Below are positions 1 to 56,366 of a DNA stretch of 56,366 nucleotides, in pieces; positions within the stretch are counted from its first letter, which is position 1, and the number at the start of each line of letters is the position of its first letter. Both the position numbers and the translations under genes were made by a program. The stretch comes from an uncultured Methanosarcinales archaeon (GTDB lineage: Archaea; Nanobdellota; Nanobdellia; Woesearchaeales; UBA525). The notes beneath the pieces were generated by a model. The model did no database searches. It had not been told where the DNA came from and was given only the letters and a program-made list of their open reading frames with translations. The stretch spans positions 1 to 56,366 of the forward strand of contig CAZPUM010000004.1 of the NCBI GenBank assembly GCA_964589765.1, written 5' to 3'.

Positions 1-160
1 TTCAATCTAAATCCTGTATATAAAATAAACCAAAATATAAAATATGTTATTATTAAAGATTGTGGTTCAAAAATGGAGTGGAATAAACCATGTAGTAAGC
101 GGAGTTAGGGTTCAATTAGGCCTTGAAGCTCTACAATCACAATATCACACTCGTCACAGT

Positions 161-379
161 TCATACAAACCACTCTCCGTCTTTTTCAGCGTTGTTGAAA
201 CCTTTTACGCAAACCATATCTGGCTCGATTGCTTCTACAACAACATTGTCATAACGCCCGTAGAGAACTCGCTGATATTGTTCTGCCAAATCCAAACCTT
301 CCTCGCAGTTTATGAAAAATGTTTTCTGCTCACTCATTCGAACACCTCCGTTCGTTGTAAATTTTTTCTGCTCACTCAT
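161..379 (-). CDS. small hypothetical protein, 'MSEQ'-start paralog (alternative in-frame start at 337)
   Basis: ORF track. GGAGGTG SD precedes both in-frame ATGs (379 and 337), created by a 42-bp tandem duplication. Ends 'EWFV*' with an ATGA overlap onto a truncated zinc-ribbon micro-ORF. Confidence 0.45.
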   Translation of the reverse strand: MSEQKKFTTNGGVRMSEQKTFFINCEEGLDLAEQYQRVLYGRYDNVVVEAIEPDMVCVKGFNNAEKDGEWFV

Positions 380-407
380 TCGAACACCTCCGTTAGTTCG
401 TTGTAAA
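322..407. repeat. tandem duplication (period 42 bp) of SD + ATG + first codons 'MSEQK'
   Basis: 'ttttctgctcactcattcgaacacctccgtt(agtt)cgttgtaaa' occurs at 322-361 and 364-407. Confidence 0.85.
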
Positions 408-424
408 AACAGGAAAAAGAGAAC

Positions 425-538
425 TCACTGCTCGTCTATTAGCCGTTTGCTATCACAACCATAACAGAGAACTCTACCGTCGATTGTCTCGACATACTCG
501 TCGGCTTCAATCACAATATCACACTCGTCACAGTTCAT
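425..538 (-). CDS. 37-aa zinc-ribbon micro-protein (MNCDECDIVIEADEYVETIDGRVLCYGCDSKRLIDEQ)
   Basis: Hand translation, below the ORF-track cutoff. CxxC...CxxC pattern. The ATG overlaps the TGA of 535..729 (ATGA). A 33-nt identical copy of its 5' end sits at 134-166 but is truncated there. Confidence 0.5.
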   Translation of the reverse strand: MNCDECDIVIEADEYVETIDGRVLCYGCDSKRLIDEQ

Positions 539-729
539 ACCGACCACTCCTTGTGCGATTTGTTGTCGCAATCTTTGTTGAGTTTTCCACAAAAGCACAA
601 CGGCTCATTCTCGTATGTATTCTGTCGTTGCTCACTCATAAGCACCTCCTCGACTATTTTTCTGTCGTTGTCAGTTAAGTGTTGCGTGTTAATCAGGACG
701 CCTCCGTAGTTCAAATGATGTAATCCCAT
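535..729 (-). CDS. small hypothetical protein (paralogous C-terminus 'EWSV*')
   Basis: ORF track 535..747. The ATG at 729 has a GAGGAGG SD (734-742). An internal 'MSEQ' with its own GAGGAGGTG site is present. Confidence 0.5.
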   Translation of the reverse strand: MGLHHLNYGGVLINTQHLTDNDRKIVEEVLMSEQRQNTYENEPLCFCGKLNKDCDNKSHKEWSV

Positions 730-788
730 TTTATTCCTCCTCGACAAACCTCATGCGCCTTCACGGGTAAAAACAGGAAAAAAAGAAT

Positions 789-914
789 TCAGTCACCTGA
801 TAGTTCCGACAAGCCCGTAATTTTCTCGAACTTTTTAGTCGGAGTTCTCGTCAGATGAACTGTAAAAAATACTCCATTTACGGAGAACGCACTCAGGTCG
901 CTCGGATTAGTCAT
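789..914 (-). CDS. 41-aa hypothetical micro-protein
   Basis: Hand translation (MTNPSDLSAFSVNGVFFTVHL...). The ATG overlaps the stop of 907..987. Confidence 0.3.
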   Translation of the reverse strand: MTNPSDLSAFSVNGVFFTVHLTRTPTKKFEKITGLSELSGD

Positions 915-987
915 AAGACTCCTCCACGAACTGCTCGTTGAAGTTCTCGTCGAGAACCATATTTAGACCGATATATGCGTCTGCCAT
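907..987 (-). CDS. 26-aa acidic micro-protein (MADAYIGLNMVLDENFNEQFVEESYD)
   Basis: Hand translation. GGAGG SD at 996-1000. Confidence 0.3.
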   Translation of the reverse strand: MADAYIGLNMVLDENFNEQFVEESYD

Positions 988-1034
988 ATTCAGTGCCTCC
1001 TGTTTGGCAGTCAAATGCCACCAAACAACTGAAA

Positions 1035-1074
1035 ACCCGTAGGTAGAATCGAACTACCTTACGCCTTCACGGGT
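1035..1074 (-). ncRNA. tRNA-like minihelix (7-bp acceptor-like stem + canonical T-arm, no D or anticodon arms)
   Basis: Minus strand reads ACCCGTG-AAGGCGTAA-GGTAG-TTCGATT-CTACC-TACGGGT. The T-loop is TTCGATT, with G before and C after it as in tRNAs. Confidence 0.3.
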
Positions 1075-1108
1075 AACAACAAGAAAGAAAAAAAGGAAGG
1101 AAGCCGTC

Positions 1109-1528
1109 TTACGCACGAACGACACGCCCTCGGGAATTGACCTCGAACAACTTGTTCTTGACGAGTTTCCCTCGGTTGCTCACGCAAAATACTGACGGAG
1201 TTTTGCTCTCGTATTTCTCGCCCACGAACCTGAGCAAGACGAGTTTTCCCTTAGTTCCGACGAACTCATACTCGTAGCCGTAGTTCGCACATACACGATT
1301 TTTCTCGGCAACAAGTTTCTTGACCTTCACCTCGAAACTCGTCGCTTTGCGTGTGCTCTTGAGTGCGCTCTTGCGTTGCTTCTTATCGACGAATTCGACC
1401 TTCAAGTCAGGGCACAAGTATTCCTCGTCGCTACCCTCATCTTTCGGCTCGACGACTTTCTCGTCGATGCCCCTCATAGCCAAGACGACTGCCTCGACCA
1501 TATTTCTCAATTCGTCCTCGTTTGCCAT
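1109..1528 (-). CDS. hypothetical protein (139 aa) of the G+C-rich island
   Basis: ORF track. G/C-ending codon usage unlike the rest of the window. No motif recognised. Confidence 0.7.
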   Translation of the reverse strand: MANEDELRNMVEAVVLAMRGIDEKVVEPKDEGSDEEYLCPDLKVEFVDKKQRKSALKSTRKATSFEVKVKKLVAEKNRVCANYGYEYEFVGTKGKLVLLRFVGEKYESKTPSVFCVSNRGKLVKNKLFEVNSRGRVVRA

Positions 1529-1872
1529 ATAGACACCTCTCGACGATAAGTCTAACGCCTATCGTCAGGTCTTTCCGACGACACTCGTGATATAGTGTCG
1601 AGAACACTGTGCGTCGTGCGTGGGCATAAGTATGCCCTGCTCGTCGCATAAAAAGAAAAAGATGATGCGATATTTAAACTTTTTTAAAATCGGTTCTCGA
1701 CGACAAACCCGATTTCAACCCCTCGAAAATGTCAAGATATTGGTAAGGATAAGAAGCCTCGTTTTTGCCCAAAATGCCCCTTCATATTGGGTATTTACCT
1801 GTTTAGAGGATAAGTAACGTTTATCTTTATGTTTTTCCTTATCCTTTCAGTCATCTTAATGATTATGTATTT

Positions 1873-2397
1873 TCACGTTTTTTTCCTTATGTTGATGCTT
1901 TTGTTCATCAAAATTGAATGTTCACTACGTTTTAACTTGCCAATTTCAAATTCTTCATCTGTTGAAGGACGAACTCCTGGAATAATGCGGTCGAACTTAA
2001 TGTCACCTTTATGTTTCCCCATTACTCTTAAAGTCTTGTGGTCGTGATAACGACTTATATGTTTATACATCGGATCCACGTACTTGGCATAATCAATAAT
2101 CAACTTAGTTCGTGTGAAAGGCATATGGTCGTAATAGAAAATAGCATGATAACCATTGAGAGTTTTGTAAATATGTGCGTCTGAAAGCTTGAAAAACATT
2201 TGAATTTCCCTGACTGACTCTCTTACTTTATCTAAATCGTCAATATCGTAGTCCAACATCAAGATATGAACATCATTTTCCAAATCTACGTAACTGTTCA
2301 TGCCTATGGCATAATTTCTAAGACTCTCTACAACCATTAACTTCTCTCTATATTTCAAGAAATTCTTAAAGGTTTTGAGATTTTTGACTATTCCCAT
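1873..2397 (-). CDS. possible minimal archaeo-eukaryotic primase (AEP / prim-pol)-like protein
   Basis: ORF track 1873..2418. 'ILMLDYDID' (DxD), 'NGYHAIFYY' (GxH) and 'VDP...TLRVMGKHKG' occur in the order and spacing of AEP motifs I-III. Start moved to ATG 2397, 25-34 nt downstream of the TATA. Confidence 0.45.
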   Translation of the reverse strand: MGIVKNLKTFKNFLKYREKLMVVESLRNYAIGMNSYVDLENDVHILMLDYDIDDLDKVRESVREIQMFFKLSDAHIYKTLNGYHAIFYYDHMPFTRTKLIIDYAKYVDPMYKHISRYHDHKTLRVMGKHKGDIKFDRIIPGVRPSTDEEFEIGKLKRSEHSILMNKSINIRKKT

Positions 2398-2420
2398 TTG
2401 GGAGGCACCTTTCCCCACCT

Positions 2421-2430
2421 ATTATAAATT
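2421..2430 (-). promoter_or_regulatory. TATA-box-like element (minus AATTTATAAT)
   Basis: Lies 25-34 nt upstream of ATG 2397. Confidence 0.4.
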
Positions 2431-2536
2431 TGCTGATGTTTTTTACAATACTTTTGACCAAACGTCAAAGGCACATTACAGAATTTTCCTTGATCTGTTT
2501 TAGCTTTACACCGCCCAACATAAGGCTTTAAATCCC

Positions 2537-3037
2537 TCACAAATTATACCTCCTCTTAATGTTTGCAATGTTTCTTTCAGCCTTAGCTTCTTCAGTTCCT
2601 ATTTCGAATGAAGCCCTGGCAATGGCTGTTCGCCAAACATCACGTCCATCGTAAAGTTGTTCTGGCTGTGCAGGATCGGGCATAGCTCTAACAGCTTCAA
2701 GAGGATCCACATAAACAGAAGTTATATTGAACTGTCCAAATCTTGAAGCAAAGTCATCCATTATCCTACCACGAACTTGCTCCATTGCTTGAACTTGCGT
2801 TGTAGACCCGTACCTTACAAACATCTGATAACGTTGCCTAACTTCTAAGGATTTGCCACCTCTACCAATATACTCTCCAGCAACATAGCAATCTATACTC
2901 GTGCTTATAGTATTTTTATCCAAAGGACTAGAAACATCTATAGAATCAAGTCTAGAATTTATCTGCGGTTCAGCAGTTCTCCTTGATGAAGATCCTCTAA
3001 AACCCGTTGTTACTGCTATTTCTTTGATTGTTGGCAT
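2537..3037 (-). CDS. hypothetical protein (166 aa)
   Basis: ORF track. GAGGGGAA SD-like site upstream. No motif recognised. Confidence 0.7.
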   Translation of the reverse strand: MPTIKEIAVTTGFRGSSSRRTAEPQINSRLDSIDVSSPLDKNTISTSIDCYVAGEYIGRGGKSLEVRQRYQMFVRYGSTTQVQAMEQVRGRIMDDFASRFGQFNITSVYVDPLEAVRAMPDPAQPEQLYDGRDVWRTAIARASFEIGTEEAKAERNIANIKRRYNL

Positions 3038-3039
3038 TA

Positions 3040-3281
3040 CATTCCCCTCGCTTGCCTAAGCGACCCGTAAAAGAAGGATGTGGGCAGGTTTGTGGGATCA
3101 ACGACAATCCCGACACAATATGTAAGGGATTACATGAGGGCGTGTCTTTACAGGTGGGCCTACCCACAGTGTTAATTACATTAACCTTTATTTAAAATTG
3201 TTGGTGCGGAGATAGAAACGAGGTGACGCCCCGCACCTAAGACATCAGATAACGTTAACACGGCGACCATCATTTAAATAC
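3040..3281 (-). promoter_or_regulatory. long G+C-rich structured 5' leader or independent small RNA upstream of 2537..3037
   Basis: TATA-like 'GTATTTAAAT' (plus 3272-3281) and a second at 3185-3199. Hairpins include GGTGCGG/CCGCACC, GTGGG-tagg-CCCAC, ATGTAA-tccc-TTACAT and CGCTT-aggc-AAGCG. Confidence 0.3.
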
Positions 3282-3401
3282 TTTATGAAAAGGTAATACT
3301 TAGTATGAAACTATTTACTTTTTAGTCTTTTAGCTTCGACAACTCTTCCACCACGACGCTTCGTGCCACCGCAAAAAGCCAACCTAACTTTCTTACCGGT
3401 T

Positions 3402-4106
3402 TTAGTCGTCTTTACGCGATACTTTGGTTTTCCTTCTCCTCTTTTGCAACTTACTGGCATCCTTCTTCACCTTTTTATTTTTATCAACTTGTGACTTAGC
3501 ATATTTTGCCCCCACATATACCACTGTTGCCCCCACTACTAAAGGAATCCAACTAACTGCTGCAGCTCCGGCTGTTCCTGCAGCATCTGTTGCAATTAAC
3601 GGCAAGTCAGCACCTGTGTATGTCGGAGTATACATATATTGTTTTTTACTTTTTATCTGCGGATGATACTTATTGCCTTGCCAAGGTTTTTTCTTTTCAG
3701 GATCGTGACCCCAAATTTTTAGTGCCGTGTGTTTTCTAGTAGGTTGTCCTTTTTCATCATACAACGGCCCTCTTACCCCTTTCATTCTAGCAACAAAACT
3801 ATTCTGTCTACGCATCCAATCTTCATCATAGTCAGTCCATTCACTAGGAGGCTTTTCACGCATTCTCAAGATTGCATTTGCTGAATTCTGTCCCGACCTG
3901 ATACCTTCAGTCTTAGCTTCTCTCCTAGTTAGACCTGCCTCCTTACCTAATTTTGTACTCTTAAAAGTTTTAAGTTCAGCAGGAGACATGTTAACTCTGT
4001 GCCGCCAAATCTTATAATCAGGATCTGTGGTTTTTATTCCTTTAGAGGCCAAGTAATGTCTATGTGATTCTCCATACCAGCCTCCGTATCTTTTACTTCT
4101 GTTCAT
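3402..4106 (-). CDS. GW-RH-tag family protein with 'KIWGHDP' module and C-terminal coat-like hydrophobic segment
   Basis: N-terminus 'GGWYGESHRHYLASKGIKT'. The middle resembles (from memory) DUF3140-type 'NWGHDP' proteins. C-terminal 'DAAGTAGAAAVSWIPLVVG...' resembles the 56-aa proteins at 43901-44300. Confidence 0.7.
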   Translation of the reverse strand: MNRSKRYGGWYGESHRHYLASKGIKTTDPDYKIWRHRVNMSPAELKTFKSTKLGKEAGLTRREAKTEGIRSGQNSANAILRMREKPPSEWTDYDEDWMRRQNSFVARMKGVRGPLYDEKGQPTRKHTALKIWGHDPEKKKPWQGNKYHPQIKSKKQYMYTPTYTGADLPLIATDAAGTAGAAAVSWIPLVVGATVVYVGAKYAKSQVDKNKKVKKDASKLQKRRRKTKVSRKDD

Positions 4107-4338
4107 GTTCTTTAGGAAAACAATCTTGAAGCTTTGAATAATATTTGGAATCTTCTGCTAAATGATCTTCAGCAATCTTTCTAGCAATCTTAGGATCATC
4201 AGTATGCTCCATTTCAATTTTTATACCCTTTCTAAGTTCACTTTCTTTTTTGAAATAATTGTTTCGCGTTCTCACTCCTTTAGCTGCCAAACTGTGTCTG
4301 AAGCTATCATAGTACCATCCTTGTCCTTGTCTTTTCAT
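4093..4338 (-). CDS. GW-RH-tag family protein, short 'EHTDDP...AEDHLAED.KYY' module
   Basis: N-terminus 'GQGWYYDSFRHSLAAKGVRT'. ATGA overlap with the upstream gene. Confidence 0.75.
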   Translation of the reverse strand: MKRQGQGWYYDSFRHSLAAKGVRTRNNYFKKESELRKGIKIEMEHTDDPKIARKIAEDHLAEDSKYYSKLQDCFPKEHEQK

Positions 4339-5285
4339 TTTTGCACCTCATCCCAGTTTATTCCGAACTTATCTTTCAACTGCTGACCTATTTCTTGAAC
4401 TTCTTCTTGATCAACATTTTTGAAACTATCCTTAAATTCCAACAGAATTTCTCTCTGTTCATCAGGCTCAAGAGACTGGAAAACTTCATCAACAGATTTT
4501 AAAAAATTGTTAGTTCTCTCAGGAGAGAGTATGTTTTTTGAAACAACTTCATACGCCAACTTATTTTGTTCAGATTTATTCCCTGAACCTACGTCACCAA
4601 GAGTCCTAGCAACCCCTTTCAACCAACTAAATTTAATATTTCCAAAAGCAGTTATATCTGATTCTCCAAGAGCTTCTCTTAATCTTTGAGCCTCTTCTTC
4701 TTTTCCATCAATCTCTCTTTGAACTGCTTTCTTACTTCTGAGCTCAATTCTAATTTTACCATCATCTGATTCAAGTTCTTCTCCTTTACCTCGGGATTTT
4801 TCAGGAGCCATAGTTTCTTCAAATCTCAAACTTTCCAACTCAGATTCTATCTTTTCTAACTTCTTCTGACGACGCTCTCTAAGCAACCTGTCTGTTGATT
4901 CCACACCTTTAGACAAGTCTTCATAGATTAAAGAACCCCTTTCTTCTAATTTTTCTGCATCGAGAGTCGCATCAAATGCATTTTGCAAAAACATAGCTTT
5001 TATTTCTCCAGCTTTTAGAGATTTTCCTTTAATTCCTTCTGCACGAGCTACCGAACGCTCCGCAAACTTTCTCCTTTTATCAGCTTCAGTTTCAGCCAAC
5101 CTACCTGATGGAAGCTGTCCAATACTCAGAGCAGCACTCATTTGCAGAACCCTTTTGTTTCTTTCTAACTGATTTTCAGATAAAGGACGCCTCTTAGTAG
5201 CTTTTTTTAGATACTTATGATTAGTCTTTATACCTCTTGCTGCGAGGCTGTGTCTCCAATTATCATTGAACCAACCGCGTTTCAT
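4335..5285 (-). CDS. GW-RH-tag family protein, K/E-rich coiled-coil body
   Basis: N-terminus 'MKRGWFNDNWRHSLAARGIKT'. Confidence 0.8.
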   Translation of the reverse strand: MKRGWFNDNWRHSLAARGIKTNHKYLKKATKRRPLSENQLERNKRVLQMSAALSIGQLPSGRLAETEADKRRKFAERSVARAEGIKGKSLKAGEIKAMFLQNAFDATLDAEKLEERGSLIYEDLSKGVESTDRLLRERRQKKLEKIESELESLRFEETMAPEKSRGKGEELESDDGKIRIELRSKKAVQREIDGKEEEAQRLREALGESDITAFGNIKFSWLKGVARTLGDVGSGNKSEQNKLAYEVVSKNILSPERTNNFLKSVDEVFQSLEPDEQREILLEFKDSFKNVDQEEVQEIGQQLKDKFGINWDEVQK

Positions 5286-5404
5286 TTGCGTTTCTTCTTC
5301 AAATCCTTTTCTGCCCAGGTTAACCCGCTCAAAGTCAATCTAGCTCCGGCAGCAACCATTTTGGCACCAGGACTTAAATTTTTAGGTAGTTTATTTTTTG
5401 CCAT
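5282..5404 (-). CDS. 40-aa basic micro-protein (MAKNKLPKNLSPGAKMVAAGARLTLSGLTWAEKDLKKKRK)
   Basis: Hand translation. Fills the 5285-5407 gap. ATGA overlap with 4335..5285. Confidence 0.4.
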   Translation of the reverse strand: MAKNKLPKNLSPGAKMVAAGARLTLSGLTWAEKDLKKKRK

Positions 5405-5406
5405 GA

Positions 5407-6645
5407 TCAGTCATTTTCCTTTTTTATTTTCTCTGCAAAATCTTTAAATTTTTGAATTCCCCTTAATTGTCTGGGAGTTAACTCTTTACCCGAAGATTTT
5501 ATTTCTTCGATACGTTTTTTGATCATAATCAACTTTGCAGCCATTTCATCAGATTTATTAGCAGGTTTCGGTTCAGGTTCAGGTTCAGGTTCAAGGTCAA
5601 CAATTTCAACATTCGGTGCAGTAGGATTTTCTAATCCTAAAGCTTTCTGAACTTTGCTACTTATCTTATAATCTATAAGTTCTTCATCACTATTCCTCCT
5701 AGGAGTTACAGGAAGGATTCTCGACTTATTTGCTAATTTTTGTGCAAAACTCCTTATATCTTCTCCAGTAGGTAGCCCGCCATCCTTGATTCTTGCTTGA
5801 GAAAACATCGTCAAGATAGGAAGAGTACCATAGATAAACTTCTCCTGACCAGTCCAAGCACTACTCCCTTCACCTCGCTCCCCTGCAACATCGCCTGCCA
5901 AAGCACTAGATCTTGCTTCAGCACCCAACTCCCTACTCCAAATTTCCATTTTCTCTTCAAAAGGCCTTTTATCAAAAACTTTACCCCTATCTGCATTAAT
6001 TATTGAACGAGTTTTGGACTTTAAAGCCAACTCAGCATCAGCAGCAAAATTCAGTTTAGCCTGAGAAATAGTGCGACGACCTTTTCTAGTACCTTTCAAA
6101 ACTTCAAAATCTTTTCTCAAAAATTCTCTTTTTCTAAGTTCTGCAATCTGTTCTGGAGTAAAAGATCTTTTTGCTTTTTCCTCAACTATTTCATCCTTTA
6201 AATCTTCTGCAGCCATCCTTTTTCCTTCTGCAATAGAAGCATCCAAAACCCTGGTTTCACCTTTCATGAAACCTCCTTCTAATTTGAAATCAATAATTTC
6301 TTGAGTTCGGGCCCTCGCATCTTTTAAATCAGCCTTAGTTTCAGCAATTTGCCTATTTATCTCAACCCTCTCCGCATCAGTTAAGTTCGTTTCACCTAAC
6401 TGATTACTCAAAGATTTCAACTTTTGCTCAAGTCTATTTTTCATGAAAAATTCAAACTTGGCCTTTCCTTCTAACTCTGCAAGCCTGTTTAATTGTTTCT
6501 GCCTTTGTGCAAGAGCTTCTTCTTTCTCTTTTATCAGTTCTTCTGGAGATTTCTTTTCCTGTAAATATATTTGATTCTTAGTCCTAATTCCTTTTGCAGC
6601 AAGACTATGCCTAAAACTTTCGTAGAACCACCCTCTAGTTCTCAT
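5407..6645 (-). CDS. GW-RH-tag family protein, long coiled-coil body with EP repeat
   Basis: N-terminus 'TRGWFYESFRHSLAAKGIRT'. Confidence 0.8.
   Translation of the reverse strand: MRTRGWFYESFRHSLAAKGIRTKNQIYLQEKKSPEELIKEKEEALAQRQKQLNRLAELEGKAKFEFFMKNRLEQKLKSLSNQLGETNLTDAERVEINRQIAETKADLKDARARTQEIIDFKLEGGFMKGETRVLDASIAEGKRMAAEDLKDEIVEEKAKRSFTPEQIAELRKREFLRKDFEVLKGTRKGRRTISQAKLNFAADAELALKSKTRSIINADRGKVFDKRPFEEKMEIWSRELGAEARSSALAGDVAGERGEGSSAWTGQEKFIYGTLPILTMFSQARIKDGGLPTGEDIRSFAQKLANKSRILPVTPRRNSDEELIDYKISSKVQKALGLENPTAPNVEIVDLEPEPEPEPKPANKSDEMAAKLIMIKKRIEEIKSSGKELTPRQLRGIQKFKDFAEKIKKEND
5570..5593. repeat. (GGTTCA)4 in-frame hexanucleotide repeat encoding EPEPEPEP
   Basis: Read directly from the sequence. 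Confidence 0.9.
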
Positions 6646-7040
6646 TGCATATTCCTCCCTTCAATCATTCCAGAAACAGACATCTTGCCACTATGTCTAT
6701 CTATGTAATTACCACATTTATCCAAAGTATCTGCTTTGAAATCTTGGTAATTATAAGTAGGACTGCCTTCCATGAACAAAGCCTCATTTCTATCAAATTC
6801 TACCCAAAATCTATCTGCATCTCGCGAAGATATGGTGCCTTCTTTTACAGCATCCATCATCTTCATTTCACACTCACTACGAGCCTCAGCAGCAAGACTG
6901 GCATTCAAAGATGACTGACCTACAGAAGGTTTATCTTTCATAGACTCCCAAAACTTACTTTTCTGATAAGAACGAGTCTTAACACCTTTAGCTGCCAGAC
7001 TATGCCTGAAGCTATCGTAATGCCATCCTTTAGTTTTCAT
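6642..7040 (-). CDS. GW-RH-tag family protein
   Basis: N-terminus 'TKGWHYDSFRHSLAAKGVKT'. ATGA overlaps on both sides. Confidence 0.8.
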   Translation of the reverse strand: MKTKGWHYDSFRHSLAAKGVKTRSYQKSKFWESMKDKPSVGQSSLNASLAAEARSECEMKMMDAVKEGTISSRDADRFWVEFDRNEALFMEGSPTYNYQDFKADTLDKCGNYIDRHSGKMSVSGMIEGRNMQ

Positions 7041-7570
7041 TGACCTCGCTCTTTTTTAGCAACTAACTCTCTCGTTGAATCCTCATACTCGCGGAAAATC
7101 TTTTCCAGTTCTTTCTTATTTTTTTCTGTCGGTTCTTTATCGTATTTGCGAACCGCATCATAGTATTTTTGAACTATTGACTGATTATCTTTGCTTTTAC
7201 TCTTCATGAACTTGCTTTCACCCTTGTTCCAGACAACACCACGATCTTCAAGGAAATCATCTAAGAAGTCTTCTAACTCTTCAATTTCCACATCAAGCGC
7301 ATCAATTTTGTTCTGAAGAGCTTTCTTCTTAGAACCCTTAGCATCTTTGGCTTCAACCAAAAGTTCACGACGCTCTTGTTTAAGCTCACTTTTCTTCTTG
7401 AATGTTTTATCAAAATTCTTTACATCTTCGGAAGAACTCTTATTTGCAAGAGCAGTATATGCACCTTTATAACTAGTTCCAGCCATCATATACTTACTTT
7501 TAGTGTAACTCTTCACACCTCTAGCTGCCAGACTGTGTCTGAAGCTATCGTTATACCATCCTCTACGCAT
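7037..7570 (-). CDS. GW-RH-tag family protein, K/E-rich body
   Basis: ORF track 7037..7594. Start moved to ATG 7570, giving 'MRRGWYNDSFRHSLAARGVKS' like its paralogs. Confidence 0.75.
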   Translation of the reverse strand: MRRGWYNDSFRHSLAARGVKSYTKSKYMMAGTSYKGAYTALANKSSSEDVKNFDKTFKKKSELKQERRELLVEAKDAKGSKKKALQNKIDALDVEIEELEDFLDDFLEDRGVVWNKGESKFMKSKSKDNQSIVQKYYDAVRKYDKEPTEKNKKELEKIFREYEDSTRELVAKKERGQ

Positions 7571-7967
7571 CGAAAACCACCTCATTGTCTTCATCTAAAT
7601 TAGCATAACTTCTAAGTTCTTTATCAACTTGTTCACCTTGATCATCGTCTAGAACATAAATCACTTGATCAAAACCACCTGTATCACTTGCACGCCCTAT
7701 AACACTATGCGGGACGCCTTCGAAATTAGCAATTATAATCGAATCACCCTTATCAATGGCTTTCTTACCCAGTCCTATTGCTTCTTTGTAAGCAGCATCT
7801 CTACCTTCTGGAGTGTACATTAGTTTAGAATACGGATCCATGCTTTTAAGCTCTAACTTCCTCTCAGGAGATACTTTCATATATCTGTTTTTCGTCATGA
7901 TTCCTTTGGCTGCCAAACCGTGTCTGAAGCTATCGTTATGCCATCCGTTGCGCCTCATTTTTTTCAT
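7563..7967 (-). CDS. GW-RH-tag family protein
   Basis: ORF track 7563..7985. The ATG at 7967 forms an ATGA overlap with the upstream stop. 'RRNGWHNDSFRHGLAAKGIMT'. TAG stop. Confidence 0.75.
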   Translation of the reverse strand: MKKMRRNGWHNDSFRHGLAAKGIMTKNRYMKVSPERKLELKSMDPYSKLMYTPEGRDAAYKEAIGLGKKAIDKGDSIIIANFEGVPHSVIGRASDTGGFDQVIYVLDDDQGEQVDKELRSYANLDEDNEVVFDA

Positions 7968-8647
7968 TTGCCCATTATTCTCCAACTGCTTATTCCCGAA
8001 GGAGACTTTGCAATTGCAAATTTCCTACCTTTCTTCTTCTTTGTAGCATAATCTGATGTTGTAAATGTCTTTTTAGCCCTGAGATCATAAAATTTCAAAG
8101 GAGCTTTCGCAGTACTCATCTTCTTCTTTGCCAAATAAATCACCTCTCGATTTTGTGGTTTAAGCATGAAATTCTTCACATCTTTATCTTCTACATCAAA
8201 ACCAGCCGCAAATGCATCTGCTCTGGCTTCTGCCATCTCAATGTCAGCATCAGTCTTTTTTCTTCTATAGAGTGCAACATGATGACCTAACTCGTGATCA
8301 AGAACATCTTTTTTAATTGCTTTACTTGAGAAATGCGTCACCTCGTGCTTAGGTTGCGCAAACACTAAAATTTCCCGCTTACCTCTGAGATATTGAGCCC
8401 ATGCGCCTTCTTGAGTCTTATTCCTTGGCTGAGTAAATCTGATCGCCTTTAGACCTTTTAAGTTATCTCTATCTTGTCTTGCTAAGAAACTCTTAGCATC
8501 TTTTTTAGTAATAGGATAAACCCTGCCTTTTTCATGCCGTTCAGCTATGATAGGAATAGTTTTTCTTACTTTACGTTTGGTATAAGTACGAACCCCTTTT
8601 GCTGCAAGAGAGTGCCTGAAACTATCATTATACCATCCTCGTCTCAT
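7964..8647 (-). CDS. GW-RH-tag family protein with HExxH zinc-metallopeptidase-like body
   Basis: N-terminus 'MRRGWYNDSFRHSLAAKGVRT'. Contains 'VLDHELGHHVAL' (HExxH). Confidence 0.7.
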   Translation of the reverse strand: MRRGWYNDSFRHSLAAKGVRTYTKRKVRKTIPIIAERHEKGRVYPITKKDAKSFLARQDRDNLKGLKAIRFTQPRNKTQEGAWAQYLRGKREILVFAQPKHEVTHFSSKAIKKDVLDHELGHHVALYRRKKTDADIEMAEARADAFAAGFDVEDKDVKNFMLKPQNREVIYLAKKKMSTAKAPLKFYDLRAKKTFTTSDYATKKKKGRKFAIAKSPSGISSWRIMGK

Positions 8648-9066
8648 ATTAAGTTCCTCTTTAATGCTTCTCTCTTTTCTTCATTTATAAATGAAGCGGT
8701 ATTTGTTGTTGAAAGTTGTTTCATCATGCGCTTTTTGAACAATTGGTTATTATCAGCCATCTTAACAAGCATATCTACGCCTATTTTATTGATTTTATCA
8801 AGAGTATCATCTGCATCTATCATAGTGTATGCTTTTATACCTCTAAGCCTTAAATCCTCTTCATCAACATTAGGGTGCATTCGCTTCATATCCTGAAACG
8901 ACTTATCCTGACGCGCCATGGACATTATGTGAGAGAATGGTAACTGCTTCTCATTTTTTCTAGCAAAGAATACAGGATCTACTAGTTTAGACTTATTATA
9001 AACCTTGATACCTTTAGCTGCAAGTGCGTGACCTGCACTGTTACCGTACCAACCGCCTCTCTTCAT
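8644..9066 (-). CDS. GW-RH-tag family protein (degenerate tag)
   Basis: N-terminus 'KRGGWYGNSAGHALAAKGIKV'. GAGGTGA SD. Confidence 0.75.
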   Translation of the reverse strand: MKRGGWYGNSAGHALAAKGIKVYNKSKLVDPVFFARKNEKQLPFSHIMSMARQDKSFQDMKRMHPNVDEEDLRLRGIKAYTMIDADDTLDKINKIGVDMLVKMADNNQLFKKRMMKQLSTTNTASFINEEKREALKRNLI

Positions 9067-9160
9067 CTCTCACCTCAACGTTATGCTCAACATACCAATA
9101 CACTAGAATCACACAAAAAATTCCTAAAATTCCTTGCATAAGAGTTAACTGATAAGTCAT
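9041..9160 (-). CDS. 39-aa single-TM micro-protein
   Basis: Hand translation (MTYQLTLMQGILGIFCVILVYWYVEHN...). ATGA overlap with the stop of 9157..14040. Confidence 0.3.
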   Translation of the reverse strand: MTYQLTLMQGILGIFCVILVYWYVEHNVEVRDEERRLVR

Positions 9161-12100
9161 CCTGAAGTCACCACTTGCCAAGCTGTTGGAGTATAATATT
9201 CCTGGTTGCTATTTGAGATAGGCATACTTAACCAGAGCGTAATCGAATTAGATGCACCATTACCAGGGAACAAACCGTAGTTTAAATCCTTTAAAATTCC
9301 ATCTGCAAGAAGTGTGGCATTTGTTAAATCATTTCCTGCTTTGAAATTACTGGCCAAAAGAGCTTCTGAACTATCAGTTCTACCTTCCAAATCATAAGCA
9401 CGCATGCTAAAATTCAGTTCAACATTTCCTGTGTTCAAAATAGTAACTGCAGGAGTACCTTGTGCATTATTAATTCCCGGACCTGCCGTAGGGAATGTAA
9501 CTGAATCAACTGTTCTTTGCGATGCTAACAGTTCAGCATACTCGCAAACGTTATTCACAGTGGTTGTAGCAGTCTTCCCTGGAGCAACTGTGACGTTTAT
9601 GAATAAGTCGTAGTCGCCTGGAACATAATAGTAACTCATAGGTATTGAACAATTATATGCATGTTCTGTAGAACTAGTAGTTGTAACTGAGCAGGTTGTC
9701 GTACTATAAGTGTTTGCACCTAAAGATACGCTAACCTCATTGATAGTGTCTTGAGTAATCCCTCCACCATAATTAACTGTGAAGTTCACAGGTATTCTAA
9801 CGGCTTCAGGCTGATCGTTTTCATTCGGATAAGTCAATGCTTGGCAAGTATTTTCTACAAATGTAGGAATTATATTTATGATGAAATCAACAGCATTTGT
9901 TCCTGCATCCGCAGTGAAATAATCATCTGAAGCAGTTACATAAACTTTACCTTGAGTAGTTTCAACAAACCAGTTATCTATGGTGTAATTTGTTACCGTC
10001 TGCGAACTAACAACAGTAGTGTTTGTGCCATTCAAATCAACTTTAACTTCATAAGCATATGTGCCAATTCCTTCTGTAGCTGCAGTCCAATTTATGCGCC
10101 AATAAGGATTGTTTGTAATTGTAACCCCGTCTGGCTGGACATTTGTAACTGGTTGCAACTTGCTAACATTGAAAGCATCTGTTGTATTAGAAGCACTAGC
10201 AGACTGATCATTGTAAGTCTCAGTTAATGTCACCGTGTAAATGTTCTCACCTACTGAGAAACTGTTAGTTGTTGCTAAACCATATTGCTGATCTTGCACT
10301 GTGAACTCACTACTGTTTGTAGTAGTGTTACCCAGAGCATTGTCAGACCAAGTTACGTTGATGTTTGTATCTGTTTCATTCCAGAACGGTTGTGAATTAC
10401 CTAGTTCATCTTTGACTGCTAAAGCATACACTCTTGGTAAAGGCTTAGTGGTGCCGTTAGCCTCTGCAATCTCGGAACCGTAAATCTTCACTTCATCAGA
10501 ACCATCAAAATAACCGGAAGCATTGAAAGTATACGTAGCAGTTGTTTCAAGCTCTGCAAATGTCAAATTATTAAGCTGGAATGTTGCATCAGTAAATCCC
10601 CCGCCAATAATATCATCAACTCTATCAGTTATATTACCGAAAGGCAATTCAACAACAGCAAATAAAGTGTTGTTTCTACCTAAATTAGCAGAAACAGATT
10701 GATTAACAGAAATAGCAAACTCATATTCAGTATCAGGATAAAGTGTAAACCTGGGCTCAAATAAGTTCTGCTGTGCTGTATTACCTCTTAAACCCGTAAA
10801 TGTAACTAACAGAAGCCCACTAGTCTCATTATATATTTTAAGAACTTGCGGAAGCCTTGAACCATAGTTATAACCAGTTATACTCCTTAACTGCTGAACA
10901 CTTCGGGGTTTATATGAAAAACCACCATAAACATCAGAAGTCACACTAGATGTAAGAGTGAATGTAAGTGCATTTAAATCATCAACAACTGTAATGTTTT
11001 CTGCAACATCAGTAAATTGGACATCAGTATCAGAATCGCAGAAATAAGTACCGTTACCGTTTTCAACACAGAAATTAGATAGTTGAACATCGTTATATTC
11101 ATCATAAAGATACGCAGTTAATTGTGAGAAAGGACTCAAGAACACAAAATCAACACTGGAATAATTACTTACATTCTTAGAAACCATACGATCTATGGAA
11201 TACTTCTCTGTAGAATTTGCCCAAAATTCCACATCAGGATAATTACCATCATAAGTAACTTCTGCCGATAAAGAACCATTAACAGTACACTCCAACCTAT
11301 CTTCAGTAGTTGAATCTATTATGGACACCACATCGGTCCAAGAAACGCAGAACAAATCTATTTGTCCGCCATTTGAAGCTGAAAAGTTTACCAACGTCAT
11401 TACTGGTAATGCAGATGTTCTTACTACTTTCGTAATATTTCTTGCGAGCCCTAATCTGTATGTAATTGTGCCACCATTATCGCTCCTATCTAGGACTTTA
11501 CCAACATTCTTCGGAAGGCTAGCCTCTCCAGAGTGCGCAACACTCCTTGTACCTTTATAACTGGTTGAACTCCATAATTCAACTTGATCTCCATCAAAAA
11601 TCGTCCAAATATAATCTTCCAATGCACCACTGTACCAAACAGTTCCGTTTGCTTGGTAAATAGTTACTCCCGTAGTAGTAAAATCATACCTAAAGCTATT
11701 TATGGGAGGATTTGCAGGAAAAGGAGTAGAAAAGTTCGTCCAAGCAATCTCTATGTTGTTTCTCTCAGTATTAGTCATGCCCGATAAATTGAAAAATAAA
11801 ACAACTGGATCACTGAGAGGAATTGTATCCGGATAAGGAGGAAGCGCTGTGTGATTACCGGGCACTCCATCGGCACGACTCCAATCAGCATCATAAACCA
11901 TATTTCTCTTCACTATAGAATACGCATTAAAATAAACCTCATCTTGACCCAGGCCAGAAGAGTTCATGGCAAAACCAGTTATATTAACATATTCACCTGA
12001 AGTAAAATTTACATCATAACTTGAATTAGTAGCATTACCGCCAGTATAATTTAGATAAAGAAAATTAGTCTCCGTAGATGCGTAGAATGGCTCCAACCCT

Positions 12101-14040
12101 CCGTATAATTCAAAACCACTAACTCCAGAATCCATTTGATCAACTGAATAAAGCATTATTTGAGACGTTTCTGGAGAACTGCTGTTTTCAACCGAATAAT
12201 TTGAGAAACCTGGAACTTCGTAGATTAACTCTGTTCCTGTGTTTTCCAAAAGACTACATTCAGTACATTCTACTCCGTCCCTATATATAACAGGATTCAC
12301 ATAATCATTAGCACTGTAAAATGTTAAATTAGCCGTTGTATTAACGTCTGAAGGCAGAGAACCACTATCTACGGAAACCCATCGATCTTGACCTGCCAAA
12401 TCATAAGACGTGCCACTATAAGTAATTGCATCTATCACTAGGTAGAAATTATCAAGAGTCATGGTTTCATCCCAACCAGCCACCCAAGTTATTTCACCTG
12501 AATCTGTAGGAGTCAAAAAGGCATCAGTCCCATATAAGTCACCTATTAAACAATAAACGTACACATTCTCCGAAGCTGGAACTTCTACTCCCGCACCAAA
12601 GTCAGCATAATAATCAGTACCTGAGCCAGTTATATTTGAAGTTGTACCCAGATCTCCAGAAGAATCCTCGATAGTACAAGAAGTAGGAGATGTTGCCGTT
12701 ATGTTAAATCCTATAATTGTCTGAGGACTATCGAACTGAACAACCATTCCCCACTCACTACTTACCGTACCGAAATTCGTAGACAAAGACTTTCCATGTG
12801 TTTCAGCAACTTCAAAAGATGAAGCTTCTCCTAGATTAACATCTAGTGCTACTGAAAAATTAGCTCCACTGAAATTCAAATCCGTTCCTAGCCACTTGAT
12901 AAGGAAATTATCAGTAACTGTCAGCTCAGGCGTCTCCAAATGTCTTGAATCAAAGGAAAATATTGAGTCAACGAAATCAGGCAAAACTACAGGTAAAGGA
13001 GGACCTTCAACAGGAACTCTGATCGAGTATATTTCATTACTGCCATCCGTTACCCAAATGTCGCCTGTGGCATCATCAATAGACACATACCTAGCTTTAG
13101 GCACACCAGTTTCTTCAGTTAACGTCATACTTGAAGCGCCCGAAGTTATATCTGCTGTAGTGTATAGCGCATAATTTCCTAAACCGTCAGCTACAGTAAA
13201 CGCACAAATGCTCAAATCATCAAGACACTCAACATCTAAAAACGCATTGTTTGAAGAATAATTTTTCTTTGACACTGTGCCGTCTATAATTGTAATTATC
13301 TCACCTGCAAAACTATTTCCTGATGTGATTGCTACTATGAATGTACTGTTTTTCACATATAAACCCGATATTTCATTTGAAGCATTTGTATCATACTTAA
13401 AAATAAAATCTTTAGTCACTGCATCTATTATGGACACATTACCGAAAAGATCAGCCACACCAAAGTAAGTTTCTTCAGAAGACATTGCGACCGCAACAGG
13501 ACCTACCAAATTAGGAAACTGAAAACTTTGCCAGGCCGCATCCGTTCCATTTCTAAATGTAACTACATCATCTGATTCAAATACGCGAGCAACCATATAT
13601 ATCTCGTCATTCACAGAAGCAACATCAATCTCCTCGAAACTAAACTCGTAAGAGGTCTCATCAGTTATACCATTTGAAGAAGAGAACCCTGAAATATAAG
13701 ATAAACGAAAACCATTTCTAACTACAGCCATAGTTCTATTTTCACTCATGTTCTCCACATAACTCCTAGAAGGAAACGAGAAACCATAAAACGAAGTATT
13801 GACTTCCTCAAACCAAGTACTTCCGAAATCAGTAGAAAAAGCATTAGCATATATATTGTCACCACTCGACCTTACTATAACACCATCACTGGCAAAAATA
13901 TCTCCGTTGTAAGAAGATCCTTCTAAATAACCAGTGTAATTATAGAATTGTAAAGATAAAACAGGCGTGGCAAAAGATATCATGAATAAGATAAACATAG
14001 TTGGTAAAACTATCTGCGCCAACCTTAATTTAGTTACCAT
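9157..14040 (-). CDS. giant secreted, N-x-S/T-dense surface, spike or adhesin-like protein (1627 aa)
   Basis: N-terminal hydrophobic signal or anchor. A perfect Asp-box 'STDFGSTW'. More than 50 N-x-S/T sequons counted by eye. Confidence 0.8.
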   Translation of the reverse strand: MVTKLRLAQIVLPTMFILFMISFATPVLSLQFYNYTGYLEGSSYNGDIFASDGVIVRSSGDNIYANAFSTDFGSTWFEEVNTSFYGFSFPSRSYVENMSENRTMAVVRNGFRLSYISGFSSSNGITDETSYEFSFEEIDVASVNDEIYMVARVFESDDVVTFRNGTDAAWQSFQFPNLVGPVAVAMSSEETYFGVADLFGNVSIIDAVTKDFIFKYDTNASNEISGLYVKNSTFIVAITSGNSFAGEIITIIDGTVSKKNYSSNNAFLDVECLDDLSICAFTVADGLGNYALYTTADITSGASSMTLTEETGVPKARYVSIDDATGDIWVTDGSNEIYSIRVPVEGPPLPVVLPDFVDSIFSFDSRHLETPELTVTDNFLIKWLGTDLNFSGANFSVALDVNLGEASSFEVAETHGKSLSTNFGTVSSEWGMVVQFDSPQTIIGFNITATSPTSCTIEDSSGDLGTTSNITGSGTDYYADFGAGVEVPASENVYVYCLIGDLYGTDAFLTPTDSGEITWVAGWDETMTLDNFYLVIDAITYSGTSYDLAGQDRWVSVDSGSLPSDVNTTANLTFYSANDYVNPVIYRDGVECTECSLLENTGTELIYEVPGFSNYSVENSSSPETSQIMLYSVDQMDSGVSGFELYGGLEPFYASTETNFLYLNYTGGNATNSSYDVNFTSGEYVNITGFAMNSSGLGQDEVYFNAYSIVKRNMVYDADWSRADGVPGNHTALPPYPDTIPLSDPVVLFFNLSGMTNTERNNIEIAWTNFSTPFPANPPINSFRYDFTTTGVTIYQANGTVWYSGALEDYIWTIFDGDQVELWSSTSYKGTRSVAHSGEASLPKNVGKVLDRSDNGGTITYRLGLARNITKVVRTSALPVMTLVNFSASNGGQIDLFCVSWTDVVSIIDSTTEDRLECTVNGSLSAEVTYDGNYPDVEFWANSTEKYSIDRMVSKNVSNYSSVDFVFLSPFSQLTAYLYDEYNDVQLSNFCVENGNGTYFCDSDTDVQFTDVAENITVVDDLNALTFTLTSSVTSDVYGGFSYKPRSVQQLRSITGYNYGSRLPQVLKIYNETSGLLLVTFTGLRGNTAQQNLFEPRFTLYPDTEYEFAISVNQSVSANLGRNNTLFAVVELPFGNITDRVDDIIGGGFTDATFQLNNLTFAELETTATYTFNASGYFDGSDEVKIYGSEIAEANGTTKPLPRVYALAVKDELGNSQPFWNETDTNINVTWSDNALGNTTTNSSEFTVQDQQYGLATTNSFSVGENIYTVTLTETYNDQSASASNTTDAFNVSKLQPVTNVQPDGVTITNNPYWRINWTAATEGIGTYAYEVKVDLNGTNTTVVSSQTVTNYTIDNWFVETTQGKVYVTASDDYFTADAGTNAVDFIINIIPTFVENTCQALTYPNENDQPEAVRIPVNFTVNYGGGITQDTINEVSVSLGANTYSTTTCSVTTTSSTEHAYNCSIPMSYYYVPGDYDLFINVTVAPGKTATTTVNNVCEYAELLASQRTVDSVTFPTAGPGINNAQGTPAVTILNTGNVELNFSMRAYDLEGRTDSSEALLASNFKAGNDLTNATLLADGILKDLNYGLFPGNGASNSITLWLSMPISNSNQEYYTPTAWQVVTSG

Positions 14041-14058
14041 TACTTAACACTCCCCAGG

Positions 14059-14068
14059 ATATTTAAAA
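14059..14068 (-). promoter_or_regulatory. TATA-box-like element (minus TTTTAAATAT)
   Basis: Lies 19-28 nt upstream of ATG 14040. Confidence 0.4.
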
Positions 14069-14087
14069 CCTTTTCTGTTTGTTTTAT

Positions 14088-14177
14088 CTATTTCTTCTTC
14101 CAACTCATGCTGAATGCTTTCATTCCCCAATCAGCAAACCAGATGCCTTTCTTCGTTTTCATCTTCTTACCGTACAC
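14088..14177 (-). CDS. 29-aa Lys/Trp-rich micro-protein (GTG start)
   Basis: Hand translation (YGKKMKTKKGIWFADWGMKAFSMSWKKK). GGAGGTGAAACT SD identical to its neighbour's. Confidence 0.35.
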   Translation of the reverse strand: MYGKKMKTKKGIWFADWGMKAFSMSWKKK

Positions 14178-14190
14178 AGTTTCACCTCCT

Positions 14191-14307
14191 CTACTTCTTC
14201 TTTTTCATCTTAATGGCGCCCATTCCAGCCTTACCCATCTTCTCAGCTGAGTACATACCGGCATTGGCCATTTTATCAAATGCATTTATTTTCATCTTCT
14301 TCTTCAT
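14191..14307 (-). CDS. 38-aa Lys/Met-rich micro-protein
   Basis: Hand translation (MKKKMKINAFDKMANAGMYSAEKMGKAGMGAIKMKKKK). GGAGGTGAAACT SD. Confidence 0.45.
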   Translation of the reverse strand: MKKKMKINAFDKMANAGMYSAEKMGKAGMGAIKMKKKK

Positions 14308-14327
14308 AGTTTCACCTCCCATAGTGA

Positions 14328-14429
14328 TTATACTCTCTTTCCCATAATACGTTCCGCCGTGACTTTTCCAAATTTACCCATGCGGTCAACCATTTTAGTC
14401 ACGCCATTTTTAGTGTACTTAGTTTTCAT
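14328..14429 (-). CDS. 33-aa basic micro-protein
   Basis: Hand translation (MKTKYTKNGVTKMVDRMGKFGKVTAERIMGKRV). GAGGTG SD. Confidence 0.45.
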   Translation of the reverse strand: MKTKYTKNGVTKMVDRMGKFGKVTAERIMGKRV

Positions 14430-14438
14430 TTATGCACC

Positions 14439-15737
14439 TCATCCGCTAAACACTGACATGTGGACCTCATCTTCTTGGTTTGTAAGGATGTCCGTCACAG
14501 TGCTGTTAATTTGAGTTGTTGTAGTTTCAATCCTATTAACAGTTGCATTTATTACTCCTATGTCAGTCAAAACCTGGTCTATATTAACTGCCAAAGTTCC
14601 AGTCACGTAGTCATAAGTACTCGTAGTTGTCTCATTAATGAAAGCCAAATAAGCATTTTGAATACTTATGTTTCCATCATAAACTGTTCTGAAGTTCGCC
14701 AAATCAGTACTTATAGCGTTAACCGTAGTATTTATTTGAACTTGGTTAGCTAAAACTTCTGTTAAGTTAGCCAATATCTGTGCCTGATTTTCCTCTAAGA
14801 CGGTAACATTAATGTCTATCGCATCTATCGCCTCCAGAACTTGACTGAAGTTTGTATTTATGTTTGCAAACTGAGTGTTTAAAGTGTTGTTTAAATCAGC
14901 AAGTTGTAAGTCTACACTATCAAACCTATTGAACACTTCTGTAAAGTTAGATTGTATGTCAGCGAAGTAGTCAAAGACTGTACTGAAATTAGACTGGATA
15001 TCTGCGAAGTTGTTCGTCAAAGCAGTATCAATATTATCCAACTCAGTCAATACTGTACTAAAATTAGATTGTATGTCGCCAAACTCTGCAAGAACAGTAC
15101 TTATATTCGCGTTCAACTGAGTACTCAAATCAGACACTTGAGTTGAAACTCCTGCTATGTCTGCACTAAGAGACTCGTTAATTGCAAAAACATCTGTGCT
15201 CAACTGCGTCAAGTTATTGGCAACATAAGTCAAGTTCTGAGATATACCATCAAGATCTTCTTGAATGTTAGTTACATTATTTAACAAGAAATTAAATGCA
15301 CCAGATAAGTGGAATGAGTTCGTAACACTAGCAGTTTTAGCTCCTGCTGCATACGTACAAACTGCTTGATATTCATAAGTTCCTTCCGGCCCATTAGGAG
15401 TAGTAAAGTTATACCAATAGTCACCTGAGAAAGAACTAGTGGCCATCAACTGATCCTGAACAAAGTACGTCTTATCAGGATACAAGATAGATGCAGTACA
15501 GTTCTGAACAGTTACAGGATTACCTTGAAAATCAACGAGTCTTGCTATGATTTGACCCGTCTCCGCAAATCTATACTCTGTATGAGAGACCATCAACATT
15601 TTAGGACTGTAAGCAACCTCTTTACCAGACGCATAATTTACTAATGTTGTCGCTCCTCCAAAAGCAAAAGACAATGCTAGAAGAAGAACTACAATTGTAG
15701 GAAACTTTAATTTCTTATTTTTAGTATCTGACGCCAT
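14439..15737 (-). CDS. signal-anchored fibre-like glycoprotein: beta-sandwich module + Asn-rich coiled coil
   Basis: ORF track 14439..15779. Start moved to ATG 15737 (GGAGGT SD). Contains 'DIQSNFSTV'-type repeats and a 'YPDKT...GTYEYQAVC' module. Confidence 0.75.
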   Translation of the reverse strand: MASDTKNKKLKFPTIVVLLLALSFAFGGATTLVNYASGKEVAYSPKMLMVSHTEYRFAETGQIIARLVDFQGNPVTVQNCTASILYPDKTYFVQDQLMATSSFSGDYWYNFTTPNGPEGTYEYQAVCTYAAGAKTASVTNSFHLSGAFNFLLNNVTNIQEDLDGISQNLTYVANNLTQLSTDVFAINESLSADIAGVSTQVSDLSTQLNANISTVLAEFGDIQSNFSTVLTELDNIDTALTNNFADIQSNFSTVFDYFADIQSNFTEVFNRFDSVDLQLADLNNTLNTQFANINTNFSQVLEAIDAIDINVTVLEENQAQILANLTEVLANQVQINTTVNAISTDLANFRTVYDGNISIQNAYLAFINETTTSTYDYVTGTLAVNIDQVLTDIGVINATVNRIETTTTQINSTVTDILTNQEDEVHMSVFSG

Positions 15738-15756
15738 ATTTACCTCCAAGCTTTGT

Positions 15757-15794
15757 TTATTTTTAAATGTAGCGCACACTTTGTGACAATATTG
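15757..15794 (-). promoter_or_regulatory. 38-nt conserved promoter/operator element, copy A
   Basis: 36/38 identical to 20841-20878. Minus strand reads CAATATTGTCACAAAGTGTGCGCTACATTTAAAAATAA. Confidence 0.55.
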
Positions 15795-15801
15795 CGCAAA
15801 T

Positions 15802-17982
15802 TTATTGCGTTATCCAAGCTCTTAACCTCCTACTTCTATTCACCAGCTCATCTATGTCTTGTGCCGACTCATTGACTATTATAAGAGTCTGATTCTGAAG
15901 CTCTATGGTGATATTCAATTGTTGCTGAATAATTCCGAGCTGAACCAGTATATCTAGAGTGTTAGAATAAATATCATCAACCACTATATCTATCAGAGTT
16001 AAATTAGTAGAAATAGCATCCAACTTTATGTTAAGAGAACTATTTAAAGAATCTATTTTAGTTATGACTGACTGAATGTCTGTATAGATAGATTGATTCA
16101 TAGCGAGAGTTATATCTGTCAAATTCTGTATTGCAAGAGTTATATTCGTAAGATTCACTTCAAAAGTACTATCCAAAATCTCATCGAAACGGGAATCATA
16201 ATAATCTTGAAACTTCATTATCAAGCCGTCTTCACCTGCTGAATACCCGAGTTTTGGATTTAACATCACCAAACCTTTTAAACCCGTAGAAGTCAGATTT
16301 GTACCAAAAGAAACAGTTACTCCAACATTATCAGAATACGCAAATCTATTGTATTCCCAAGTCCTACCATTATAATAATAGTACACTGAAGGATCTTCAG
16401 TAGTTATCCACACATCATTCTCAGAAGTCCCGGCAATCCCTGTAAATTCAAGATTACTGGCATCAACAGTATATTGAAGAGAAAAATTACTTCCATCCCA
16501 ATAATACACTTTGGACTGATCATTAACATAATCTTTAGTAACAACAAAACCAACATCTGATTCTATAAGTTCAACATCTTTTACTTTCTGACCCGTTAAC
16601 GTATAGTCGACAAATGAATTTCCATCATAATAAGTCACCGCATCCCCTATTCCAAATAAAACCGAATAGCCTTCTGCAGAGACATTATTGACATTTTCAA
16701 CCACTTGACTTATTTTAGCCACATCTGCAAGAGTAGAATTGACTGGAACTCCTCCTAAATAGATTATAACAGGATCTCCTGTTAACACCTGAAACGAAGT
16801 GTTATGAACGTTGTACCAAGAAACAGCCCTATCATCTGAAAACATTATTTCTCCAGCATCACTTATCAAATATATATATGCATCAGCCGTTGGGTCATTT
16901 GGTTTATAAAACACCTCCGCATCTAAAAAAACACCTCCTGCAACGGATAATGTCTGAGGAACAGCAGTATTCTGCTGATAGATAGGATTTGTATCATTAT
17001 TACCTACATATATTGCATAAACTGTCCCGCTATTCAACACGCTAACTCCGTAATAAGTGTTATTAGTGGCAGTTGTCGTCCAAGTTTCTCCATCCCAAAT
17101 AGTGATATAACCATCAGAACTTACTGTATGTATGTTGTCTTTTGAAACCATATCTATTGCCTGATAATTGTGAGTGCCACTAGACATCGAGTAAGTAGGA
17201 TTGCTCGAATCAAGTATCCAATAACTTGTTGAAATACTATGTATAAGCTCTCTTAAATCTGTGAATTGCTGAGAAGTACTCTCAGATGTTGCGTTTATGG
17301 TTGCAGAAATGTTTAAGTCGTCCAAAGCACTTAAAACCTGACTGAAGTTGTTATTTACATCTGAACTGAAATTATTGATATTATTCAGAATGTTCGACAA
17401 ATACACTTGATTAGAATTTACCACATCCGTTATGTTTGTAATATTATTTTGGATTTGAAATATCCTGTAAACCCAATCAGGATTCTGCCACTCACCTATT
17501 GCTGTGGCAAACTCACCAGCATAACTACAGTTAATTTCTGTTAAATATGTTCCTCGCACAGAAGACATCGTAATATGTATTCTATGCCTTCCAGTAGGAC
17601 TTCCATTATTCAATATAGGAAGCATCTCTGTTTCTTGAACTACAATTGTACCATTAGGATACCAAGCAGTAAAATTAGCATATGCTGCAGGAAACAAAAT
17701 GCCTTCTCCATCAAGACAAGCACCGAAAACAGTCATATTTTCTCCTGATTCATAAATAGAACCTTTCAGCTCTGCCAACAGCTTATTATCGTCCGTCGAA
17801 AAGAACTCTTGAGATTGCAACCCGATTGGTTGATCTCCGTACACAAAAATTTCTTTAGGAACATAAGTGGTCTCCATCACATAACCAGTAACTAAAACTG
17901 CAAGTATAGCAAATGTGAAGGAAAATATCGCAAACAGACTATATCTGCCTTGATTAGTTGAAAAAGAATTCTCCTGTTTCAT
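15802..17982 (-). CDS. fibre-like glycoprotein: N-terminal beta-sandwich module, coiled coils, central propeller-like repeats
   Basis: ORF track. The 'KGSIYESGE...WYPNGT...GEWQNPDWVYRI' module is shared with 34375..35373. Asp-box-like 'SDDRAVSW'. Confidence 0.8.
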   Translation of the reverse strand: MKQENSFSTNQGRYSLFAIFSFTFAILAVLVTGYVMETTYVPKEIFVYGDQPIGLQSQEFFSTDDNKLLAELKGSIYESGENMTVFGACLDGEGILFPAAYANFTAWYPNGTIVVQETEMLPILNNGSPTGRHRIHITMSSVRGTYLTEINCSYAGEFATAIGEWQNPDWVYRIFQIQNNITNITDVVNSNQVYLSNILNNINNFSSDVNNNFSQVLSALDDLNISATINATSESTSQQFTDLRELIHSISTSYWILDSSNPTYSMSSGTHNYQAIDMVSKDNIHTVSSDGYITIWDGETWTTTATNNTYYGVSVLNSGTVYAIYVGNNDTNPIYQQNTAVPQTLSVAGGVFLDAEVFYKPNDPTADAYIYLISDAGEIMFSDDRAVSWYNVHNTSFQVLTGDPVIIYLGGVPVNSTLADVAKISQVVENVNNVSAEGYSVLFGIGDAVTYYDGNSFVDYTLTGQKVKDVELIESDVGFVVTKDYVNDQSKVYYWDGSNFSLQYTVDASNLEFTGIAGTSENDVWITTEDPSVYYYYNGRTWEYNRFAYSDNVGVTVSFGTNLTSTGLKGLVMLNPKLGYSAGEDGLIMKFQDYYDSRFDEILDSTFEVNLTNITLAIQNLTDITLAMNQSIYTDIQSVITKIDSLNSSLNIKLDAISTNLTLIDIVVDDIYSNTLDILVQLGIIQQQLNITIELQNQTLIIVNESAQDIDELVNRSRRLRAWITQ

Positions 17983-19429
17983 CAGCTACCTCGTTGAAAA
18001 ATCCCATTGAATCAAAGCCTTTCTCACTACTATTAAGAACTTTGACACTTGAACGAGGCCGACTATCATCTGGAAGAACCGCATTATCCATTATAATCAA
18101 CTTATTACGAAGCATTTCAGAGCGAGCTTTTGCCTTATCAGCTCCTTGTTTAATGCTGGTTTGTATTTTAGCCACTTTTTCAGTTTTATCGGCCAACTCC
18201 TTTCCGCCTCCGAACAAAACATTTAACCCACTAAATGGCCCTCCCTTTTCATCCAACACGTAGTTACGAAACTCAGAGGAATCAACAATAGTTCTCATAT
18301 CTTCAGAATGCTTCCATCTCGACTCTTGCTGTTTATGTTGGAATTCTTGCTCGTTAATGGCTTCAATAAGTTTCTCACGATCTCCTTTCTTAAACGCATT
18401 CAAACCCTTATTATAAGGCCTCAAATCAACATCTCCTAAAGTTTTCCTCGAGTTAAAAAGATCATCTATCTGTTTTGAAAACGTTTCTTGTTTGGCCATA
18501 TCTGGCGACAGCTTATTCTCCATCCCAAAAGTAGGACCTGTAAATTTCACATCACTAGAGATCACTGAATCTGATAAAGGCTTAATCGGAGCATTCTTAA
18601 TTTCTTCCGGATAAAAATTGAAAACTCCATCACCTTTTTTTGAAAAAGGCTTTTCATCTCCATCACCTAAGAAAATATTAGTCTTACCCAATTTTATAGG
18701 ATTACTTTTGAAAACATCTTCCCTACCTTCTTCTCTTGCCCGCACTTCTGCTTCAAGAGCCTCTTTACTTTCTTTTATTTTCTCATCTCCACGAGCACTA
18801 GCACTTTCAAACTTATCTACAACAGATTCTGCAGCATCAAAAACAGCCTCTTTTGACGCACCTTTAACTGCACCTCTAAAAGTATCTTTTTCACGAAGTT
18901 TAGTGACTTCTTGTCTCGCTCTGAAAGATAGTTTTTGTCTGACTTCTAACGGAACATCTTGACCTTCTTGAACAAGCTTCAAAACTTCTGCATCAAAAAT
19001 CGCTTTAGCACGCTTTCTAGCATCTTTATCTTTGATCAAATCCAATTCTTGAGCCGCACCTATAACGTCTTTATCGTTCAATAAATCCTTAACACGACTA
19101 GCGCCTTCTTGTATTTTGGCAGCCTTAGATGTTTCTTCCTGTAATTTTTGAGTTTCTTTCAATCTATCAAGCTGGGTTCTATCAGTAACTGTAGGTTCCG
19201 AACCTCCTTTTTCTTCGCTTTCTAATTTCTTAAACTTTGTATTTTCTTCCAAAGCTTTGGTAAATTTTTGAACAATTTTTTGATCAGCAGGAGTAGGAGA
19301 TTTAACTTGTTCAGGTTCTTGATTTTGAAAATAGTTTTTATTGGCTAAATACGTAGATTTAGTTTGAACTCCTTTTCTTGCCAGACTGTGACGCCAACTT
19401 TCATTATACCAACCAGATTTTCTAATCAT
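17954..19429 (-). CDS. GW-RH-tag family protein, long K/E-rich body
   Basis: N-terminus 'RKSGWYNESWRHSLARKGVQT'. Confidence 0.8.
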   Translation of the reverse strand: MIRKSGWYNESWRHSLARKGVQTKSTYLANKNYFQNQEPEQVKSPTPADQKIVQKFTKALEENTKFKKLESEEKGGSEPTVTDRTQLDRLKETQKLQEETSKAAKIQEGASRVKDLLNDKDVIGAAQELDLIKDKDARKRAKAIFDAEVLKLVQEGQDVPLEVRQKLSFRARQEVTKLREKDTFRGAVKGASKEAVFDAAESVVDKFESASARGDEKIKESKEALEAEVRAREEGREDVFKSNPIKLGKTNIFLGDGDEKPFSKKGDGVFNFYPEEIKNAPIKPLSDSVISSDVKFTGPTFGMENKLSPDMAKQETFSKQIDDLFNSRKTLGDVDLRPYNKGLNAFKKGDREKLIEAINEQEFQHKQQESRWKHSEDMRTIVDSSEFRNYVLDEKGGPFSGLNVLFGGGKELADKTEKVAKIQTSIKQGADKAKARSEMLRNKLIIMDNAVLPDDSRPRSSVKVLNSSEKGFDSMGFFNEVADETGEFFFN

Positions 19430-20186
19430 TTTCCACCTTACCTAATTCATCCAATATGTCATCTAGTATTGTAGCATTTTCATCGGAACTGATACTGATA
19501 TCTTCTTTAAGATCAGCTTCACTTTCAGTTCCAGTTTCAGTTTCAGTTTCACTTTTACGAGAAATGAAAGCTTTTCTTACATCGAAAGCTTCACCTCTAT
19601 TCTTTGAATCAACACTCCACTCAAACTTCTTTTTCAAAGCTTCAACAATCCTAGCACGACCATCAGATCTTAGAGAACGATACAACTTGCTTAATTTCTC
19701 AAGCTTTTTTATTATGAACTTACGTTCTTTCTCATTGAAGTTATTCACATTAGCCGACTCAACTACTGGAATCATAGATTGAGGCCCTCTGTTTTGTGCA
19801 GATAAAAAGTCATTTTTAGAAATACCTAGAGTACGATAGAAATCAAACACAGATACCATTTCACCATCAAATCCTCTGACGTATTTTGCATCCTCAAGGC
19901 CACGTATGTTCCTCTCTTTTTGCTTTTGAAGAAGATTGATATTAATTTCTCTCTGCCTTTCTAATTCTTTAGGAGTAAGATCTCTTCGCTTCTCTCTTGC
20001 TTCAGCAGCAACACCTTTGCCAATTATGAGATTTCCCCTACCTTTGCTGCCTCTAGCACCCTTCAATAAACTTCTAGCAAAAGAACCCGCAATTGTTTTC
20101 TTTTTTTCAGCCAAATAAGTGCTTTTTACTCCCTTAGCTGCCAGACTATGTCTGAAGCTATCATTATACCATCCTCGCCTCTTCAT
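19422..20186 (-). CDS. GW-RH-tag family protein
   Basis: N-terminus 'KRRGWYNDSFRHSLAAKGVKS'. TAG stop. ET repeat near the C-terminus. Confidence 0.8.
   Translation of the reverse strand: MKRRGWYNDSFRHSLAAKGVKSTYLAEKKKTIAGSFARSLLKGARGSKGRGNLIIGKGVAAEAREKRRDLTPKELERQREININLLQKQKERNIRGLEDAKYVRGFDGEMVSVFDFYRTLGISKNDFLSAQNRGPQSMIPVVESANVNNFNEKERKFIIKKLEKLSKLYRSLRSDGRARIVEALKKKFEWSVDSKNRGEAFDVRKAFISRKSETETETGTESEADLKEDISISSDENATILDDILDELGKVEND
19533..19550. repeat. (AGTTTC)3 in-frame repeat encoding ETETET
   Basis: Read directly from the sequence, with imperfect flanks 19521-19556. Confidence 0.85.
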
Positions 20187-20797
20187 ACTTCATCCCCGGA
20201 ATCAAACCGCTTATTAAACCTATCTTTGCTAAACGTAAACGCCAACTGATCTGGCTTGCTTATTGGCTCTATGTAACCTCTTAAAGGAGCCTCGGGAGTT
20301 GCAGATACTTGAGTATTTAAGCCGACAGCAGACTCATCAAATTGTTCAACAGGGGTTGAATCAACCATCTCAGGAGACGGTTCTTTCTGCAACTCTTCTT
20401 GAGGCTCCTCTTCCTCCACTTCCTCCGGCAATTTGTCGAAGGTGGTAGTCTCCGGTTTAGAAGGTACTGCAGGGGTAGGAGGCAGAGGATTAGGAACAGA
20501 AGGACTCGTTCGCATTTCTTGTTCTATTGTCAAATCTTGTGGAAAAGAAGAAGTTTTAGGAGTCACTTCATCCAAAGAAATATCAAACTTTCTTCTAATC
20601 TCAGGATCTGCTCGTAACTGTTCTTTCGTAAAACCTTTGGCATAAGCGCGCTTTAACCTTCCAGGCTCTCTGTTACCTTTCAAAGAATCATTTGGCCCGC
20701 TCTGAAAATATAGCTTTTTTTGCGACCTAATTCCCTTAGATGCAAGGTAATGTCTAAAAGATTCATTAAACCAACCGGGTTTTCCACTAAATTTCAT
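20183..20797 (-). CDS. GW-RH-tag family protein, Pro/Glu-rich body
   Basis: ORF track 20183..20863. The 'MCATFKNK' extension is the promoter repeat read as protein. The ATG at 20797 gives 'MKFSGKPGWFNESFRHYLASKGIRS'. Confidence 0.7.
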   Translation of the reverse strand: MKFSGKPGWFNESFRHYLASKGIRSQKKLYFQSGPNDSLKGNREPGRLKRAYAKGFTKEQLRADPEIRRKFDISLDEVTPKTSSFPQDLTIEQEMRTSPSVPNPLPPTPAVPSKPETTTFDKLPEEVEEEEPQEELQKEPSPEMVDSTPVEQFDESAVGLNTQVSATPEAPLRGYIEPISKPDQLAFTFSKDRFNKRFDSGDEV

Positions 20798-20840
20798 ATT
20801 ATTACCGTGACGCGCATCCACTATTGATTCAATGATTCTT

Positions 20841-20878
20841 TTATTTTTAAATGTAGCGCACACTTTATGACAATGTTG
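20841..20878 (-). promoter_or_regulatory. 38-nt conserved promoter/operator element, copy B
   Basis: See copy A. Lies directly after the stop of the Cas4-like gene. Confidence 0.55.
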
Positions 20879-21751
20879 TTAGATATCTTCTGAATTGGCA
20901 GACTTAAGCTCAGAATCAGAACCGTGACAAACTTCCCAGTATGCACACCGCCCATTACGCCATCTACAAGGAAACTTATTGCGATTATAGTTAACATTTG
21001 GAATAGTTCTATTTTCAACACAACATTTCAGATCTTCATACCAACGCTTAACTTTATTCACACGCCAATCTTCAATCTCCATAGGAAAATGAAACAGTTC
21101 CTGAGTATGCTTAGACTCATAAATTATTTCCCCTGTAACAGGAGCATTTGACATTAACAGAAGCTGTTCAGCCCTGTCTAAATCATCCCAATTTTCAAAT
21201 ACTTCTTTTAATTCGGACTCATCGTAAGTCATATCCGGAACAAGACCTGCTTCTATTTTCATTTGCCTTCTCCTAGACTCCCACATGAACATATACCACG
21301 TCAACTGCCCTTCGTGCTCATCTTTAGCCTCACGCACATAACTAGAGTTAATACTTTTAAACTCCACAACCACAAACTTACCTTTATAGAAAACTATTCC
21401 GTCACAACGGCCGTGAATATCTAAGTTATCTCTCGGTATGTCTATCTCCTCTAAAAACTCGTAATTCGGAGAAAGATGGAAGTAATTTGAAAGTCTCTCG
21501 TGAACATTCTCCCCATTATGAAATATTCTAAGAGTTCTCGGTTCAAAATCTTCTTGGCTATACTCTAACGGAAAAAACTGTAAACATATCTTTCGCATAC
21601 ACTGCCCGTAATCAGAAGCATACATACTTCTCGACTTATTGCCCCGTTCAGCCATCCTTCCAGCATTCCACATTCTAACTCCTTCATCAAGAATGTCCTC
21701 AAAAGGAGAGGAAAATTTCTCTTTCTTCTTAGGCTCTATGCGCTTTACCAT
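20879..21751 (-). CDS. cas4: Cas4-like PD-(D/E)xK nuclease with 4-Cys cluster
   Basis: 'YGQCMRKICL', 'GENVHERL', 'IHGRCDGIVF', 'VVVEFKS', 'GQLTWYMF' and C-terminal 'CRWRNGRCAYWEVC'. Confidence 0.8.
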   Translation of the reverse strand: MVKRIEPKKKEKFSSPFEDILDEGVRMWNAGRMAERGNKSRSMYASDYGQCMRKICLQFFPLEYSQEDFEPRTLRIFHNGENVHERLSNYFHLSPNYEFLEEIDIPRDNLDIHGRCDGIVFYKGKFVVVEFKSINSSYVREAKDEHEGQLTWYMFMWESRRRQMKIEAGLVPDMTYDESELKEVFENWDDLDRAEQLLLMSNAPVTGEIIYESKHTQELFHFPMEIEDWRVNKVKRWYEDLKCCVENRTIPNVNYNRNKFPCRWRNGRCAYWEVCHGSDSELKSANSEDI

Positions 21752-24700
21752 TATTTCTTCCCCCGTTTAGTTCCTGGAATTATCCATTTACCAGCCATTT
21801 CCCTAGTCATACGAACACGCTCTGCAATTTCATTAGGAACCACTCCTGCATTGTATTCAGGATAAAGTTTGTTGATTATTTGAATCACCCTGTCTTTAGG
21901 AATATAACCTAACTTCTTAACATACACTTTCTCTGCCTGTTTAAATAGACTTGAACTCATAACTGCATCTGCACGCTCTTCAAACGGATCATCTTGATTT
22001 TGACCTAAGAGCTTCTCCAAATGCGCATCTTTTTTCGCCTCATATGCTTCCATAAACTCTTTTGTAGCAAGACTATTTCCATTTTCATCAACTTTCAAAG
22101 GAGAAGGAATTTTTATGTGTCCAAGAGTCTGACGTTCCCTGGTCTTAAGCGCCGCAACTGACTCTTGAGTTTCTTTATCAATAAACAAAACTTCTATGAC
22201 ATACATGCTCGTGTTAGACTCACTGTGAAGCACTGGAGAACAGAAAAATAAGTGAATAGACTTCTTTCTAAGCTGCTCCTTCAGACCTTGAAGTATAATC
22301 ATAACTCTATTGCTGTCAAGACCGTATGATTGACTCTGCTCATCAAGAAGAACTGCAGAGTGTGGTTTTAACTTATGTCTATTTCTTACCAAATCATCAT
22401 AACTGAAAAATATCTTATTAACTGTGAAATCAGGATCCATCATACGACATAAAGATATTGCCGACCAACTATTGTGTGTAAGAAGACCTCCATTCACAAC
22501 AAACAAAGAATCATCCGCATCTACTGAAATATCTAAACAAGAGTGAATTCCAGCACAGCTTATCTTGCAGACTGTTCCAAACTTCGCATCCAAATCCGTA
22601 GTATTTACTACAGGCCTAGTTCTTCTGAATTCTAAAAGACTTTTTCTGTTCTCTTCGTTTTGACCTATCAATTTCAACGACTCTAAATATTTTATTCCTT
22701 GCTTAACTGGAAACCTAATACGAACATATTCTCTACCTTTCCAAGGACCTGACTTCAACTCCCTAATAGTAACAGAAGGAAAATGGCCTAAAGAATGCAT
22801 CAAATCCAGTATCTGACAACCCAATTCTCTCGACTTCACCATGTGACCTATTTCATATTTATAACTAGTCCCATTCCTGCCGTAATTACAAGTTAAATCT
22901 CCTGAAGCATATCCTTCTAAGAAACCTTTCATACCTTTTTCAGTTTTGAACACGCTTTCAGGAATACTCTTGCAAATCGAATTCGCACCACACTCTTCTA
23001 AAAAACTCTTGGCCTCTTCTTGACCATAAGCCATCAAAACAAACTTGCCATTCCCTGAAGCATTGTTCAACCGAACGGATGTGAAACCAAACTCTTTTTC
23101 TACATACTGCTTCACTTTTTTCAAAAAGGTATTGCAATTATTACTGAACATTAAATAACTGCCCTTAGCACCAGTATCGTCTGCAATAAAAGCACCATAC
23201 ACAAACGCTTTACGGTAATCAGAATCACTTCCTTTTTCTTCTGGTTCGAAGATTCTAGTTTTGATAACGTCGCCCACATTCAACTGAGAAGCCTTCTTCA
23301 CTTTACCACTTTCTAACTCAAATTTATGGTCTAAAGAGACAACCACTGGAACTGAAGAATGAGAATTTATCTTCAAACAATCTTTATCTTCAACTTTAAA
23401 TCTCTTCAGAACCTTTGTATTTAAAGAAGAACCTGATATAACAGCTCCTTCAAACAGATCTCTCAACTTACAATAAATACCGTTATCTAAACGCACAGAT
23501 TCTTGCACCGATATACACTTACCGACGCCCTGACTTCCTGTGATACTACAAATCAAACTGTGCTCTAAGTTCGGGTCGGCCCTTTCAAAGACTGTATTAA
23601 AAAAGATTTCAGAATAGTCACAATTATGAACTAATATGCCGCCACCCAAACAAAAAAGACTATCTTTATCGACCGCAATATCAACACACTTTCGTTCCCC
23701 CACTTCTTTCTTCCACCTAACTACAGGAATACGCACACCATTTTCAATTATTGGAACCCTGTATCTAATAGTTGACAACTTTTCATCCAATTCACTTAAT
23801 CTTTTCAAAACATCATCTTTACTTTCTGATTTTTTCTTAGTGTGAATAATCAAATATTCTAAAAACTCCTTAACTTTATTTGCCCCAAATCCTATTCTAT
23901 AGTATCTATACCTATTTTCAGGGATTTTTCTTCTCTTTCCGGGATAATAATCCCTGTGTTCCAAATCTGGATAAAATCCCGCAGACCAAAGAGCTCTAAG
24001 TAGAATCTGAGCTACGGAATCAAAAGAAACATTGAATGCTACTGAAATCACATTCTTTTTACCAGTTACATTAACTCCAAAGTCGCAACTAGCAAAACCA
24101 TGTATGAATCCATCTCTAAACTTTTCCTGTTGTAATAAATTCTTAGACACTTTCTTATGTTGATCTCTAGATAGCTTTCTACCAGAGTACCCATATTTTT
24201 CTATAATTTGCTCAACCCCTTCCTTACCGTATAACATAAGTCTACAGCAATGCTCCATACTGATAATTTTATACGACGTCAACTTGAACTTCTCCAAAGC
24301 AATTTTGCCTAATTTATCTAAAAATTCATAATCACCATTACTAATGGAGCAATACCTAGTTCCACTACCGGAAGCAGTTTCAGACGTTTTAAACACACAA
24401 CCACATCCATCTGCCAAATATGCTCCTGCAAAAAGACCTTCCTCATAATCTCCTCCCTTCTCCACAGATAATTTTACTGCAGCCAACAGTTCTCCTTCTT
24501 GCAAATCCTTTGCTTTTTTGATATCTCCATTATGAAGAACTACTGGATGATCTTCTGAAACAGTGAAGGGAACCATACAATCAGTATTAATTTCTAAACA
24601 TTTCTTATTAGCATATTTTTTAGCCAAAACCCTTCTATTTGCTCTTCCTTCTACAACATCTCCAACTTCAACATCTGTTATTTTCTTCAACTCATCATTC

Positions 24701-24822
24701 ACAAACAGATATTCATTTTCCTCAACACAATCAAGAAATCTGTAGAACGTACCATCAGCATCTTCCCTAAGCTCTATCACATCTCTAACTTCTTGCGGCA
24801 GCTCATTGAAATCAATCGCCAT
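21751..24822 (-). CDS. P-loop NTPase (putative genome-packaging / terminase-like ATPase) interrupted by two inteins
   Basis: Spliced product is about 305 aa. Walker A 'GSQGVGK|S' is split by intein 2. Walker B 'AVLLDEQ'. No nuclease domain recognised. Confidence 0.7.
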   Translation of the reverse strand: MAIDFNELPQEVRDVIELREDADGTFYRFLDCVEENEYLFVNDELKKITDVEVGDVVEGRANRRVLAKKYANKKCLEINTDCMVPFTVSEDHPVVLHNGDIKKAKDLQEGELLAAVKLSVEKGGDYEEGLFAGAYLADGCGCVFKTSETASGSGTRYCSISNGDYEFLDKLGKIALEKFKLTSYKIISMEHCCRLMLYGKEGVEQIIEKYGYSGRKLSRDQHKKVSKNLLQQEKFRDGFIHGFASCDFGVNVTGKKNVISVAFNVSFDSVAQILLRALWSAGFYPDLEHRDYYPGKRRKIPENRYRYYRIGFGANKVKEFLEYLIIHTKKKSESKDDVLKRLSELDEKLSTIRYRVPIIENGVRIPVVRWKKEVGERKCVDIAVDKDSLFCLGGGILVHNCDYSEIFFNTVFERADPNLEHSLICSITGSQGVGKCISVQESVRLDNGIYCKLRDLFEGAVISGSSLNTKVLKRFKVEDKDCLKINSHSSVPVVVSLDHKFELESGKVKKASQLNVGDVIKTRIFEPEEKGSDSDYRKAFVYGAFIADDTGAKGSYLMFSNNCNTFLKKVKQYVEKEFGFTSVRLNNASGNGKFVLMAYGQEEAKSFLEECGANSICKSIPESVFKTEKGMKGFLEGYASGDLTCNYGRNGTSYKYEIGHMVKSRELGCQILDLMHSLGHFPSVTIRELKSGPWKGREYVRIRFPVKQGIKYLESLKLIGQNEENRKSLLEFRRTRPVVNTTDLDAKFGTVCKISCAGIHSCLDISVDADDSLFVVNGGLLTHNSWSAISLCRMMDPDFTVNKIFFSYDDLVRNRHKLKPHSAVLLDEQSQSYGLDSNRVMIILQGLKEQLRKKSIHLFFCSPVLHSESNTSMYVIEVLFIDKETQESVAALKTRERQTLGHIKIPSPLKVDENGNSLATKEFMEAYEAKKDAHLEKLLGQNQDDPFEERADAVMSSSLFKQAEKVYVKKLGYIPKDRVIQIINKLYPEYNAGVVPNEIAERVRMTREMAGKWIIPGTKRGKK
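22471..23517 (-). mobile_element. intein 2 (349 aa) with LAGLIDADG domain, inserted in the P-loop
   Basis: Starts 'CISVQESVRL' after GVGK. 'SLDHKFEL'. LAGLIDADG motifs 'FVYGAFIADDTG' and 'FLEGYASGDLT'. Ends 'LLTHN' followed by +1 Ser. Confidence 0.8.
23623..24729 (-). mobile_element. intein 1 (369 aa) with LAGLIDADG homing-endonuclease domain
   Basis: Starts 'CVEENEYLF'. Block B 'TVSEDHPVV'. LAGLIDADG motifs 'LFAGAYLADGCG' and 'FIHGFASCDFG'. Ends 'ILVHN' followed by +1 Cys. Confidence 0.8.
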
Positions 24823-25245
24823 TTACATCCTCGTGAATCTAGTGCTGTATGCCTTTTCTTTTACTTTCAAAAAAATCCACTTACGGATTTTTTCAAGTTC
24901 CCTTTCTATGTCAAACTTAGTTACTTTCACACCATCATCTCTTTCAAAAAAACTGTAATAATCAGGATTACTTTCAGAAGCCATTTCTATATCATAAAGA
25001 GTCAAACTTCCTTTAGGACGAATCCTTGTAACTGCATTACCCTCATCATCTGTATCCATATAACGCTCTACTCCATTAACAAGCATTTCTACTTTTGCAA
25101 TGCGCCTTTCCATTTCAGATATCTCAGAATCATCTAAAAGCTGTGTAGCTTGTACAAAAAGCGCACTCCAATAGTGTGGCTGTAAAGGGTGCAAACTCAT
25201 TATCTGATGCAAAACTATCTCCTGATAAGGAATGGGCCTTCCCAT
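24823..25245 (-). CDS. hypothetical protein (140 aa) immediately upstream of the ATPase
   Basis: ORF track. The stop abuts the ATPase ATG. Confidence 0.7.
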   Translation of the reverse strand: MGRPIPYQEIVLHQIMSLHPLQPHYWSALFVQATQLLDDSEISEMERRIAKVEMLVNGVERYMDTDDEGNAVTRIRPKGSLTLYDIEMASESNPDYYSFFERDDGVKVTKFDIERELEKIRKWIFLKVKEKAYSTRFTRM

Positions 25246-25402
25246 TAATCTCCGTACCTCTTAACTACAAAAATATCTATACTTACAACTCCGCCATTAT
25301 TTGAACGCACCTCTAAATCGTCAATAATTTCTCCTTCTTTCAACTTGAATGCTTTGACAAGATCGTTAAAATCAAAATGTATTTTTCTAGCTTGTTCTGA
25401 TA

Positions 25403-25723
25403 TCAATCCATCACCCCATCTCTAATTGCACGCATTATTGGAAAGCTTCTTAGGTCACCATTGCAATGCACGTCCCTAGGAATCCCACACATCGTCCAAT
25501 TCTTGTCTTCAGCCTTAATTATCGGAAACATACAGTCAACTTCTCCTTCAACCACGTTATAATCTATTTCATTAATTTTACATTCTGCCGAAGCAGATAC
25601 TCTTGATGTTTCCAGTTCCCAAAGCATTCTTACAGCCACAACAACCACTATAAACATAGATATTATGAGCAACACGCCCACCGTTTTCTGAAAAGCACTT
25701 GTTACTGTTTTGTTTTTTTTCAT
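25403..25723 (-). CDS. N-terminally anchored Cys-containing small protein
   Basis: ORF track. TM segment 'VGVLLIISMFIVVVVAV'. Confidence 0.65.
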   Translation of the reverse strand: MKKNKTVTSAFQKTVGVLLIISMFIVVVVAVRMLWELETSRVSASAECKINEIDYNVVEGEVDCMFPIIKAEDKNWTMCGIPRDVHCNGDLRSFPIMRAIRDGVMD

Positions 25724-25917
25724 AATTGCATACCGTCCTCATTATATCCGTAATATTTCTGCAGAAGCATCTGGTCCTCAACATCCAAATCATCCCAAAA
25801 AACAAGATTTACACGCAACCTCTTATGAAGCATCCTTAATCTCAATCTCTGCTTATGTCTACTAATCTCTTCTACTGGTTCCTTATCGATAGCCCCATAA
25901 TACTTCTTCTTCACCAT
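25720..25917 (-). CDS. small basic hypothetical protein
   Basis: ORF track. ATGA overlap. Confidence 0.55.
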   Translation of the reverse strand: MVKKKYYGAIDKEPVEEISRHKQRLRLRMLHKRLRVNLVFWDDLDVEDQMLLQKYYGYNEDGMQL

Positions 25918-25923
25918 TTCACC

Positions 25924-26118
25924 TCAAATCAAAGCATACAGCAACAGTAGAGTTCCTGCCAACATGACACTCATTATTGCACGCTCTCTATTTTGCTCAA
26001 CATTTCTTATCTCCATGGACATATTTCTTAACACTTTAGACCTTACAACAACCGAACGCTTAACCGATACCTCTCCCAAGGTATTCATAAAATCGGAATA
26101 TTGATTATCTGTCATCAT
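25924..26118 (-). CDS. tail-anchored small membrane protein
   Basis: ORF track. C-terminal 'IMSVMLAGTLLLLYALI'. Confidence 0.55.
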   Translation of the reverse strand: MMTDNQYSDFMNTLGEVSVKRSVVVRSKVLRNMSMEIRNVEQNRERAIMSVMLAGTLLLLYALI

Positions 26119-26122
26119 TCAA

Positions 26123-26944
26123 TCACCTGTGAGATTCTTCCTGACTCATTTGAGTAGGTATCTTAAGCAGTTTACGCTGATCCAAACTCTTCTTGTACTC
26201 TGCATCTAAACCAACCGCATTCTGTGTAATACTCACAAAGTCCTTAAGGAACTGATGTATTCCTCCACGCCAAGCCTCTCTTATCACCGCAATGTCTATA
26301 CGAGCTATATCTAAATGGGCCCTATTAGGCCAGACGAATCCGTATTTAGAAATAGCACTAACTGCATAAACTTTCACATTTCCAATAAGCTGAGAATGCT
26401 CATTCTCAAGAGTTCTAAGAACTTTAGGCTGTTCAAATATGCTGAACGGAAATGGAAGCGTTTTGAAAATAAAGCAGTCCTCGTAAATAATGTAGTCCGA
26501 TGGAACTTCTCCTTTCTGCTCCATCAATTCAATCTGTTCCGCTGTGAGGCCTGCAAGAATGTCAAGGTCTTTATAAGACATAAGCTGACAATAACCTACT
26601 ATTTTTCCTAATCTAAATTCTCCGTGCTCTTTATCTCCTGTAAAATAGATGTCTTTCAACATAGGCGGTTTACTAAGCATACCTGCCTCTATGATATCTT
26701 TTTTATTATTTTCAACAAGATCTTCTTTAGGTTTCTTAAAAAACCATAGAACTATGTATAAAACCAATCCTAACAAACCTAGAATCAGTAGATATTTGAA
26801 AACTCTTTTTATAAGATCCATAAGCCCGGTTGGACCTGTCTGAAAAAGAGTAACTATGATAACACCTACAACCAACAAACCTATCAAGAAGATTATTACA
26901 GTCTTCTTGTCTTTTGATGTCTCGGGTTGCCCTGCTAATGCCAT
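26123..26944 (-). CDS. membrane protein (2 N-terminal TM helices + soluble domain)
   Basis: ORF track. No motif recognised. Confidence 0.75.
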   Translation of the reverse strand: MALAGQPETSKDKKTVIIFLIGLLVVGVIIVTLFQTGPTGLMDLIKRVFKYLLILGLLGLVLYIVLWFFKKPKEDLVENNKKDIIEAGMLSKPPMLKDIYFTGDKEHGEFRLGKIVGYCQLMSYKDLDILAGLTAEQIELMEQKGEVPSDYIIYEDCFIFKTLPFPFSIFEQPKVLRTLENEHSQLIGNVKVYAVSAISKYGFVWPNRAHLDIARIDIAVIREAWRGGIHQFLKDFVSITQNAVGLDAEYKKSLDQRKLLKIPTQMSQEESHR

Positions 26945-27223
26945 TTAATACCTCATTAAGTAAATAACCAGAGTTGCTATGAACCCTAAACCGGTTAAAA
27001 TGGCAGAACCATACAGTATGTATAAAGCCAATTTCTTCTTTTTAGTAGGATTTCCTTTCGGCTTCGGAACCTTCCTTATTCCACCAGATTGTGGCGGATA
27101 AGATGGCTTCTGCGGTTGTTGTTGTTGCCACTGACCTGGCTGTTGCCAAGGCTGCGGTTGCGGTCTCTGTGGCGGTTGCTGCCAAGGATTTGGCCCACTA
27201 GGAGGCCTCCATTGCTGATTCAT
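26945..27223 (-). CDS. Pro/Gln-rich protein with C-terminal TM anchor
   Basis: ORF track. 'PWQQPPQRPQPQPWQQPGQWQQQQPQ'. Confidence 0.65.
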   Translation of the reverse strand: MNQQWRPPSGPNPWQQPPQRPQPQPWQQPGQWQQQQPQKPSYPPQSGGIRKVPKPKGNPTKKKKLALYILYGSAILTGLGFIATLVIYLMRY

Positions 27224-27789
27224 TGTTGATTCCCTCCATTATTCCACTCCCAACCACCACTATAAGGTGCTTGGACTTGATGAGTGCTGTATCGAGAATA
27301 ATCGCTAGCTTGCCTCTGACCATAATTTTGAGACCAGCTATGTTGATCACTTTGATAGTCCCATTCAGGCTGAATTTGTTGAAAAGAACCTTGAGACACT
27401 TCTGGTTGAGCATTCTCGTAATCTGCTTTCTCTGATTGCCTATCAATTCTCTCAATTGAATGTTTTTTATTAACTCTATAGAGAATAAGAGTAATTATCG
27501 CACCTCCCAATAAGAAAGCACCTAAACTACCTACCACCAAAGTTTGAGTATTCTCAGTAAGAGTTTTCTTCATTTCCCCATCCAAAGCTCTGAAGTTATC
27601 ATCTTGATAATTTTTCAAACTCTGCTCCATCTCATCAAACTCTGTTCTTATAAGACGTTGAGCTTCTGCTGAAAGATATCTACTTTGCTCTGCAGGCGAT
27701 AATTCTTGTGACTGTGAAAAAACATCATCTGCATAAACTATGGGCAACGCTACCAATATCAGTAAAACAACCACCATTCTGTTAAACAT
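27220..27789 (-). CDS. signal peptide + single-TM protein with Gln-rich tail
   Basis: ORF track. First gene downstream of the promoter at 27806-27819. Confidence 0.75.
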   Translation of the reverse strand: MFNRMVVVLLILVALPIVYADDVFSQSQELSPAEQSRYLSAEAQRLIRTEFDEMEQSLKNYQDDNFRALDGEMKKTLTENTQTLVVGSLGAFLLGGAIITLILYRVNKKHSIERIDRQSEKADYENAQPEVSQGSFQQIQPEWDYQSDQHSWSQNYGQRQASDYSRYSTHQVQAPYSGGWEWNNGGNQQ

Positions 27790-27805
27790 AGTAAAACATT
27801 GACAT

Positions 27806-27819
27806 AAGTTATATTTAAA
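27806..27819 (-). promoter_or_regulatory. class-1 promoter motif (plus AAGTTATATTTAAA; minus TTTAAATATAACTT)
   Basis: TATA lies 22-30 nt upstream of ATG 27789. The same motif recurs at least 8 times in the window. Confidence 0.55.
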
Positions 27820-27828
27820 TCCGTCGAT

Positions 27829-29253
27829 TTAGATTAACCACTTCAACAGATAGATCGCACCAATCAACACCATTAAAAAAATAAGATTTTCGATTTCAAA
27901 AATGGCGAAACCCCAAATCAACGGAATTACTGAATCTCCTTCATTAGAACATTTATGAGTTAAAACACAACCTCTAGTCTCGTTCAAATTAAAACCATCT
28001 CTCGTTTCCACCACGTCTACACATTTTCCCTGCGGAATAGGACCTTTAGCACCTACATCATCTAAATAAGCAGACCTACCACTTATTTGCCCAAAATCAA
28101 ATGTATCTATTTTAGCAAACTCTCTTAAAGGCACATATTTACCCTCTACAAATCCTCCTTTATTGGAAGTAACAATGAGCTCATCTGATTTACTTGGAGT
28201 TGAAGTATATATTGCGGGCAAAACATAAGTGCCTCGAAAACGTCCAGCATTTCCTTGCAAAGGGTATCCTTGAGAACATTTATCTAATTCATTACCTGAA
28301 GTACAATCACCAAAGAAACCGCTCGTCTCACACCAATTCACATTCAACCTGCCCACTCTTTCTCCATCAACTTCATATGCAGACAACGAATAAAACCACT
28401 GAGCAACCTCGTCATGAGACCTAGACTTACAGTTAAGTCCTTCTTGCAGATAGCACACACCGTGCTCCTCTCCAAACAAATCTCCCAATGTAAATTCATT
28501 ATCCTGACAAACAACTACTGGATATATTCCTGCAGCAACAGCAAAAATCCTATCTTCTCCGAATAAAACATCCTCCGCAGAATATGGCAAAAAATCAGCA
28601 GGAACGAAAATATAATCCTCATCCATCCCAACTTCATTCGAATAAAAAAATTCACCCCCCACAGCATTTTCATATTTTAACAACGCAGAACCTTCAGCCA
28701 AAATAGTCCCATACGAATCTAAAACAAATTTAGCTGATAAAAACCTTTCTTTAGCATAAAAAGGCAAACCCTCGTTTGGTGAAGCACTAGCTAAACTGGA
28801 ACCTGTAGAAAAAGTTCCAGAAGTTCCTTCAAAATAGCCTGCAAAATCATCATCCTCATTCTCTATCAAATTAGACTGAATCCTGGCTGCCAATTCTTCA
28901 TCTGATTCACGATCCAACAAAGTAACGGTATCCTCAACAGTTCCGAACTTCAAAAATAACCCTGGCAAAAAATCAACAACATAAAGATCACCGTCAACAC
29001 ATGCCCTATTAGAAGAAACAAACCAATCTGCTGCAAAACCTATAATCAAAATACCTATTGTTAAGAAAATCACCAGATTAACCCACCTAGGAGCCTTTCG
29101 TACTAAATCAGTAAAAAAACTGACAATTATCCCTATAAAACTACCTAATACCCCTAAAATATCAGTAACTCCACTATACTTTCCAAGAAGAGCCAGACCT
29201 ATTCCTGCAGTACCTACAATCAACACCAGTCCCAGTATAGTTCCTATTTCCAC
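27829..29253 (-). CDS. polytopic membrane protein with large Cys-containing ectodomain
   Basis: ORF track. 3 N-terminal TM helices and 1 C-terminal TM helix. Confidence 0.8.
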   Translation of the reverse strand: MEIGTILGLVLIVGTAGIGLALLGKYSGVTDILGVLGSFIGIIVSFFTDLVRKAPRWVNLVIFLTIGILIIGFAADWFVSSNRACVDGDLYVVDFLPGLFLKFGTVEDTVTLLDRESDEELAARIQSNLIENEDDDFAGYFEGTSGTFSTGSSLASASPNEGLPFYAKERFLSAKFVLDSYGTILAEGSALLKYENAVGGEFFYSNEVGMDEDYIFVPADFLPYSAEDVLFGEDRIFAVAAGIYPVVVCQDNEFTLGDLFGEEHGVCYLQEGLNCKSRSHDEVAQWFYSLSAYEVDGERVGRLNVNWCETSGFFGDCTSGNELDKCSQGYPLQGNAGRFRGTYVLPAIYTSTPSKSDELIVTSNKGGFVEGKYVPLREFAKIDTFDFGQISGRSAYLDDVGAKGPIPQGKCVDVVETRDGFNLNETRGCVLTHKCSNEGDSVIPLIWGFAIFEIENLIFLMVLIGAIYLLKWLI

Positions 29254-29255
29254 AC

Positions 29256-32200
29256 TTACCTCCTTTTAGCATACACTACAACTGCAATTACCAATATAAA
29301 TACCGATAAAATTGATAACAACCAGTTATGTCTTATAACCCTCCAAAAAGAATTAAAAATAGGAGCAAGTATGGCTTCAACTCCTGATGAAGTACTTAAC
29401 ACAGTACCACAAACAGTTGCGCCATCAAGACCTGCTTTCAAATTATACTGCTCCAAATCATCTTTATAATCATCAGCATCAGGATCACTTCTATACGTAA
29501 CATCCAAACAATATAAATATGCTTCTGACCAACAATCAGGATTCTTTCTCACAACACTAGCTAATTGCGTAAAACCACACTGACCATCATCACTAGAACT
29601 AGCACAATAAAGTTGAACATTCCGATATACTTGCCGACGCTCAGTCTCATTTAAATTTAAATAACCTGGAGGAACTTCATCAAAATCCCTTTTTGAAGGT
29701 GAGACACAGTTTTTCAAGAAATCCAAATCTCTTTCTTCACCGGTTTGCTCTGAAGAAATAAACTCTCCTGCACCTAACAACCTAACATAATCAACATAAT
29801 TCTTACCTACGTAATTATTTATGATGAATGAACCAAAAACCTTACCTGATTGAAGATTTATATTAGGTATTGAATGTGCATCAGAGTAAATAATCTGATC
29901 TGAATTATCCATTATCACGACATCATATGTTTGCAAATCAGAATCTTGAGTTACTTTCAAAATATAAGAAGTTCCCGCTACAAAACCTGCCGAAACATAA
30001 GCATCAGAAGACCAATCATCAACATACAATTTACCATCTTCAATCAATATAGTAGATCTTATAAATTCTTGCTCATCTATTAAAGTGAAAGCAATAGCTC
30101 CCCTATTAGAAACTGAAAACTTCGTCTCTGCAACAAGATATGAAGCATCACAATCAATTTCTGCACTTAAATATCCATCCCCTGAAGGAGAATATTGACT
30201 ACCGGTCATTGTAAAAGAACCTTTTTGAGAATCCCAACCATATTCTAAAGGACTTTCTAAGTAATTGAACTCCCCACCCAATCCTAATGAACATAAACCT
30301 TCTCTTATGTTATCTTCAGTTTCATTCTCTTCAACAGTAACTACTAGGTTAGAAACGCAATAATTACTTACAGACTCTTCACCTGGATAACTTAACACAT
30401 ACTCAACAACAACTTCACCAGACCTAGATAATTTAAAATCAGTAGATAAAACTTTCCCAAGATAACCTGATGTTTTCAAAAACACTCCATCCGTATAAAG
30501 ATTGAAAACCCCAGAATAACCCTCTAAATTAGGAGCACTTAATCCTGAAACCGAAGCACTGATTACATTAGTAGAAGGATTGAAAGAACACTCCACTTTA
30601 GAAACATTTAAAGCAGATTCACTCCTGCTGAAAACAAGATCACTCTTAGAAGTCAAAGTTTTCAAACTTGTTCCAGTTACAAACAACAAATCAAACCGCT
30701 TATCACTAGAATAATCCACAGCCACAGGAACTGCTAAATCAGAAATCCCTGTAACTTCCTTAATATAACCGTTTATAGAAGTTACTAGCACCCCATCAGG
30801 AGTAAGAACCTCATCAACACCATTACCTGTAGCATCAAACGTGAATAAATTATCAAAACAAACATTTCCAGATAAACTGACCATGCTCGCATCAACTAGA
30901 GCAAACGAACCACTTATGGGCTGAATGGCACTACACTCCACTCTATGACTAGCAGAAGTAGAAACAGTCTCTATAACTGTATCAAACACTCTTTTAAAAA
31001 TAGGAATGATGCCATTTTTAGTTTCAAAAGCCACATTCGTAAAATCACTATGCTGCACATTAGAAAAAGCAGGCATGGTTCTACCAACATAAGTTCCTAG
31101 AATACTTGTTCCCGAAGTTTGATCTTGATAATCTGACAATTGCTCATGAGAAATAGGAACACAATTCTCAGCAGAATTAAAAGTATCACAATAAGACAAA
31201 GTAGCAGTATCTCTAAGACCAACGCTATAAGTTGCTAAAAATGGAAAAAACAGATTTCCTTTCATATCAAGCACACCAACACTTATTTCATTCGTGCCCT
31301 GAGCTGTATATCTTACAGGAACGATAACATAATTGGTGCCTGAAGAATAAGTTCCTCCCCCAATAACTTTCGGCACAACATAAAAAGCATCACTAGGAGT
31401 GCCAGGACTTTCTCTAAACCTAAACGTATTAGCAGTAACTCTAGGATTAATAGAATTATCCGTATATATAGTTACATTACATTTGTAATCAGCCCCTGGA
31501 GTAAAGACAGAAGTAAATTCTATATCTTGATAACTACTATCAAATATTTCATTCGCACCTATAATAGCAGGAGACGCAGCATCGGCCACACACGCACCTG
31601 ATGGCCAACCTGCAACTTCTGCCCAAACAACATTTGAACCTCCAGAAACTAAACCTACTATAGTCGTTCCTGACGCAGCATTGCGCACAATGGTGGAAGA
31701 AGAACCTGAATCTCTCCAAACCCTCATGGTCTTTTTATAATCAGGATCTCCATCAGCTCCACTTTCTGAAGTAACAACATAATGAGTGCTACCCAATCTA
31801 TAATGATCAACTATGTCTCTATCTCTTAACCCAGAACTAGATGGATAAAACCAAGAAACAGAACCTTGATCTGTAACTTCACCTACCCAAGACGCCTCAT
31901 CGTAGAGAGTTGTGTGAATTCCTCCAAAAAACTTACAACTACCTAGATAACAACCCATAGGAAATGGTGCCCCTAAAAAAGGAGATTGATAACTAGAATC
32001 ATCTGCACCTGCAGAAACAGCAGTATAAGAACTAGGATACTGTAATGTTGAAAAAAACCAAGTTCCTTCTACATAATTATAAAACCAAACTTCTAACTGA
32101 TCTTTTACTAACAAATTTTGAGGAAGCCCTGCGTTTGCACCAACTCCGTTATCATGAGGCAACCCTGTTATTACTATTAAATTTTCATCATCCAATATGC

Positions 32201-34340
32201 CTACAGTTAAAACAGTTCTAACAACTCTTTTAGCTTTAAGACTTCTATAACCGTTTCCTGCGTCTTTCGTGTCATCAAACATACTTGAAGGCCAAGCCAC
32301 AGAAGACCAAGAATCACCATTATATAGATAAAGATCTTGAACATTACTGATATTATAATTATCATAAGGCTGATGAGTTACTCCTGCGCAAATCCCTTTG
32401 CCACAAACAGTCATGGCAGGATCATCTTCCAAATTAACAGTATTAGACCCTGCAGGAACATTATTCCATTGTGCAGCAGGTTGAGCAACTGCATCCCATT
32501 GAAGATCTGAGTAAGAATTTATATCACTAGCAGCATCAACTTGGAAAGTAGCCTCTTCTTCAATTGGCTCATAAGCAGTTGCAACAACAAATCCTGGTTG
32601 TCCTCCATCGCAAATAGCTGCAGAAGGTTGACTAACACAAGTTGTATTGGTCCCTGCAACTTGATAAACTTTAATAAACGTATTGTCTATCGTAGGAGAA
32701 GAAGGATCGCTTACGTCGACAACATTAACAATCAATCTAGCTTGAGTATTTGCACCTTCTTGATAATAGTAAGTGTGACCAACCGCAACTAAATCGTCAT
32801 CCGCGGTTTGTATAACTACAGGTGCACTAAAATTCTGCGCATAAACAGCACCCAAACTAGGATTATAAACAGAACAAGAAGAACTTCCACAATACGCCAA
32901 ACCTATAAAACCTGCAAAAGTCTGCACTCTAAATCCCCAAACATCATCTTCTTCTGTAAGCTCAAATCCTGAATCTAAAAGTTTTACAGGTTTATTGTTT
33001 TCGGTACCAGATAATGTGGATACTCCTGTCGGATCTGCTACGTATTGCATAACTCCCGAAATAGGATGAATTTTATACAATTTATTCGAATTAACAGTGA
33101 AACAATTTCTCTCTTCACAAGTCAAAGCACCTATATCGGAAGATAAATATATGGACTGCTGTTTGGTCCAAACTTGTCCAAAACTGGTATAACTATTGAA
33201 ATAAACCCCGTTATTAGATGAATTGAAACCTAGAAAAGCAATCCCGCCCTTGAATGTTGCGTTAGTAACATACTCTCCATATTCAACATCAGATGTACTG
33301 AAAAACAAAGCCTCCGGATTACCCACCAAATAATCATAATCAGTAGATATAACAGAATCTAACAAACCTTCTGGAGTATAAAAATTCAAATTCGCCCCTT
33401 CAAATACTGCAATTTCAGTAACACCATCTCCATCAAAATCTAAAACCACAGGCTTATAGTTATCACCTGTTGATCTAGTTGAAGTGGCACTAGAAACTAT
33501 GTTTGTAATAAAATCATTGAAGTATGACTGTGAACTTCCCTCGTGTGTATTTCTATTAGAACTACCTCCTGCGTCATACTGATCCTGAACACAAACCGCG
33601 GATTGACCAGATAAAACAGGTTTCTGACAATCTTCCGTCAGTCCTGTTACTTGACAACAAGCATTCGCATCAGTAAAAGTAGCAGTCGCACTACCAACCA
33701 TGGAAGAATAAGAATCTAAAAAACAAACAAGTTCAGATGCATACCAATCAGGCTGACACCTATCGCAAGCAACAGTAACACTATATGAAGAAGCATCAAC
33801 ACCACAACCTAAAGAAGGAGTTCTAGTTACAGTCTTAGTATTATCTGCTTGACAAATTCCTTCGAAAGAAGAATATGAACAGTCGCAATCCACTGTAGCC
33901 TCTGAAACACCAAATGTTGCTGAACAAAAATCAGTCTCAGTCGTGCCATCTTCACACCCTTCTCCTATACAAGTATTTGATACCCTACAATAACTACCAT
34001 AATTATCAACTGCATAAACACTCAAAAGTTCAAAATCAGAAGGAGTATTTTCGGAAGTCTCAAATGTGGCTGTCCAAGTTCCGAAGCTATTATTCCCCGA
34101 AGTTAATTCAGCAACCAAAGTTACAGAATTACTAGAACTTCCAACTTGAAAACTAACAGAAGACACTGCCCTAGTAGGAGAACCATCTAACTCGTGAAGC
34201 ACATCACAAGAAATCGTAACTGTAGAATCACAAGAATAATTGTTTGAATCTAATTTGCAATCTTCTAAATCAAAACCCCCAACTGCAAAAACACTCGGAA
34301 CTAACATTAAAACAAAAATTACTGATAACGCTAACCTCAT
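29256..34340 (-). CDS. giant Cys-rich, C-terminally anchored surface protein with FG-GAP/VCBS-like repeat (1694 aa)
   Basis: Signal peptide. 'LDFDGDGVTEIAVFEG'. C-terminal TM 'WLLSILSVFILVIAVVVYAKRR'. Confidence 0.8.
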   Translation of the reverse strand: MRLALSVIFVLMLVPSVFAVGGFDLEDCKLDSNNYSCDSTVTISCDVLHELDGSPTRAVSSVSFQVGSSSNSVTLVAELTSGNNSFGTWTATFETSENTPSDFELLSVYAVDNYGSYCRVSNTCIGEGCEDGTTETDFCSATFGVSEATVDCDCSYSSFEGICQADNTKTVTRTPSLGCGVDASSYSVTVACDRCQPDWYASELVCFLDSYSSMVGSATATFTDANACCQVTGLTEDCQKPVLSGQSAVCVQDQYDAGGSSNRNTHEGSSQSYFNDFITNIVSSATSTRSTGDNYKPVVLDFDGDGVTEIAVFEGANLNFYTPEGLLDSVISTDYDYLVGNPEALFFSTSDVEYGEYVTNATFKGGIAFLGFNSSNNGVYFNSYTSFGQVWTKQQSIYLSSDIGALTCEERNCFTVNSNKLYKIHPISGVMQYVADPTGVSTLSGTENNKPVKLLDSGFELTEEDDVWGFRVQTFAGFIGLAYCGSSSCSVYNPSLGAVYAQNFSAPVVIQTADDDLVAVGHTYYYQEGANTQARLIVNVVDVSDPSSPTIDNTFIKVYQVAGTNTTCVSQPSAAICDGGQPGFVVATAYEPIEEEATFQVDAASDINSYSDLQWDAVAQPAAQWNNVPAGSNTVNLEDDPAMTVCGKGICAGVTHQPYDNYNISNVQDLYLYNGDSWSSVAWPSSMFDDTKDAGNGYRSLKAKRVVRTVLTVGILDDENLIVITGLPHDNGVGANAGLPQNLLVKDQLEVWFYNYVEGTWFFSTLQYPSSYTAVSAGADDSSYQSPFLGAPFPMGCYLGSCKFFGGIHTTLYDEASWVGEVTDQGSVSWFYPSSSGLRDRDIVDHYRLGSTHYVVTSESGADGDPDYKKTMRVWRDSGSSSTIVRNAASGTTIVGLVSGGSNVVWAEVAGWPSGACVADAASPAIIGANEIFDSSYQDIEFTSVFTPGADYKCNVTIYTDNSINPRVTANTFRFRESPGTPSDAFYVVPKVIGGGTYSSGTNYVIVPVRYTAQGTNEISVGVLDMKGNLFFPFLATYSVGLRDTATLSYCDTFNSAENCVPISHEQLSDYQDQTSGTSILGTYVGRTMPAFSNVQHSDFTNVAFETKNGIIPIFKRVFDTVIETVSTSASHRVECSAIQPISGSFALVDASMVSLSGNVCFDNLFTFDATGNGVDEVLTPDGVLVTSINGYIKEVTGISDLAVPVAVDYSSDKRFDLLFVTGTSLKTLTSKSDLVFSRSESALNVSKVECSFNPSTNVISASVSGLSAPNLEGYSGVFNLYTDGVFLKTSGYLGKVLSTDFKLSRSGEVVVEYVLSYPGEESVSNYCVSNLVVTVEENETEDNIREGLCSLGLGGEFNYLESPLEYGWDSQKGSFTMTGSQYSPSGDGYLSAEIDCDASYLVAETKFSVSNRGAIAFTLIDEQEFIRSTILIEDGKLYVDDWSSDAYVSAGFVAGTSYILKVTQDSDLQTYDVVIMDNSDQIIYSDAHSIPNINLQSGKVFGSFIINNYVGKNYVDYVRLLGAGEFISSEQTGEERDLDFLKNCVSPSKRDFDEVPPGYLNLNETERRQVYRNVQLYCASSSDDGQCGFTQLASVVRKNPDCWSEAYLYCLDVTYRSDPDADDYKDDLEQYNLKAGLDGATVCGTVLSTSSGVEAILAPIFNSFWRVIRHNWLLSILSVFILVIAVVVYAKRR

Positions 34341-34356
34341 AGTCTTACCCTCGCAT

Positions 34357-34370
34357 AACTCTTATTTAAA
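34357..34370 (-). promoter_or_regulatory. class-1-like promoter motif
   Basis: Minus TTTAAATAAGAGTT, 23-30 nt upstream of ATG 34340. Confidence 0.5.
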
Positions 34371-34374
34371 TGTT

Positions 34375-35373
34375 TCAATTGTACTCACACCACGTCGTCC
34401 ACGAAAATTCTTCCGACCTTGTCCTCCATATCTTCTCCTGGTATTTAAATCTAGGATTACCTATGGCCCCTGTGCTCTGAAACTCTCCCGCAACTGTAGG
34501 AGGATTATTTGTCGTATTTATGTAACAACTTATCAAAGGATACCCTATTTGTACCCCTGCAGCATTCTCCACTGTGAGAAATATCTGCCACATACTAAAT
34601 TGATTAGGAAAACCAGCATCTTCAGTTATGTTAAGACCATTATCAAAATAACCACTACCTGTTCCATTGTTATTTATGAGCAAGATAAGAAGTTCTGCCA
34701 AGAGTGAATCATTTCTATCCACACTATTGTTAGCCACTTGAGCAGCATATGTAATGTTGTTGATAATAGTTGTAGTCGACTGAGTTATGAGAACCTGAGT
34801 GTTGTTGAGTTCTATGAATGTTTGATTAAAACCACCATCCACTTGTATCGACAAGTTCTCTATTTGCTCCTGAGCTATCTGTACTTCTTCATAAGTAGCA
34901 TTTACCAAAGTCAATGTATCATTAATTCTCTGTACCCAGAACGGATTCTGCCATTCTCCCCACGCCAATGCAAACTGTTCATCAAGCTGACATCTCAACT
35001 GAGTAAGATAAGTGCCTTGCACTGCATTCATCGGAGAAGTATACAGATAATATCCTGGTTGAATCTCAGTAACGTTTGTTTCATTTATAAACTGAGTTCC
35101 ATTAGGATACCAAGCAGAAAAACTAGCCGTTATATTATCTATGACTTGTTGATCCGCATCAAGACAAGTTCCAAAAACGCTGACTGTCTCTCCAGACTCA
35201 TAAATAGAACCTTTAACTTTGGCTATAAGCTGTCTAGATGTGGTGATGGTTTCTTCTACCGCCAAACCAGTTTCAGCATATAGAAGCTTATAATCTGCCT
35301 CCTCATTAGGACCATACACATTGATACAACTAGCTAAGAACAACAACCCTAACAACAAGTAAGCAATTCTCAT
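34375..35373 (-). CDS. fibre-like glycoprotein, paralog of the N-terminus of 15802..17982
   Basis: 'KGSIYESGETVSVFGTCLD...WYPNGT...GEWQNPFWVQRI' followed by an Asn-rich coiled coil. Confidence 0.8.
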   Translation of the reverse strand: MRIAYLLLGLLFLASCINVYGPNEEADYKLLYAETGLAVEETITTSRQLIAKVKGSIYESGETVSVFGTCLDADQQVIDNITASFSAWYPNGTQFINETNVTEIQPGYYLYTSPMNAVQGTYLTQLRCQLDEQFALAWGEWQNPFWVQRINDTLTLVNATYEEVQIAQEQIENLSIQVDGGFNQTFIELNNTQVLITQSTTTIINNITYAAQVANNSVDRNDSLLAELLILLINNNGTGSGYFDNGLNITEDAGFPNQFSMWQIFLTVENAAGVQIGYPLISCYINTTNNPPTVAGEFQSTGAIGNPRFKYQEKIWRTRSEEFSWTTWCEYN

Positions 35374-36704
35374 TTAGCTATCACCGCCCTCAATTTTCCA
35401 TCATAGTTTACGTATACATATTGATGCAAATATGTTTGTTTAAGTTCATTCACATTATCGTAATAACTAACATCGCACACTATCCCGTAATTATTGCCCC
35501 GTTCAAAATAAGATGAATTTGAATACCATTGAACACCTAACCAATCCCTTCCAGCATCAATAAAAGTACCTTGATTACACCCGGACCAACCTGCAGCAAC
35601 AGCATACAACCTTCCATAAATTGCTGAATTATAAGTATAACTTTTTACTATTTGATCTTCATCTGTCCAATAACAATACACTAACTCATTAGAAGTATTT
35701 AAACCAAAAGCTCCTGCAGCAGGACTGTCTACAGATATATTGTACCAGTATCCTTGATTTACATAAGGATTACCAAAAGTCTCAGCCATACCTCCTGATA
35801 ACAAACCACAATCTTCACTCAAGTACTCAGAATAAGTCATTTTACCCATGAAAGCAACATACTTCACCAATCTATTTGACGTATCTCCTTTAAACCCTGT
35901 TCCGCCAACAAACGTACTAGTAGATGTGGCCCAAACATCCCAAGGAGCTTTATTCAAAGTACTTGAAGGATAATTTAAATCATTACCTACTAAAACAGCA
36001 GACGTATTGAAATATGCATTCAAATCAGTACTTGCCACTCCAAACGCTCCTGAAGCAAATAAATTAACTGACAAATTAGGAACTCCTCCTGATACATAAT
36101 AACACGAAGATATCAACTCATCTTCAACTGGTTTATAATTATCACCATGCTCCACAATAATAGGATAAATTTTACAATTTGCAGACTGTATATCTGCAAA
36201 ATCAACATCAAACCTCCATGCATTAATATTCCAATCATTCAATTTTGTCTCATCATTGCCTTCCTCTTCAAAAATCACTTCAGTACCCGAAACGTGGAAA
36301 GATTTAGCCGCAGTCAGAGTTCTTGGATTATTAACGCAAGTAGAAGCATACTCATAAACTCCCGCCACTGCCGGAATAGTGAACTCACCGTACTGAGTAC
36401 CTAATGAAGTATTCGCAGTCATATTGTCCTGCAAAAACACCGTTTTATTAGGATAAAGAACCGTATAATTACAAACATAATTGTTTGTAACAGGTTCATT
36501 CTGATAGTTTAGAATCAAAACTGCAACTTGACCTTCTTGATCAGGAGTATATTCCGTTCCAGACACAAACTGCATTCTATCTCCTTCATTTCTATCGGTC
36601 GAAGTCCATTGTTGATATATTCCAAAAACACTCCCTATGACTACTATTCCAATCACTATCAAAATGATATATGCTGATCTATCGTCTTCTGCAGTCGTAG
36701 TCAA
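35370..36704 (-). CDS. signal-anchored glycoprotein with shared beta-sandwich module
   Basis: 'YTVLYPNKT...GVYEYASTC' is similar to 14439..15737. Confidence 0.8.
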   Translation of the reverse strand: MTTTAEDDRSAYIILIVIGIVVIGSVFGIYQQWTSTDRNEGDRMQFVSGTEYTPDQEGQVAVLILNYQNEPVTNNYVCNYTVLYPNKTVFLQDNMTANTSLGTQYGEFTIPAVAGVYEYASTCVNNPRTLTAAKSFHVSGTEVIFEEEGNDETKLNDWNINAWRFDVDFADIQSANCKIYPIIVEHGDNYKPVEDELISSCYYVSGGVPNLSVNLFASGAFGVASTDLNAYFNTSAVLVGNDLNYPSSTLNKAPWDVWATSTSTFVGGTGFKGDTSNRLVKYVAFMGKMTYSEYLSEDCGLLSGGMAETFGNPYVNQGYWYNISVDSPAAGAFGLNTSNELVYCYWTDEDQIVKSYTYNSAIYGRLYAVAAGWSGCNQGTFIDAGRDWLGVQWYSNSSYFERGNNYGIVCDVSYYDNVNELKQTYLHQYVYVNYDGKLRAVIAK

Positions 36705-38050
36705 GTTATCGACCTCATAACAACACCATCCAAAACATCAATCTGCACAGTGTCGTAAGTCTCTTTACTGATGTTACCCCCATAACAATAGCCGTCTACT
36801 GTGTAGGGCCCTTTAACATAAGGCCAAGTCACCTCATAATTGTAAATACCGTTCTCCAAATGCGTCATCTGCTGATTATCTATCCACTTAGTCATGTTAG
36901 GGTAATAAATTGTGGCATTACAAGTACTGTTGGTTGTTACGATTTCTCCTGCATAGGTAAGTTTGCCTACCATGTCACTAGTTTCTCCAGTATATCGCAT
37001 ACCTGTACCTAATTGGAGATTAGCCACCACTGAGTCTTCTATCCTCCCCAAAAATCCTAATATCTGCAGTATGTATTGGTAAAAATCAAGTATGTTTTGC
37101 AAAATAGAGCGCTGATTATTTATATAAACGTACTGGCTAAAACCACCCATTTTCAATTCTCCCAAGTAACCGGTACAATTCACAATATAATTATGACCTT
37201 CTTCTACACCATTTACTGAAGTATTTGCATCCCAAATTACTTTAAAATAAGAAGTAGATCCTCCATCCACAACATCATACTGAACATTTATATCAGAATT
37301 ATTCAAAAGAACATAAATAGGAGGACTATCGTTAATATCAACAATCTGACTTATAATACAAGAACCATTTGTTATAACTGCCAACTCTGCAGATGAGAAA
37401 ACCGTCCAAAGATTTTCAACACGAGTGTTAGCCTCAGTCTCTGAGACTCCTTGAGCAACAATACTAAAATCAGCAGGACTCAACGGGCGTTTAAGATAGA
37501 CTTCCGCATATCTCGCACTAGAGTCAGTAACATAAACTCTTAATATAACTCTGTTTGTTCTGGCTAAAGACCTTCTTACTATGTCATCTATATCTACTTC
37601 ATCCCAAACAGTGGCAGCAGAATGAATAGAGGTCACACAACTACTTTGATTCAAAGCAGTGTCATTCAAGTAACCGCAAATAACAGATTCGTGCGCAGTT
37701 ACAGGCCTAGAATGACCTATTCTAACATAATAAGTCCCGTCAAAAACACCTGTGACATCAAAAACTATCCTGGCATAAGCAGACTGAGTATTAGATGCAT
37801 TTCTAATTTTTACTGCAGAAGAAGTTGAACCGTCACCAACAACGGTATAAATATCATCTACACTAGAATACTGAGTATCAAGACAAGCAGTATCCAATCT
37901 CTGACAAGATGCATTGGTAGCACCATAAAACCTCTGCGCTTCAGAAGGCGCTGAATAAATATCTGCAATAATTGCCGCTGCAAAAACTCTTTGGATTGTA
38001 ACAAACAAAAAGAATGCTGCAAGTCCTAAAAATAGCAGCTTGTTTCTCAC
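36701..38050 (-). CDS. secreted glycoprotein, shared module at the C-terminus
   Basis: Signal peptide. 'ATIYYPNMT...GIYNYEVTWP...GPYTVDGYC'. Confidence 0.8.
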   Translation of the reverse strand: MRNKLLFLGLAAFFLFVTIQRVFAAAIIADIYSAPSEAQRFYGATNASCQRLDTACLDTQYSSVDDIYTVVGDGSTSSAVKIRNASNTQSAYARIVFDVTGVFDGTYYVRIGHSRPVTAHESVICGYLNDTALNQSSCVTSIHSAATVWDEVDIDDIVRRSLARTNRVILRVYVTDSSARYAEVYLKRPLSPADFSIVAQGVSETEANTRVENLWTVFSSAELAVITNGSCIISQIVDINDSPPIYVLLNNSDINVQYDVVDGGSTSYFKVIWDANTSVNGVEEGHNYIVNCTGYLGELKMGGFSQYVYINNQRSILQNILDFYQYILQILGFLGRIEDSVVANLQLGTGMRYTGETSDMVGKLTYAGEIVTTNSTCNATIYYPNMTKWIDNQQMTHLENGIYNYEVTWPYVKGPYTVDGYCYGGNISKETYDTVQIDVLDGVVMRSIT

Positions 38051-38051
38051 T

Positions 38052-39053
38052 TTAACCCCCTCCTATTTTTCTAGTTACTCTATAAAATAGAACAACCAAC
38101 CACAACACCACTACCCCCACTATTACATAAAACACAATTAAAAAATTATTCTCACCATCATTGTCAGTGTTAAACCAAATACTCCAAGCAGTAAACTGCC
38201 TACCAAGCGGGGTTATGACTGGTCTAAAAGTTTCTTCATAAATCAATTGGGTAGTATTGCTTTGACAAGATGCAACATACTGATACTCAGCATATCCTGC
38301 CAAAAGATCGTTCCTATAGTAAACATTTGCAACACCATTTTGTGTTCTAAAATAACCTAAAGATTCTGGCTGATTGGTATCAACATCTCCAAACAACCTA
38401 CCTTTAGGTTCTCTCTCAGGATTAGTCTGGATTAAAGCAAGTTCACCATCTCTATCTTCAGCAAAAACCATTATGACACAAGAAAATTCTTGACTTCTGT
38501 AGCCTACACCTAGATCGATTGTTTGATAGATTTTACCTTGCAGTTCAGGCGCCTCATCACTATATAGATTGAAATCTTGCCTACCTGACAAACTATAATT
38601 TGAAAAACCCGATACATTGAAAACCAAAACTCCATTGACATAAGTTTGAACTGTACAATCAGAACCACAATCCAAACCATCTTTCAAAATATCTGGTTCA
38701 TAAATGTATGGAAGTTCATTCATCCTTATGGTTGCCGGAACATCTAAATCCGGACGTAAAGTGCTATCCACATAAACCCACTCATCAGTTATGATTACTT
38801 CATCTTCTTGCACAGGACCTAATGTCAAAATAATCGGTTCATCATAATCTATTTCATTATTTGAATCACAAGAGTTTTTCAAAGTAAATGTAGTTCTATT
38901 CTCGGCCACAAACCCAAAATTAATTTGAACAGGATTACCTGTCAAACTAACACTGTTTGAATAACAATCTGCATCCAAACCACTAAAATCACTAGCTAAA
39001 GCAAATTGAAACGATAGAATTAAAATTATGAATAACGGAACTAAACGGTTCAT
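38052..39053 (-). CDS. type-I membrane glycoprotein
   Basis: Signal peptide plus C-terminal TM 'VIVGVVVLWLVVLFY'. Confidence 0.8.
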   Translation of the reverse strand: MNRLVPLFIILILSFQFALASDFSGLDADCYSNSVSLTGNPVQINFGFVAENRTTFTLKNSCDSNNEIDYDEPIILTLGPVQEDEVIITDEWVYVDSTLRPDLDVPATIRMNELPYIYEPDILKDGLDCGSDCTVQTYVNGVLVFNVSGFSNYSLSGRQDFNLYSDEAPELQGKIYQTIDLGVGYRSQEFSCVIMVFAEDRDGELALIQTNPEREPKGRLFGDVDTNQPESLGYFRTQNGVANVYYRNDLLAGYAEYQYVASCQSNTTQLIYEETFRPVITPLGRQFTAWSIWFNTDNDGENNFLIVFYVIVGVVVLWLVVLFYRVTRKIGGG

Positions 39054-39853
39054 TCCTCACCTCTCATCGACGCTATAGTCACTCCATGTAGCGTCAAACT
39101 CAGCAGAGCTACACTCATTGCCAGTATTAATAACTTCTCTGCATTTAAATCCATCGATTCTCCCCCGATTCCAAACCCTCCTGGAAGACTGCCAGAAACC
39201 GTTGTTTCAGTTAAAGAACTCCCTTGAGCACTAATATCTTGAAAAGAAACGTCCGAATCTCTGTCAGAACTTGATGTACTTTTAGGTTTCGTAGTTGTAG
39301 ACTCAGGTTCCTCATCAACAGGAAAATATCCTGCTCCTCCTCCTGATCTACCTGCTGAAGAACTTGAAGAACTTGAAGAACTCGGACTAGAACTAGATGG
39401 AACATTTATGTCCACCCCATCTCCAGAATCAACCGTATCATTATTGGTTTCATTTGCTTGAGATCCTTCTCCGTCAACTTCAATAATGAAAGTCCTGCTA
39501 ACTACTTGCTCAAACATAACGTCTTCAGAACCCCTATCAATAAAACCATATTCAACGACATAATCTCCTGGTTGATTACCTTCAATAAAAATTTCTATCT
39601 CTTCTATCTCGTAAACACCTAAATTAAAAGTTTCTTTATAAGTATCTCTGTTATTAAACTCGATTCCTATTTTATCCGCCTTTATGAAAAACTCAACTTC
39701 CCGTGCTAAAGAATCTCCCCTTAACCTAAAGTCAACACTAAAATCATCACCCTCATCAATTCTATATTCTGAATCTAAATCAGGTGAAGCAATACTTACT
39801 GCATAAACAGAAGGCACAAAAAACAGGAGTAAAAATAGCACCGCTAACCTCAT
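39050..39853 (-). CDS. type-I membrane protein with poly-Ser linker
   Basis: Signal peptide, 'SSSSPSSSSSSSSS', C-terminal TM. Confidence 0.8.
   Translation of the reverse strand: MRLAVLFLLLFFVPSVYAVSIASPDLDSEYRIDEGDDFSVDFRLRGDSLAREVEFFIKADKIGIEFNNRDTYKETFNLGVYEIEEIEIFIEGNQPGDYVVEYGFIDRGSEDVMFEQVVSRTFIIEVDGEGSQANETNNDTVDSGDGVDINVPSSSSPSSSSSSSSSAGRSGGGAGYFPVDEEPESTTTKPKSTSSSDRDSDVSFQDISAQGSSLTETTVSGSLPGGFGIGGESMDLNAEKLLILAMSVALLSLTLHGVTIASMRGEE
39357..39383. repeat. (GAAGAACTT)3 in-frame repeat encoding poly-Ser
   Basis: Read directly from the sequence. Confidence 0.85.
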
Positions 39854-39868
39854 AACAGAACCTAGATT

Positions 39869-39882
39869 AAGTTATATTTAAA
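39869..39882 (-). promoter_or_regulatory. class-1 promoter motif
   Basis: Plus AAGTTATATTTAAA. TATA lies 21-29 nt upstream of ATG 39853. Confidence 0.55.
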
Positions 39883-39883
39883 C

Positions 39884-41461
39884 TTACCGTCTTGATACCC
39901 AAGTCAAATTTATACCATCATCTTCATAAACTGTTGTAACATTTTTAAAATCCCAATCTTCAAGCTTTCTATAAGAACCATCTTCAGCCACTATGACTAT
40001 TCCCGCAGCTTTATAATAGTAAAAACCGGAAACATTTGGTAAAGTCAAATTCCAATATATCTGATCAGAGTTTAAAGCATCAAATCCTGCAGTTGCAGCC
40101 TGTCTAGGACTTATTTTGGTACTTACAATATGTTTCTTTTTTGTACAACCCACTTCATAATCATCAATTATAGATGGCAATGCACTGAAAGGAGACTCAT
40201 GAAGAACATACTTATCAACACAAGGAGTTGCTTGCATAACCCTATCTAACTCGTGGTGACTCGTGATCATATAAAGATAAGACAAGAACAAAAATATGGC
40301 TATGCAGAGAATAAACACCATGTTTCTCCAAACAACTTTCTTCAAAGAGGTAAACAACTCTACCATCACTACAATGAAAGCAAACCACATCACCACTAAG
40401 AAGAATCTATGGTGGTAAAGATGTGCAAAACCATCTCCCCCGAGCAAAGGTGCCAGTAAAAGCCCTACCATCGGAAGGACTAATGCTACAAGAGCACTAA
40501 CTCTGAAAACATACCTATTATCAATTCTTTTTTCTTTAAGCAATCGATAAGCAAACCAGAGGATTAAAACTACAAACAAAAACATAGACAAAGTAACTAT
40601 GTCGTGGTAAAACATTGGAGCATCTGTCGTTCCCACTTGTTCTAAATGGAACCAACCGTATATCATTGATGAAGGCCAAGATTGCAAAGAAGGAGGTTGG
40701 AACCACATACCATCTCCACGTGCTTTTTGCTCAAGAGCAAGACCTAAAGCATTACTCGTCCCTGCACCTAAAAAAACTAGCAAAACCAGTGCAACAACTA
40801 AAGCACTTTTCCAACCTGAACGTATTTGCGTTCTGAACAACACATACATGCAAATGAAACACGCACCTATGAACCCTGAATAATAGTGAACATTTGGCAA
40901 AATCAATATCGCAAACAAAACAACAAAAAGTAACAAAGGACCTTTTGGACTCAACCAGTATATCTCATCTACAACTATTAACATCCAATCATAAGCATTT
41001 ATTCCCAGAGCAACCAAGAACAACATCAACGCATAAGACCTTGCTTCAGTTCCATAATGAAGATATGTACTAGCAATCGATAACAGCAACAAAGTCATTC
41101 CAGCAGGTTTCTCCTCATAATGCCTATAAAGCCAAAGACCTGCAAGAAGAACAAATCCTGCCATCAGAACAAGAGAGAAAATTCTGAGCCACTGTGTGAA
41201 ATCTACGCCTGGATTTAACTTGTGCCAAACAGCTAAATACCAGTAGTATGTAGGAGGATGAACGTCCATCTCACTCCAATCAATATGTTCTCCAGCGTCC
41301 AATTTAAGAACCATTGCTGCACTAAAACTCTCATCGAACCATTGCTACCAGTACTCTCGGTCTACAACAAAGATGTTAAACAAACCAAAGAGTACAAACA
41401 GCAAAACGCAAGCTGCCAAAATATAACGCTTCGCATGATCACCTCCTGGCTCTTTACTCAT
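39884..41461 (-). CDS. GT-C fold (PMT_2/ArnT-like) polytopic glycosyltransferase with in-frame TAG at 41345-41347
   Basis: ORF track gives 39884..41314. The same frame upstream encodes 'MSKEPGGDHAKRYILAACVLLFVLFGLFNIFVVDREYW*QWFDESFSAA', i.e. TM1 plus a DE motif. 'HPPTYYW' follows. A promoter lies 19-31 nt upstream of ATG 41461. Confidence 0.6.
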
Positions 41462-41479
41462 ATCTAACAAGTTTGTAAC

Positions 41480-41492
41480 AAGTTGTATTTAA
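41480..41492 (-). promoter_or_regulatory. class-1 promoter motif
   Basis: Plus AAGTTGTATTTAA. It fits ATG 41461, not ATG 41314. Confidence 0.5.
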
Positions 41493-41500
41493 TTGTTACG

Positions 41501-41573
41501 CAAAAATAAATGGCAAGAACTCAGGTGACTCGGGCTGTGTGGTGAACCTACAAAGCAAAACAAGTTCTTGCCA
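41501..41573 (-). terminator. 11-bp-stem hairpin followed by a T-run
   Basis: TGGCAAGAACT (41511-41521) pairs with AGTTCTTGCCA (41563-41573). On the minus strand it is followed by TTTATTTTTG. Confidence 0.45.
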
Positions 41574-42027
41574 ATACAATCATCCTTAAGAAATACTTAA
41601 ATGTTTCTAATAACGATTTAAGATACTAAAAAACACCAAAAATATGGCAAGTGGAGGTGGTCTTAGAAATAGTAGATAAAGTACAAACGCCACCAGAACA
41701 GACTTAGTTTAGGCGTTTTAGGCTGACAAGCCAACTTCAATCGTCCCTGTGAAAGACGGTTCCTTAATTTTGGGCGGTGGTAATTACTCAGCAAGGCTGA
41801 GAGTCAGGTTCGTTGCCACCATGTAACCGACTGAACGTCGGATAAAAACTAAAGGTCGCACGACCTAAAAGTTGCTCCCGCCAGAGCAACTAACTCCTTT
41901 TTTATTTGGGCGGTGGTTTCGGCATCGCTGAGGTCAGGATGCCTTACTAACACTCTTCCTAATTTGGTGGTTGAGGTGGAACGGTTTCCTCACGCTCCCT
42001 AATCAAGAGCTTAAACCTTGCCTGGCC
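41574..42027 (-). ncRNA. candidate structured noncoding RNA (G+C-rich, hairpin-dense, no ORF)
   Basis: Own copy of the promoter motif at 42046-42067. Stems include GTTGCTC/GAGCAAC, CTCAGC/GCTGAG, GGCATC/GATGCC, CCGAC/GTCGG and AAACGCC/GGCGTTT. Minus-strand 'ACCACCGCCCAAA' occurs twice plus one variant. Confidence 0.45.
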
Positions 42028-42045
42028 ACAACATAAGATTCTATT

Positions 42046-42067
42046 GCCAGTATATAAACTTACCTAT
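42046..42067 (-). promoter_or_regulatory. class-2 promoter motif copy (plus gccagtatataaacttacctat)
   Basis: 21/22 identical to 43819-43840. Minus TATA is TTTATATA. Confidence 0.5.
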
Positions 42068-42071
42068 GTTT

Positions 42072-43823
42072 CTATAACGATTTAGGATACTCCACAGCAA
42101 AATTCATGAAATAATTCTTAGCATCCTCTGAAAAAGGATAGACATATTTGTGCTTACCCGGAACTAACTGTCTTTCACAATCAGAATAACCAACACCATC
42201 TTTCTCCATAGACTTTTTGAAAAATCTTCCTGAATATACTTTGCCCGTATTAGATATATATTGAGTGACAGGAACAGTTCTTCCCAGATAGAGAAAATTT
42301 GCAGCTTGGTATATAGTACCTGTATGATTTACATTACTATCTGCAAACGTCTTTATAAAATGCACATTAAGGGCAGAACCTTTAATTTTCTTAATAAACT
42401 TAGCCAAAACTTTAGAAGCCACAATAGAAGTTAAATCTTTCAATGCAAATCTGCGCAATTCTAATCCACTCAAACCTGCTTCATCCTTAGTGGAAGAAAC
42501 TCCTGCCAAACCTATCAACTCACCATTTTCCAAATATCCATAACAAGTACAAGAACCTGGAAGAGTTTTCAAATAATGATATTTTTCAAGAAATTCTACT
42601 GCAAGCGACCTACTAATAGTTTTCACCTCAACACCTGCAGATTTTCCCTTCTTTCTAGATAACCTAGGTTTTATATATTTTAAACAACTTAAATTACAGT
42701 AAATGGAGTTTCCATCAGTCGACTTGTAAAAATTCTTGGATTTTAGAAAATCCAAAACTTTTTTCTTCGACTTATCTGGCTTTATGGCAAAAGAACAATA
42801 CTTATCACTTAAACTACCATCACCGTCAAACAACCCACCTAAAAAATGAGGAGCATACTTATTCTCAAACACCCAAGAGAAACCAGCATCTATAAAATTA
42901 ATCCAATCTCCTTTGACTCTCACATTACCTGCATCTAAACCTTCTTTAGTAGCAAAACAAGGCAGCAAATCAACTGAGTATATGCCTATAACATAATAAT
43001 CTCCAAAATTCTTCTCACCTTTATGCTCCCAAGAACCCGTCCTAACATACTTTCTAGAAGTCAAACCAAATAATTTTTCAGCCACTTTTGCAAATTCATC
43101 TGCAAACTCCGCATCCTTTGGATGGACAGTCAAAGTCATTCCAGCAGAGTTAAAACATACATCCGAACACACAACTCCTAATAAATAAGCAAGATCCTCT
43201 GATTTAACTCTCCAATTTTCCTTTATGCAACGTCTTGCAGTTCCAAACAATTCCCTACGTTTAAGAGAAATAGAGACAGCACTTCTATCAGGAAGTTTCT
43301 TTAAAAGCTCCGATGTTTTTAGATTCTGATTAGATTTTAAGACATCAAGCTCTTTATCAGTCCATTTACTTATCTTAGAACACACAAGATTATGATTGAA
43401 TATAGCATGTTTTATTGCACGAGTGGTTCTTCCCAGAGATTCTTCCAATTCTTCGAAACTCTTTGAATGATAATTTTCCTGCAAATAGATAAGCTCTTCT
43501 TCAGTCCACCTATCTGATCTAGACAAACCTATAGAACGTGCCTTAGCACTTATGGCTGTCCAAGACCTATTAAACTGATTGACTAAATCTTTTATCTCAC
43601 CAGTTTCAAAAACTTCTTTCAGAAATTCTTCTTCTCCTAAAGTCCAGCCCTTATCTTTTCCTCTAGTAAGACCCAATCTGTTTGCTTTTGCACGAATAGC
43701 TCCTTTATCTCTTTGAAACAAAGCTTCCAGTTCTTTCCAAGATTTAACAACGTAATTTTTTTTTAAAAGTTCCAATTCAGCTTCTGACCAAGTAATTACC
43801 ACAATATGAGATTTAATCGCCAA
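42072..43823 (-). CDS. Myb/SANT-like x4 + double-LAGLIDADG + Mom-like (GNAT-fold) domain fusion protein, paralog 1
   Basis: Four W-x2-EE...R-x3-I repeats. 'LAYLLGVVCSDVCF' and 'FLGGLFDGDGSL'. 'YHYLKTLPG', 'ELRRF', 'HTGTIYQAANFLYLG', 'GKHKYVY'. The start is TTG 43823 or GTG 43802 (no ATG). TAG stop. Confidence 0.65.
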   Translation of the reverse strand: MAIKSHIVVITWSEAELELLKKNYVVKSWKELEALFQRDKGAIRAKANRLGLTRGKDKGWTLGEEEFLKEVFETGEIKDLVNQFNRSWTAISAKARSIGLSRSDRWTEEELIYLQENYHSKSFEELEESLGRTTRAIKHAIFNHNLVCSKISKWTDKELDVLKSNQNLKTSELLKKLPDRSAVSISLKRRELFGTARRCIKENWRVKSEDLAYLLGVVCSDVCFNSAGMTLTVHPKDAEFADEFAKVAEKLFGLTSRKYVRTGSWEHKGEKNFGDYYVIGIYSVDLLPCFATKEGLDAGNVRVKGDWINFIDAGFSWVFENKYAPHFLGGLFDGDGSLSDKYCSFAIKPDKSKKKVLDFLKSKNFYKSTDGNSIYCNLSCLKYIKPRLSRKKGKSAGVEVKTISRSLAVEFLEKYHYLKTLPGSCTCYGYLENGELIGLAGVSSTKDEAGLSGLELRRFALKDLTSIVASKVLAKFIKKIKGSALNVHFIKTFADSNVNHTGTIYQAANFLYLGRTVPVTQYISNTGKVYSGRFFKKSMEKDGVGYSDCERQLVPGKHKYVYPFSEDAKNYFMNFAVEYPKSL

Positions 43824-43840
43824 TATATAAACTTACCTAT
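43819..43840 (-). promoter_or_regulatory. class-2 promoter motif copy (plus gccaatatataaacttacctat)
   Basis: The TATA lies 22-29 nt upstream of GTG 43802. Confidence 0.5.
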
Positions 43841-43859
43841 CAACAACAATAAAACATAG

Positions 43860-43866
43860 AAAAAAA
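43860..43866 (-). terminator. T7 run after the coat-like gene pair
   Basis: Minus CCTTTTTTTCT, 35 nt after the stop at 43901. Archaeal terminators are T-runs. Confidence 0.4.
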
Positions 43867-43900
43867 GGAGTTCTTCGTCGTGAACATTGTACTACTGTTC

Positions 43901-44071
43901 TTATCTGAACAAAGCGCCAAGTTTGACAAAGATACCAATTATAAAGCCTAGAACTATAAGCAATACGATAAGGTCTAGCCATTCGACTACTGCAGCACCA
44001 GCAGTGCCCAAACCGTCTTCTACGATCAGTTGCAGGTCGTCCCTGTCATATCCGTTTCCAGTGTATGTCAT
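43901..44071 (-). CDS. 56-aa hydrophobic coat-like (candidate major structural) protein, copy 1
   Basis: Hand translation: MTYTGNGYDRDDLQLIVEDGLGTAGAAVVEWLDLIVLLIVLGFIIGIFVKLGALFR. GGAGGTGA SD. Below the ORF-track cutoff. Confidence 0.65.
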   Translation of the reverse strand: MTYTGNGYDRDDLQLIVEDGLGTAGAAVVEWLDLIVLLIVLGFIIGIFVKLGALFR

Positions 44072-44129
44072 GTTTTCACCTCCGTGAAATTTCTATCAGT
44101 GTAATTAAAACAAGGATTGTACTATTCAT

Positions 44130-44300
44130 TTATCTGAACAAGGCGCCAAGTTTGACAAAAATGCCCACGATAAACCCTAGCACTACTAGCAAGACAATTA
44201 GATCAAGCCACTCGACAATAGCAGCACCTGCAGTGCCCAGACCGTCTTCTACAATTAGTTGAAAATCATCTCTCGAGTAGTTGTTTCCGGTATAAGTCAT
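44130..44300 (-). CDS. 56-aa hydrophobic coat-like protein, copy 2
   Basis: Hand translation: MTYTGNNYSRDDFQLIVEDGLGTAGAAIVEWLDLIVLLVVLGFIVGIFVKLGALFR. GGAGGTGAAACT SD. Confidence 0.65.
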   Translation of the reverse strand: MTYTGNNYSRDDFQLIVEDGLGTAGAAIVEWLDLIVLLVVLGFIVGIFVKLGALFR

Positions 44301-44344
44301 TCAGTTTCACCTCCAAAGTTTATGATACTACTCTGATTCGGTGG

Positions 44345-44353
44345 TTTAAATAT
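44345..44353 (-). promoter_or_regulatory. TATA-box-like element for the coat-like gene pair (leadered, SD-containing mRNA)
   Basis: Minus ATATTTAAA, 45-53 nt upstream of ATG 44300. Confidence 0.4.
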
Positions 44354-44359
44354 GCATGC

Positions 44360-44397
44360 AAAAAATGTTAAACTTTTAACTGCATGTTGTAAAACAT
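44360..44397 (-). terminator. two short hairpins + T6 run after 44400..46028
   Basis: Stems ATGTT/AACAT and GTTAAA/TTTAAC, then TTTTTT on the minus strand (44360-44365). Confidence 0.45.
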
Positions 44398-44399
44398 TG

Positions 44400-46028
44400 T
44401 TACATGATAGGATTTGAAACAAAAACCCACTTTCCTTCACTCAAAACTTTCCACTTCAAATCAGAATGTTTAGGATATTCTTTTGACCACACAACTTTAG
44501 ATAATTTAAGACAGTTTTTCTCACTACCAGTCAAAGAACAGAAATATCTAAACTGTTTGCCTTGTATCATCTTAAGACCTTTTTCATCCATGAAATCTTC
44601 TTTCAACCAATTGCCTCCTCCCTGTTCCTTGCACATAGACTTAGTGGAAGAAGGATGGATAACTTTCAAATCCTCATCTAAATAACGCCTAGTCCAAATG
44701 TATCCTCCGTATAAAAAACCTGCAGATTGATACACATATCCTGGTCTGCCCATCACCCCGTCTGCCCAAGTATACAACACTTTCTTCTCAGGATATTTTT
44801 TGATTATCTCCTTGCGAACCCTGCTTAAAAACTGACTACCAAAACCCCTGGGCAACTCATTTAGAAAACACATTCTACCTATCTCCCAATAATCTTTAAC
44901 AGTTATATCGCTAAACAACTTTTCAATAGTGTGCTTAGGATACAACCCATAACCCAACGTGATCGCACCTAAAACAACTCCTTTATGTTTAGCTAAAAAC
45001 ACAGTATGAGTAACTGCAGGGAAAGTATTACTATAATGATGACGCATTACAAAACGTTTGACATCCTCACTCAAACCAGACTCAACCACATCAAAATCCA
45101 CTTTCTTCGAACCTCTGAACTGTCCCCTTACATAATTCTCATAGATTTTCTTTTTTCTATCCAAATAAACAACAGAATCCTCATAGAATCTTCTCAGTAC
45201 ATCATAAGAACCAGAATACAACTGAACCACCCAAACTCTTTGAGTATGAAACAAAGACTTCTCAGGAACAGACAATCCCGTCCAAGAAATAAAATCCAAC
45301 AAAATCTCTTTATGATATGAGCAAATTCTAAGTTGCAAACCTCCACTCGCGGTAACTGCTAAAGAACCATCTCCATCAAAATACCCTCTCCAAAAATGCA
45401 CATTAAGACTTTTGTCTAAATTGGGCACCCGTATTTTTTTATAAGTTTTATTTGGAACACAACCGTGTTTAACCAGATCACTAACTATTGAATCAGACCT
45501 TATTCTCAAACCATAATGTTTCTTCTTTTTATAAAAATGCAACTTCCCTTTAAAACAAAGAGCCTTCTTTAACTTCAACACGTGCTCGCGATCTTTAAGC
45601 GTCAAACCCAACACATTCTTATGAACACAACCATCAGCCATCAAAAAACCCAACCAATAAGCTTTTTCCTCACAATCTATGTTTGAAAAATAATCGTTAT
45701 CAACATCAGATCTCTTAGGACCTTTACGCCTCATATCGGCCTCATCCTTTATATATTTCCAAATTGTCTTCGGACAAAACCCGAACTTCTCAGATATTTT
45801 AGCTAAAGTCATACCTGACTCATACATAGAAACAGCCAAAGATTTATCAAAATCTGCTTTTCTCTCAGGTATTACAATATTGTGCCTCTTACACCATTTC
45901 CAAAGAGAAACATAAGTCAAACCAAGTTGCACAGCTGTTTGTCTAAGAGACACCCCTTCAGACAGATTTTTGATGATAAACTCATGTCTATCTTTAATCT
46001 GCTTAGTTTTTATATCCATAACTAACAT
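44400..46028 (-). CDS. HTH + double-LAGLIDADG + Mom-like domain fusion protein, paralog 2
   Basis: 'AYWLGFLMADGCV' and 'FWRGYFDGDGSL'. 'HHYSNTFPA', 'RPGYVYQSAGFLYGG', 'GKQFRYF'. The true start may be ATG 46019. Confidence 0.65.
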   Translation of the reverse strand: MLVMDIKTKQIKDRHEFIIKNLSEGVSLRQTAVQLGLTYVSLWKWCKRHNIVIPERKADFDKSLAVSMYESGMTLAKISEKFGFCPKTIWKYIKDEADMRRKGPKRSDVDNDYFSNIDCEEKAYWLGFLMADGCVHKNVLGLTLKDREHVLKLKKALCFKGKLHFYKKKKHYGLRIRSDSIVSDLVKHGCVPNKTYKKIRVPNLDKSLNVHFWRGYFDGDGSLAVTASGGLQLRICSYHKEILLDFISWTGLSVPEKSLFHTQRVWVVQLYSGSYDVLRRFYEDSVVYLDRKKKIYENYVRGQFRGSKKVDFDVVESGLSEDVKRFVMRHHYSNTFPAVTHTVFLAKHKGVVLGAITLGYGLYPKHTIEKLFSDITVKDYWEIGRMCFLNELPRGFGSQFLSRVRKEIIKKYPEKKVLYTWADGVMGRPGYVYQSAGFLYGGYIWTRRYLDEDLKVIHPSSTKSMCKEQGGGNWLKEDFMDEKGLKMIQGKQFRYFCSLTGSEKNCLKLSKVVWSKEYPKHSDLKWKVLSEGKWVFVSNPIM

Positions 46029-46033
46029 CTAAA

Positions 46034-46047
46034 GAAGTAGTATTTAA
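46034..46047 (-). promoter_or_regulatory. class-1-like promoter motif
   Basis: Plus GAAGTAGTATTTAA. Confidence 0.45.
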
Positions 46048-46076
46048 TTATTTCCTATTATTTCCCGTATACGCCA

Positions 46077-47393
46077 CTAAACATAACTCTTCTCGTCCCA
46101 AAGACACTCCTTCTCCCATTTAGAATCTCTAAAATAAATAAACTTATGTTTACCTGCAGATAATTCAGCTTTAGTACCTTCAGGAAAAGACCCTTTATAA
46201 TTACGAACCATCCCTTGAGTTAACCTTTCCCCATTAGGTAAAACGGCTACTAACTCAGGACAAGAAGATCCGTAATAAACAGCATTTGTTGCCTTATATA
46301 TTGTCCCGGAATGACCTACTCCATCATCAGCATAAGAAACAACCGCAGTTTTATCCTCAAAATCTTGAAAATATTTCTTAATCAACTTAGCCAAAAACTT
46401 TGAAGACTCATTTTTGATACTGTTAATAATACAAAAACGTCTCAACTCAGCCACTTTACTCCTGTTTTCTTTACCAAATATTTTGAGAACGCCTGCAGAA
46501 GATGGGTTACCTATTACTCCAACACCTTTTAACTTACCGCCAACAAACCACCCATACGACGTAACACCTATAGGCATAGACTTCAGATAATGATTAGCAA
46601 CAATAAACTCTCCAGCAACAGAATGAGATATAACACTAACTCCATCTTGCATAGAATCAGATTTCTCTTGTGCAAGAACATATTTCCTATCTAAAAAAAT
46701 ACTTGCATCTCCGTATAAAACATCCAATAATTTTACACCTGAAGAGCCGCTAACAGACGCTCGCCAAACACTGCCTGCACGCGAAACCGACCCATTGAGC
46801 CCTAAAGATTCAACAAACCTTGTGAATCCTTCACAAACTTCCTTGGTGCCTACCAATTCTACATCCGTCCTACTTTTACCATATCTTCTAGATGCAGGAA
46901 TAGAACCATCTCCATCCACCATTCCTCGCCAAAAATGATTTTGAATATTTCCATCTAAAATAGGGGGCTTCAAAGAAAAAGTCTTTCTAGGAGTTACTCC
47001 GTGATTCTTCAAACCGTTAGCCAACCTCACACTTTTGAAACCTAAATAAGATGTCGTTTCAGAATATCTTTTAACTCGTGATACAGGCAACCCAACAAAC
47101 TTACAGAATTTCTTCAAATGTTCTTCATCTTCTCGTTTCAATTCAAGCTGTATCTGATTAGCATCAGTCACATTGCCATCTGCAGCTAAAAAACCTAACC
47201 AATATGCTTTCTCCTCAGAGTCTATAACATCAAAAACAGTTTCATTACATTCAGACTTAGTTTTCCTAATATGTACCCCTTCTTTATTCAAAACATTACA
47301 AACTTTCTGCACACTACACTCTGCCTTCTCAGCAATTTTAGGAGACGACATTCCTAATTTGTATAACTTAACCATTTCTGAGTCTTCCATCAT
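46077..47393 (-). CDS. HTH + double-LAGLIDADG + Mom-like domain fusion protein, paralog 3
   Basis: 'AYWLGFLAADGNV' and 'FWRGMVDGDGSI'. 'NHYLKSMPI', 'ELRRF', 'SYADDGVGHSGTIYKATNAVYYG', 'GKHKFIY'. Confidence 0.65.
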   Translation of the reverse strand: MMEDSEMVKLYKLGMSSPKIAEKAECSVQKVCNVLNKEGVHIRKTKSECNETVFDVIDSEEKAYWLGFLAADGNVTDANQIQLELKREDEEHLKKFCKFVGLPVSRVKRYSETTSYLGFKSVRLANGLKNHGVTPRKTFSLKPPILDGNIQNHFWRGMVDGDGSIPASRRYGKSRTDVELVGTKEVCEGFTRFVESLGLNGSVSRAGSVWRASVSGSSGVKLLDVLYGDASIFLDRKYVLAQEKSDSMQDGVSVISHSVAGEFIVANHYLKSMPIGVTSYGWFVGGKLKGVGVIGNPSSAGVLKIFGKENRSKVAELRRFCIINSIKNESSKFLAKLIKKYFQDFEDKTAVVSYADDGVGHSGTIYKATNAVYYGSSCPELVAVLPNGERLTQGMVRNYKGSFPEGTKAELSAGKHKFIYFRDSKWEKECLWDEKSYV

Positions 47394-47399
47394 ATCACA

Positions 47400-47777
47400 T
47401 CACAACTTCTTATTCAATTGTTCTAAATCTTTAGACATTCCCCTAATAACTCCTTGCAACATAGAAATTCTAACTATCAAAATAACAAGTAAAAAAATCA
47501 CTCCATAAAGAACCTCAGGAGTATCGCCCTTGTATTTTATAGCAATCATGGCCAACCACCAGAAAATACCTATTTGCAAAATATAACTTATCCAACCAGG
47601 AACTTCATATATGGCCCCCTGCCAAACAATAGTATCTGAAATGTTCCACTGCTTATTCCTCGCAGTATACTTCTTAACCATGCCGTTGTAAATTTTATCT
47701 TTCAGTTTAGAACCTGTATGTTTGTAATACTTAATGTTATCTACCTTTTTCTTACCCGCCATAAATAGCACCTTCAA
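47400..47777 (-). CDS. 2-TM small membrane protein
   Basis: ORF track. ATGA overlap with 47774..48076. Confidence 0.65.
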   Translation of the reverse strand: MKVLFMAGKKKVDNIKYYKHTGSKLKDKIYNGMVKKYTARNKQWNISDTIVWQGAIYEVPGWISYILQIGIFWWLAMIAIKYKGDTPEVLYGVIFLLVILIVRISMLQGVIRGMSKDLEQLNKKL

Positions 47778-48076
47778 TCGCTACCAATCAACTGCTCGAC
47801 TTTATCAAGATTAATCCTCTTGATATTCATTTTATGAATGATTCTCCAGAGCTTATCAAAGTCCTTGTCTCCGAGTTCCTTTCTAAGCATTATTGTTTGC
47901 AAACCATAACCGAGAGCCTCATTGAAAACATCTGAACGATTCTTCTCTGTTTGAGCAAAACCGAAACCTTCTGTTCTCATCTCTTCGAGAATGGCTAATT
48001 TGTCCGGATCAACACGAACATTCACTGATTGTCTCTGTTTAGATTTTCCGTTGTAATTCTCACCATACTCTACCAT
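47774..48076 (-). CDS. ribbon-helix-helix (CopG/MetJ-like) DNA-binding protein
   Basis: 'VNVRVDPDKLAILEEM' strand-helix pattern. First gene after the promoter at 48094-48107. Confidence 0.5.
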   Translation of the reverse strand: MVEYGENYNGKSKQRQSVNVRVDPDKLAILEEMRTEGFGFAQTEKNRSDVFNEALGYGLQTIMLRKELGDKDFDKLWRIIHKMNIKRINLDKVEQLIGSD

Positions 48077-48093
48077 ATCAATACATTTTGACA

Positions 48094-48107
48094 GAAGTTG
48101 TATTTAA
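48094..48107 (-). promoter_or_regulatory. class-1 promoter motif
   Basis: Plus GAAGTTGTATTTAA. TATA lies 25-31 nt upstream of ATG 48076. Confidence 0.55.
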
Positions 48108-48553
48108 GCTTGTTGATTTTTGTACTCTTTTACCAAAGGAGCAAACCTTCTTGTCCCAAAACTTTCAATATAAATCTCCCCCATAACTCTGTAAAATTCC
48201 AAATTATCTTCAACCAGACCTTTATAAAAAACATTCTTGTACTTTCTGTTAGTCATCCAAGCAAACTTAACAGCAGATAATCTAACTTGCTTACATATCC
48301 CGTGACTAAATTGCAACACAATAAACTTGTTACCTAAATTCTGAGCAAACAAAAACCCGTTCCTACCAAACTTCACTAGACAACAAGACCCTCCATCAAT
48401 ATTCCACACCTTCAAAACAATCGCAGTCCTCATCAAAGTCCGCGTCATGCTCCTGATAACACGCGGAACAGTTGTTTCACTATATGGAACTATGTAAGGA
48501 ATGGACAACCTGCTTAAACCCATAATATCCTTCAGAACTTTCTCTGTTATCAA
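48104..48553 (-). CDS. hypothetical protein (149 aa)
   Basis: ORF track. Confidence 0.6.
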   Translation of the reverse strand: MITEKVLKDIMGLSRLSIPYIVPYSETTVPRVIRSMTRTLMRTAIVLKVWNIDGGSCCLVKFGRNGFLFAQNLGNKFIVLQFSHGICKQVRLSAVKFAWMTNRKYKNVFYKGLVEDNLEFYRVMGEIYIESFGTRRFAPLVKEYKNQQA

Positions 48554-48559
48554 AGAAAA

Positions 48560-48787
48560 TCACCTGAAAGCTTCGGGAATTGCAGAAAGTTCTTCAGTAG
48601 TTACGTCCTCTCCTTTCTCATGCTTTAACTTGATAGATTCAATCTTGATAAAATCATCTCTCATTTTATTCAAGATCTCTTTGTCTTTTTCATAACGAGG
48701 AATGGCCACGTTCTGAAAATTATAGATTTCCTTTTCTAACTCAGTTATTGCACTGTTTACATGTTTTAAAGCTTCTTCAATCCTCAT
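48560..48787 (-). CDS. small coiled-coil protein
   Basis: ORF track. Confidence 0.55.
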   Translation of the reverse strand: MRIEEALKHVNSAITELEKEIYNFQNVAIPRYEKDKEILNKMRDDFIKIESIKLKHEKGEDVTTEELSAIPEAFR

Positions 48788-49163
48788 TTTTATCCCTCAT
48801 CCCCATCATAGCATACAGCAACTTAGCTTTAGTAAGCATAGAAATTTTCTTGCCTTTGCCAAGCACTTTTTTCAAATCATCATCAGTCATACCAAACTTC
48901 TCTTTCAAAACAGTAATCATAACTAGAACTCCGTGCACTTTGTCAAACGCCATTCTAGCAGCAGCATCACCTATATCATTCCTACTAATTTTAGAATGAA
49001 CTTTATTTATAAAATCCAACTCTATTTTTAACTGCTTCAAAATAGCATCTTTTTCCATAGGAATTTTGGCAAAATCACAATTGCCAACAACATCCTCACT
49101 ACAACGATACTTGTTGTATTTACACCACTCACAATAATCTTTCTCAACCATTTTCAGCACCAA
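48777..49163 (-). CDS. hypothetical protein with Cys-rich N-terminus
   Basis: ORF track. 'CEWCKYNKYRCSEDVVGNC'. Confidence 0.6.
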   Translation of the reverse strand: MVLKMVEKDYCEWCKYNKYRCSEDVVGNCDFAKIPMEKDAILKQLKIELDFINKVHSKISRNDIGDAAARMAFDKVHGVLVMITVLKEKFGMTDDDLKKVLGKGKKISMLTKAKLLYAMMGMRDKNED

Positions 49164-49196
49164 AAAATAGAATCAAAAAAAGAAAGCAAGAGAAAA

Positions 49197-49604
49197 TTAC
49201 TTCTCAAGCTTGGTAGGAACACTGTACTCTCTAGGAGCATTGCCTTGATAACCACGACCAAGCTCCATCTTCTCAAACTTGAAAGTCTTTCCTACCATCA
49301 GGCGAAGTGCATCTTCAACAGTTGCTGCCTTCTTAGCCTCTGGAAGAACTCTCTCAAGCTCCCTCAAATACATATCCATCACACTGCCCTTAGCAATAGC
49401 ATCATTTGAACTAGTCTTAGATAGTGCAATGTATTCGTGCATCTTTCCAGTTTTTCCTGCCACTGTGAATCCAACAGGCTCAATTATGATATGAAATTGT
49501 TCGCTGTCTGAGTAATTACTGGTTACTCCTGACTCAACTTCAACCACTTTACCTTTGTATTCATTCATTCCAGTAGATTCTTTTCGTTCCACCATATATT
49601 TCAC
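49197..49604 (-). CDS. hypothetical protein (135 aa; GTG 49604 or ATG 49595 start)
   Basis: ORF track. Confidence 0.65.
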   Translation of the reverse strand: MKYMVERKESTGMNEYKGKVVEVESGVTSNYSDSEQFHIIIEPVGFTVAGKTGKMHEYIALSKTSSNDAIAKGSVMDMYLRELERVLPEAKKAATVEDALRLMVGKTFKFEKMELGRGYQGNAPREYSVPTKLEK

Positions 49605-49675
49605 GCTCCGATGAGGTAAGGCCTCATCCTCCCTTTCATCTCGCCATCAAATAAAAAAAATTACAGGCTTGAATA

Positions 49676-50017
<342 letters not shown>

Positions 50018-50043
50018 TTTGCACCCCGTACAACTGCTCAGAG

Positions 50044-50058
50044 CAAGTTATATTTAAA
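50044..50058 (-). promoter_or_regulatory. class-1 promoter motif
   Basis: Plus CAAGTTATATTTAAA, upstream of ATG 50017. Confidence 0.5.
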
Positions 50059-50063
50059 CCTTT

Positions 50064-50222
50064 CTATACTTTTTTTATCCACCAATCACAAACTGCCATG
50101 TGTTTACAATAAGCTTCCCACCCACGACACTTGACTGAACAAGGACATTCAAACCACGTAACACCTTCACTTTCAATTTTAACTACATAAGGACGGCCAG
50201 ATAATTTAAACTTTTTTCTCAC
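50064..50222 (-). CDS. 52-aa SWIM-type zinc-finger micro-protein (GTG start)
   Basis: Hand translation: ...VTWFECPCSVKCRGWEAYCKHMAVCDWW... (CxC-xn-CxH). GTGA overlap with the upstream stop. TAG stop. Confidence 0.45.
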   Translation of the reverse strand: MRKKFKLSGRPYVVKIESEGVTWFECPCSVKCRGWEAYCKHMAVCDWWIKKV

Positions 50223-50389
50223 TCAACCCACATCCTACAACCACACTTATAAGTGTTTTTATCAACCAAAATAATGGGCCTATCACATTTACTACAAACC
50301 CTGCCACATTTAGGACAGTCAAAACCTATTTCATTAGCCTCACCATTATACCCGCAAACCAAACAATGGTATCCAACACCTTTATTCAT
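50219..50389 (-). CDS. zinc-ribbon micro-protein
   Basis: ORF track 50219..50407 (TTG start). The ATG at 50389 has a GGAGGAG SD. 'CLVCGYNGE...CPKCGRVCSKCD'. Confidence 0.55.
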   Translation of the reverse strand: MNKGVGYHCLVCGYNGEANEIGFDCPKCGRVCSKCDRPIILVDKNTYKCGCRMWVE

Positions 50390-50535
50390 CGCCAATTTCT
50401 CCTCCAATCTCCTTTCTCAATTTCCTTATTTTTAAACCTAATTCTACAATGAGGACAAAAGAATTTCCATCTACCACAAGTCAAATTACAATTAAGACAC
50501 AATAACCTACGAGTTATTGAATTATACTCAGGCAC
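50386..50535 (-). CDS. about 49-aa zinc-ribbon micro-protein (GTG or TTG start)
   Basis: Hand translation '...LCLNCNLTCGRWKFFCPHCRIRF...'. ATGA overlap with the next gene. Confidence 0.35.
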   Translation of the reverse strand: MPEYNSITRRLLCLNCNLTCGRWKFFCPHCRIRFKNKEIEKGDWRRNWR

Positions 50536-51298
50536 TACTGACTCTTTTTCGCATTTTTTCAAGCTTCACCTCCTTATAAGATTGATAAGCAACTACAGGA
50601 GTATGAAACAACATCTTAACCGTAGCACTCAAAGAAACTTTACTCCCGTCTTTATGAAAGAACTCCACAGGAATACTAACAATTCTTGAATTTAACTTAA
50701 GAGCTAACTCTATATCTCCTGCAAATTGCTTAGTCTTAATGGGTGCAAGCATATCACTTTTTCTAAATAATTTATAAGGACACTGCATATCGCTAATTGA
50801 ATCACCCCCCATAAAATCAAAAAAATAGTACCAAAAAACAACATAATTTTTGTAAACTTTAGAAACAATCCTTCTGATGAAACCCTTGTCATGCACCTTA
50901 GATAACTCTTCAAATCTAGACCCAAATATAGCATAACCTTCATTGGGAACACCTTTTTGCAAATGCCAAATAGAAGCACTACCATCAGCATCCATTAGTA
51001 AAATCAAATCATTGCGAGCACTTTCAATTCCTACTGAAATGGCACTCCACTTACCACCATTCTTCTTTCTAATAACTTTTACAGGCAATAACTTTTTGAA
51101 AGACATTATTCTCTCAACAGTTTTATCTGTAGAACCATCATCAACTATTATAATCTCGTCAACAAACACCTCATCATTATGCAAAGTCACAAAGTGAGAT
51201 ATACTTCTCAAAGTAACAGGTATCCTATTTTGCTCATTATAAGCAGGTATAATGAGAGAAATCTTATCACTTGCTGTTTTAGAAAGACCTACCATCAC
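50528..51298 (-). CDS. GT2 family glycosyltransferase, polyprenyl-phosphate hexosyltransferase-like (DPM1/ALG5-like)
   Basis: 'SLIIPAYNE', 'IIIVDDGSTDKT', 'LLMDADGS'. Confidence 0.75.
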   Translation of the reverse strand: MMVGLSKTASDKISLIIPAYNEQNRIPVTLRSISHFVTLHNDEVFVDEIIIVDDGSTDKTVERIMSFKKLLPVKVIRKKNGGKWSAISVGIESARNDLILLMDADGSASIWHLQKGVPNEGYAIFGSRFEELSKVHDKGFIRRIVSKVYKNYVVFWYYFFDFMGGDSISDMQCPYKLFRKSDMLAPIKTKQFAGDIELALKLNSRIVSIPVEFFHKDGSKVSLSATVKMLFHTPVVAYQSYKEVKLEKMRKRVSSA

Positions 51299-51633
51299 AT
51301 CTTACCTCTACACCAAACACAATATACATCTCCATTTGCATAAAACTCAGGGTCATATTTATTACCCAAACCTTTAGGAACAAATATAGTCAAAGCTTCA
51401 GTCTCTCCACACTTAACACACTTATAATCACATTTCTCAAGAATCTTTAACTTATTAATTGCTCTCCTTTTTGCAGGTCCCGGCGAGTTCTCTGCTTTGA
51501 TGATTGCTTTAATCTTAGGTATGTCTAAAACAGCCCTATCCGTTTGTAAATGTATTTTATGCCTATGCCCTTGACGAGTTTCTCCTTTATATACATAAAG
51601 ATATTTTCTTTCTTCAATGAATGCCATAATCAA
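51295..51633 (-). CDS. zinc-ribbon-containing hypothetical protein
   Basis: ORF track. 'CDYKCVKCGE...YCVWC'. Confidence 0.6.
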   Translation of the reverse strand: MIMAFIEERKYLYVYKGETRQGHRHKIHLQTDRAVLDIPKIKAIIKAENSPGPAKRRAINKLKILEKCDYKCVKCGETEALTIFVPKGLGNKYDPEFYANGDVYCVWCRGKM

Positions 51634-51940
51634 ACTCCCCTACTGTATCGGTAGGTATTACTAAAAAATCCTCTTCTATCGGTTGTCTACAAAAAATAAC
51701 TACCACATCAGAACCTGCTGTAAACTTATAGTACACAGATCCTTCTTCAACATAAGTTGAACACATGTGGTCAAAAACTTGTTTCCAATCAGGAGTATCG
51801 GGACTAGTTATCACTAGAAGAGTCATTAAAGCGGACAGAATTGCTACGCCACTTGCGATAAGAATGACTTGTTTCTCCGTATAAGTCTTTGTACTTGCAG
51901 TCCCATCCGCAATAATGTCCGATCCAGTTTCCTTTGCCAT
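51614..51940 (-). CDS. single-TM hypothetical protein
   Basis: ORF track. 'VILIASGVAILSALMTLLVI'. Confidence 0.55.
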   Translation of the reverse strand: MAKETGSDIIADGTASTKTYTEKQVILIASGVAILSALMTLLVITSPDTPDWKQVFDHMCSTYVEEGSVYYKFTAGSDVVVIFCRQPIEEDFLVIPTDTVGEFDYGIH

Positions 51941-52049
51941 CTTGAGTACTAATAGTCAGTGGCAAATTCAGAAGACTCTTCTTGCAAATCTTGCAAGTCT
52001 TCATTTCCACTGTCATCGCCCCCGTCCTTGCGTCGAATCTCTGAACCAT
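51804..52049 (-). CDS. possible overlapping-frame FCS/MYM-like zinc-finger ORF
   Basis: ORF track. 'CKICKK-x22-HYCGWDCKY'. Overlaps two other plausible ORFs out of frame. Confidence 0.3.
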   Translation of the reverse strand: MVQRFDARTGAMTVEMKTCKICKKSLLNLPLTISTQDGKGNWIGHYCGWDCKYKDLYGETSHSYRKWRSNSVRFNDSSSDN

Positions 52050-52233
52050 CTTTCTTCATCATCTCCGAAAGTTTACTTTCCTCTTCACCTAAATCAAAAT
52101 CAGCATCATCAGAACTTTCAGGATATCCATGCTTTTTCAACACCCTTGAAAGCGTATCTTCAAGTTCCTTTAAAGTGCTACCATTACTTACTATTGTAAT
52201 TTTTCCAAAAGTTAACAACGTTTCTCTACCCAC
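51949..52233 (-). CDS. acidic hypothetical protein (GTG start)
   Basis: ORF track. Confidence 0.55.
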   Translation of the reverse strand: MGRETLLTFGKITIVSNGSTLKELEDTLSRVLKKHGYPESSDDADFDLGEEESKLSEMMKKDGSEIRRKDGGDDSGNEDLQDLQEESSEFATDY

Positions 52234-52239
52234 TCTACA

Positions 52240-52344
52240 TCACCTTACCTCTATCCATATTGACGGTTCAAGTTTATCACTTATCGGATAAACATAAAAC
52301 CCTTCTTTTCTGTTAATTTCTTCTTTTTTCGCGTAATATCTCAT
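52240..52344 (-). CDS. 34-aa micro-protein
   Basis: Hand translation (MRYYAKKEEINRKEGFYVYPISDKLEPSIWIEVR). GAGAGGTAA SD. Confidence 0.3.
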   Translation of the reverse strand: MRYYAKKEEINRKEGFYVYPISDKLEPSIWIEVR

Positions 52345-52346
52345 CG

Positions 52347-52511
52347 TTACCTCTCGAAGCCTTCAACAATCTCCTTCAACCAATTCTCAAACTCTACTAA
52401 TGACATAATATTGTTCTCTATAAATAATGGTCTATTCATCGTTCCACCTTTCCAGCGTATAAAAACAATACTAACAATACCCTTCTCTATAAGTAACGCC
52501 GGCCTATTCAT
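52347..52511 (-). CDS. 54-aa micro-protein with internally duplicated SD+ATG ('MNRP' twice, 72 nt apart)
   Basis: Hand translation (MNRPALLIEKGIVSIVFIRWKGGTMNRPLFIENNIMSLVEFENWLKEIVEGFER). Confidence 0.35.
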   Translation of the reverse strand: MNRPALLIEKGIVSIVFIRWKGGTMNRPLFIENNIMSLVEFENWLKEIVEGFER

Positions 52512-52703
52512 CGTTCCACCTCTTCTTTTTTTCGGATATTTATTATCTCCATAACAACATTATCTTTAATCACCACATCACCGTAAAAACGCCTTCCAAA
52601 TCCACCCTTATAACCATCTTAATTTTATCAATCGCATTCATCGCTGAACCACCTCATCGTATTCACAACAATGTCAATTACAATAACATTGATAACAAGT
52701 TTT

Positions 52704-52871
52704 TCAAGTTCCCTCATTCTTGTCACCCTCTGTTTTACCCATAAAATCCGTTAACTGTCTACACTTCTGCCTATCCTTGTAAGACACTTTAGAAACCTCT
52801 TTTTTCTTAATGCGAGCCAATTTAGCCTTCTCATCTTCAAACATCGGAACATACTTGGCTTTCCAACTCAT
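52704..52871 (-). CDS. 55-aa basic micro-protein
   Basis: Hand translation (MSWKAKYVPMFEDEKAKLARIKKKEVSKVSYKDRQKCRQ...). ATGA overlap with the HNH gene stop. Confidence 0.4.
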   Translation of the reverse strand: MSWKAKYVPMFEDEKAKLARIKKKEVSKVSYKDRQKCRQLTDFMGKTEGDKNEGT

Positions 52872-53200
52872 TTTCTACCACCTTTTTCTTTGCGGAACAT
52901 CTTCCACACTGTTGAATCAGTTGACACCTTTATAATTCTTTCGCTCACATTATACTTGCTAATTTTTTGATGACACGACCTACAAAGAGTTTGCAAATCA
53001 AAGATAGACTCTTTGCCAAAAACTGAAGGATAATTTTTATGATGCACTTGAAGCTCGTGCTCAGAACCACAACGAGTGCACTTGTAATGGTCATACGCCT
53101 TTCTGACATCTGCAAGACGCTTCCACTTTGCACTCTTTATATAAGATAAATACTCAGACTTCTTGTTCACATTCGCCACTGGAGAAAATCTTCCCACCAA
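52868..53200 (-). CDS. HNH endonuclease
   Basis: 'CTRCGSEHELQVHHKNY...LQTLCRSCHQKI'. Confidence 0.75.
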   Translation of the reverse strand: MVGRFSPVANVNKKSEYLSYIKSAKWKRLADVRKAYDHYKCTRCGSEHELQVHHKNYPSVFGKESIFDLQTLCRSCHQKISKYNVSERIIKVSTDSTVWKMFRKEKGGRK

Positions 53201-53474
53201 TCCAAAACACCTCCATCAGTATGATTACAATCGATGCACCAACAACAAACCCTGCAAACACAACCCCAACATCTGATAAACCTACAAAAACCGCCAAAGA
53301 CAACAGAACTGCAGAAAGAAATAGGTTGCTATCCATGCCACGCTCCAAAGCGCCTGCGGCGCTCAAGAGCGCGGCCATAACTGACAGAAAATAAGCAGAC
53401 ATAGACCATAAAACCACGGATACTAAACTATATTCAACTAAACTTACCATTCTGCTCCACTCTATCCCTTTCAA
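53154..53474 (-). CDS. polytopic small membrane protein (start uncertain)
   Basis: ORF track. Confidence 0.5.
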   Translation of the reverse strand: MKGIEWSRMVSLVEYSLVSVVLWSMSAYFLSVMAALLSAAGALERGMDSNLFLSAVLLSLAVFVGLSDVGVVFAGFVVGASIVIILMEVFWIGGKIFSSGECEQEV

Positions 53475-53631
53475 GTTTTCTTGAATACCTGCTACACATA
53501 CTGAGATGAATCTCCCTTATGGCAGGAATATGTCCATCCAATATATAGCAACCACACTCTAACTTTGTAAACACTCTGTGACCTTCTCTAATCTTCATCA
53601 TATCCAACCTCCCATTAAACTCACAAACCAA
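53434..53631 (-). CDS. small hypothetical protein
   Basis: ORF track. Confidence 0.45.
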   Translation of the reverse strand: MVCEFNGRLDMMKIREGHRVFTKLECGCYILDGHIPAIREIHLSMCSRYSRKLERDRVEQNGKFS

Positions 53632-53848
53632 CCTCCAGATTTTTCACTTCCCACTCGACATATTTATTGCAAACCGGACATTTCACCAGTAAAACATAAT
53701 ATTTCAATACTGCAGGACGCTTGCCTTTCCTGGGCACTTCTTTCTGTTTTTGTCTCAAAAGCAAGTCACACTTCGGACTTACATCACCATGGCTGCTACA
53801 AACAAATCCGCAACTCACAGAGTCATACTCAAATTCAAACGTTGTCAT
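53621..53848 (-). CDS. small Cys-containing (zinc-binding?) protein
   Basis: ORF track. 'CGFVC...KCD...KCPVCNKY'. ATGA overlap with the helicase gene. Confidence 0.55.
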   Translation of the reverse strand: MTTFEFEYDSVSCGFVCSSHGDVSPKCDLLLRQKQKEVPRKGKRPAVLKYYVLLVKCPVCNKYVEWEVKNLEVGL

Positions 53849-55557
53849 ATTCTATCAACTCCTTTATTTAATGCCTCTTCTATGCCTGGCTCTAAAATCC
53901 TAATCTTAGAAGAAAAAAAATAATCAACTAACTGCTGCGCCATCTTTTGCTGTTTTAAATCCTGAACAGGCTCAAAACTTTCCAAAGTAGAATGAACCTC
54001 CCATCCCCTAAACACTTGAGATACATTCCAACACATTGAATAACACTTATTTTGCAATTTAACTAAATCCTTCAACATGCTATCTCTTGAAGTATAACTA
54101 ACGCCCATTTCAGGCACAAAAACTTTGGAAAACTCTCCCGCCTTGGCCCTATTATATAAATCCCATCTAACTTGATGAGTCCACCAAGAAGGAGGATCAT
54201 ACTTATGACTTCCAGTGAATTTTCTTGAAAACATGTACAAAGCACCTATTGCCTTTAGAGCATTCTTACCATATCTAGAAATAAATAAAGCCTTCATTTT
54301 ATTAACTGCATAAGTAGGATCAACATCTGCATCATCAAGAGGATTGATATCCCTACTAACATATCCCATCTGCACCCTGGCGAACGCTGCAGGAGAAGAC
54401 CTCTCAGCACGAGCCATACATTTTTGCAGAATAGAATCATCATTCTCAGCACCTATAAATGAACAAACCATTTTTCCCTTAACAGGACCATTACCTGAAG
54501 AAGCATCGACTTTAGTTTTATCTAAAATTTGCAAATGTTTCTGCATCAAATTTTTTATGGCCACGGTATAAGATTGATGATTATTGCCTGCATTAGTACT
54601 AACAGACTTCATCATCTCATCCACAAGCACCGCTCGCTTTTCTGAAAACATCTTGCTCTCAACACCTTCTTTGTGAGAAACAAGCCAACCCTTACCTGCA
54701 GAAGCAGTAGCTGACTCAAATGAACCTCCTATTAAATCACAAACTAAAAATTTCAAAACAGACGTCTTACCTGCCTGAGACGGGCCAAAATATATGGTAT
54801 TAAAAACCGCCCAGTTCTCTCTATGAGCCATTGCAGAAGCCATCATAGAAAGCATTGTGATTTCAGAAAACAAAGATTCATCAGTATCTGCGTGCCTCAT
54901 AGGAATCAACTCTTTCCAACTCACCAACTTAGATAAGACATCTTCCGCCAAATCATAAGACTCATTTATAACCTCAAAGTCTTGTATGATGAAGTAATTA
55001 ACCTGTTTCCTAAAATCACCACTAGCATCTATAAGCATCCCTTTAAGATTAAGAAAATCAGAATTCTCAAACTTACGAACCAAATCATCAAAATCCTCCT
55101 TCTTACAAGGAACAAACACCCTAAGCTCGCCACTCATAGTTGTAGGATAAACAACCATTTCAAAACCTTCCAAAGACTTCCTACCTCTAACAACCCCTCT
55201 CAAAGATCTTGATATCTCGTACCAATAATAAATACTGTCTCCCCGACGCTGAACAAGATCGAAAACTCCATGACCTGTGTTAACAACTCCGCCATAACGA
55301 ACCACTATGTCATCTGTATGCACCACCAACATCTGAGGAGAAAGTTCTCTTAAAGAAGAAGAATCGTTATCTGATTCCAACCATTGTCTTAATGAGTTCA
55401 GAATATCCCATCCACTCACAGACTCAAGTCCATTCACAGAAACCACAACACCGCTGTCTCTTAGAGAAGATTCACAAGACTTCATCTTCTTAAAAACATC
55501 TTCTAAAGCATAATTTTCACCCATACCTAACTTCAAGAAACCTGCATCGTACGCCAT
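53845..55557 (-). CDS. P-loop NTPase, superfamily-3-helicase-like putative replicative helicase
   Basis: Walker A 'GPSQAGKTS', Walker B 'AVLVDEM', motif-C-like 'CSFIGAEN'. About 270-aa N-terminal domain of unknown type. Confidence 0.55.
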   Translation of the reverse strand: MAYDAGFLKLGMGENYALEDVFKKMKSCESSLRDSGVVVSVNGLESVSGWDILNSLRQWLESDNDSSSLRELSPQMLVVHTDDIVVRYGGVVNTGHGVFDLVQRRGDSIYYWYEISRSLRGVVRGRKSLEGFEMVVYPTTMSGELRVFVPCKKEDFDDLVRKFENSDFLNLKGMLIDASGDFRKQVNYFIIQDFEVINESYDLAEDVLSKLVSWKELIPMRHADTDESLFSEITMLSMMASAMAHRENWAVFNTIYFGPSQAGKTSVLKFLVCDLIGGSFESATASAGKGWLVSHKEGVESKMFSEKRAVLVDEMMKSVSTNAGNNHQSYTVAIKNLMQKHLQILDKTKVDASSGNGPVKGKMVCSFIGAENDDSILQKCMARAERSSPAAFARVQMGYVSRDINPLDDADVDPTYAVNKMKALFISRYGKNALKAIGALYMFSRKFTGSHKYDPPSWWTHQVRWDLYNRAKAGEFSKVFVPEMGVSYTSRDSMLKDLVKLQNKCYSMCWNVSQVFRGWEVHSTLESFEPVQDLKQQKMAQQLVDYFFSSKIRILEPGIEEALNKGVDRI

Positions 55558-55581
55558 CTACATAATATCCAGAACGAAGTC

Positions 55582-55591
55582 AGTTAAATAG
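55582..55591 (-). promoter_or_regulatory. TATA-box-like element
   Basis: Minus CTATTTAACT, 25-34 nt upstream of ATG 55557. Confidence 0.4.
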
Positions 55592-55633
55592 ATTTCCATA
55601 GCCAATAATATCCATCATCACACAATAACTGCA

Positions 55634-55714
55634 TTATACATTATTAATCTACTACCACACCCACCCACTATAGTATATATTACAAATATTACAATATACA
55701 ATAATAATGTATAA
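55634..55714. repeat. 13-bp perfect inverted repeat (55634-55646 / 55702-55714) flanking an AT-rich core
   Basis: TTATACATTATTA and TAATAATGTATAA. The spacer contains 'ccacacccacccac' and 'tatagtatatattacaaatattacaatatac'. Confidence 0.8.
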
Positions 55715-55817
55715 CTACATTCTGTGTGTTTTACAACACCCTGGTGGCCTCTGGTTGCAGAATATTATTGATTATTGCTTCTGTTGTATAAGTTCTTTAA
55801 ATATTATCACTATAAAA

Positions 55818-56132
55818 TCACAAATTTTCTTTAGCCTTACTAATTTTCTCTCTCAATCTGTTAACTTCTGACCTTAGAACTGTATTTTCATTTCTAAGCT
55901 CTCCTAAATATCCAGAGGGGTCCAAATTTTTCAAATCCTCGTTCCTTTGTTCCAACTCTAAAGCCATTTTCTGTAACTTCTTACCTTCTCTATCCCATTT
56001 AGGTTTCTCGAACTTATACTGTTTTAGACAATTTAGAACCTTAACCCAATCTACCGGACTATGATATCCTGATCCAGGATACAATTCTTTCACCCCTTCA
56101 TACACATCATCCGGAATATTTTTCAAACTCAT
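55818..56132 (-). CDS. coiled-coil hypothetical protein
   Basis: ORF track 55818..56165. Start moved to ATG 56132, 23-30 nt downstream of the TATA. The longer form would include the promoter. Confidence 0.6.
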   Translation of the reverse strand: MSLKNIPDDVYEGVKELYPGSGYHSPVDWVKVLNCLKQYKFEKPKWDREGKKLQKMALELEQRNEDLKNLDPSGYLGELRNENTVLRSEVNRLREKISKAKENL

Positions 56133-56147
56133 ACACCCCCTTAACCA

Positions 56148-56162
56148 TAACTTGTATTTAAA
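56148..56162 (-). promoter_or_regulatory. class-1 promoter motif
   Basis: Plus TAACTTGTATTTAAA. Confidence 0.5.
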
Positions 56163-56192
56163 CACTCTGTTTCTTTATAAACAAACCACACT

Positions 56193-56304
56193 TAATCATA
56201 TACTAATCATTAATCTTGCTAAACATATAGTTTAAACAAGATACTTCTAAAACCCTGTACCACCAATAAAACACACTTACAAGCATCATTAACGAATCAT
56301 TAAC
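56193..56304. repeat. dispersed 'AATCATTAA / ATCATTAAC' short repeats near the window end
   Basis: Copies at 56193-56200 (partial), 56205-56213, 56285-56293 and 56296-56304 (the last two 11 nt apart). Confidence 0.6.
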
Positions 56305-56366
56305 AATCAAATTCCCTACCCGTATAACCCCTAAATTTACAGAGTACGAGCTCTGTACCGGCCAGT

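Follow-up and report, generated by a model that had tools for sequence, protein, structure and literature searches.

A Short, Portable Peptide Tag on Unrelated Proteins of a Probable Archaeal Virus-Like Element and Its Possible Role in Docking

Introduction

The internal proteins of T-even phages are diverse defence proteins whose sole common feature is a capsid-targeting sequence (CTS) (PMC3012670). In that system (IPI-III and Alt of T4, and the hyperplastic IP locus of the T-even phages), as in the DNA described here, a short N-terminal peptide alone unites diverse, fast-evolving proteins, the genes are clustered in a variable locus flanked by conserved genes, and the peptide serves as a portable label (PMC3012670). 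A second parallel is offered by the polyvalent proteins of phages and conjugative elements, which carry 2-15 effector domains per polypeptide (Iyer et al. 2017, PMC5512222) and, with a metallopeptidase as their hub, are delivered along with DNA (PMC5512222).

Here, a stretch of 56,366 nt (contig CAZPUM010000004.1), called the window below, was analysed for a peptide that recurs at the start of otherwise dissimilar genes. At a probability of roughly 45%, we read this tag as a portable docking peptide through which a variable set of internal proteins is drawn to a single partner that the element itself encodes, likely for loading into particles and delivery with the DNA.

Results and Discussion

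The Tagged Genes of the Window

Twelve tagged genes were confirmed in the window, nine running from 9066 to 3402 and three from 20863 to 17954; every one lies on the minus strand, which the first-pass annotation had left unstated. Its central observation, one motif at 12 gene starts, proved real: the starts carry G-W-x3-[SN]-x-[RG]-H-x-L-[AS]-x-[KR]-G-[IV], and the regular expression GW.{3}[SN].[RG]H.L[AS][ASR][KR]G matched 12 times in the six-frame translation, compared with a mean of 0.0 in 200 shuffles. When start codons are chosen by their Shine-Dalgarno support, 3-9 residues separate the Met from the tag, which is approximately 18-22 residues long, with the consensus [KR]2-G-W-[FYH]-x-[ED]-S-x-R-H-[SY]-L-A-A-[KR]-G-[IV]-[KR]-T. 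The bodies behind it had been called unrelated, and an all-against-all BLASTP of the tag-stripped bodies likewise found no detectable similarity (best E = 0.056). The claim of one coupled run of nine genes needs amendment: the nine tagged genes and 4-nt ATGA overlaps (g1/g2, g4/g5, g5/g6 and g7/g8) stand, but an untagged 40-aa ORF (5282..5404, minus strand) is inserted between g6 and g7 and coupled on both sides, abutting g6 and overlapping the start of g7 by 4 nt.

No Sec, Tat or class III signal peptide was seen, as no N-terminal 19-residue window exceeded 1.6 on the Kyte-Doolittle scale in any tagged protein; the glycoproteins encoded nearby do contain a window of this kind. The tag residues matched nothing in a sequence profile search of Pfam-A, NCBIfam and PDB, in agreement with the earlier statement that the tag belongs to no named family; the only profile that matched them was phrog_26770 (unknown function, E = 0.02-0.03).

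The array opens with g1 (8644..9066, 140 aa), whose degenerate tag GWYGNSAGHALAAKGIKV lies at nt 9001-9054 and whose body has homologs in 8 tag-bearing loci, each time immediately after the giant glycoprotein gene. In g2 (7964..8647, 227 aa), the tag (nt 8585-8638) is followed by a zincin-like metallopeptidase (HELGH, E140) with a basic C-terminal tail, and the peptidase call made from its HExxH motif was correct. The residues H118, E119, H122 and E140 are invariant in 24 homologs, and the AF2 model has a pLDDT above 95 at residues 31-160; Foldseek ranks zincins highest (Wss1, anthrax lethal factor, jannalysin), all weak at E ≥ 0.1, and the Pfam match to KMPT-N is weak too (E = 0.029). The following gene, g3 (7563..7967, approximately 134 aa from ATG 7967, tag nt 7893-7946), encodes an acidic body of no known family, g4 (7037..7570, 177 aa from the Shine-Dalgarno-preceded ATG 7570 in an ORF reaching to 7594, tag nt 7508-7561) a K/E-rich helical body for which Pfam gives just sub-threshold coiled-coil-type matches, and g5 (6642..7040, 132 aa, tag nt 6975-7028) another body without a known family. 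K/E-rich bodies are found in g6 (5407..6645, 412 aa, tag nt 6580-6633), together with an EPEPEPEPKP run, and in g7 (4335..5285, 316 aa, tag nt 5223-5276).

Two small modules recognised by eye in the first-pass annotation correspond to Pfam families. The 'EHTDDP..AEDHLAED..KYY' module of g8 (4093..4338, 81 aa, tag nt 4267-4320) is DUF5661 (PF18905, E = 5.7e-10), which in relatives is tagged and fused to the metallopeptidase. The 'KIWGHDP' body of g9 (3402..4106, 234 aa, tag nt 4029-4082) is DUF3140/DUF6321 (E = 4.5e-7 and 2.5e-8), followed by a hydrophobic module YTPTYTGADLPLIATDAAGTAGAAAVSWIPL (hydrophobic segment at residues 178-200) and a basic tail. The AF2 model of g9 shows a domain at residues 30-110 (pLDDT 79-91) and a long C-terminal helix. 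Beside the well-predicted domains of g2 and g9, the tag is modelled as a short helix of low-to-moderate confidence (residues 9-16 with a pLDDT of 64-76 and residues 13-21 with a pLDDT below approximately 51, respectively), and judged from pLDDT there is no sign that it forms part of the body fold.

The second cluster consists of g10 (17954..19429, 491 aa, tag nt 19361-19414), whose body is conserved more widely than any other tagged one and has homologs in 13 tag-bearing loci, g11 (19422..20186, 254 aa, tag nt 20121-20174) and g12 (20183..20797, 204 aa from ATG 20797 in an ORF reaching to 20863, tag nt 20723-20776), whose body is acidic and P-rich.

Genomic Context

Between the two tagged clusters lie three genes for predicted exported glycoproteins of 1627, 446 and 726 aa (9157..17982, minus strand). 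Each of these proteins has a hydrophobic stretch near its N-terminus and a density of 3.5-4.3 N-x-S/T sequons per 100 aa, and their homologs occur in 6-8 tag-bearing loci with the order kept. The genes of this block are of two kinds, those with a hydrophobic N-terminal segment and abundant sequons and those with the tag and few sequons. On the same strand upstream of g12 follow a PD-(D/E)XK nuclease (20879..21751, by Pfam; homologs in 4 tag-bearing loci) and a P-loop ATPase with two inteins (21751..24822, by Pfam and extein reconstruction; homologs in 10 tag-bearing loci), and this nuclease and intein-split ATPase block immediately upstream of g12 is a candidate for the partner of the tag. The arrays of the window and of its syntenic relatives sit inside the signal-peptide glycoprotein block and adjoin the ATPase and nuclease; the order glycoprotein, g1, variable array, metallopeptidase, 166-aa gene and primase-like gene is kept in the window, L017, L009/L011 and L012.

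The element is uncultivated, virus-like and probably archaeal. Pfam and PHROGs sequence profiles detected no capsid, portal, terminase, scaffold or prohead protease among the window ORFs and 151 untagged ORFs of relatives. Given that capsid, portal and terminase genes were not found, the term virion may here mean an enveloped or pleomorphic particle. INPHARED contained no relative of the ATPase extein or the g2 metallopeptidase, the two proteins searched, and IMG/VR gave no match when scanned once with the alignment of the metallopeptidase and once with the C-extein of the ATPase. Both negative results count against particle loading as the purpose of the tag.

Conservation and Distribution of the Tag

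Beyond the window, the tag was found in 2080 representative clusters (50% identity), and approximately 96% of the top matches carry it N-terminally. Same-strand arrays reach 17 tagged genes per ~10 kb on metagenomic and IMG/VR contigs, and cellular genomes are almost free of the tag, with 5 stretches in 185,579 species genomes under a strict pattern. Over 165 diverse proteins, the G, W, R, H and second G are conserved at 99-100%, the L at 98% and the A at 95%; conservation this extreme would fit a specific binding pocket.

Selection on the tag acts at the protein level. Identity at codon positions 1, 2 and 3 is 0.74, 0.81 and 0.46, identical tag residues use the same codon in just 45% of cases, Ser is encoded by both AGY and TCN, and the DNA flanking the tags is approximately 35% identical. 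With regards to a functionless tag, left behind by one tandem-duplicated paralogous family or representing a DNA-level repeat or regulatory element, the tandem arrangement on one strand would be expected, as would the higher tag identity within contigs (0.775) than between them (0.66). However, the motif is near-invariant over all clusters, and such a remnant is contradicted by the free third codon positions, the dissimilar flanks and the unrelated Pfam folds of the bodies, which makes it very improbable. For a docking peptide, the contig-specific tag 'dialects', in which codon identity is not elevated, would fit co-evolution with an element-encoded partner; the higher within-contig similarity could instead reflect local tag duplication.

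Tagged Folds and Alternative Roles

The tag is attached to unrelated folds, namely zincin metallopeptidase, lipocalin, DUF5661, DUF3140, a ParB-like domain, Dam methylase, PolX, topoisomerase IB, ATP-dependent DNA ligase, HAD phosphatase and a membrane-anchor module, and tag and modules are reshuffled in many orders among relatives. Each window protein has one body, and relatives place 2-4 modules behind one tag, as in P0178 (tag-lipocalin-DUF5661-metallopeptidase) and P0197 (tag-anchor-ParB x2, PF02195). Lipocalin, DUF5661 and the anchor module all occur as fusion partners of the metallopeptidase domain, the g9-type hydrophobic (membrane-anchor) module recurs in 9 loci in many architectures, and further tagged proteins of relatives carry DNA_pol_B_thumb/palm, MethyltransfD12 and NTP_transf_2. 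In some relatives, the tag is internal, C-terminal or present in 2-3 copies. The first-pass interpretation is partly supported. Its description of a modular N-terminal tag was right about a modular, protein-level unit shuffled among unrelated Pfam folds, but a free N-terminus is not required, and this speaks against a propeptide or secretion signal that must be N-terminal.

The many DNA-acting tagged enzymes would be explained equally well if the tag directed them to DNA or to a replication factory. As a nucleic-acid-binding peptide, the tag could tether enzymes and structural proteins to the element's genome or nucleoid, with any packaging being passive. Its basic character, the loose K/R/Y-rich linker downstream, the bodies acting on DNA (PolX, Topo IB, ligase, Dam MTase, ParB-like) and the position independence suit such a module, and avidity would predict the 2-3 copies in some proteins. 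However, a generic electrostatic DNA binder would seldom show a near-invariant G-W and R-H or contig dialects, the tag is also carried by lipocalin, metallopeptidase, phosphatase and membrane-anchor bodies, and searches of Pfam, NCBIfam and PDB matched it to no known DNA-binding family, so that we consider this role unlikely.

Clients of PCNA share the PIP box, Qxx[LIVM]xx[FY][FY]. In a similar manner, tagged proteins could bind an intracellular hub, for instance a host factor or a clamp-like or scaffold protein in a factory for replication or assembly, and stay unpackaged; PolX, ligase and topoisomerase with one short terminal motif recall PIP-box clients, and all three are tagged on a single 10-kb contig (L119). 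Yet the tag does not fit the PIP-box consensus, the arrays lie in the glycoprotein block apart from the window's replication genes, a conserved host factor would not predict contig dialects, and the tag is nearly absent from cellular genomes. We rate this alternative as less likely still than the nucleic-acid tether.

Metallopeptidases have been proposed as processors of polyvalent proteins (PMC5512222), and a tagged zincin is conserved in the arrays, with 15 loci containing one. The tag could thus be a propeptide or recognition site cut by this HExxH enzyme, mainly for maturation control, and internal tags of fused proteins could mark cleavage boundaries. However, the stretch behind the tag holds no conserved cleavage motif and is just loosely K/R/Y-rich, C-terminal tags do not fit, and in the WKGESRRHSLARKG lineage, where arrays are largest, no metallopeptidase turned up in those parts of the contigs that were sampled. 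As the main role, cleavage ranks as the more doubtful option after tether and hub; it is compatible with docking rather than exclusive of it.

Comparison with Described Systems

A peptide common to many unrelated proteins suggests a docking or packaging label, and for the docking peptide preferred here we infer both that the tagged proteins bind one shared partner and that they are incorporated into particles. The tag has no sequence similarity to the T4 CTS and belongs to a far larger family (12 genes in the window, up to 17 per 10 kb, 2080 clusters). It can be internal, C-terminal or repeated, unlike the CTS, and packaging is here putative; the T4-type HK97 prohead, scaffolding core and peptide-removing prohead protease were not detected by sequence profiles.

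Encapsulin cargo-loading peptides are short terminal peptides (GSL-type, usually C-terminal) that dock diverse enzymes inside a protein shell; Pfam found no encapsulin/HK97-fold shell gene here, and the GSL-type peptide is unlike the tag consensus. The trafficking motifs of polymorphic effectors (MuF-toxin fusions, T6SS MIX, RxLR/PEXEL of eukaryotic pathogens) likewise combine a conserved N-terminal motif with variable C-terminal bodies in expanded families, but their sequences and transport machinery are unrelated to the tag, and neither a secretion system nor immunity genes could be recognised in the present elements. Poxviruses, ASFV and mimiviruses package DNA repair and topology enzymes in virions, and the same set of topoisomerase IB, PolX and DNA ligase is found in tag-bearing relatives; to our knowledge, the viral enzymes have no shared tag and no evolutionary link to those described here. 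If the tag is a packaging label, these three enzymes of the relatives would be packaged.

The parallel to polyvalent effectors drawn in the first-pass annotation holds. Zincin metallopeptidase, ParB-like domain, Pol-beta-type nucleotidyltransferase/polymerase and methylase form a common repertoire, bundled by relatives in groups of 2-4, and combinatorial module shuffling and a proposed early-effector role alongside DNA are common to both as well (PMC5512222). A recurrent zincin hub is found here, with HExxH and the downstream Glu invariant in 25 sequences and a confident AF2 model; Foldseek and Pfam link it only weakly to the polyvalent clade. Unlike in polyvalent proteins, most modules are encoded by separate genes that are tagged individually, and relatives join no more than 2-4 per protein. 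The tag itself is not a described polyvalent-protein domain, and its elements look archaeal and virus-like, whereas polyvalent systems are bacterial.

Conclusion

In the docking-peptide reading, the tag would fold as a short helix preceded by a G-W turn and closed by a Gly cap, and the element would put it on a large, fast-changing set of non-exported proteins, every one of which would bind one common partner of the same element. Most likely, the tagged proteins would be loaded inside the transmission particle, forming its core or 'tegument', and the DNA and these proteins would reach the next host together. In the window, such cargo would comprise K/E-rich structural proteins, one member with a membrane anchor and the zincin metallopeptidase; relatives would add a kit for DNA repair and anti-defence made up of PolX, DNA ligase, topoisomerase IB, Dam methylase and ParB-like nuclease.

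More tentatively than the docking role itself, the tag may belong to an undescribed loading system of uncultivated, probably DPANN-associated archaeal virus-like elements, in which a universal ticket of approximately 20 residues on dozens of proteins per genome is read by an element-specific, co-evolving receptor and serves co-delivery with DNA in a non-icosahedral, glycoprotein-studded particle. If true, this cargo would comprise a repair kit of PolX, ligase and topoisomerase IB, together with methylases, nucleases and a peptidase.

A portable tag on proteins with unrelated bodies

The tag, a peptide of approximately 18 residues reading G-W...R-H...K-G, is a portable and strongly constrained element carried by many unrelated, non-exported proteins of one mobile-element class, and the tagged genes are clustered with surface-protein genes. 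In the mechanism proposed here, all tagged proteins would dock via the tag to one common partner, and the docked proteins would be loaded into the particle interior and delivered with the DNA. We give a rough probability of 45% that such loading and delivery is the purpose of the tag.

All 12 tagged genes claimed in the first-pass annotation were recovered, every one on the minus strand, with nine in a first array (g1 to g9, 9066–3402, −) and three in a second cluster (g10 to g12, 20863–17954, −). Their products share the start G-W-x3-[SN]-x-[RG]-H-x-L-[AS]-x-[KR]-G-[IV], which begins 3 to 9 residues past the methionine if starts preceded by a GAGG- or GGTG-type ribosome-binding site are taken. 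A strict regular expression gave 12 matches in the six-frame translation of the window, against a mean of 0.0 in 200 shuffles. The bodies, i.e., the protein remainders behind the tag, had been described as unrelated, and an all-against-all BLASTP of the 12 tag-stripped bodies agreed with this (best E = 0.056). The first array had also been described as a coupled run of consecutive tagged genes. Tight coupling was confirmed by ATGA overlaps at g1/g2, g4/g5, g5/g6, and g7/g8 and by abutting or overlapping neighbours; however, tagging is not unbroken, as an untagged 40-aa ORF (5282–5404, −) separates g6 from g7 and is coupled to each of them. The modules noted by eye proved to be correct: g8 matches Pfam DUF5661 (E = 5.7e-10), g9 matches DUF3140/DUF6321 (E = 4.5e-7 and 2.5e-8) ahead of a hydrophobic module, and g2 contains the HExxH motif.

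In the AlphaFold2 model of g2, built with 24 homologs, residues 31–160 reached a pLDDT above 95, while the tag helix (residues 9–16) remained at 64–76. The best Foldseek matches were all zincins (Wss1, anthrax lethal factor, jannalysin, and IrrE), none of them significant (E ≥ 0.1), and H118, E119, H122, and E140 are invariant in the g2 family. The g9 model showed a tag helix at residues 13–21 with a pLDDT below approximately 51, a helical domain at residues 30–110 (79–91), and a long C-terminal helix. In both models, the confidence of the tag was far below that of the neighbouring domain and, judged from pLDDT alone, this fits a tag that would be a separate peptide rather than a part of the body fold. 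The tag might instead be a site that the tagged peptidase recognizes or a propeptide on which it acts, a reading with which particle loading would still be compatible and which we consider quite improbable.

Pfam-A, NCBIfam, and a PDB sequence profile search were all blank over the tag, in line with the first-pass annotation, which could assign it to no named family. The sole family touching it was phrog_26770 (55 positions, without annotated function), at E = 0.02–0.03. Full-text literature searches with tag motif strings and on DUF5661, DUF3140, and DUF6321 returned nothing relevant, and tblastn with the tag consensus found no match in 50,697 phage records. Signal peptides, Tat signals, and pilin signals were ruled out because the tag has no hydrophobic region, and a PIP box was ruled out by consensus mismatch. 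The PDB profile search did not bring up the likeness of RHSLARKG to the eS30 N-terminus (HGSLARAGK), which we take as coincidence. No curated family covers the tag, and we found no account of it in the open literature.

Selection on the tag and its distribution

Among the 12 tags, the mean pairwise identity at codon positions 1, 2, and 3 was 0.74, 0.81, and 0.46, respectively. Identical tag residues used the same codon in just 45% of cases, serine was encoded by both AGY and TCN, and the DNA flanking the tags was approximately 35% identical. From this codon-position pattern, the codon choice, and the dissimilar flanks, it can be concluded that the tag is maintained at the protein level. The free third codon positions and unrelated flanks rule out a DNA-level repeat or regulatory element, and the unrelated folds of the bodies rule out a single paralogous family; an origin by paralogy or DNA repetition is thus contradicted by the data and hardly tenable.

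The proposed search with an HMM from the 12 N-termini (30 positions) was run against 1.84 billion representative proteins and matched 2080 of them at E ≤ 1e-3. The tag lay within the first 30 residues in 96% of 165 sequences inspected. Their logo reads [MY]-K-[RK]-[RK]-G99-W100-[FYH]-[NGY]-[ED]99-S90 in the N-terminal half (numbers give percent conservation) and continues with x-R99-H100-[SY]-L98-A95-[ASR]-[KR]-G100-[IV]-[KR]-T90, behind which a loose K/R/Y/N-rich stretch of approximately 8 residues follows. A homolog search with a 45-aa tag profile gave short proteins only.

Loci in IMG/VR, JGI metagenomes, and species genomes were searched with degenerate DNA patterns. IMG/VR held two tag-rich contigs, one of 74 kb with at least 20 tagged genes and one of 61 kb with at least 10. 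The JGI metagenomes contained at least 120 loci, and the matches listed there comprised 363 tagged ORFs in 606 kb, with tags on a single strand in 85 of 85 multi-tag loci; among these matches, tagged genes were packed most densely in an array of 17 over 10.8 kb, another of 16 over 9.2 kb, and a third in which 13 of 14 successive genes bear the tag. Only five tag stretches were found in 185,579 species-representative genomes. Two of the contigs are archaeal, one being a Woesearchaeota (DPANN) MAG contig syntenic with the window, and two further contigs sit in bacterial MAGs, where they are probably mis-binned. On this distribution, the host is uncertain; our best guess is an archaeal host, possibly of the DPANN.

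Tag identity was 0.775 within a contig vs 0.66 across contigs, with contig-specific preferences at W+1, W+2, and the residue before R-H. Such dialects fit co-evolution with an element-encoded partner. Local tag duplication could yield the same within-contig similarity; the same-codon fraction within contigs showed no rise (approximately 0.45).

Tagged folds and module shuffling

Most bodies have no Pfam family, and the remainder are unrelated folds: the zincin metallopeptidase of the g2 family, lipocalin, DUF5661, DUF3140/DUF6321, a ParB-like nuclease domain, Dam-type methylase, family-X DNA polymerase, type IB topoisomerase, ATP-dependent DNA ligase, and HAD/NIF phosphatase. One related 10-kb contig (L119) unites tagged topoisomerase IB, PolX, ligase, a membrane-anchor module, and metallopeptidase. 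Complete tagged genes for topoisomerase IB, family-X polymerase, and ATP-dependent DNA ligase were located at 1722–6884 of L119 and 6092–9576 of a second related locus (L074), the latter with two topoisomerase IB paralogs, both tagged. These DNA enzymes and the basic character of the tag would suit a direct nucleic-acid tether, but the invariance of G-W and R-H, the contig-specific dialects, and the tagging of non-DNA bodies speak against it, so that we regard a tether as possible but unlikely.

Behind the tag, the modules are shuffled: the metallopeptidase follows directly, after DUF5661, or after lipocalin-DUF5661, and the orders metallopeptidase-lipocalin-anchor, anchor-X-metallopeptidase, anchor-ParB-ParB, and DUF3140-lipocalin occur as well. 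The recurrent hydrophobic module reads YNYTPTYVAGDLPLIAADGVGTAGAA..IPL.. and ends in a basic tail; an 88-aa protein on the Woesearchaeota contig consists of tag and anchor and nothing else. In some relatives, the tag is internal, C-terminal, or present in two to three copies, and several ORFs of a 17-member array (L027, 1035–9399) carry it C-terminally or mid-protein; a free N-terminus is not essential for it. In one lineage (L006/L010), a further conserved motif, NIDxGRRFDVSNFVA[KR]G, extends the tag, and at least 10 consecutive genes bear both.

Genomic context and element type

Nearly all coding sequence of the window is on the minus strand. The window contains neither tRNA genes nor terminal repeats, and its ORFs gave no capsid, portal, or terminase match in Pfam and PHROGs. 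One block runs from an intein-split P-loop ATPase over a PD-(D/E)XK nuclease, g12 to g10, three glycoprotein genes, and g1 to g9 to a conserved 166-aa gene and a primase-like gene. This order is kept in the Woesearchaeota contig and two other related loci (L017 and L012), and homologs of block genes occur in 4 to 15 other tag-bearing loci. The first class of block genes has an N-terminal hydrophobic segment and mostly 2–4.5 N-x-S/T sequons per 100 aa, and its products are predicted from sequence to be exported glycoproteins. The second class carries the tag, has no N-terminal hydrophobic segment, and stays at or below 1.7 sequons per 100 aa. The two classes look like the exterior and interior components of a single particle.

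Eight large ORFs at 9157–39853 (−) carry a hydrophobic segment at the N-terminus, and a C-terminal anchor is present in two of these as well. Six of the eight show 2–4.5 sequons per 100 aa, among them a giant 1627-aa protein and smaller ones with heptad-like repeats that weakly match viral spike and fusion families; densities are lower in the 1694-aa (0.6) and 333-aa (1.2) proteins. These ORFs suggest a particle that is studded with glycoproteins and possibly enveloped.

The P-loop ATPase (21751–24822, −) has inteins at residues 75–400 and 436–784, the second interrupting the Walker A motif (GSQGVGK|S). Its spliced 348-aa extein had no Pfam, PHROG, or PDB match, and several tag-bearing metagenome loci contain homologs that also have inteins. 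The 166-aa protein (2537–3037, −), directly downstream of the tagged array and conserved in 8 related loci, was blank in a PDB sequence search and could be a structural protein or the partner of the tag. It is flanked by very basic small ORFs of 49 aa (3311–3460, −) and 50 aa (2388–2540, −; Cys-rich and zinc-ribbon-like), which may be DNA-binding proteins. The primase-like ORF (1873–2418, −) shows AEP-primase-like motifs by eye (LMLDYD and NGYHAIF) and adjoins the array in relatives, where it is conserved. A 570-aa protein (53845–55557, −) with the Walker A/B motifs GPSQAGKTS and VLVDEM is likely a replicative ATPase; neither ORF had a Pfam match. At 42072–47393 (−), three paralogs of the Mom family (DNA modification) are encoded in tandem, each with a LAGLIDADG insertion and an HTH or Myb-like N-terminus, and a 113-aa ORF (49676–50017, −) contains an unbroken run of approximately 22 glutamines.

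Untagged ORFs in related loci included inteins and PKD, lectin-like, and beta-helix domains and showed no head-tail hallmarks. INPHARED contained no relative of either the ATPase or the metallopeptidase, and IMG/VR yielded none to searches with the metallopeptidase alignment and the ATPase C-extein. The element is virus-like, and we treat it as a putative virus. In a search for the partner among untagged families, which drew on fragmentary loci, none co-occurred universally across the lineages. Binding of the tag to an intracellular hub or host factor, with no packaging, is an alternative that we rate as rather unlikely.

Comparison with known systems and significance

By analogy, interior loading would follow a known logic, in which one terminal address peptide is placed on diverse viral cargo. 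A first precedent for the proposed loading is found in T-even phages, whose internal proteins are diverse and defence-related and have only a capsid-targeting sequence (CTS) in common (PMC3012670). Polyvalent proteins, a second precedent, combine a zincin metallopeptidase hub with a ParB-like, Pol-beta-type, and methylase repertoire (PMC5512222). The first-pass annotation likened the set to an unbundled version of them; their repertoire overlaps the tagged set in these four activities, and the architecture probably differs, the window proteins carrying a single body and relatives combining 2–4 modules. The tag differs from the T4 CTS, with dissimilar sequence and no HK97-type prohead machinery detected, and also from encapsulin cargo peptides, PIP boxes, and signal peptides by the criteria of each.

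Whatever its function, a very conserved motif in at least 2080 protein clusters that is absent from Pfam and NCBIfam merits a family definition. Should the tag serve as a signal for loading or docking, one regular expression could list candidate cargo and effectors, now "hypothetical", across an entire clade of uncultivated elements, and the tag would be a handle for receptor pull-down and foreign-protein loading. It would then represent an archaeal-side counterpart of the T4 internal proteins and the bacterial polyvalent proteins.

Follow-up and report, generated by a model that had tools for sequence, protein, structure and literature searches.

The non-coding stretch that follows Mom-like gene 1 (Mom1) in the window, which is the whole 56,366-nt stretch of DNA analysed, reads as the shell of a duplicated Mom1 cassette whose ORF has been replaced by foreign or novel DNA and which would now yield a dead-end RNA of ~165-190 nt; taken as a whole, this reading is held at about even confidence. 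The cassette is carried by a virus-like element that is binned with a Woesearchaeota (DPANN) genome. Of the Mom1 copy, the promoter with the start codon (P2) and the final ~12 codons (R2) survive, and the ~1.7-kb ORF once between them has given way to 398 nt of unrelated, non-coding and compositionally different DNA, here called the core (Table 1).

Table 1. Coordinates of the features in and around the cassette
Feature	Position	Strand	Description
P3, third P-class promoter	39875-39888	-	GGTAAGTTTAAATA, 21 nt, ATG of 267-aa gene
GT-C-type membrane glycosyltransferase gene	39884-41464	-	weakly EpsG-like
Second-class promoter of GT-C gene	41480-41494	-	AATTAAATACAACTT
Large hairpin	41501-41573	-	arms 41511-41521 and 41563-41573, 41-nt loop, then AUUUAUUUUU
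R2, relic copy of Mom1 3' end	41601-41627	-	out of frame
Core X, 398 nt	41628-42025	.	non-coding; G+C 0.47, G ~ C; 7 perfect hairpins
U5 and U6 runs	41628-41643	-	AUAUUUUUGGUGUUUUUU, directly after CUUGCC
Second SD-like string	41653-41660	+	GGAGGTGG
Motif TTTGGGCGGTGGT, copy 1	41769-41781	+	minus sense ACCACCGCCCAAA
Terminator-like cluster	41842-41891	-	stems of 8, 5 and 5 bp at 41891-41870, 41866-41853 and 41841-41827
Motif TTTGGGCGGTGGT, copy 2	41905-41917	+	
Variant motif TTTGGTGGTTG, then GAGGTGG	41963-41980	+	variant itself at 41963-41973; GAGGTGG is CCACCUC in minus sense
P2, intact P1 copy	42026-42067	-	TTTATATA at 42058-42051, GTG at 42029-42027
R1, source copy of 3' repeat	42066-42103	-	last ~12 Mom1 codons (NFAVEYPKSL), TAG stop, 6 nt
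Mom-like gene 1	42072-43802	-	Myb/HTH repeats, LAGLIDADG_3 domain, Mom domain (PF25680)
P1, promoter of Mom-like gene 1	43799-43840	-	AGGTAAG, TTTATATA (43831-43824), 21 nt, leaderless GTG (43802-43800)

The first-pass annotation proposed an expression-cassette origin for this stretch, and both ends of the cassette bear it out as being of Mom1 type. P1 and P2 are identical at 36/42 positions without gaps (42026-42067 vs 43799-43840), so the duplicated 22-nt promoter motif noted there, which matches at 21/22 positions in the BRE/TATA part (42046-42067 vs 43819-43840), is part of a longer repeat that continues through the leaderless GTG start. Both copies have TTTATATA, 21 nt and GTG, with equal TATA-to-GTG spacing, and the reading frame opened by the GTG of P2 has only 8 codons after the start. 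The TTG listed as the start of Mom1 (43823) lies inside P1, because the alignment with the L013 ortholog begins at residue 4, at position 43790. At the other end, the direct repeat R1/R2 is confirmed at 26/27 identical positions with one 1-nt indel (41601-41627 vs 42066-42091), and weaker similarity reaches another ~12 nt into the coding end of Mom1. The conserved C-terminus of Mom1 is encoded in R1, whose DNA sequence is homologous to that of the Mom1 ends in L015 and L013; R2 is a relic of these last codons. A decayed second promoter copy downstream of R2 is rejected, being not significant (50/500 shuffles score as well).

Orthologs of Mom1 with 44-48% identity are found in three related loci (L013, L015 and L016), where the next gene, a structural gene of 260 aa, starts 27-54 nt after the Mom1 ortholog and has a promoter (AGGTTTAAATA ... 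ATGAGG) that overlaps the Mom1 end. P2 occupies the site of this promoter; by position, it is read as the old promoter of the structural operon, which the P3 copy, overlapping the GT-C stop codon, would now serve. In L009, L010 and L013 the GT-C gene is found upstream, after HIRAN, and its location here is best read as a translocation from its place in the relatives. The comparison with relatives that lack the cassette, proposed at the outset as a check for an insertion, indicates that the core and the moved GT-C gene were inserted together between Mom1 and the structural operon in a lineage-specific rearrangement, which is absent from all syntenic relatives compared and present in this element only. 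The core is not a relic of the HIRAN, 120-aa or 188-aa genes, which flank the GT-C gene in relatives, tblastn with these being negative. The GT-C gene is split by an in-frame TAG (41345-41347) within a 9-nt insertion, and TAG is the stop codon of five main genes on the contig. The stretch is present in two DNA runs, both from microbial mats (X1 and X2), and in no RNA run. An assembly artefact is rejected, the same sequence being present in an independent Logan contig of run X1 and the left junction also in sample X2. The contig has no terminal repeats or circularity that could be found. The locus is a clean and datable case of gene reshuffling, combining the copying of a promoter, the duplication of a cassette and replacement of its body, and the translocation of a gene.

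Several known arrangements resemble this one. Like a pseudogene shell made by tandem duplication and internal replacement, the cassette keeps the 5' 42 nt and the 3' 27-38 nt of Mom1 in the same order and orientation, and the retained ends directly abut the intact copy; the difference lies in the interior, which is unrelated DNA of other composition and not degraded Mom1. Morons, which Hendrix and colleagues reportedly described as independent promoter-payload-terminator units between conserved genes of lambdoid phages, share with it lineage-specific insertion between genes that relatives have side by side (here Mom1 and the 260-aa gene), an own promoter (P2), putative terminator-like signals and a distinct base composition. 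However, the payload of the cassette has no ORF, its promoter is archaeal (BRE/TATA) with a leaderless start, and its promoter and 3' end are copied from the neighbouring gene, not imported. In T4-type phages, variable genes are flanked by PeSL (promoter-early stem-loop) regulatory cassettes, through which modules are shuffled (PMC2839356, PMC4122927). Repeated promoter and stem-loop sequences likewise stand at the boundaries of a variable region here, and the P1/P2/P3 and R1/R2 repeats could have mediated the duplication and gene replacement, but they amount to three promoter copies and two 3' repeats only, not a genome-wide family, and the promoter is archaeal.

The description of the stretch as ORF-free, G+C-rich and dense in hairpins is accurate. 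The segment 41315-42071 is the longest on the contig without a coding-strand ORF of at least 45 aa, and each of the six frames of the core has 8-11 stops, with all three stop types in every frame; for this reason, and with TAG ending five main genes, stop-codon recoding is rejected. The G+C content of 41640-42030 is 0.471 vs 0.375 for the contig, which is the 98.9th percentile of 391-nt windows, and the core stands 13 points above Mom1. On the + strand G is scarcer than C throughout the contig, except in the core and in one stretch near 9.5 kb. No analogous G+C-balanced non-coding islands are found in the loci of relatives.

The claim that the coding part has been replaced also stands. In tblastn the three Mom paralogs match nothing but the true last 8 codons of gene 1, which lie outside the core, the 56-aa genes and the neighbouring genes of relatives give no match, and six-frame searches of the core against Pfam and PHROGs are negative. 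The suggestion of a decayed fourth paralog is thus right for the two ends of the cassette and wrong for the core, which has no residual homology. A plain Mom pseudogene, the relic of a LAGLIDADG-carrying intron and a hidden tRNA or suppressor tRNA are together largely refuted and highly improbable. They can draw on the Mom1 origin of both cassette ends, on the in-frame TAG in the next gene and on the fact that LAGLIDADG genes are often intron residents, but the tblastn result and the 13-point difference in G+C speak against the pseudogene; no match is found at E up to 10 for intron, ribozyme or tRNA families, and the intron-like relic envisaged by the first-pass annotation has no exons. ARAGORN detects no tRNA in the window; at meaningless thresholds, with introns permitted and the score cut-off down to 60-80%, its only models carry 'introns' of 150-460 nt. 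A suppressor tRNA for the TAG of the GT-C gene is rejected because no tRNA is found, and TAG ends five main genes.

The Rfam scan that had been suggested matched no family. The search of Rfam 15, which took in RNase P, SRP, tRNA, group I/II introns, GOLLD, ROOL, HEARO, and C/D and H/ACA sRNAs, gives no match at gathering thresholds in the whole window, and in 41300-42300 only five chance-level matches of 7-19 bits with E up to 10. The string GAGGAAAC resembles RNase P CR-I, but an RNase P or SRP RNA is rejected here, since contigs C21 and C16 carry the true genes and Rfam gives no match in this place. A relic of a 56-aa gene is rejected as well (23-nt similarity, 41741-41763 vs 44037-44059; 55/300 shuffles score as well), together with a DGR template or retron, for which there is no matching variable repeat and no RT among the ORFs scanned, and a CRISPR array or repeat mimic, for which there are only two 13-nt copies and a variant, with no repeat match in the assembly.

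No homolog of the core is present in related virus loci or in 60 + 400 related genomes, and none is found in viral contigs, metagenome contigs or 185,579 species genomes, where exact-match motif scans would miss diverged copies. The scan for TTTGGGCGGTGGT...GCTGAG returns one viral match, which lies in a coding region, and 82 metagenome matches, none of which resembles the core outside the pattern itself. In species genomes, the scan for the double motif returns only bacterial contigs, mostly of G+C-rich lineages, which are read, unchecked, as chance or Gly-repeat (GGC GGT GGT) matches. Exact 20-22-mers of the core have no match in the viral and species-genome collections, and no blastn-short match of the core in the assembly as a whole exceeds 15 nt.

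Seven perfect stems, each 5 bp or longer and adding up to 40 bp, lie in the core; all are pure Watson-Crick and equally good on both strands. This count compares with 3.05 +/- 1.5 in dinucleotide shuffles (~2.6 sd), of which 9/500 reach seven, and it places the core window third of ~560 on the contig, with coding windows elsewhere matching it. MFE z-scores are ~ -2 and equal on both strands. The hairpin density is real but moderate. The first-pass annotation had proposed a structured RNA of about 0.45-0.5 kb, and this is not upheld: the fold is only ~2 sd over shuffles and no better on one strand than on the other, Rfam match and homolog are both lacking, and the hairpin/U-tract modules 160-190 nt from the predicted start make an RNA shorter than ~450 nt likelier.

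GOLLD, ROOL and HEARO are large phage-associated ncRNAs. The core recalls them, and the candidates of the GC-IGR approach, in being, within an A+T-rich replicon, the longest non-coding gap and among the richest in G+C, dense in hairpins and located in a viral element; it differs in having no Rfam match (those three included), no homolog and a modest excess of structure. The GC-IGR approach discovers structured ncRNAs from G+C-rich long intergenic regions, and the longest ORF-free gap in the top 1.1% of G+C bears the signature used by such searches (PMC6429828). Richness in G+C and hairpins in a gap of an A+T-rich virus nevertheless does not by itself justify a structured-RNA call.

The repeated motif TTTGGGCGGTGGT is present twice with a variant, as first described, and CCACCTC-type strings are also present. 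GCTGAG(A)GTCAGG comes 9-14 nt after each of the two copies, and the motif is nowhere else in the 1.25 Mb assembly. GGAGGTG has one copy only on the + strand of the contig, inside the core region, in which 5/11 contig copies of + strand GGTGG (minus-sense CCACC) are also located. A functional trans-acting structured viral RNA of ~170-400 nt in minus sense, which might bind a protein or pair through ACCACCGCCCAAA/CCACCUC(C) with the GGAGGUG Shine-Dalgarno sites of mRNAs, is a tentative and rather unlikely explanation. It agrees with this enrichment of CCACC, with an intact promoter core, with hairpins and folding energy beyond shuffles, with stems that are perfect despite the diverged flanking repeats, and with a candidate closing stem GGCAAG/CUUGCC followed by a U-run. 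It is opposed by the lack of a homolog in the collections searched, and hence of covariation, by the lack of an Rfam match, by modest z-scores that are the same on both strands, by coding windows of equal hairpin count, by a G+C content of 47%, well under the 57-60% of the host RNase P and SRP RNAs, by the lack of a complementary target of the motif elsewhere in the 1.25 Mb assembly, and by internal U-tracts, which should shorten the RNA.

A more specific form of this explanation, which is very unlikely, makes the core a new single-member class of structured RNA in a DPANN-archaeal virus that sequesters GGAGGUG SD sites or their binding protein. Its promoter would have been taken over from the structural genes, the ACCACCGCCCAAA and CCACCUC(C) strings repeated in it resemble the 16S rRNA 3' end, and translation would be shifted toward the many leaderless transcripts of the element. 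Viruses of DPANN archaea are almost wholly dark matter and, to our knowledge, no non-coding RNA of theirs has been described, so a functional RNA from the cassette, if true, would be a first handle on regulation in these viruses.

Stems that are equally good on both strands would also suit a cis-acting DNA element, such as a replication origin or single-strand initiation site, a packaging signal or a recombination site. A motif of the TTTGG(GC)GGTGGT type in three direct copies, the loss of the C-over-G bias of the + strand, which occurs at two places of the contig, and the adjoining promoter, as in the transcription-primed origins of T7 and ColE1, point the same way. This is quite unlikely, however, because the core is absent from all syntenic relatives, which also must replicate and package; moreover, the motif copies and variant stand 136 and 58 nt apart, an irregular spacing that iterons do not have, the cumulative GC skew of the contig does not switch at the core, and no replication gene is nearby. 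An ORB/mini-ORB origin in particular is rejected, with no TTCC..GGAA-type dyad (read directly) and no initiator gene in the vicinity.

Inert filler DNA that was caught in the rearrangement, neither put to use as a transcript nor under selection and with hairpins and motifs inherited from its source sequence, is an unlikely account too. The core is confined to one lineage and lies exactly at the rearrangement junction, its composition is unlike the surroundings, its structure statistics are only moderate, and the in-frame stop of the adjacent GT-C gene hints at a locus in flux. Against these stand the intact promoter core, a source sequence not found in any collection searched, and the perfect stems: P1/P2 and R1/R2 diverge at ~12% of positions and all seven stems are perfect, which, provided that core and duplication are of the same age, suggests that selection maintains the stems.

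The preferred reading, a replaced Mom1 cassette with a dead-end transcript, draws on the signals downstream of P2 in minus sense. Oligo-U is sufficient for archaeal termination. In the terminator-like cluster, stems 1 and 2 are followed by UUUU and UUAGUUUUUAU, and for the 8-bp stem there is a T6 run on the + strand as well. The three hairpin/U-tract modules lie 160-190 nt past the predicted start. P2 may still fire at ~42029 on the minus strand, to judge from its sequence alone, and most transcripts would end at these modules (41891-41842) as a non-coding RNA of ~165-190 nt. Transcripts that read through would stop either at the U-runs (41643-41628), a possible end for a form of ~400 nt, where CUUGCC has a predicted pairing with GGCAAG (42022-42017), or at the large hairpin and its U5 at 41573-41501 (~530 nt). 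The latter, reported earlier as an 11-bp hairpin with a T-run, has 10 Watson-Crick pairs and an 11th G.U pair in minus sense only, followed by U5, which gives it the orientation expected of a terminator for minus-sense transcripts. As a dead end, the unit would prevent transcription of the GT-C gene, a gene of the other promoter class, from the orphaned P-class promoter.

A trans-acting RNA function is not required by the evidence, and the region is probably a short dead-end transcript left over from the rearrangement. The exact 13-nt motif present twice and the anti-SD-like cluster are unexplained by a pure by-product model and count against it, as do the perfect stems beside diverged repeats if the core dates from the duplication, and the three neat hairpins and four more exceed what a stop signal needs, because archaeal termination needs oligo-U only. 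Two classes of leaderless-start promoter are also defined by the locus and are of use in annotating the element; the 15-mer AATTAAATACAACTT of the second class also precedes Mom-like gene 2 (46035-46049).

The cassette between the membrane glycosyltransferase (GT-C) gene and Mom-like gene 1 (Mom1) of contig C4 combines the ends of a Mom1-type expression cassette with a body that has no ORF. It belongs to the longest gap in C4 that lacks coding-strand ORFs of at least 45 aa (41315-42071). Each of the six frames of 41600-42071 is interrupted by 8-11 stops, with all three kinds represented, so a simple recoding would not open any of them. The core, which is the non-coding body of the cassette, has 47.1% G+C (41640-42030), the 98.9th percentile among same-size windows of C4, a value exceeded only near 1000-1700 (window starts 981-1321). 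This excess is wholly plus-strand G (24.3% G with 22.8% C, where the contig as a whole has 13.8% G and 23.7% C), and the strong strand bias of C4 vanishes only in the core and in one stretch near 9.5 kb. The sole other stretch with positive plus-strand GC skew, 9461-9561, is inside a 1627-aa ORF. The core contains seven hairpins, each with a perfect 5-8-bp stem, against 3.05 +/- 1.5 in dinucleotide shuffles (9 of 500 reach seven), and ranks third for hairpins among about 560 windows of C4, with two coding windows scoring slightly higher; the whole region folds better than its shuffles by about 2 sd, to the same extent on both strands. The feature is real, and the first-pass annotation, which had described an ORF-free, G+C-rich, hairpin-dense region with a large hairpin and repeated motifs, observed it accurately. 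Its G+C richness and hairpin density are statistically moderate only.

The duplicated 22-nt promoter motif reported at first pass is confirmed (21/22 identical), and the promoter repeat measures 42 nt, ungapped, with 36 identical positions between P1, the promoter of Mom1, and its copy P2. In the minus sense both read AGGTAAG-TTTATATA, then 21 nt, then GTG. The alignment of the closest Mom1 ortholog begins at its residue 4, at position 43790, which together with the spacing places the leaderless start of Mom1 at the GTG at 43802 and predicts a protein of about 576 aa; the mechanically listed TTG start at 43823 is within Mom1's own TATA promoter. Two promoter classes recur in C4 with leaderless starts 21 nt past the TATA box, GGTAAGTTTAWATA in three copies and AATTAAATACWACTT in two exact and two near copies; the two may represent temporal classes in this element. 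The direct repeat also holds, at 26 of 27 positions with one indel. Its copy R1 codes for the conserved C-terminus of Mom1 (NFAVEYPKSL in the window, FALEYPKKL and NFALAYPKLL in the related virus loci L013 and L015), so R2, which is now out of frame, is a relic of the end of a Mom1-type gene. R1 adjoins P2 directly, and such an abutment is the junction expected from tandem duplication of a unit made of promoter, Mom1 and 3' end.

Coordinates of the cassette, its promoters and other features of contig C4
Feature	Position	Strand	Remarks
GT2 glycosyltransferase gene		minus	recognisable gene
HTH-LAGLIDADG-Mom fusion genes (three)		minus	recognisable genes
PD-(D/E)XK nuclease gene	20879-21751	minus	next downstream of the 1023-aa gene
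1023-aa protein gene	21751-24822	minus	intein splicing domain and LAGLIDADG_3 domain
Class-2 near copies of AATTAAATACWACTT	27806-27820, 48095-48109
P3, P-class promoter of the 267-aa gene	39875-39888	minus	GGTAAGTTTAAATA, then 21 nt, then ATG
GT-C gene	39884-41464	minus
Class-2 promoter of the GT-C gene	41480-41494	minus	AATTAAATACWACTT, exact copy
R2	41601-41627
Core	41628-42025
P2	42026-42067
R1	42066-42103	minus
Mom1	42072-43802	minus
P1	43799-43840
Class-2 promoter of Mom-like gene 2	46035-46049	minus	AATTAAATACWACTT, exact copy

Related elements were retrieved through the flanking proteins. L013, which is the closest relative (a 75-kb contig with a Mom1 ortholog 46% identical), shares with L010 and L009 the order GT2 ... 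HIRAN - (small ORF + GT-C) - 96 aa - 118 aa ... Mom - 56 aa - 56 aa - Mom1 - 260 aa - 328 aa .... In L013, L015 and L016 the next gene lies 27-54 nt past the Mom1 ortholog, and the promoter of that next gene, AGGTTTAAATA ... ATGAGG, overlaps the end of Mom1. R1 and P2 are the DNA-level counterpart of this junction, and about 2.2 kb is inserted precisely there in the window, made up of the core, R2, the large hairpin, the class-2 promoter and the GT-C gene; P2 is therefore by position the old structural-operon promoter, and P3 now serves the structural operon. P1 is a copy of P2 that displaced the class-2-like promoter found before Mom1 in relatives. The GT-C gene of the relatives lies several kilobases upstream of its window site, between the HIRAN and 96-aa genes and without a promoter of its own (L013 2644-4352, L010 7817-9494, L009 7806-9614), and in the window (39884-41494) it has moved to just ahead of the structural operon and gained a class-2 promoter. 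None of the related loci compared has a counterpart of the core.

The GT-C gene of the window is split (41345-41464 and 39884-41314, minus strand) by an in-frame TAG at 41345-41347 in a 9-nt insertion, which gives DREYW*QWFD against DRE[A/N]WFD in relatives. A frameshift at about the same place leaves ORFs of 53 and 497 aa in L010 and L011, from two samples, and the gene is a single ORF in L009 and L013. The recurrence of the split suggests that the two-piece form may be tolerated.

P2 is an intact promoter, judged from its sequence, and has the correct spacing to a start codon whose frame is just 8 codons long. In the minus sense, three hairpin/U-tract modules stand 160-190 nt downstream of this start (41891-41842), and additional U-runs, U5 and U6, lie at 41643-41628; the 11th pair of the large hairpin is G.U in the minus sense only, and U5 comes after it. 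Beyond the large hairpin is a separate promoter of the other class, which serves the GT-C gene. P2 would fire at about 42029, most of its transcripts would end after about 165-190 nt, and the unit would act as a dead-end transcript, shielding the GT-C gene against a promoter whose class is not its own. Both ends would come from a duplicated Mom1 cassette, whose body would have been swapped for unrelated DNA. The whole reading, a dead-end insulating transcript unit in the shell of a duplicated Mom1 cassette with a replaced body, has an even chance of being correct.

The first-pass annotation had interpreted the region as an expression cassette for a structured RNA of about 0.45-0.5 kb, of which the Mom1-type ends (promoter and 3' relic) stand and the RNA is unproven. 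A functional RNA encoded by the core is unlikely, but it keeps some probability because several features are not explained by a dead-end transcript: all seven stems are perfect despite a divergence of about 12% between P1 and P2 and between R1 and R2, a 13-nt motif occurs in two exact copies with GCTGAG(A)GTCAGG after each, CCACC/CACCUC strings concentrate in the minus-sense core RNA (5 of the contig's 11 copies) where the contig's only plus-strand GGAGGTG is also located, and GGCAAG/CUUGCC is predicted as a possible closing stem just ahead of the U-run. Against such an RNA, no conserved relative of the core was found, an outcome that the first-pass annotation itself had set against its proposal. 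The Rfam search it suggested gives no family match at gathering thresholds in the whole window, and chance-level matches only at E up to 10 (1 kb). ARAGORN finds no tRNA, relaxed settings included, and nothing is found in the core by tblastn with the three Mom paralogs, the 56-aa genes and the relatives' GT-C-flanking genes, or by six-frame Pfam and PHROGs searches. These results essentially rule out a plain pseudogene, an intron relic and a tRNA; the decayed paralog proposed earlier fits the two ends of the cassette only. Nucleotide similarity to the core is absent from the phage collection and the rest of the assembly, 60 relatives and 400 genomes from the same order yield only short chance matches, and viral, metagenome and species-genome collections, scanned for motifs and exact words, likewise yield chance matches only. 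The core sequence is present in two DNA runs only, both from microbial mats and identical in both, and was not found in RNA runs. The core is related to nothing searched; that it is inert filler is improbable, and that it is a DNA-level element slightly more so.

The cassette resembles a phage moron in its own promoter and predicted terminator, its distinct composition and its place between genes adjacent in relatives, but it lacks the ORF that a moron carries. Its copied promoter and stem-loop boundaries are similar to those of PeSL cassettes, by which modules are shuffled in T4-type phages (PMC2839356, PMC4122927). The GC-IGR screen for structured RNAs (PMC6429828) would pick it up, but it fails the tests that make candidates RNA classes. 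Barring contrary evidence from transcripts or close relatives, it is a lineage-specific oddity of modest weight.

The window spans all of C4, one of 56 contigs in a 1.25 Mb archaeal assembly, whose archaeal RNase P RNA and SRP RNA are on other contigs. The G+C content of C4 is 37.5%, whereas the nine other contigs examined lie at 42-43% and the genome as a whole at 42.3%; this is consistent with C4 being a virus or mobile element that was binned with the MAG, not a piece of its chromosome. Every gene of C4 lies on the minus strand, and nearly all are dark matter. The 15-mer TTACCCGTGAAGGCG has two exact minus-strand copies (756-770 and 1062-1076; 0.01 expected by chance), each preceded directly by a T-run and followed by a small SD-led ORF, and may be a further regulatory motif.

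Follow-up and report, generated by a model that had tools for sequence, protein, structure and literature searches.

Three neighbouring genes in the 56,366-nucleotide stretch of DNA analyzed here (the window) encode proteins of 583, 542 and 438 aa (P1, P2 and P3) in which predicted DNA-binding helices, a double-LAGLIDADG core and a complete Mom domain follow one another from the N to the C terminus. The explanation we place first, and to which we give about an even chance, is that they are free-standing LAGLIDADG homing-endonuclease genes with a fused Mom payload, forming mobile accessory cassettes of a probably archaeal virus lineage in two intergenic hot spots that flank a gene for a 55/56-aa protein. 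No paper describing a LAGLIDADG-Mom fusion was found in the literature, which agrees with the novelty claimed in an earlier, sequence-only reading of this DNA. The idea of a Mom-endonuclease fusion is already known for nucleases of the restriction-endonuclease fold, found joined to Mom in jumbo phages (Iyer et al. 2021, PMC7824862).

The three open reading frames are located on the minus strand, at 42072-43823 (P1), 44400-46028 (P2) and 46077-47393 (P3), with the lengths that the sequence-only reading had given for its three same-strand genes. Its term 'tandem' holds in part: the genes are neighbours on one strand, but two genes for 56-aa proteins lie between P2 and P1. P3 (assigned from Pfam, AF2, Foldseek and orthologues) comprises one HTH (aa 1-50, 47244-47393), a double-LAGLIDADG core (aa 51-245, 46659-47243; LAGLIDADG_3 E 5.5e-6), and a Mom domain (aa 246-438, 46080-46658; Pfam Mom E 1.4e-22). 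P2 (assigned from Pfam, a phmmer match to Mu Mom and a syntenic orthologue) comprises two HTH (aa 1-108, 45705-46028; Pfam HTH_23), a double-LAGLIDADG core (aa 109-305, 45114-45704; LAGLIDADG_3), and a Mom domain (aa 306-542, 44403-45113; Pfam Mom E 1.4e-34). P1, numbered as 583 aa from TTG 43823, comprises four Myb/HTH-like repeats (aa 8-199, 43227-43802), a divergent double-LAGLIDADG core (aa 200-385, 42669-43226; LAGLIDADG_3 E 1.3e-5), and a Mom domain (aa 386-583, 42075-42668; Pfam Mom E 2.9e-24). The P1 repeats, each of ~47 aa, align with one another (W..E...L....R..I), were modelled by AF2 as four three-helix units, and match phrog_323 (E 2e-23) as well as, below threshold, Pfam Myb_DNA-bind_6 (E 0.009). 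The predicted helices of all three proteins are thus in line with the DNA-binding N-termini proposed before.

The assignment of the C-termini to the Mom family of GNAT enzymes, also proposed earlier, is supported by agreeing profile, sequence and fold matches. Pfam Mom (PF25680) was matched with 86.3 bits by P1, 120 by P2 and 80.8 by P3, far above the cut-off of 27.1 (E 1e-22 to 1e-34), and the C-terminal ~190-235 aa span the whole profile (positions 3-202, 10-202 and 4-200 of 202, respectively). All three proteins match phrog_1384 ('Mom-like'), P2 is directly matched to Mu Mom (PDB 8bv8) by phmmer (E 9e-8), and the AF2 model of P3 (overall pLDDT 84), on which the fold search was run, matches 8bv8_B in Foldseek with E 3.2e-7 and a target TM of 0.59. 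The Mom domain of P1 was modelled with pLDDT >90, and the Mom active-site loop of P3 (residues 356-379) with pLDDT <50. The motif series first noticed in these C-termini is present in degenerate form only: 'HHY' is exact solely in the 542-aa protein (YHY and NHY in the others), and 'ELRRF' and 'GKHK.Y' fit the 583- and 438-aa proteins, the 542-aa protein having EIGRM and GKQFRY.

Residues that matter for the activity of Mu Mom are H58, Y59, R111, S124, D149, R151 and Y159, and its HTH-like insertion (175-209) contacts DNA and is required for activity (PMC13219725). On the chemistry, for which the sequence-only reading named carbamoylmethylation, Mom is now known to transfer a glycyl group from Gly-tRNAGly, which then undergoes rearrangement (PMC13219725). 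Equivalents of six of the seven residues are kept in P1-P3 and nearly all of their relatives. The exception is R151, essential in Mu: its position is occupied by N, V or G, and H, R or K stands three positions further on; R151 is also missing from the consensus of the nearest solo Mom homologues. The Mu dimer-contact residue W48 is not retained in P2. At the place of the insertion, a region without residue-level alignment to Mu, P2 has a long segment, and P1 and P3 have a shorter one of ~24 residues with one short helix. Further differences from Mu Mom lie in architecture and host: Mu Mom and its nearest homologues (119 among the matches listed, 249-319 aa) are stand-alone proteins, whereas the Mom domains of P1-P3 are preceded by 245-385 aa of DNA-binding and nuclease domains, and the host of the virus carrying them is probably archaeal.

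The middle regions were likewise identified by profile, LAGLIDADG_3 being matched with 25.8, 30.7 and 27.0 bits by P1, P2 and P3 (cut-off 22.5). All six LAGLIDADG motif strings quoted earlier were found verbatim, ending in ..CSDV and ..DGDG in P1, ..MADG and ..DGDG in P2, and ..AADG and ..DGDG in P3. The last residue of each motif is the metal-binding acidic position of these nucleases. The AF2 model of P3 matches I-Tsp061I (E 8.5e-11, TM 0.67) and dozens more LAGLIDADG enzymes in Foldseek, in agreement with the pseudo-dimeric alpha-beta-beta-alpha-beta-beta-alpha fold of monomeric, double-motif homing endonucleases. In P1 the LAGLIDADG part is divergent, with low pLDDT in an AF2 model whose alignment was built without the true orthologues of P1. 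No Hint or intein family was matched in P1-P3 by Pfam even at E<=1, as the earlier reading had noted for its double-LAGLIDADG middles; with Hint blocks absent and no intron match, an origin of these cores from an intein or intron was rejected. A 1023-aa ORF elsewhere in the window does match Intein_splicing.

Both catalytic Asp residues are retained in P1-P3 and in 34/34 proteins with this core (from the window, related loci and further clusters), and in comparisons of orthologues the nuclease half is conserved to about the same degree as its Mom partner (44 vs 46%, 45 vs 47%, and 44 vs 35% identity). These two observations argue that the LAGLIDADG half is apparently a working nuclease, and speak against the inert 'scaffold' of the previous description. 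Among the closest known systems are free-standing HTH-LAGLIDADG homing endonucleases, such as those of Staphylococcus Twort-like phages: in P2 and P3, the first ~300 aa match phrog_4645 ('endonuclease') end to end (E 1e-45), and hundreds of stand-alone proteins of ~300-370 aa match the same parts. Like P1-P3, these genes occupy an intergenic site by a conserved gene and are present sporadically; the phage proteins stop after the nuclease core, whereas P2 and P3 continue into Mom. WhiA, a transcription factor with a double-LAGLIDADG core plus a C-terminal HTH, is devoid of the catalytic acids. It was matched in the fold search with P3 and was a mistaken source annotation of relatives, but P1-P3 keep the acids and have an N-terminal HTH and a Mom domain downstream, and the NCBIfam WhiA model reaches only 11 bits (cut-off 44).

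The gene next to which the cassettes occur (small gene a, 44130-44300, minus strand) encodes a 56-aa protein with a C-terminal transmembrane helix and is preceded by the ribosome-binding site GGAGGTGA. Its product is 70-90% identical across relatives and present in 71 metagenome loci, and this predicted membrane-protein gene of virion/structural type is the conserved anchor of the cassettes. Small gene b (43901-44071, minus strand) is a tandem copy of it with 89% amino-acid identity (direct repeat D1). Relatives of the 56-aa protein were absent from 185,579 genomes and from IMG/VR, a megablast search with 20 kb of the window found no match in 50,697 phage records, and nearly all of ~25 neighbouring proteins were without a match in Pfam or PHROGs. 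The carrier of P1-P3 is probably an uncultured archaeal virus lineage, absent from IMG/VR, PHROGs and phage records and recognizable by the 55/56-aa gene. A tRNA scan of the window found none, so no virus-encoded tRNA-Gly is present in it, and Rfam yielded nothing credible in the whole window or, with the threshold relaxed, in the vicinity of the genes.

The 55/56-aa gene adjoins all six fusions whose context was examined (P0002 in L003; P0251, P0248, P0244, P0250 and P0264 in L084-L090 and L093). Among 20 metagenome loci that cover the upstream slot fully, a fusion was found in four, a nuclease-only ORF in one, and an empty slot in 15. The downstream slot is fused, unfused (L094, L095, L109 and L110), nuclease-only (L113) or empty, and in the unfused intermediates a nuclease gene adjoins a Mom gene. 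Loci found via fusion proteins are skewed to carriers, and the unbiased set consists of loci from JGI metagenomes only. The fusion unit is an accessory cassette, present or absent among relatives, and its accessory and unfused occurrence is as suggestive of a mobile homing endonuclease as of addressed modification. The predicted LAGLIDADG-Mom fusion is not unique to this virus: exhaustive HMMER searching of 1.84 billion representatives revealed ~27 further 50%-identity clusters that span both halves, all of them metagenomic and without annotation. An alignment of 34 sequences (A5) contains Pfam Mom in 32 and LAGLIDADG_3 in 28. No place in the 50,697 phage records covered at least 80% of a fusion query, and the retrieved flanks of the 80 best IMG/VR loci contained no Mom domain. 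In a protein search with the family profile, stand-alone LAGLIDADG proteins dominated and fusions were absent among the matches listed.

The sequence-only reading had described the three genes as a triplication. Instead, each type has its own orthologues in related genomes: P1 in L088 (L088_586, 43% identity over 583 aa), P2 in L003 (P0002, 41% over its full length, with conserved synteny), and P3 in L084, L088, L089 and L090 (36-40%). Because L088, L089 and L129 have P1-type orthologues at the corresponding place, the notion that P1 was inserted recently and in this virus alone was dropped. The set of fusion types varies among genomes. Pairwise identity of P1, P2 and P3 is merely 20-36% per domain, and the nuclease and Mom domain trees conflict, P3 having its nuclease type in common with P2 (36%, E 2e-25) and its Mom type with P1 (34%, E 1e-23). 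Judging from these comparisons, P1, P2 and P3 are old paralogues of three ancient types, not recent duplicates. In L001, a variant of the same virus, P1 is split by a 20-bp deletion.

As homing cassettes, the proteins would bind a long DNA site through their HTH/Myb heads and LAGLIDADG core, the nuclease would cut that site in related genomes without the cassette, and recombinational repair of the cut would then copy the cassette in. The Mom domain would put an aminoacyl group, which in phage Mu is glycine from Gly-tRNAGly (PMC13219725), on N6 of adenines in double-stranded viral DNA. This modification may shield the carrier genome from host nucleases, possibly also from the cassette's own nuclease, and the benefit of the Mom payload would keep the entire reading frame under selection. 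This reading, with its predicted cleavage, homing, modified base and protection, draws on the domain matches, the Asp and Mom residues kept, the fixed neighbourhood, the sporadic distribution and the recombining modules, among which the HNH-Mom fusion P0266 and the DNA methyltransferases joined to the HTH-LAGLIDADG family also count. Against it stand orthologues of ~40% identity at conserved positions, a sign of long residence that is unusual for purely selfish homing genes, together with the absence of R151, the absence of W48 in P2, and the poorly modelled Mom loop of P3 and LAGLIDADG part of P1. A tentative extension, possible though on the unlikely side, is that a single DNA-reading module serves both the nuclease and the Mom half and that the protein aminoacylates adenines within or beside its own long site, by which the carrier would become immune and unmodified sites in relatives or the host would be cut. 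Such a protein would be a 'homing restriction-modification' enzyme, a meganuclease-addressed base modifier using aminoacyl-tRNA in an archaeal virus.

An unlikely alternative is a single-chain weapon resembling restriction-modification, whose nuclease would attack host or superinfecting-virus DNA while Mom marks the virus's own DNA as self, mobility being secondary. Precedent and logic for it have been published with the REase-Mom fusions of jumbo phages, which likewise place a DNase and Mom in one polypeptide for predicted attack and protective momylation (PMC7824862). P1-P3 differ from those in their LAGLIDADG nuclease with long sites and HTH/Myb heads, in being small accessory cassettes of a non-jumbo, uncharacterized virus lineage, and in their sporadic, homing-like distribution. 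The weapon would account for the conservation of both catalytic centres, for nuclease and Mom remaining paired even as separate genes, for Mom being joined to at least three nuclease folds (REase in the literature, HNH in the fusion P0266, and LAGLIDADG in P1-P3), and for the same HTH-LAGLIDADG family being joined to N4/N6 and C5 DNA methyltransferases as well; two to three cassettes per genome with different heads would widen the target range. Yet HNH, LAGLIDADG and PD-(D/E)XK are all classical homing-endonuclease folds, and their recurrence is equally expected from homing genes. LAGLIDADG enzymes recognize sites of ~14-40 bp, so that a foreign genome would be cut very rarely, and as a general restriction weapon such an enzyme would be poor. 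Moreover, the cassette is missing from most relatives, and no PADLOC defence family was matched.

The model favoured by the sequence-only reading, in which the LAGLIDADG core and HTH/Myb heads form a non-cutting sequence reader that brings Mom to defined sites, three paralogues giving three addresses, appears distinctly unlikely. It draws on the physical fusion to DNA-binding modules with diverged heads, on the existence of non-cutting LAGLIDADG proteins (WhiA being among the P3 fold matches), and on the shorter segment of P1 and P3, relative to P2, at the HTH-like site essential in Mu (PMC13219725), from which DNA binding could have passed to the fused domains. But every member keeps both catalytic Asp, and a Mom domain tethered to one ~20-bp site fits poorly with genome-wide restriction protection. 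Domesticated non-cutting LAGLIDADG proteins typically lose these residues. The unfused and nuclease-only versions in the same slot, as well as the sporadic distribution, also speak against this model. Most doubtful of all is an uncoupled accident, in which a selfish homing-endonuclease gene landed beside or in frame with mom and rides along, or the Mom-like domain modifies a substrate other than DNA, such as an acyl acceptor in a protein or RNA. In its favour, homing endonucleases inserted in frame into DNA-modification genes are documented in phages (PMC11855218) and seen in P0076, P1 is split in the L001 variant, and R151 is not conserved. Against it, the pairing recurs with two Mom and two nuclease subtypes, both as gene pair and as fusion, orthologous fusions are collinear at 41-43% identity over their full length, and the end-to-end Mom profile is kept along with the six active-site residues.

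If the homing-cassette reading is true, a payload-carrying homing endonuclease would show how a selfish nuclease can persist, and tRNA-dependent DNA momylation, so far demonstrated for Mu and two mined homologues alone, would extend to an apparently archaeal virus lineage. P1-P3 would also represent a natural single-chain long-site DNA reader and base modifier, of interest for targeted DNA modification tools.

With regard to the expression of P1, translation probably starts at GTG 43802 (576 aa), 29 nt downstream of the box TTTATATA (43824-43831, minus strand), and likewise in the orthologue. The box is presumed to be an archaeal-type TATA box driving a leaderless mRNA, and its spacing to the start is repeated at the P1 orthologue in L088 and at other genes of the window and relatives. 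The non-coding stretch after P1 was considered as a group I intron or known RNA and rejected for now, with no Rfam match and a folding z-score of only -1.6. Directly 3' of the P1 stop codon lies a second copy (42026-42067, minus strand; 86%; direct repeat D2) of the P1 promoter and 5' end (43799-43840).

The joining of LAGLIDADG and Mom domains in three genes of the window is real and apparently undescribed. P3 (46077-47393, minus strand, 438 aa) and P2 (44400-46028, minus strand, 542 aa) are neighbours, and two tandem 56-aa genes (44130-44300 and 43901-44071, minus strand) separate P2 from P1 (42072-43823, minus strand, 583 aa). A profile search of all ORFs in the window confined both domains to these genes. 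Pfam detected a complete C-terminal Mom domain (PF25680) in P1, P2 and P3 (86, 120 and 81 bits, respectively; cut-off 27.1) and LAGLIDADG_3 above cut-off in the middle region of each. No Hint or intein family matched them at E<=1, in agreement with the earlier remark that the LAGLIDADG motifs are not surrounded by intein blocks. In PHROGs, all three share phrog_1384 ('Mom-like'), the N-terminal halves of P2 and P3 are wholly covered by phrog_4645 ('endonuclease', E 1e-45 to 1e-46), and the repeats of P1, all four of which could be aligned with one another, were matched by phrog_323. The sequence of the phage Mu Mom crystal structure (8bv8) also aligns directly with P2 (E 9e-8). The AlphaFold2 model of P3 (pLDDT 84) comprises a three-helix HTH, a double alpha-beta-beta-alpha-beta-beta-alpha core and a GNAT domain; its top Foldseek match in the PDB was I-Tsp061I (E 8.5e-11), followed by many LAGLIDADG nucleases and WhiA, with Mu Mom also among the matches (E 3e-7). 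In the P1 model, the Mom domain is confident, the N-terminus forms four three-helix units and the LAGLIDADG region is weak. These matches and models therefore confirm the DNA-binding, double-LAGLIDADG and Mom architecture proposed by the sequence-only reading. For P2, the exact strings of its C-terminal motif series are present only in degenerate form.

Searched by word index, 5.8 billion proteins yielded one further full-length fusion, P0002, all other matches being stand-alone HTH-LAGLIDADG proteins; among the matches listed, the 119 nearest Mom domains, P3 aside, were all stand-alone (249-319 aa). An exhaustive HMMER search with a full-length profile added about 27 clusters that cover both halves (418-654 aa) from 1.84 billion 50%-identity representatives. 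Of the 34 sequences in the fusion alignment, Pfam recognised Mom in 32 and LAGLIDADG_3 in 28. All ten fusion clusters looked up are metagenomic, with only 'hypothetical', 'transposase' or 'WhiA' as source names. None of 50,697 phage records covered a fusion query to 80% at one place, no Mom domain was found within the retrieved flanks of the best 80 IMG/VR loci found by nuclease motifs, and no description of a LAGLIDADG-Mom protein was found in the literature. Other combinations were seen in proteins outside the window: P0266 is a fusion of a P2-type Mom domain with a zinc-ribbon/HNH nuclease, and members of the HTH-LAGLIDADG family form the N-terminal part of fusions with N4/N6 DNA methyltransferases (P0048 and P0056), lie in frame within a C5 DNA methyltransferase (P0076) or are combined with DnaB_C (P0063).

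All fusions with a readable contig lie in a neighbourhood equivalent to that of the window. The shared order is glycosyltransferase, HIRAN protein, a protein of about 490 aa, genes of about 95 and 120 aa, the fusion(s), one to four 55/56-aa genes, an optional P1-type fusion, genes of about 265 and 330 aa, and very large proteins. The 55/56-aa proteins are 70-90% identical across elements, versus 30-50% for their neighbours. No gene of the genome is more conserved than this one, which the nuclease-Mom unit adjoins. We used this small protein as an unbiased probe for related loci; it had no match in 185,579 genomes or in IMG/VR, and 71 loci encoding it were found in JGI metagenomes. In these loci, the two intergenic slots flanking the 55/56-aa gene(s) were surveyed by ORF profile searches and by tblastn with the flanking window proteins. 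The upstream slot, fully covered in 20 loci, holds a fusion in four, a nuclease-only ORF in one and nothing in 15. The downstream slot is occupied by a fused P1-type gene, by an unfused pair or by a nuclease-only gene (L113), or it is empty. Of the unfused pairs, two (L094 and L095) have overlapping nuclease and Mom ORFs, the Mom ATG lying 14 nt ahead of the nuclease stop; in two independent contigs (L109 and L110), an in-frame stop falls at the domain border. Since slot occupancy varies in this way across loci, the nuclease-Mom unit is an accessory cassette, and its presence in some genomes and absence from others is what free-standing homing-endonuclease genes typically show.

Both halves of the fusions retain catalytic residues. 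Mu Mom moves glycine from Gly-tRNAGly onto the N6 of adenine in double-stranded DNA, with a subsequent on-base rearrangement; its active site is lined by H58, Y59, R111, S124, D149, R151 and Y159, and it cannot do without an HTH-like insertion at residues 175-209 (Silva et al. 2026, PMC13219725). Transferring these active-site residues through the 8bv8 and family alignments, we found six of the seven conserved in P1-P3 and, with few exceptions, in the relatives. At the R151 position there is N, V or G, followed three residues later by a basic one, and the consensus of the nearest stand-alone Mom homologues has the same pattern. P1-P3 and every one of the 34 related proteins with this core have the metal-binding aspartates of both LAGLIDADG motifs.

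The best fit, to which we give about an even chance, is that these genes are mobile cassettes in which a homing endonuclease carries Mom as its payload. Site recognition and spread would fall to the nuclease together with its DNA-binding heads, DNA modification by the Mom domain would benefit the carrier, and this domain might also confer immunity to the cassette's own nuclease. Free-standing homing endonucleases are conceptually close to such fusions, and so are the Mom and restriction-fold nuclease fusions published for jumbo phages, which were read as restriction-modification-like (PMC7824862); a comparable weapon is, in our estimate, unlikely here. The sequence-only reading had instead taken the LAGLIDADG part as a sequence-reading scaffold for addressed DNA modification by the Mom domain. 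This idea, understood as a non-cutting address module, is weakened, mainly because the nuclease catalytic residues are universally retained, unfused and nuclease-only variants exist and the distribution is sporadic, and we rate it as rather improbable. Least probable is an uncoupled accident or a Mom substrate other than DNA.

Domain-wise BLASTP gave conflicting relationships for the two halves. The nuclease cores of P2 and P3 share 36% identity (E 2e-25), with P1 barely related to either, whereas the Mom domains of P1 and P3 share 34% (E 1e-23) and those of P2 and P3 only 24%. Each type has a separate orthologue set in related contigs: L088_586 for P1 (43% over 583 aa), P0002 on L003 for P2 (41%) and five proteins for P3 (36-40%). 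Within pairs of orthologues, the degree of conservation is alike for nuclease core and Mom domain. As judged from these comparisons, P1, P2 and P3 are old paralogues with shuffled halves. A contig of 99.8% identity from a sister sample (L001, SRR7048221) lacks 20 bp (window 43195-43214), leaving P1 as two proteins, one of 210 aa with the repeats and one of 366 aa with LAGLIDADG and Mom; the difference reflects either variation in the population or a mistake in the assembly.

The carrier belongs to an undescribed virus lineage. All window genes lie on one strand (GC about 37%), and nearly all of their proteins lack a Pfam or PHROG match. The 55/56-aa protein, with a single C-terminal membrane helix, one to four tandem copies and strong ribosome-binding sites (L084, L088-L090 and L093-L164), probably serves this unclassified lineage as its major structural protein. 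TTTAWATA boxes, TTTAAATA or TTTATATA (minus strand; first base at, for example, 50058, 39882, 34370, 27819 and 14067), precede five window start codons by 27-41 nt, several without a Shine-Dalgarno motif. In related contigs, 12 of 30 boxes lie 24-34 nt ahead of a start codon, including those of fusion genes without Shine-Dalgarno motifs. This spacing suggests archaeal TATA boxes with leaderless mRNAs and makes archaeal hosts likely; it also suggests GTG 43802 as the start codon of P1. In one relative (L093, 7082-8281 and 11862-12728), a fusion and a 56-aa gene are followed by opposite-strand TnpB/IS605 OrfB, Band_7 and presenilin-type signal-peptide peptidase genes, which may mark a virus-host junction or a provirus.

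Downstream of P1, about 600 nt (41470-42091, minus strand) have no ORF and a higher G+C. At their start, the promoter and 5' end of P1 recur as an 86% copy (42026-42067 versus 43799-43840), a repeated 27 nt from the 3' end of P1 (42066-42091 versus about 41601-41627) flanks them, and ACCACCGCCCAAA occurs in them twice. This stretch has no Rfam match, a folding z-score of -1.6 and no similar DNA in any fetched locus. A 476-aa multi-pass membrane protein with a weak EpsG match (39884-41314, minus strand) is encoded downstream of P1 in the window; most relatives have its gene on the upstream side of those for the 100-aa and 125-aa proteins, indicating that the surroundings of the cassette hot spot have been rearranged. 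Elsewhere in the window, a 1023-aa ORF (21751-24822, minus strand) encodes a P-loop ATPase (GSQGVGK|S) into which two inteins (C...VHN|C and C...THN|S) are inserted; one interrupts the Walker A motif, and both contain a LAGLIDADG core in degenerate form. A PD-(D/E)XK nuclease is encoded by the next gene (20879-21751, minus strand).
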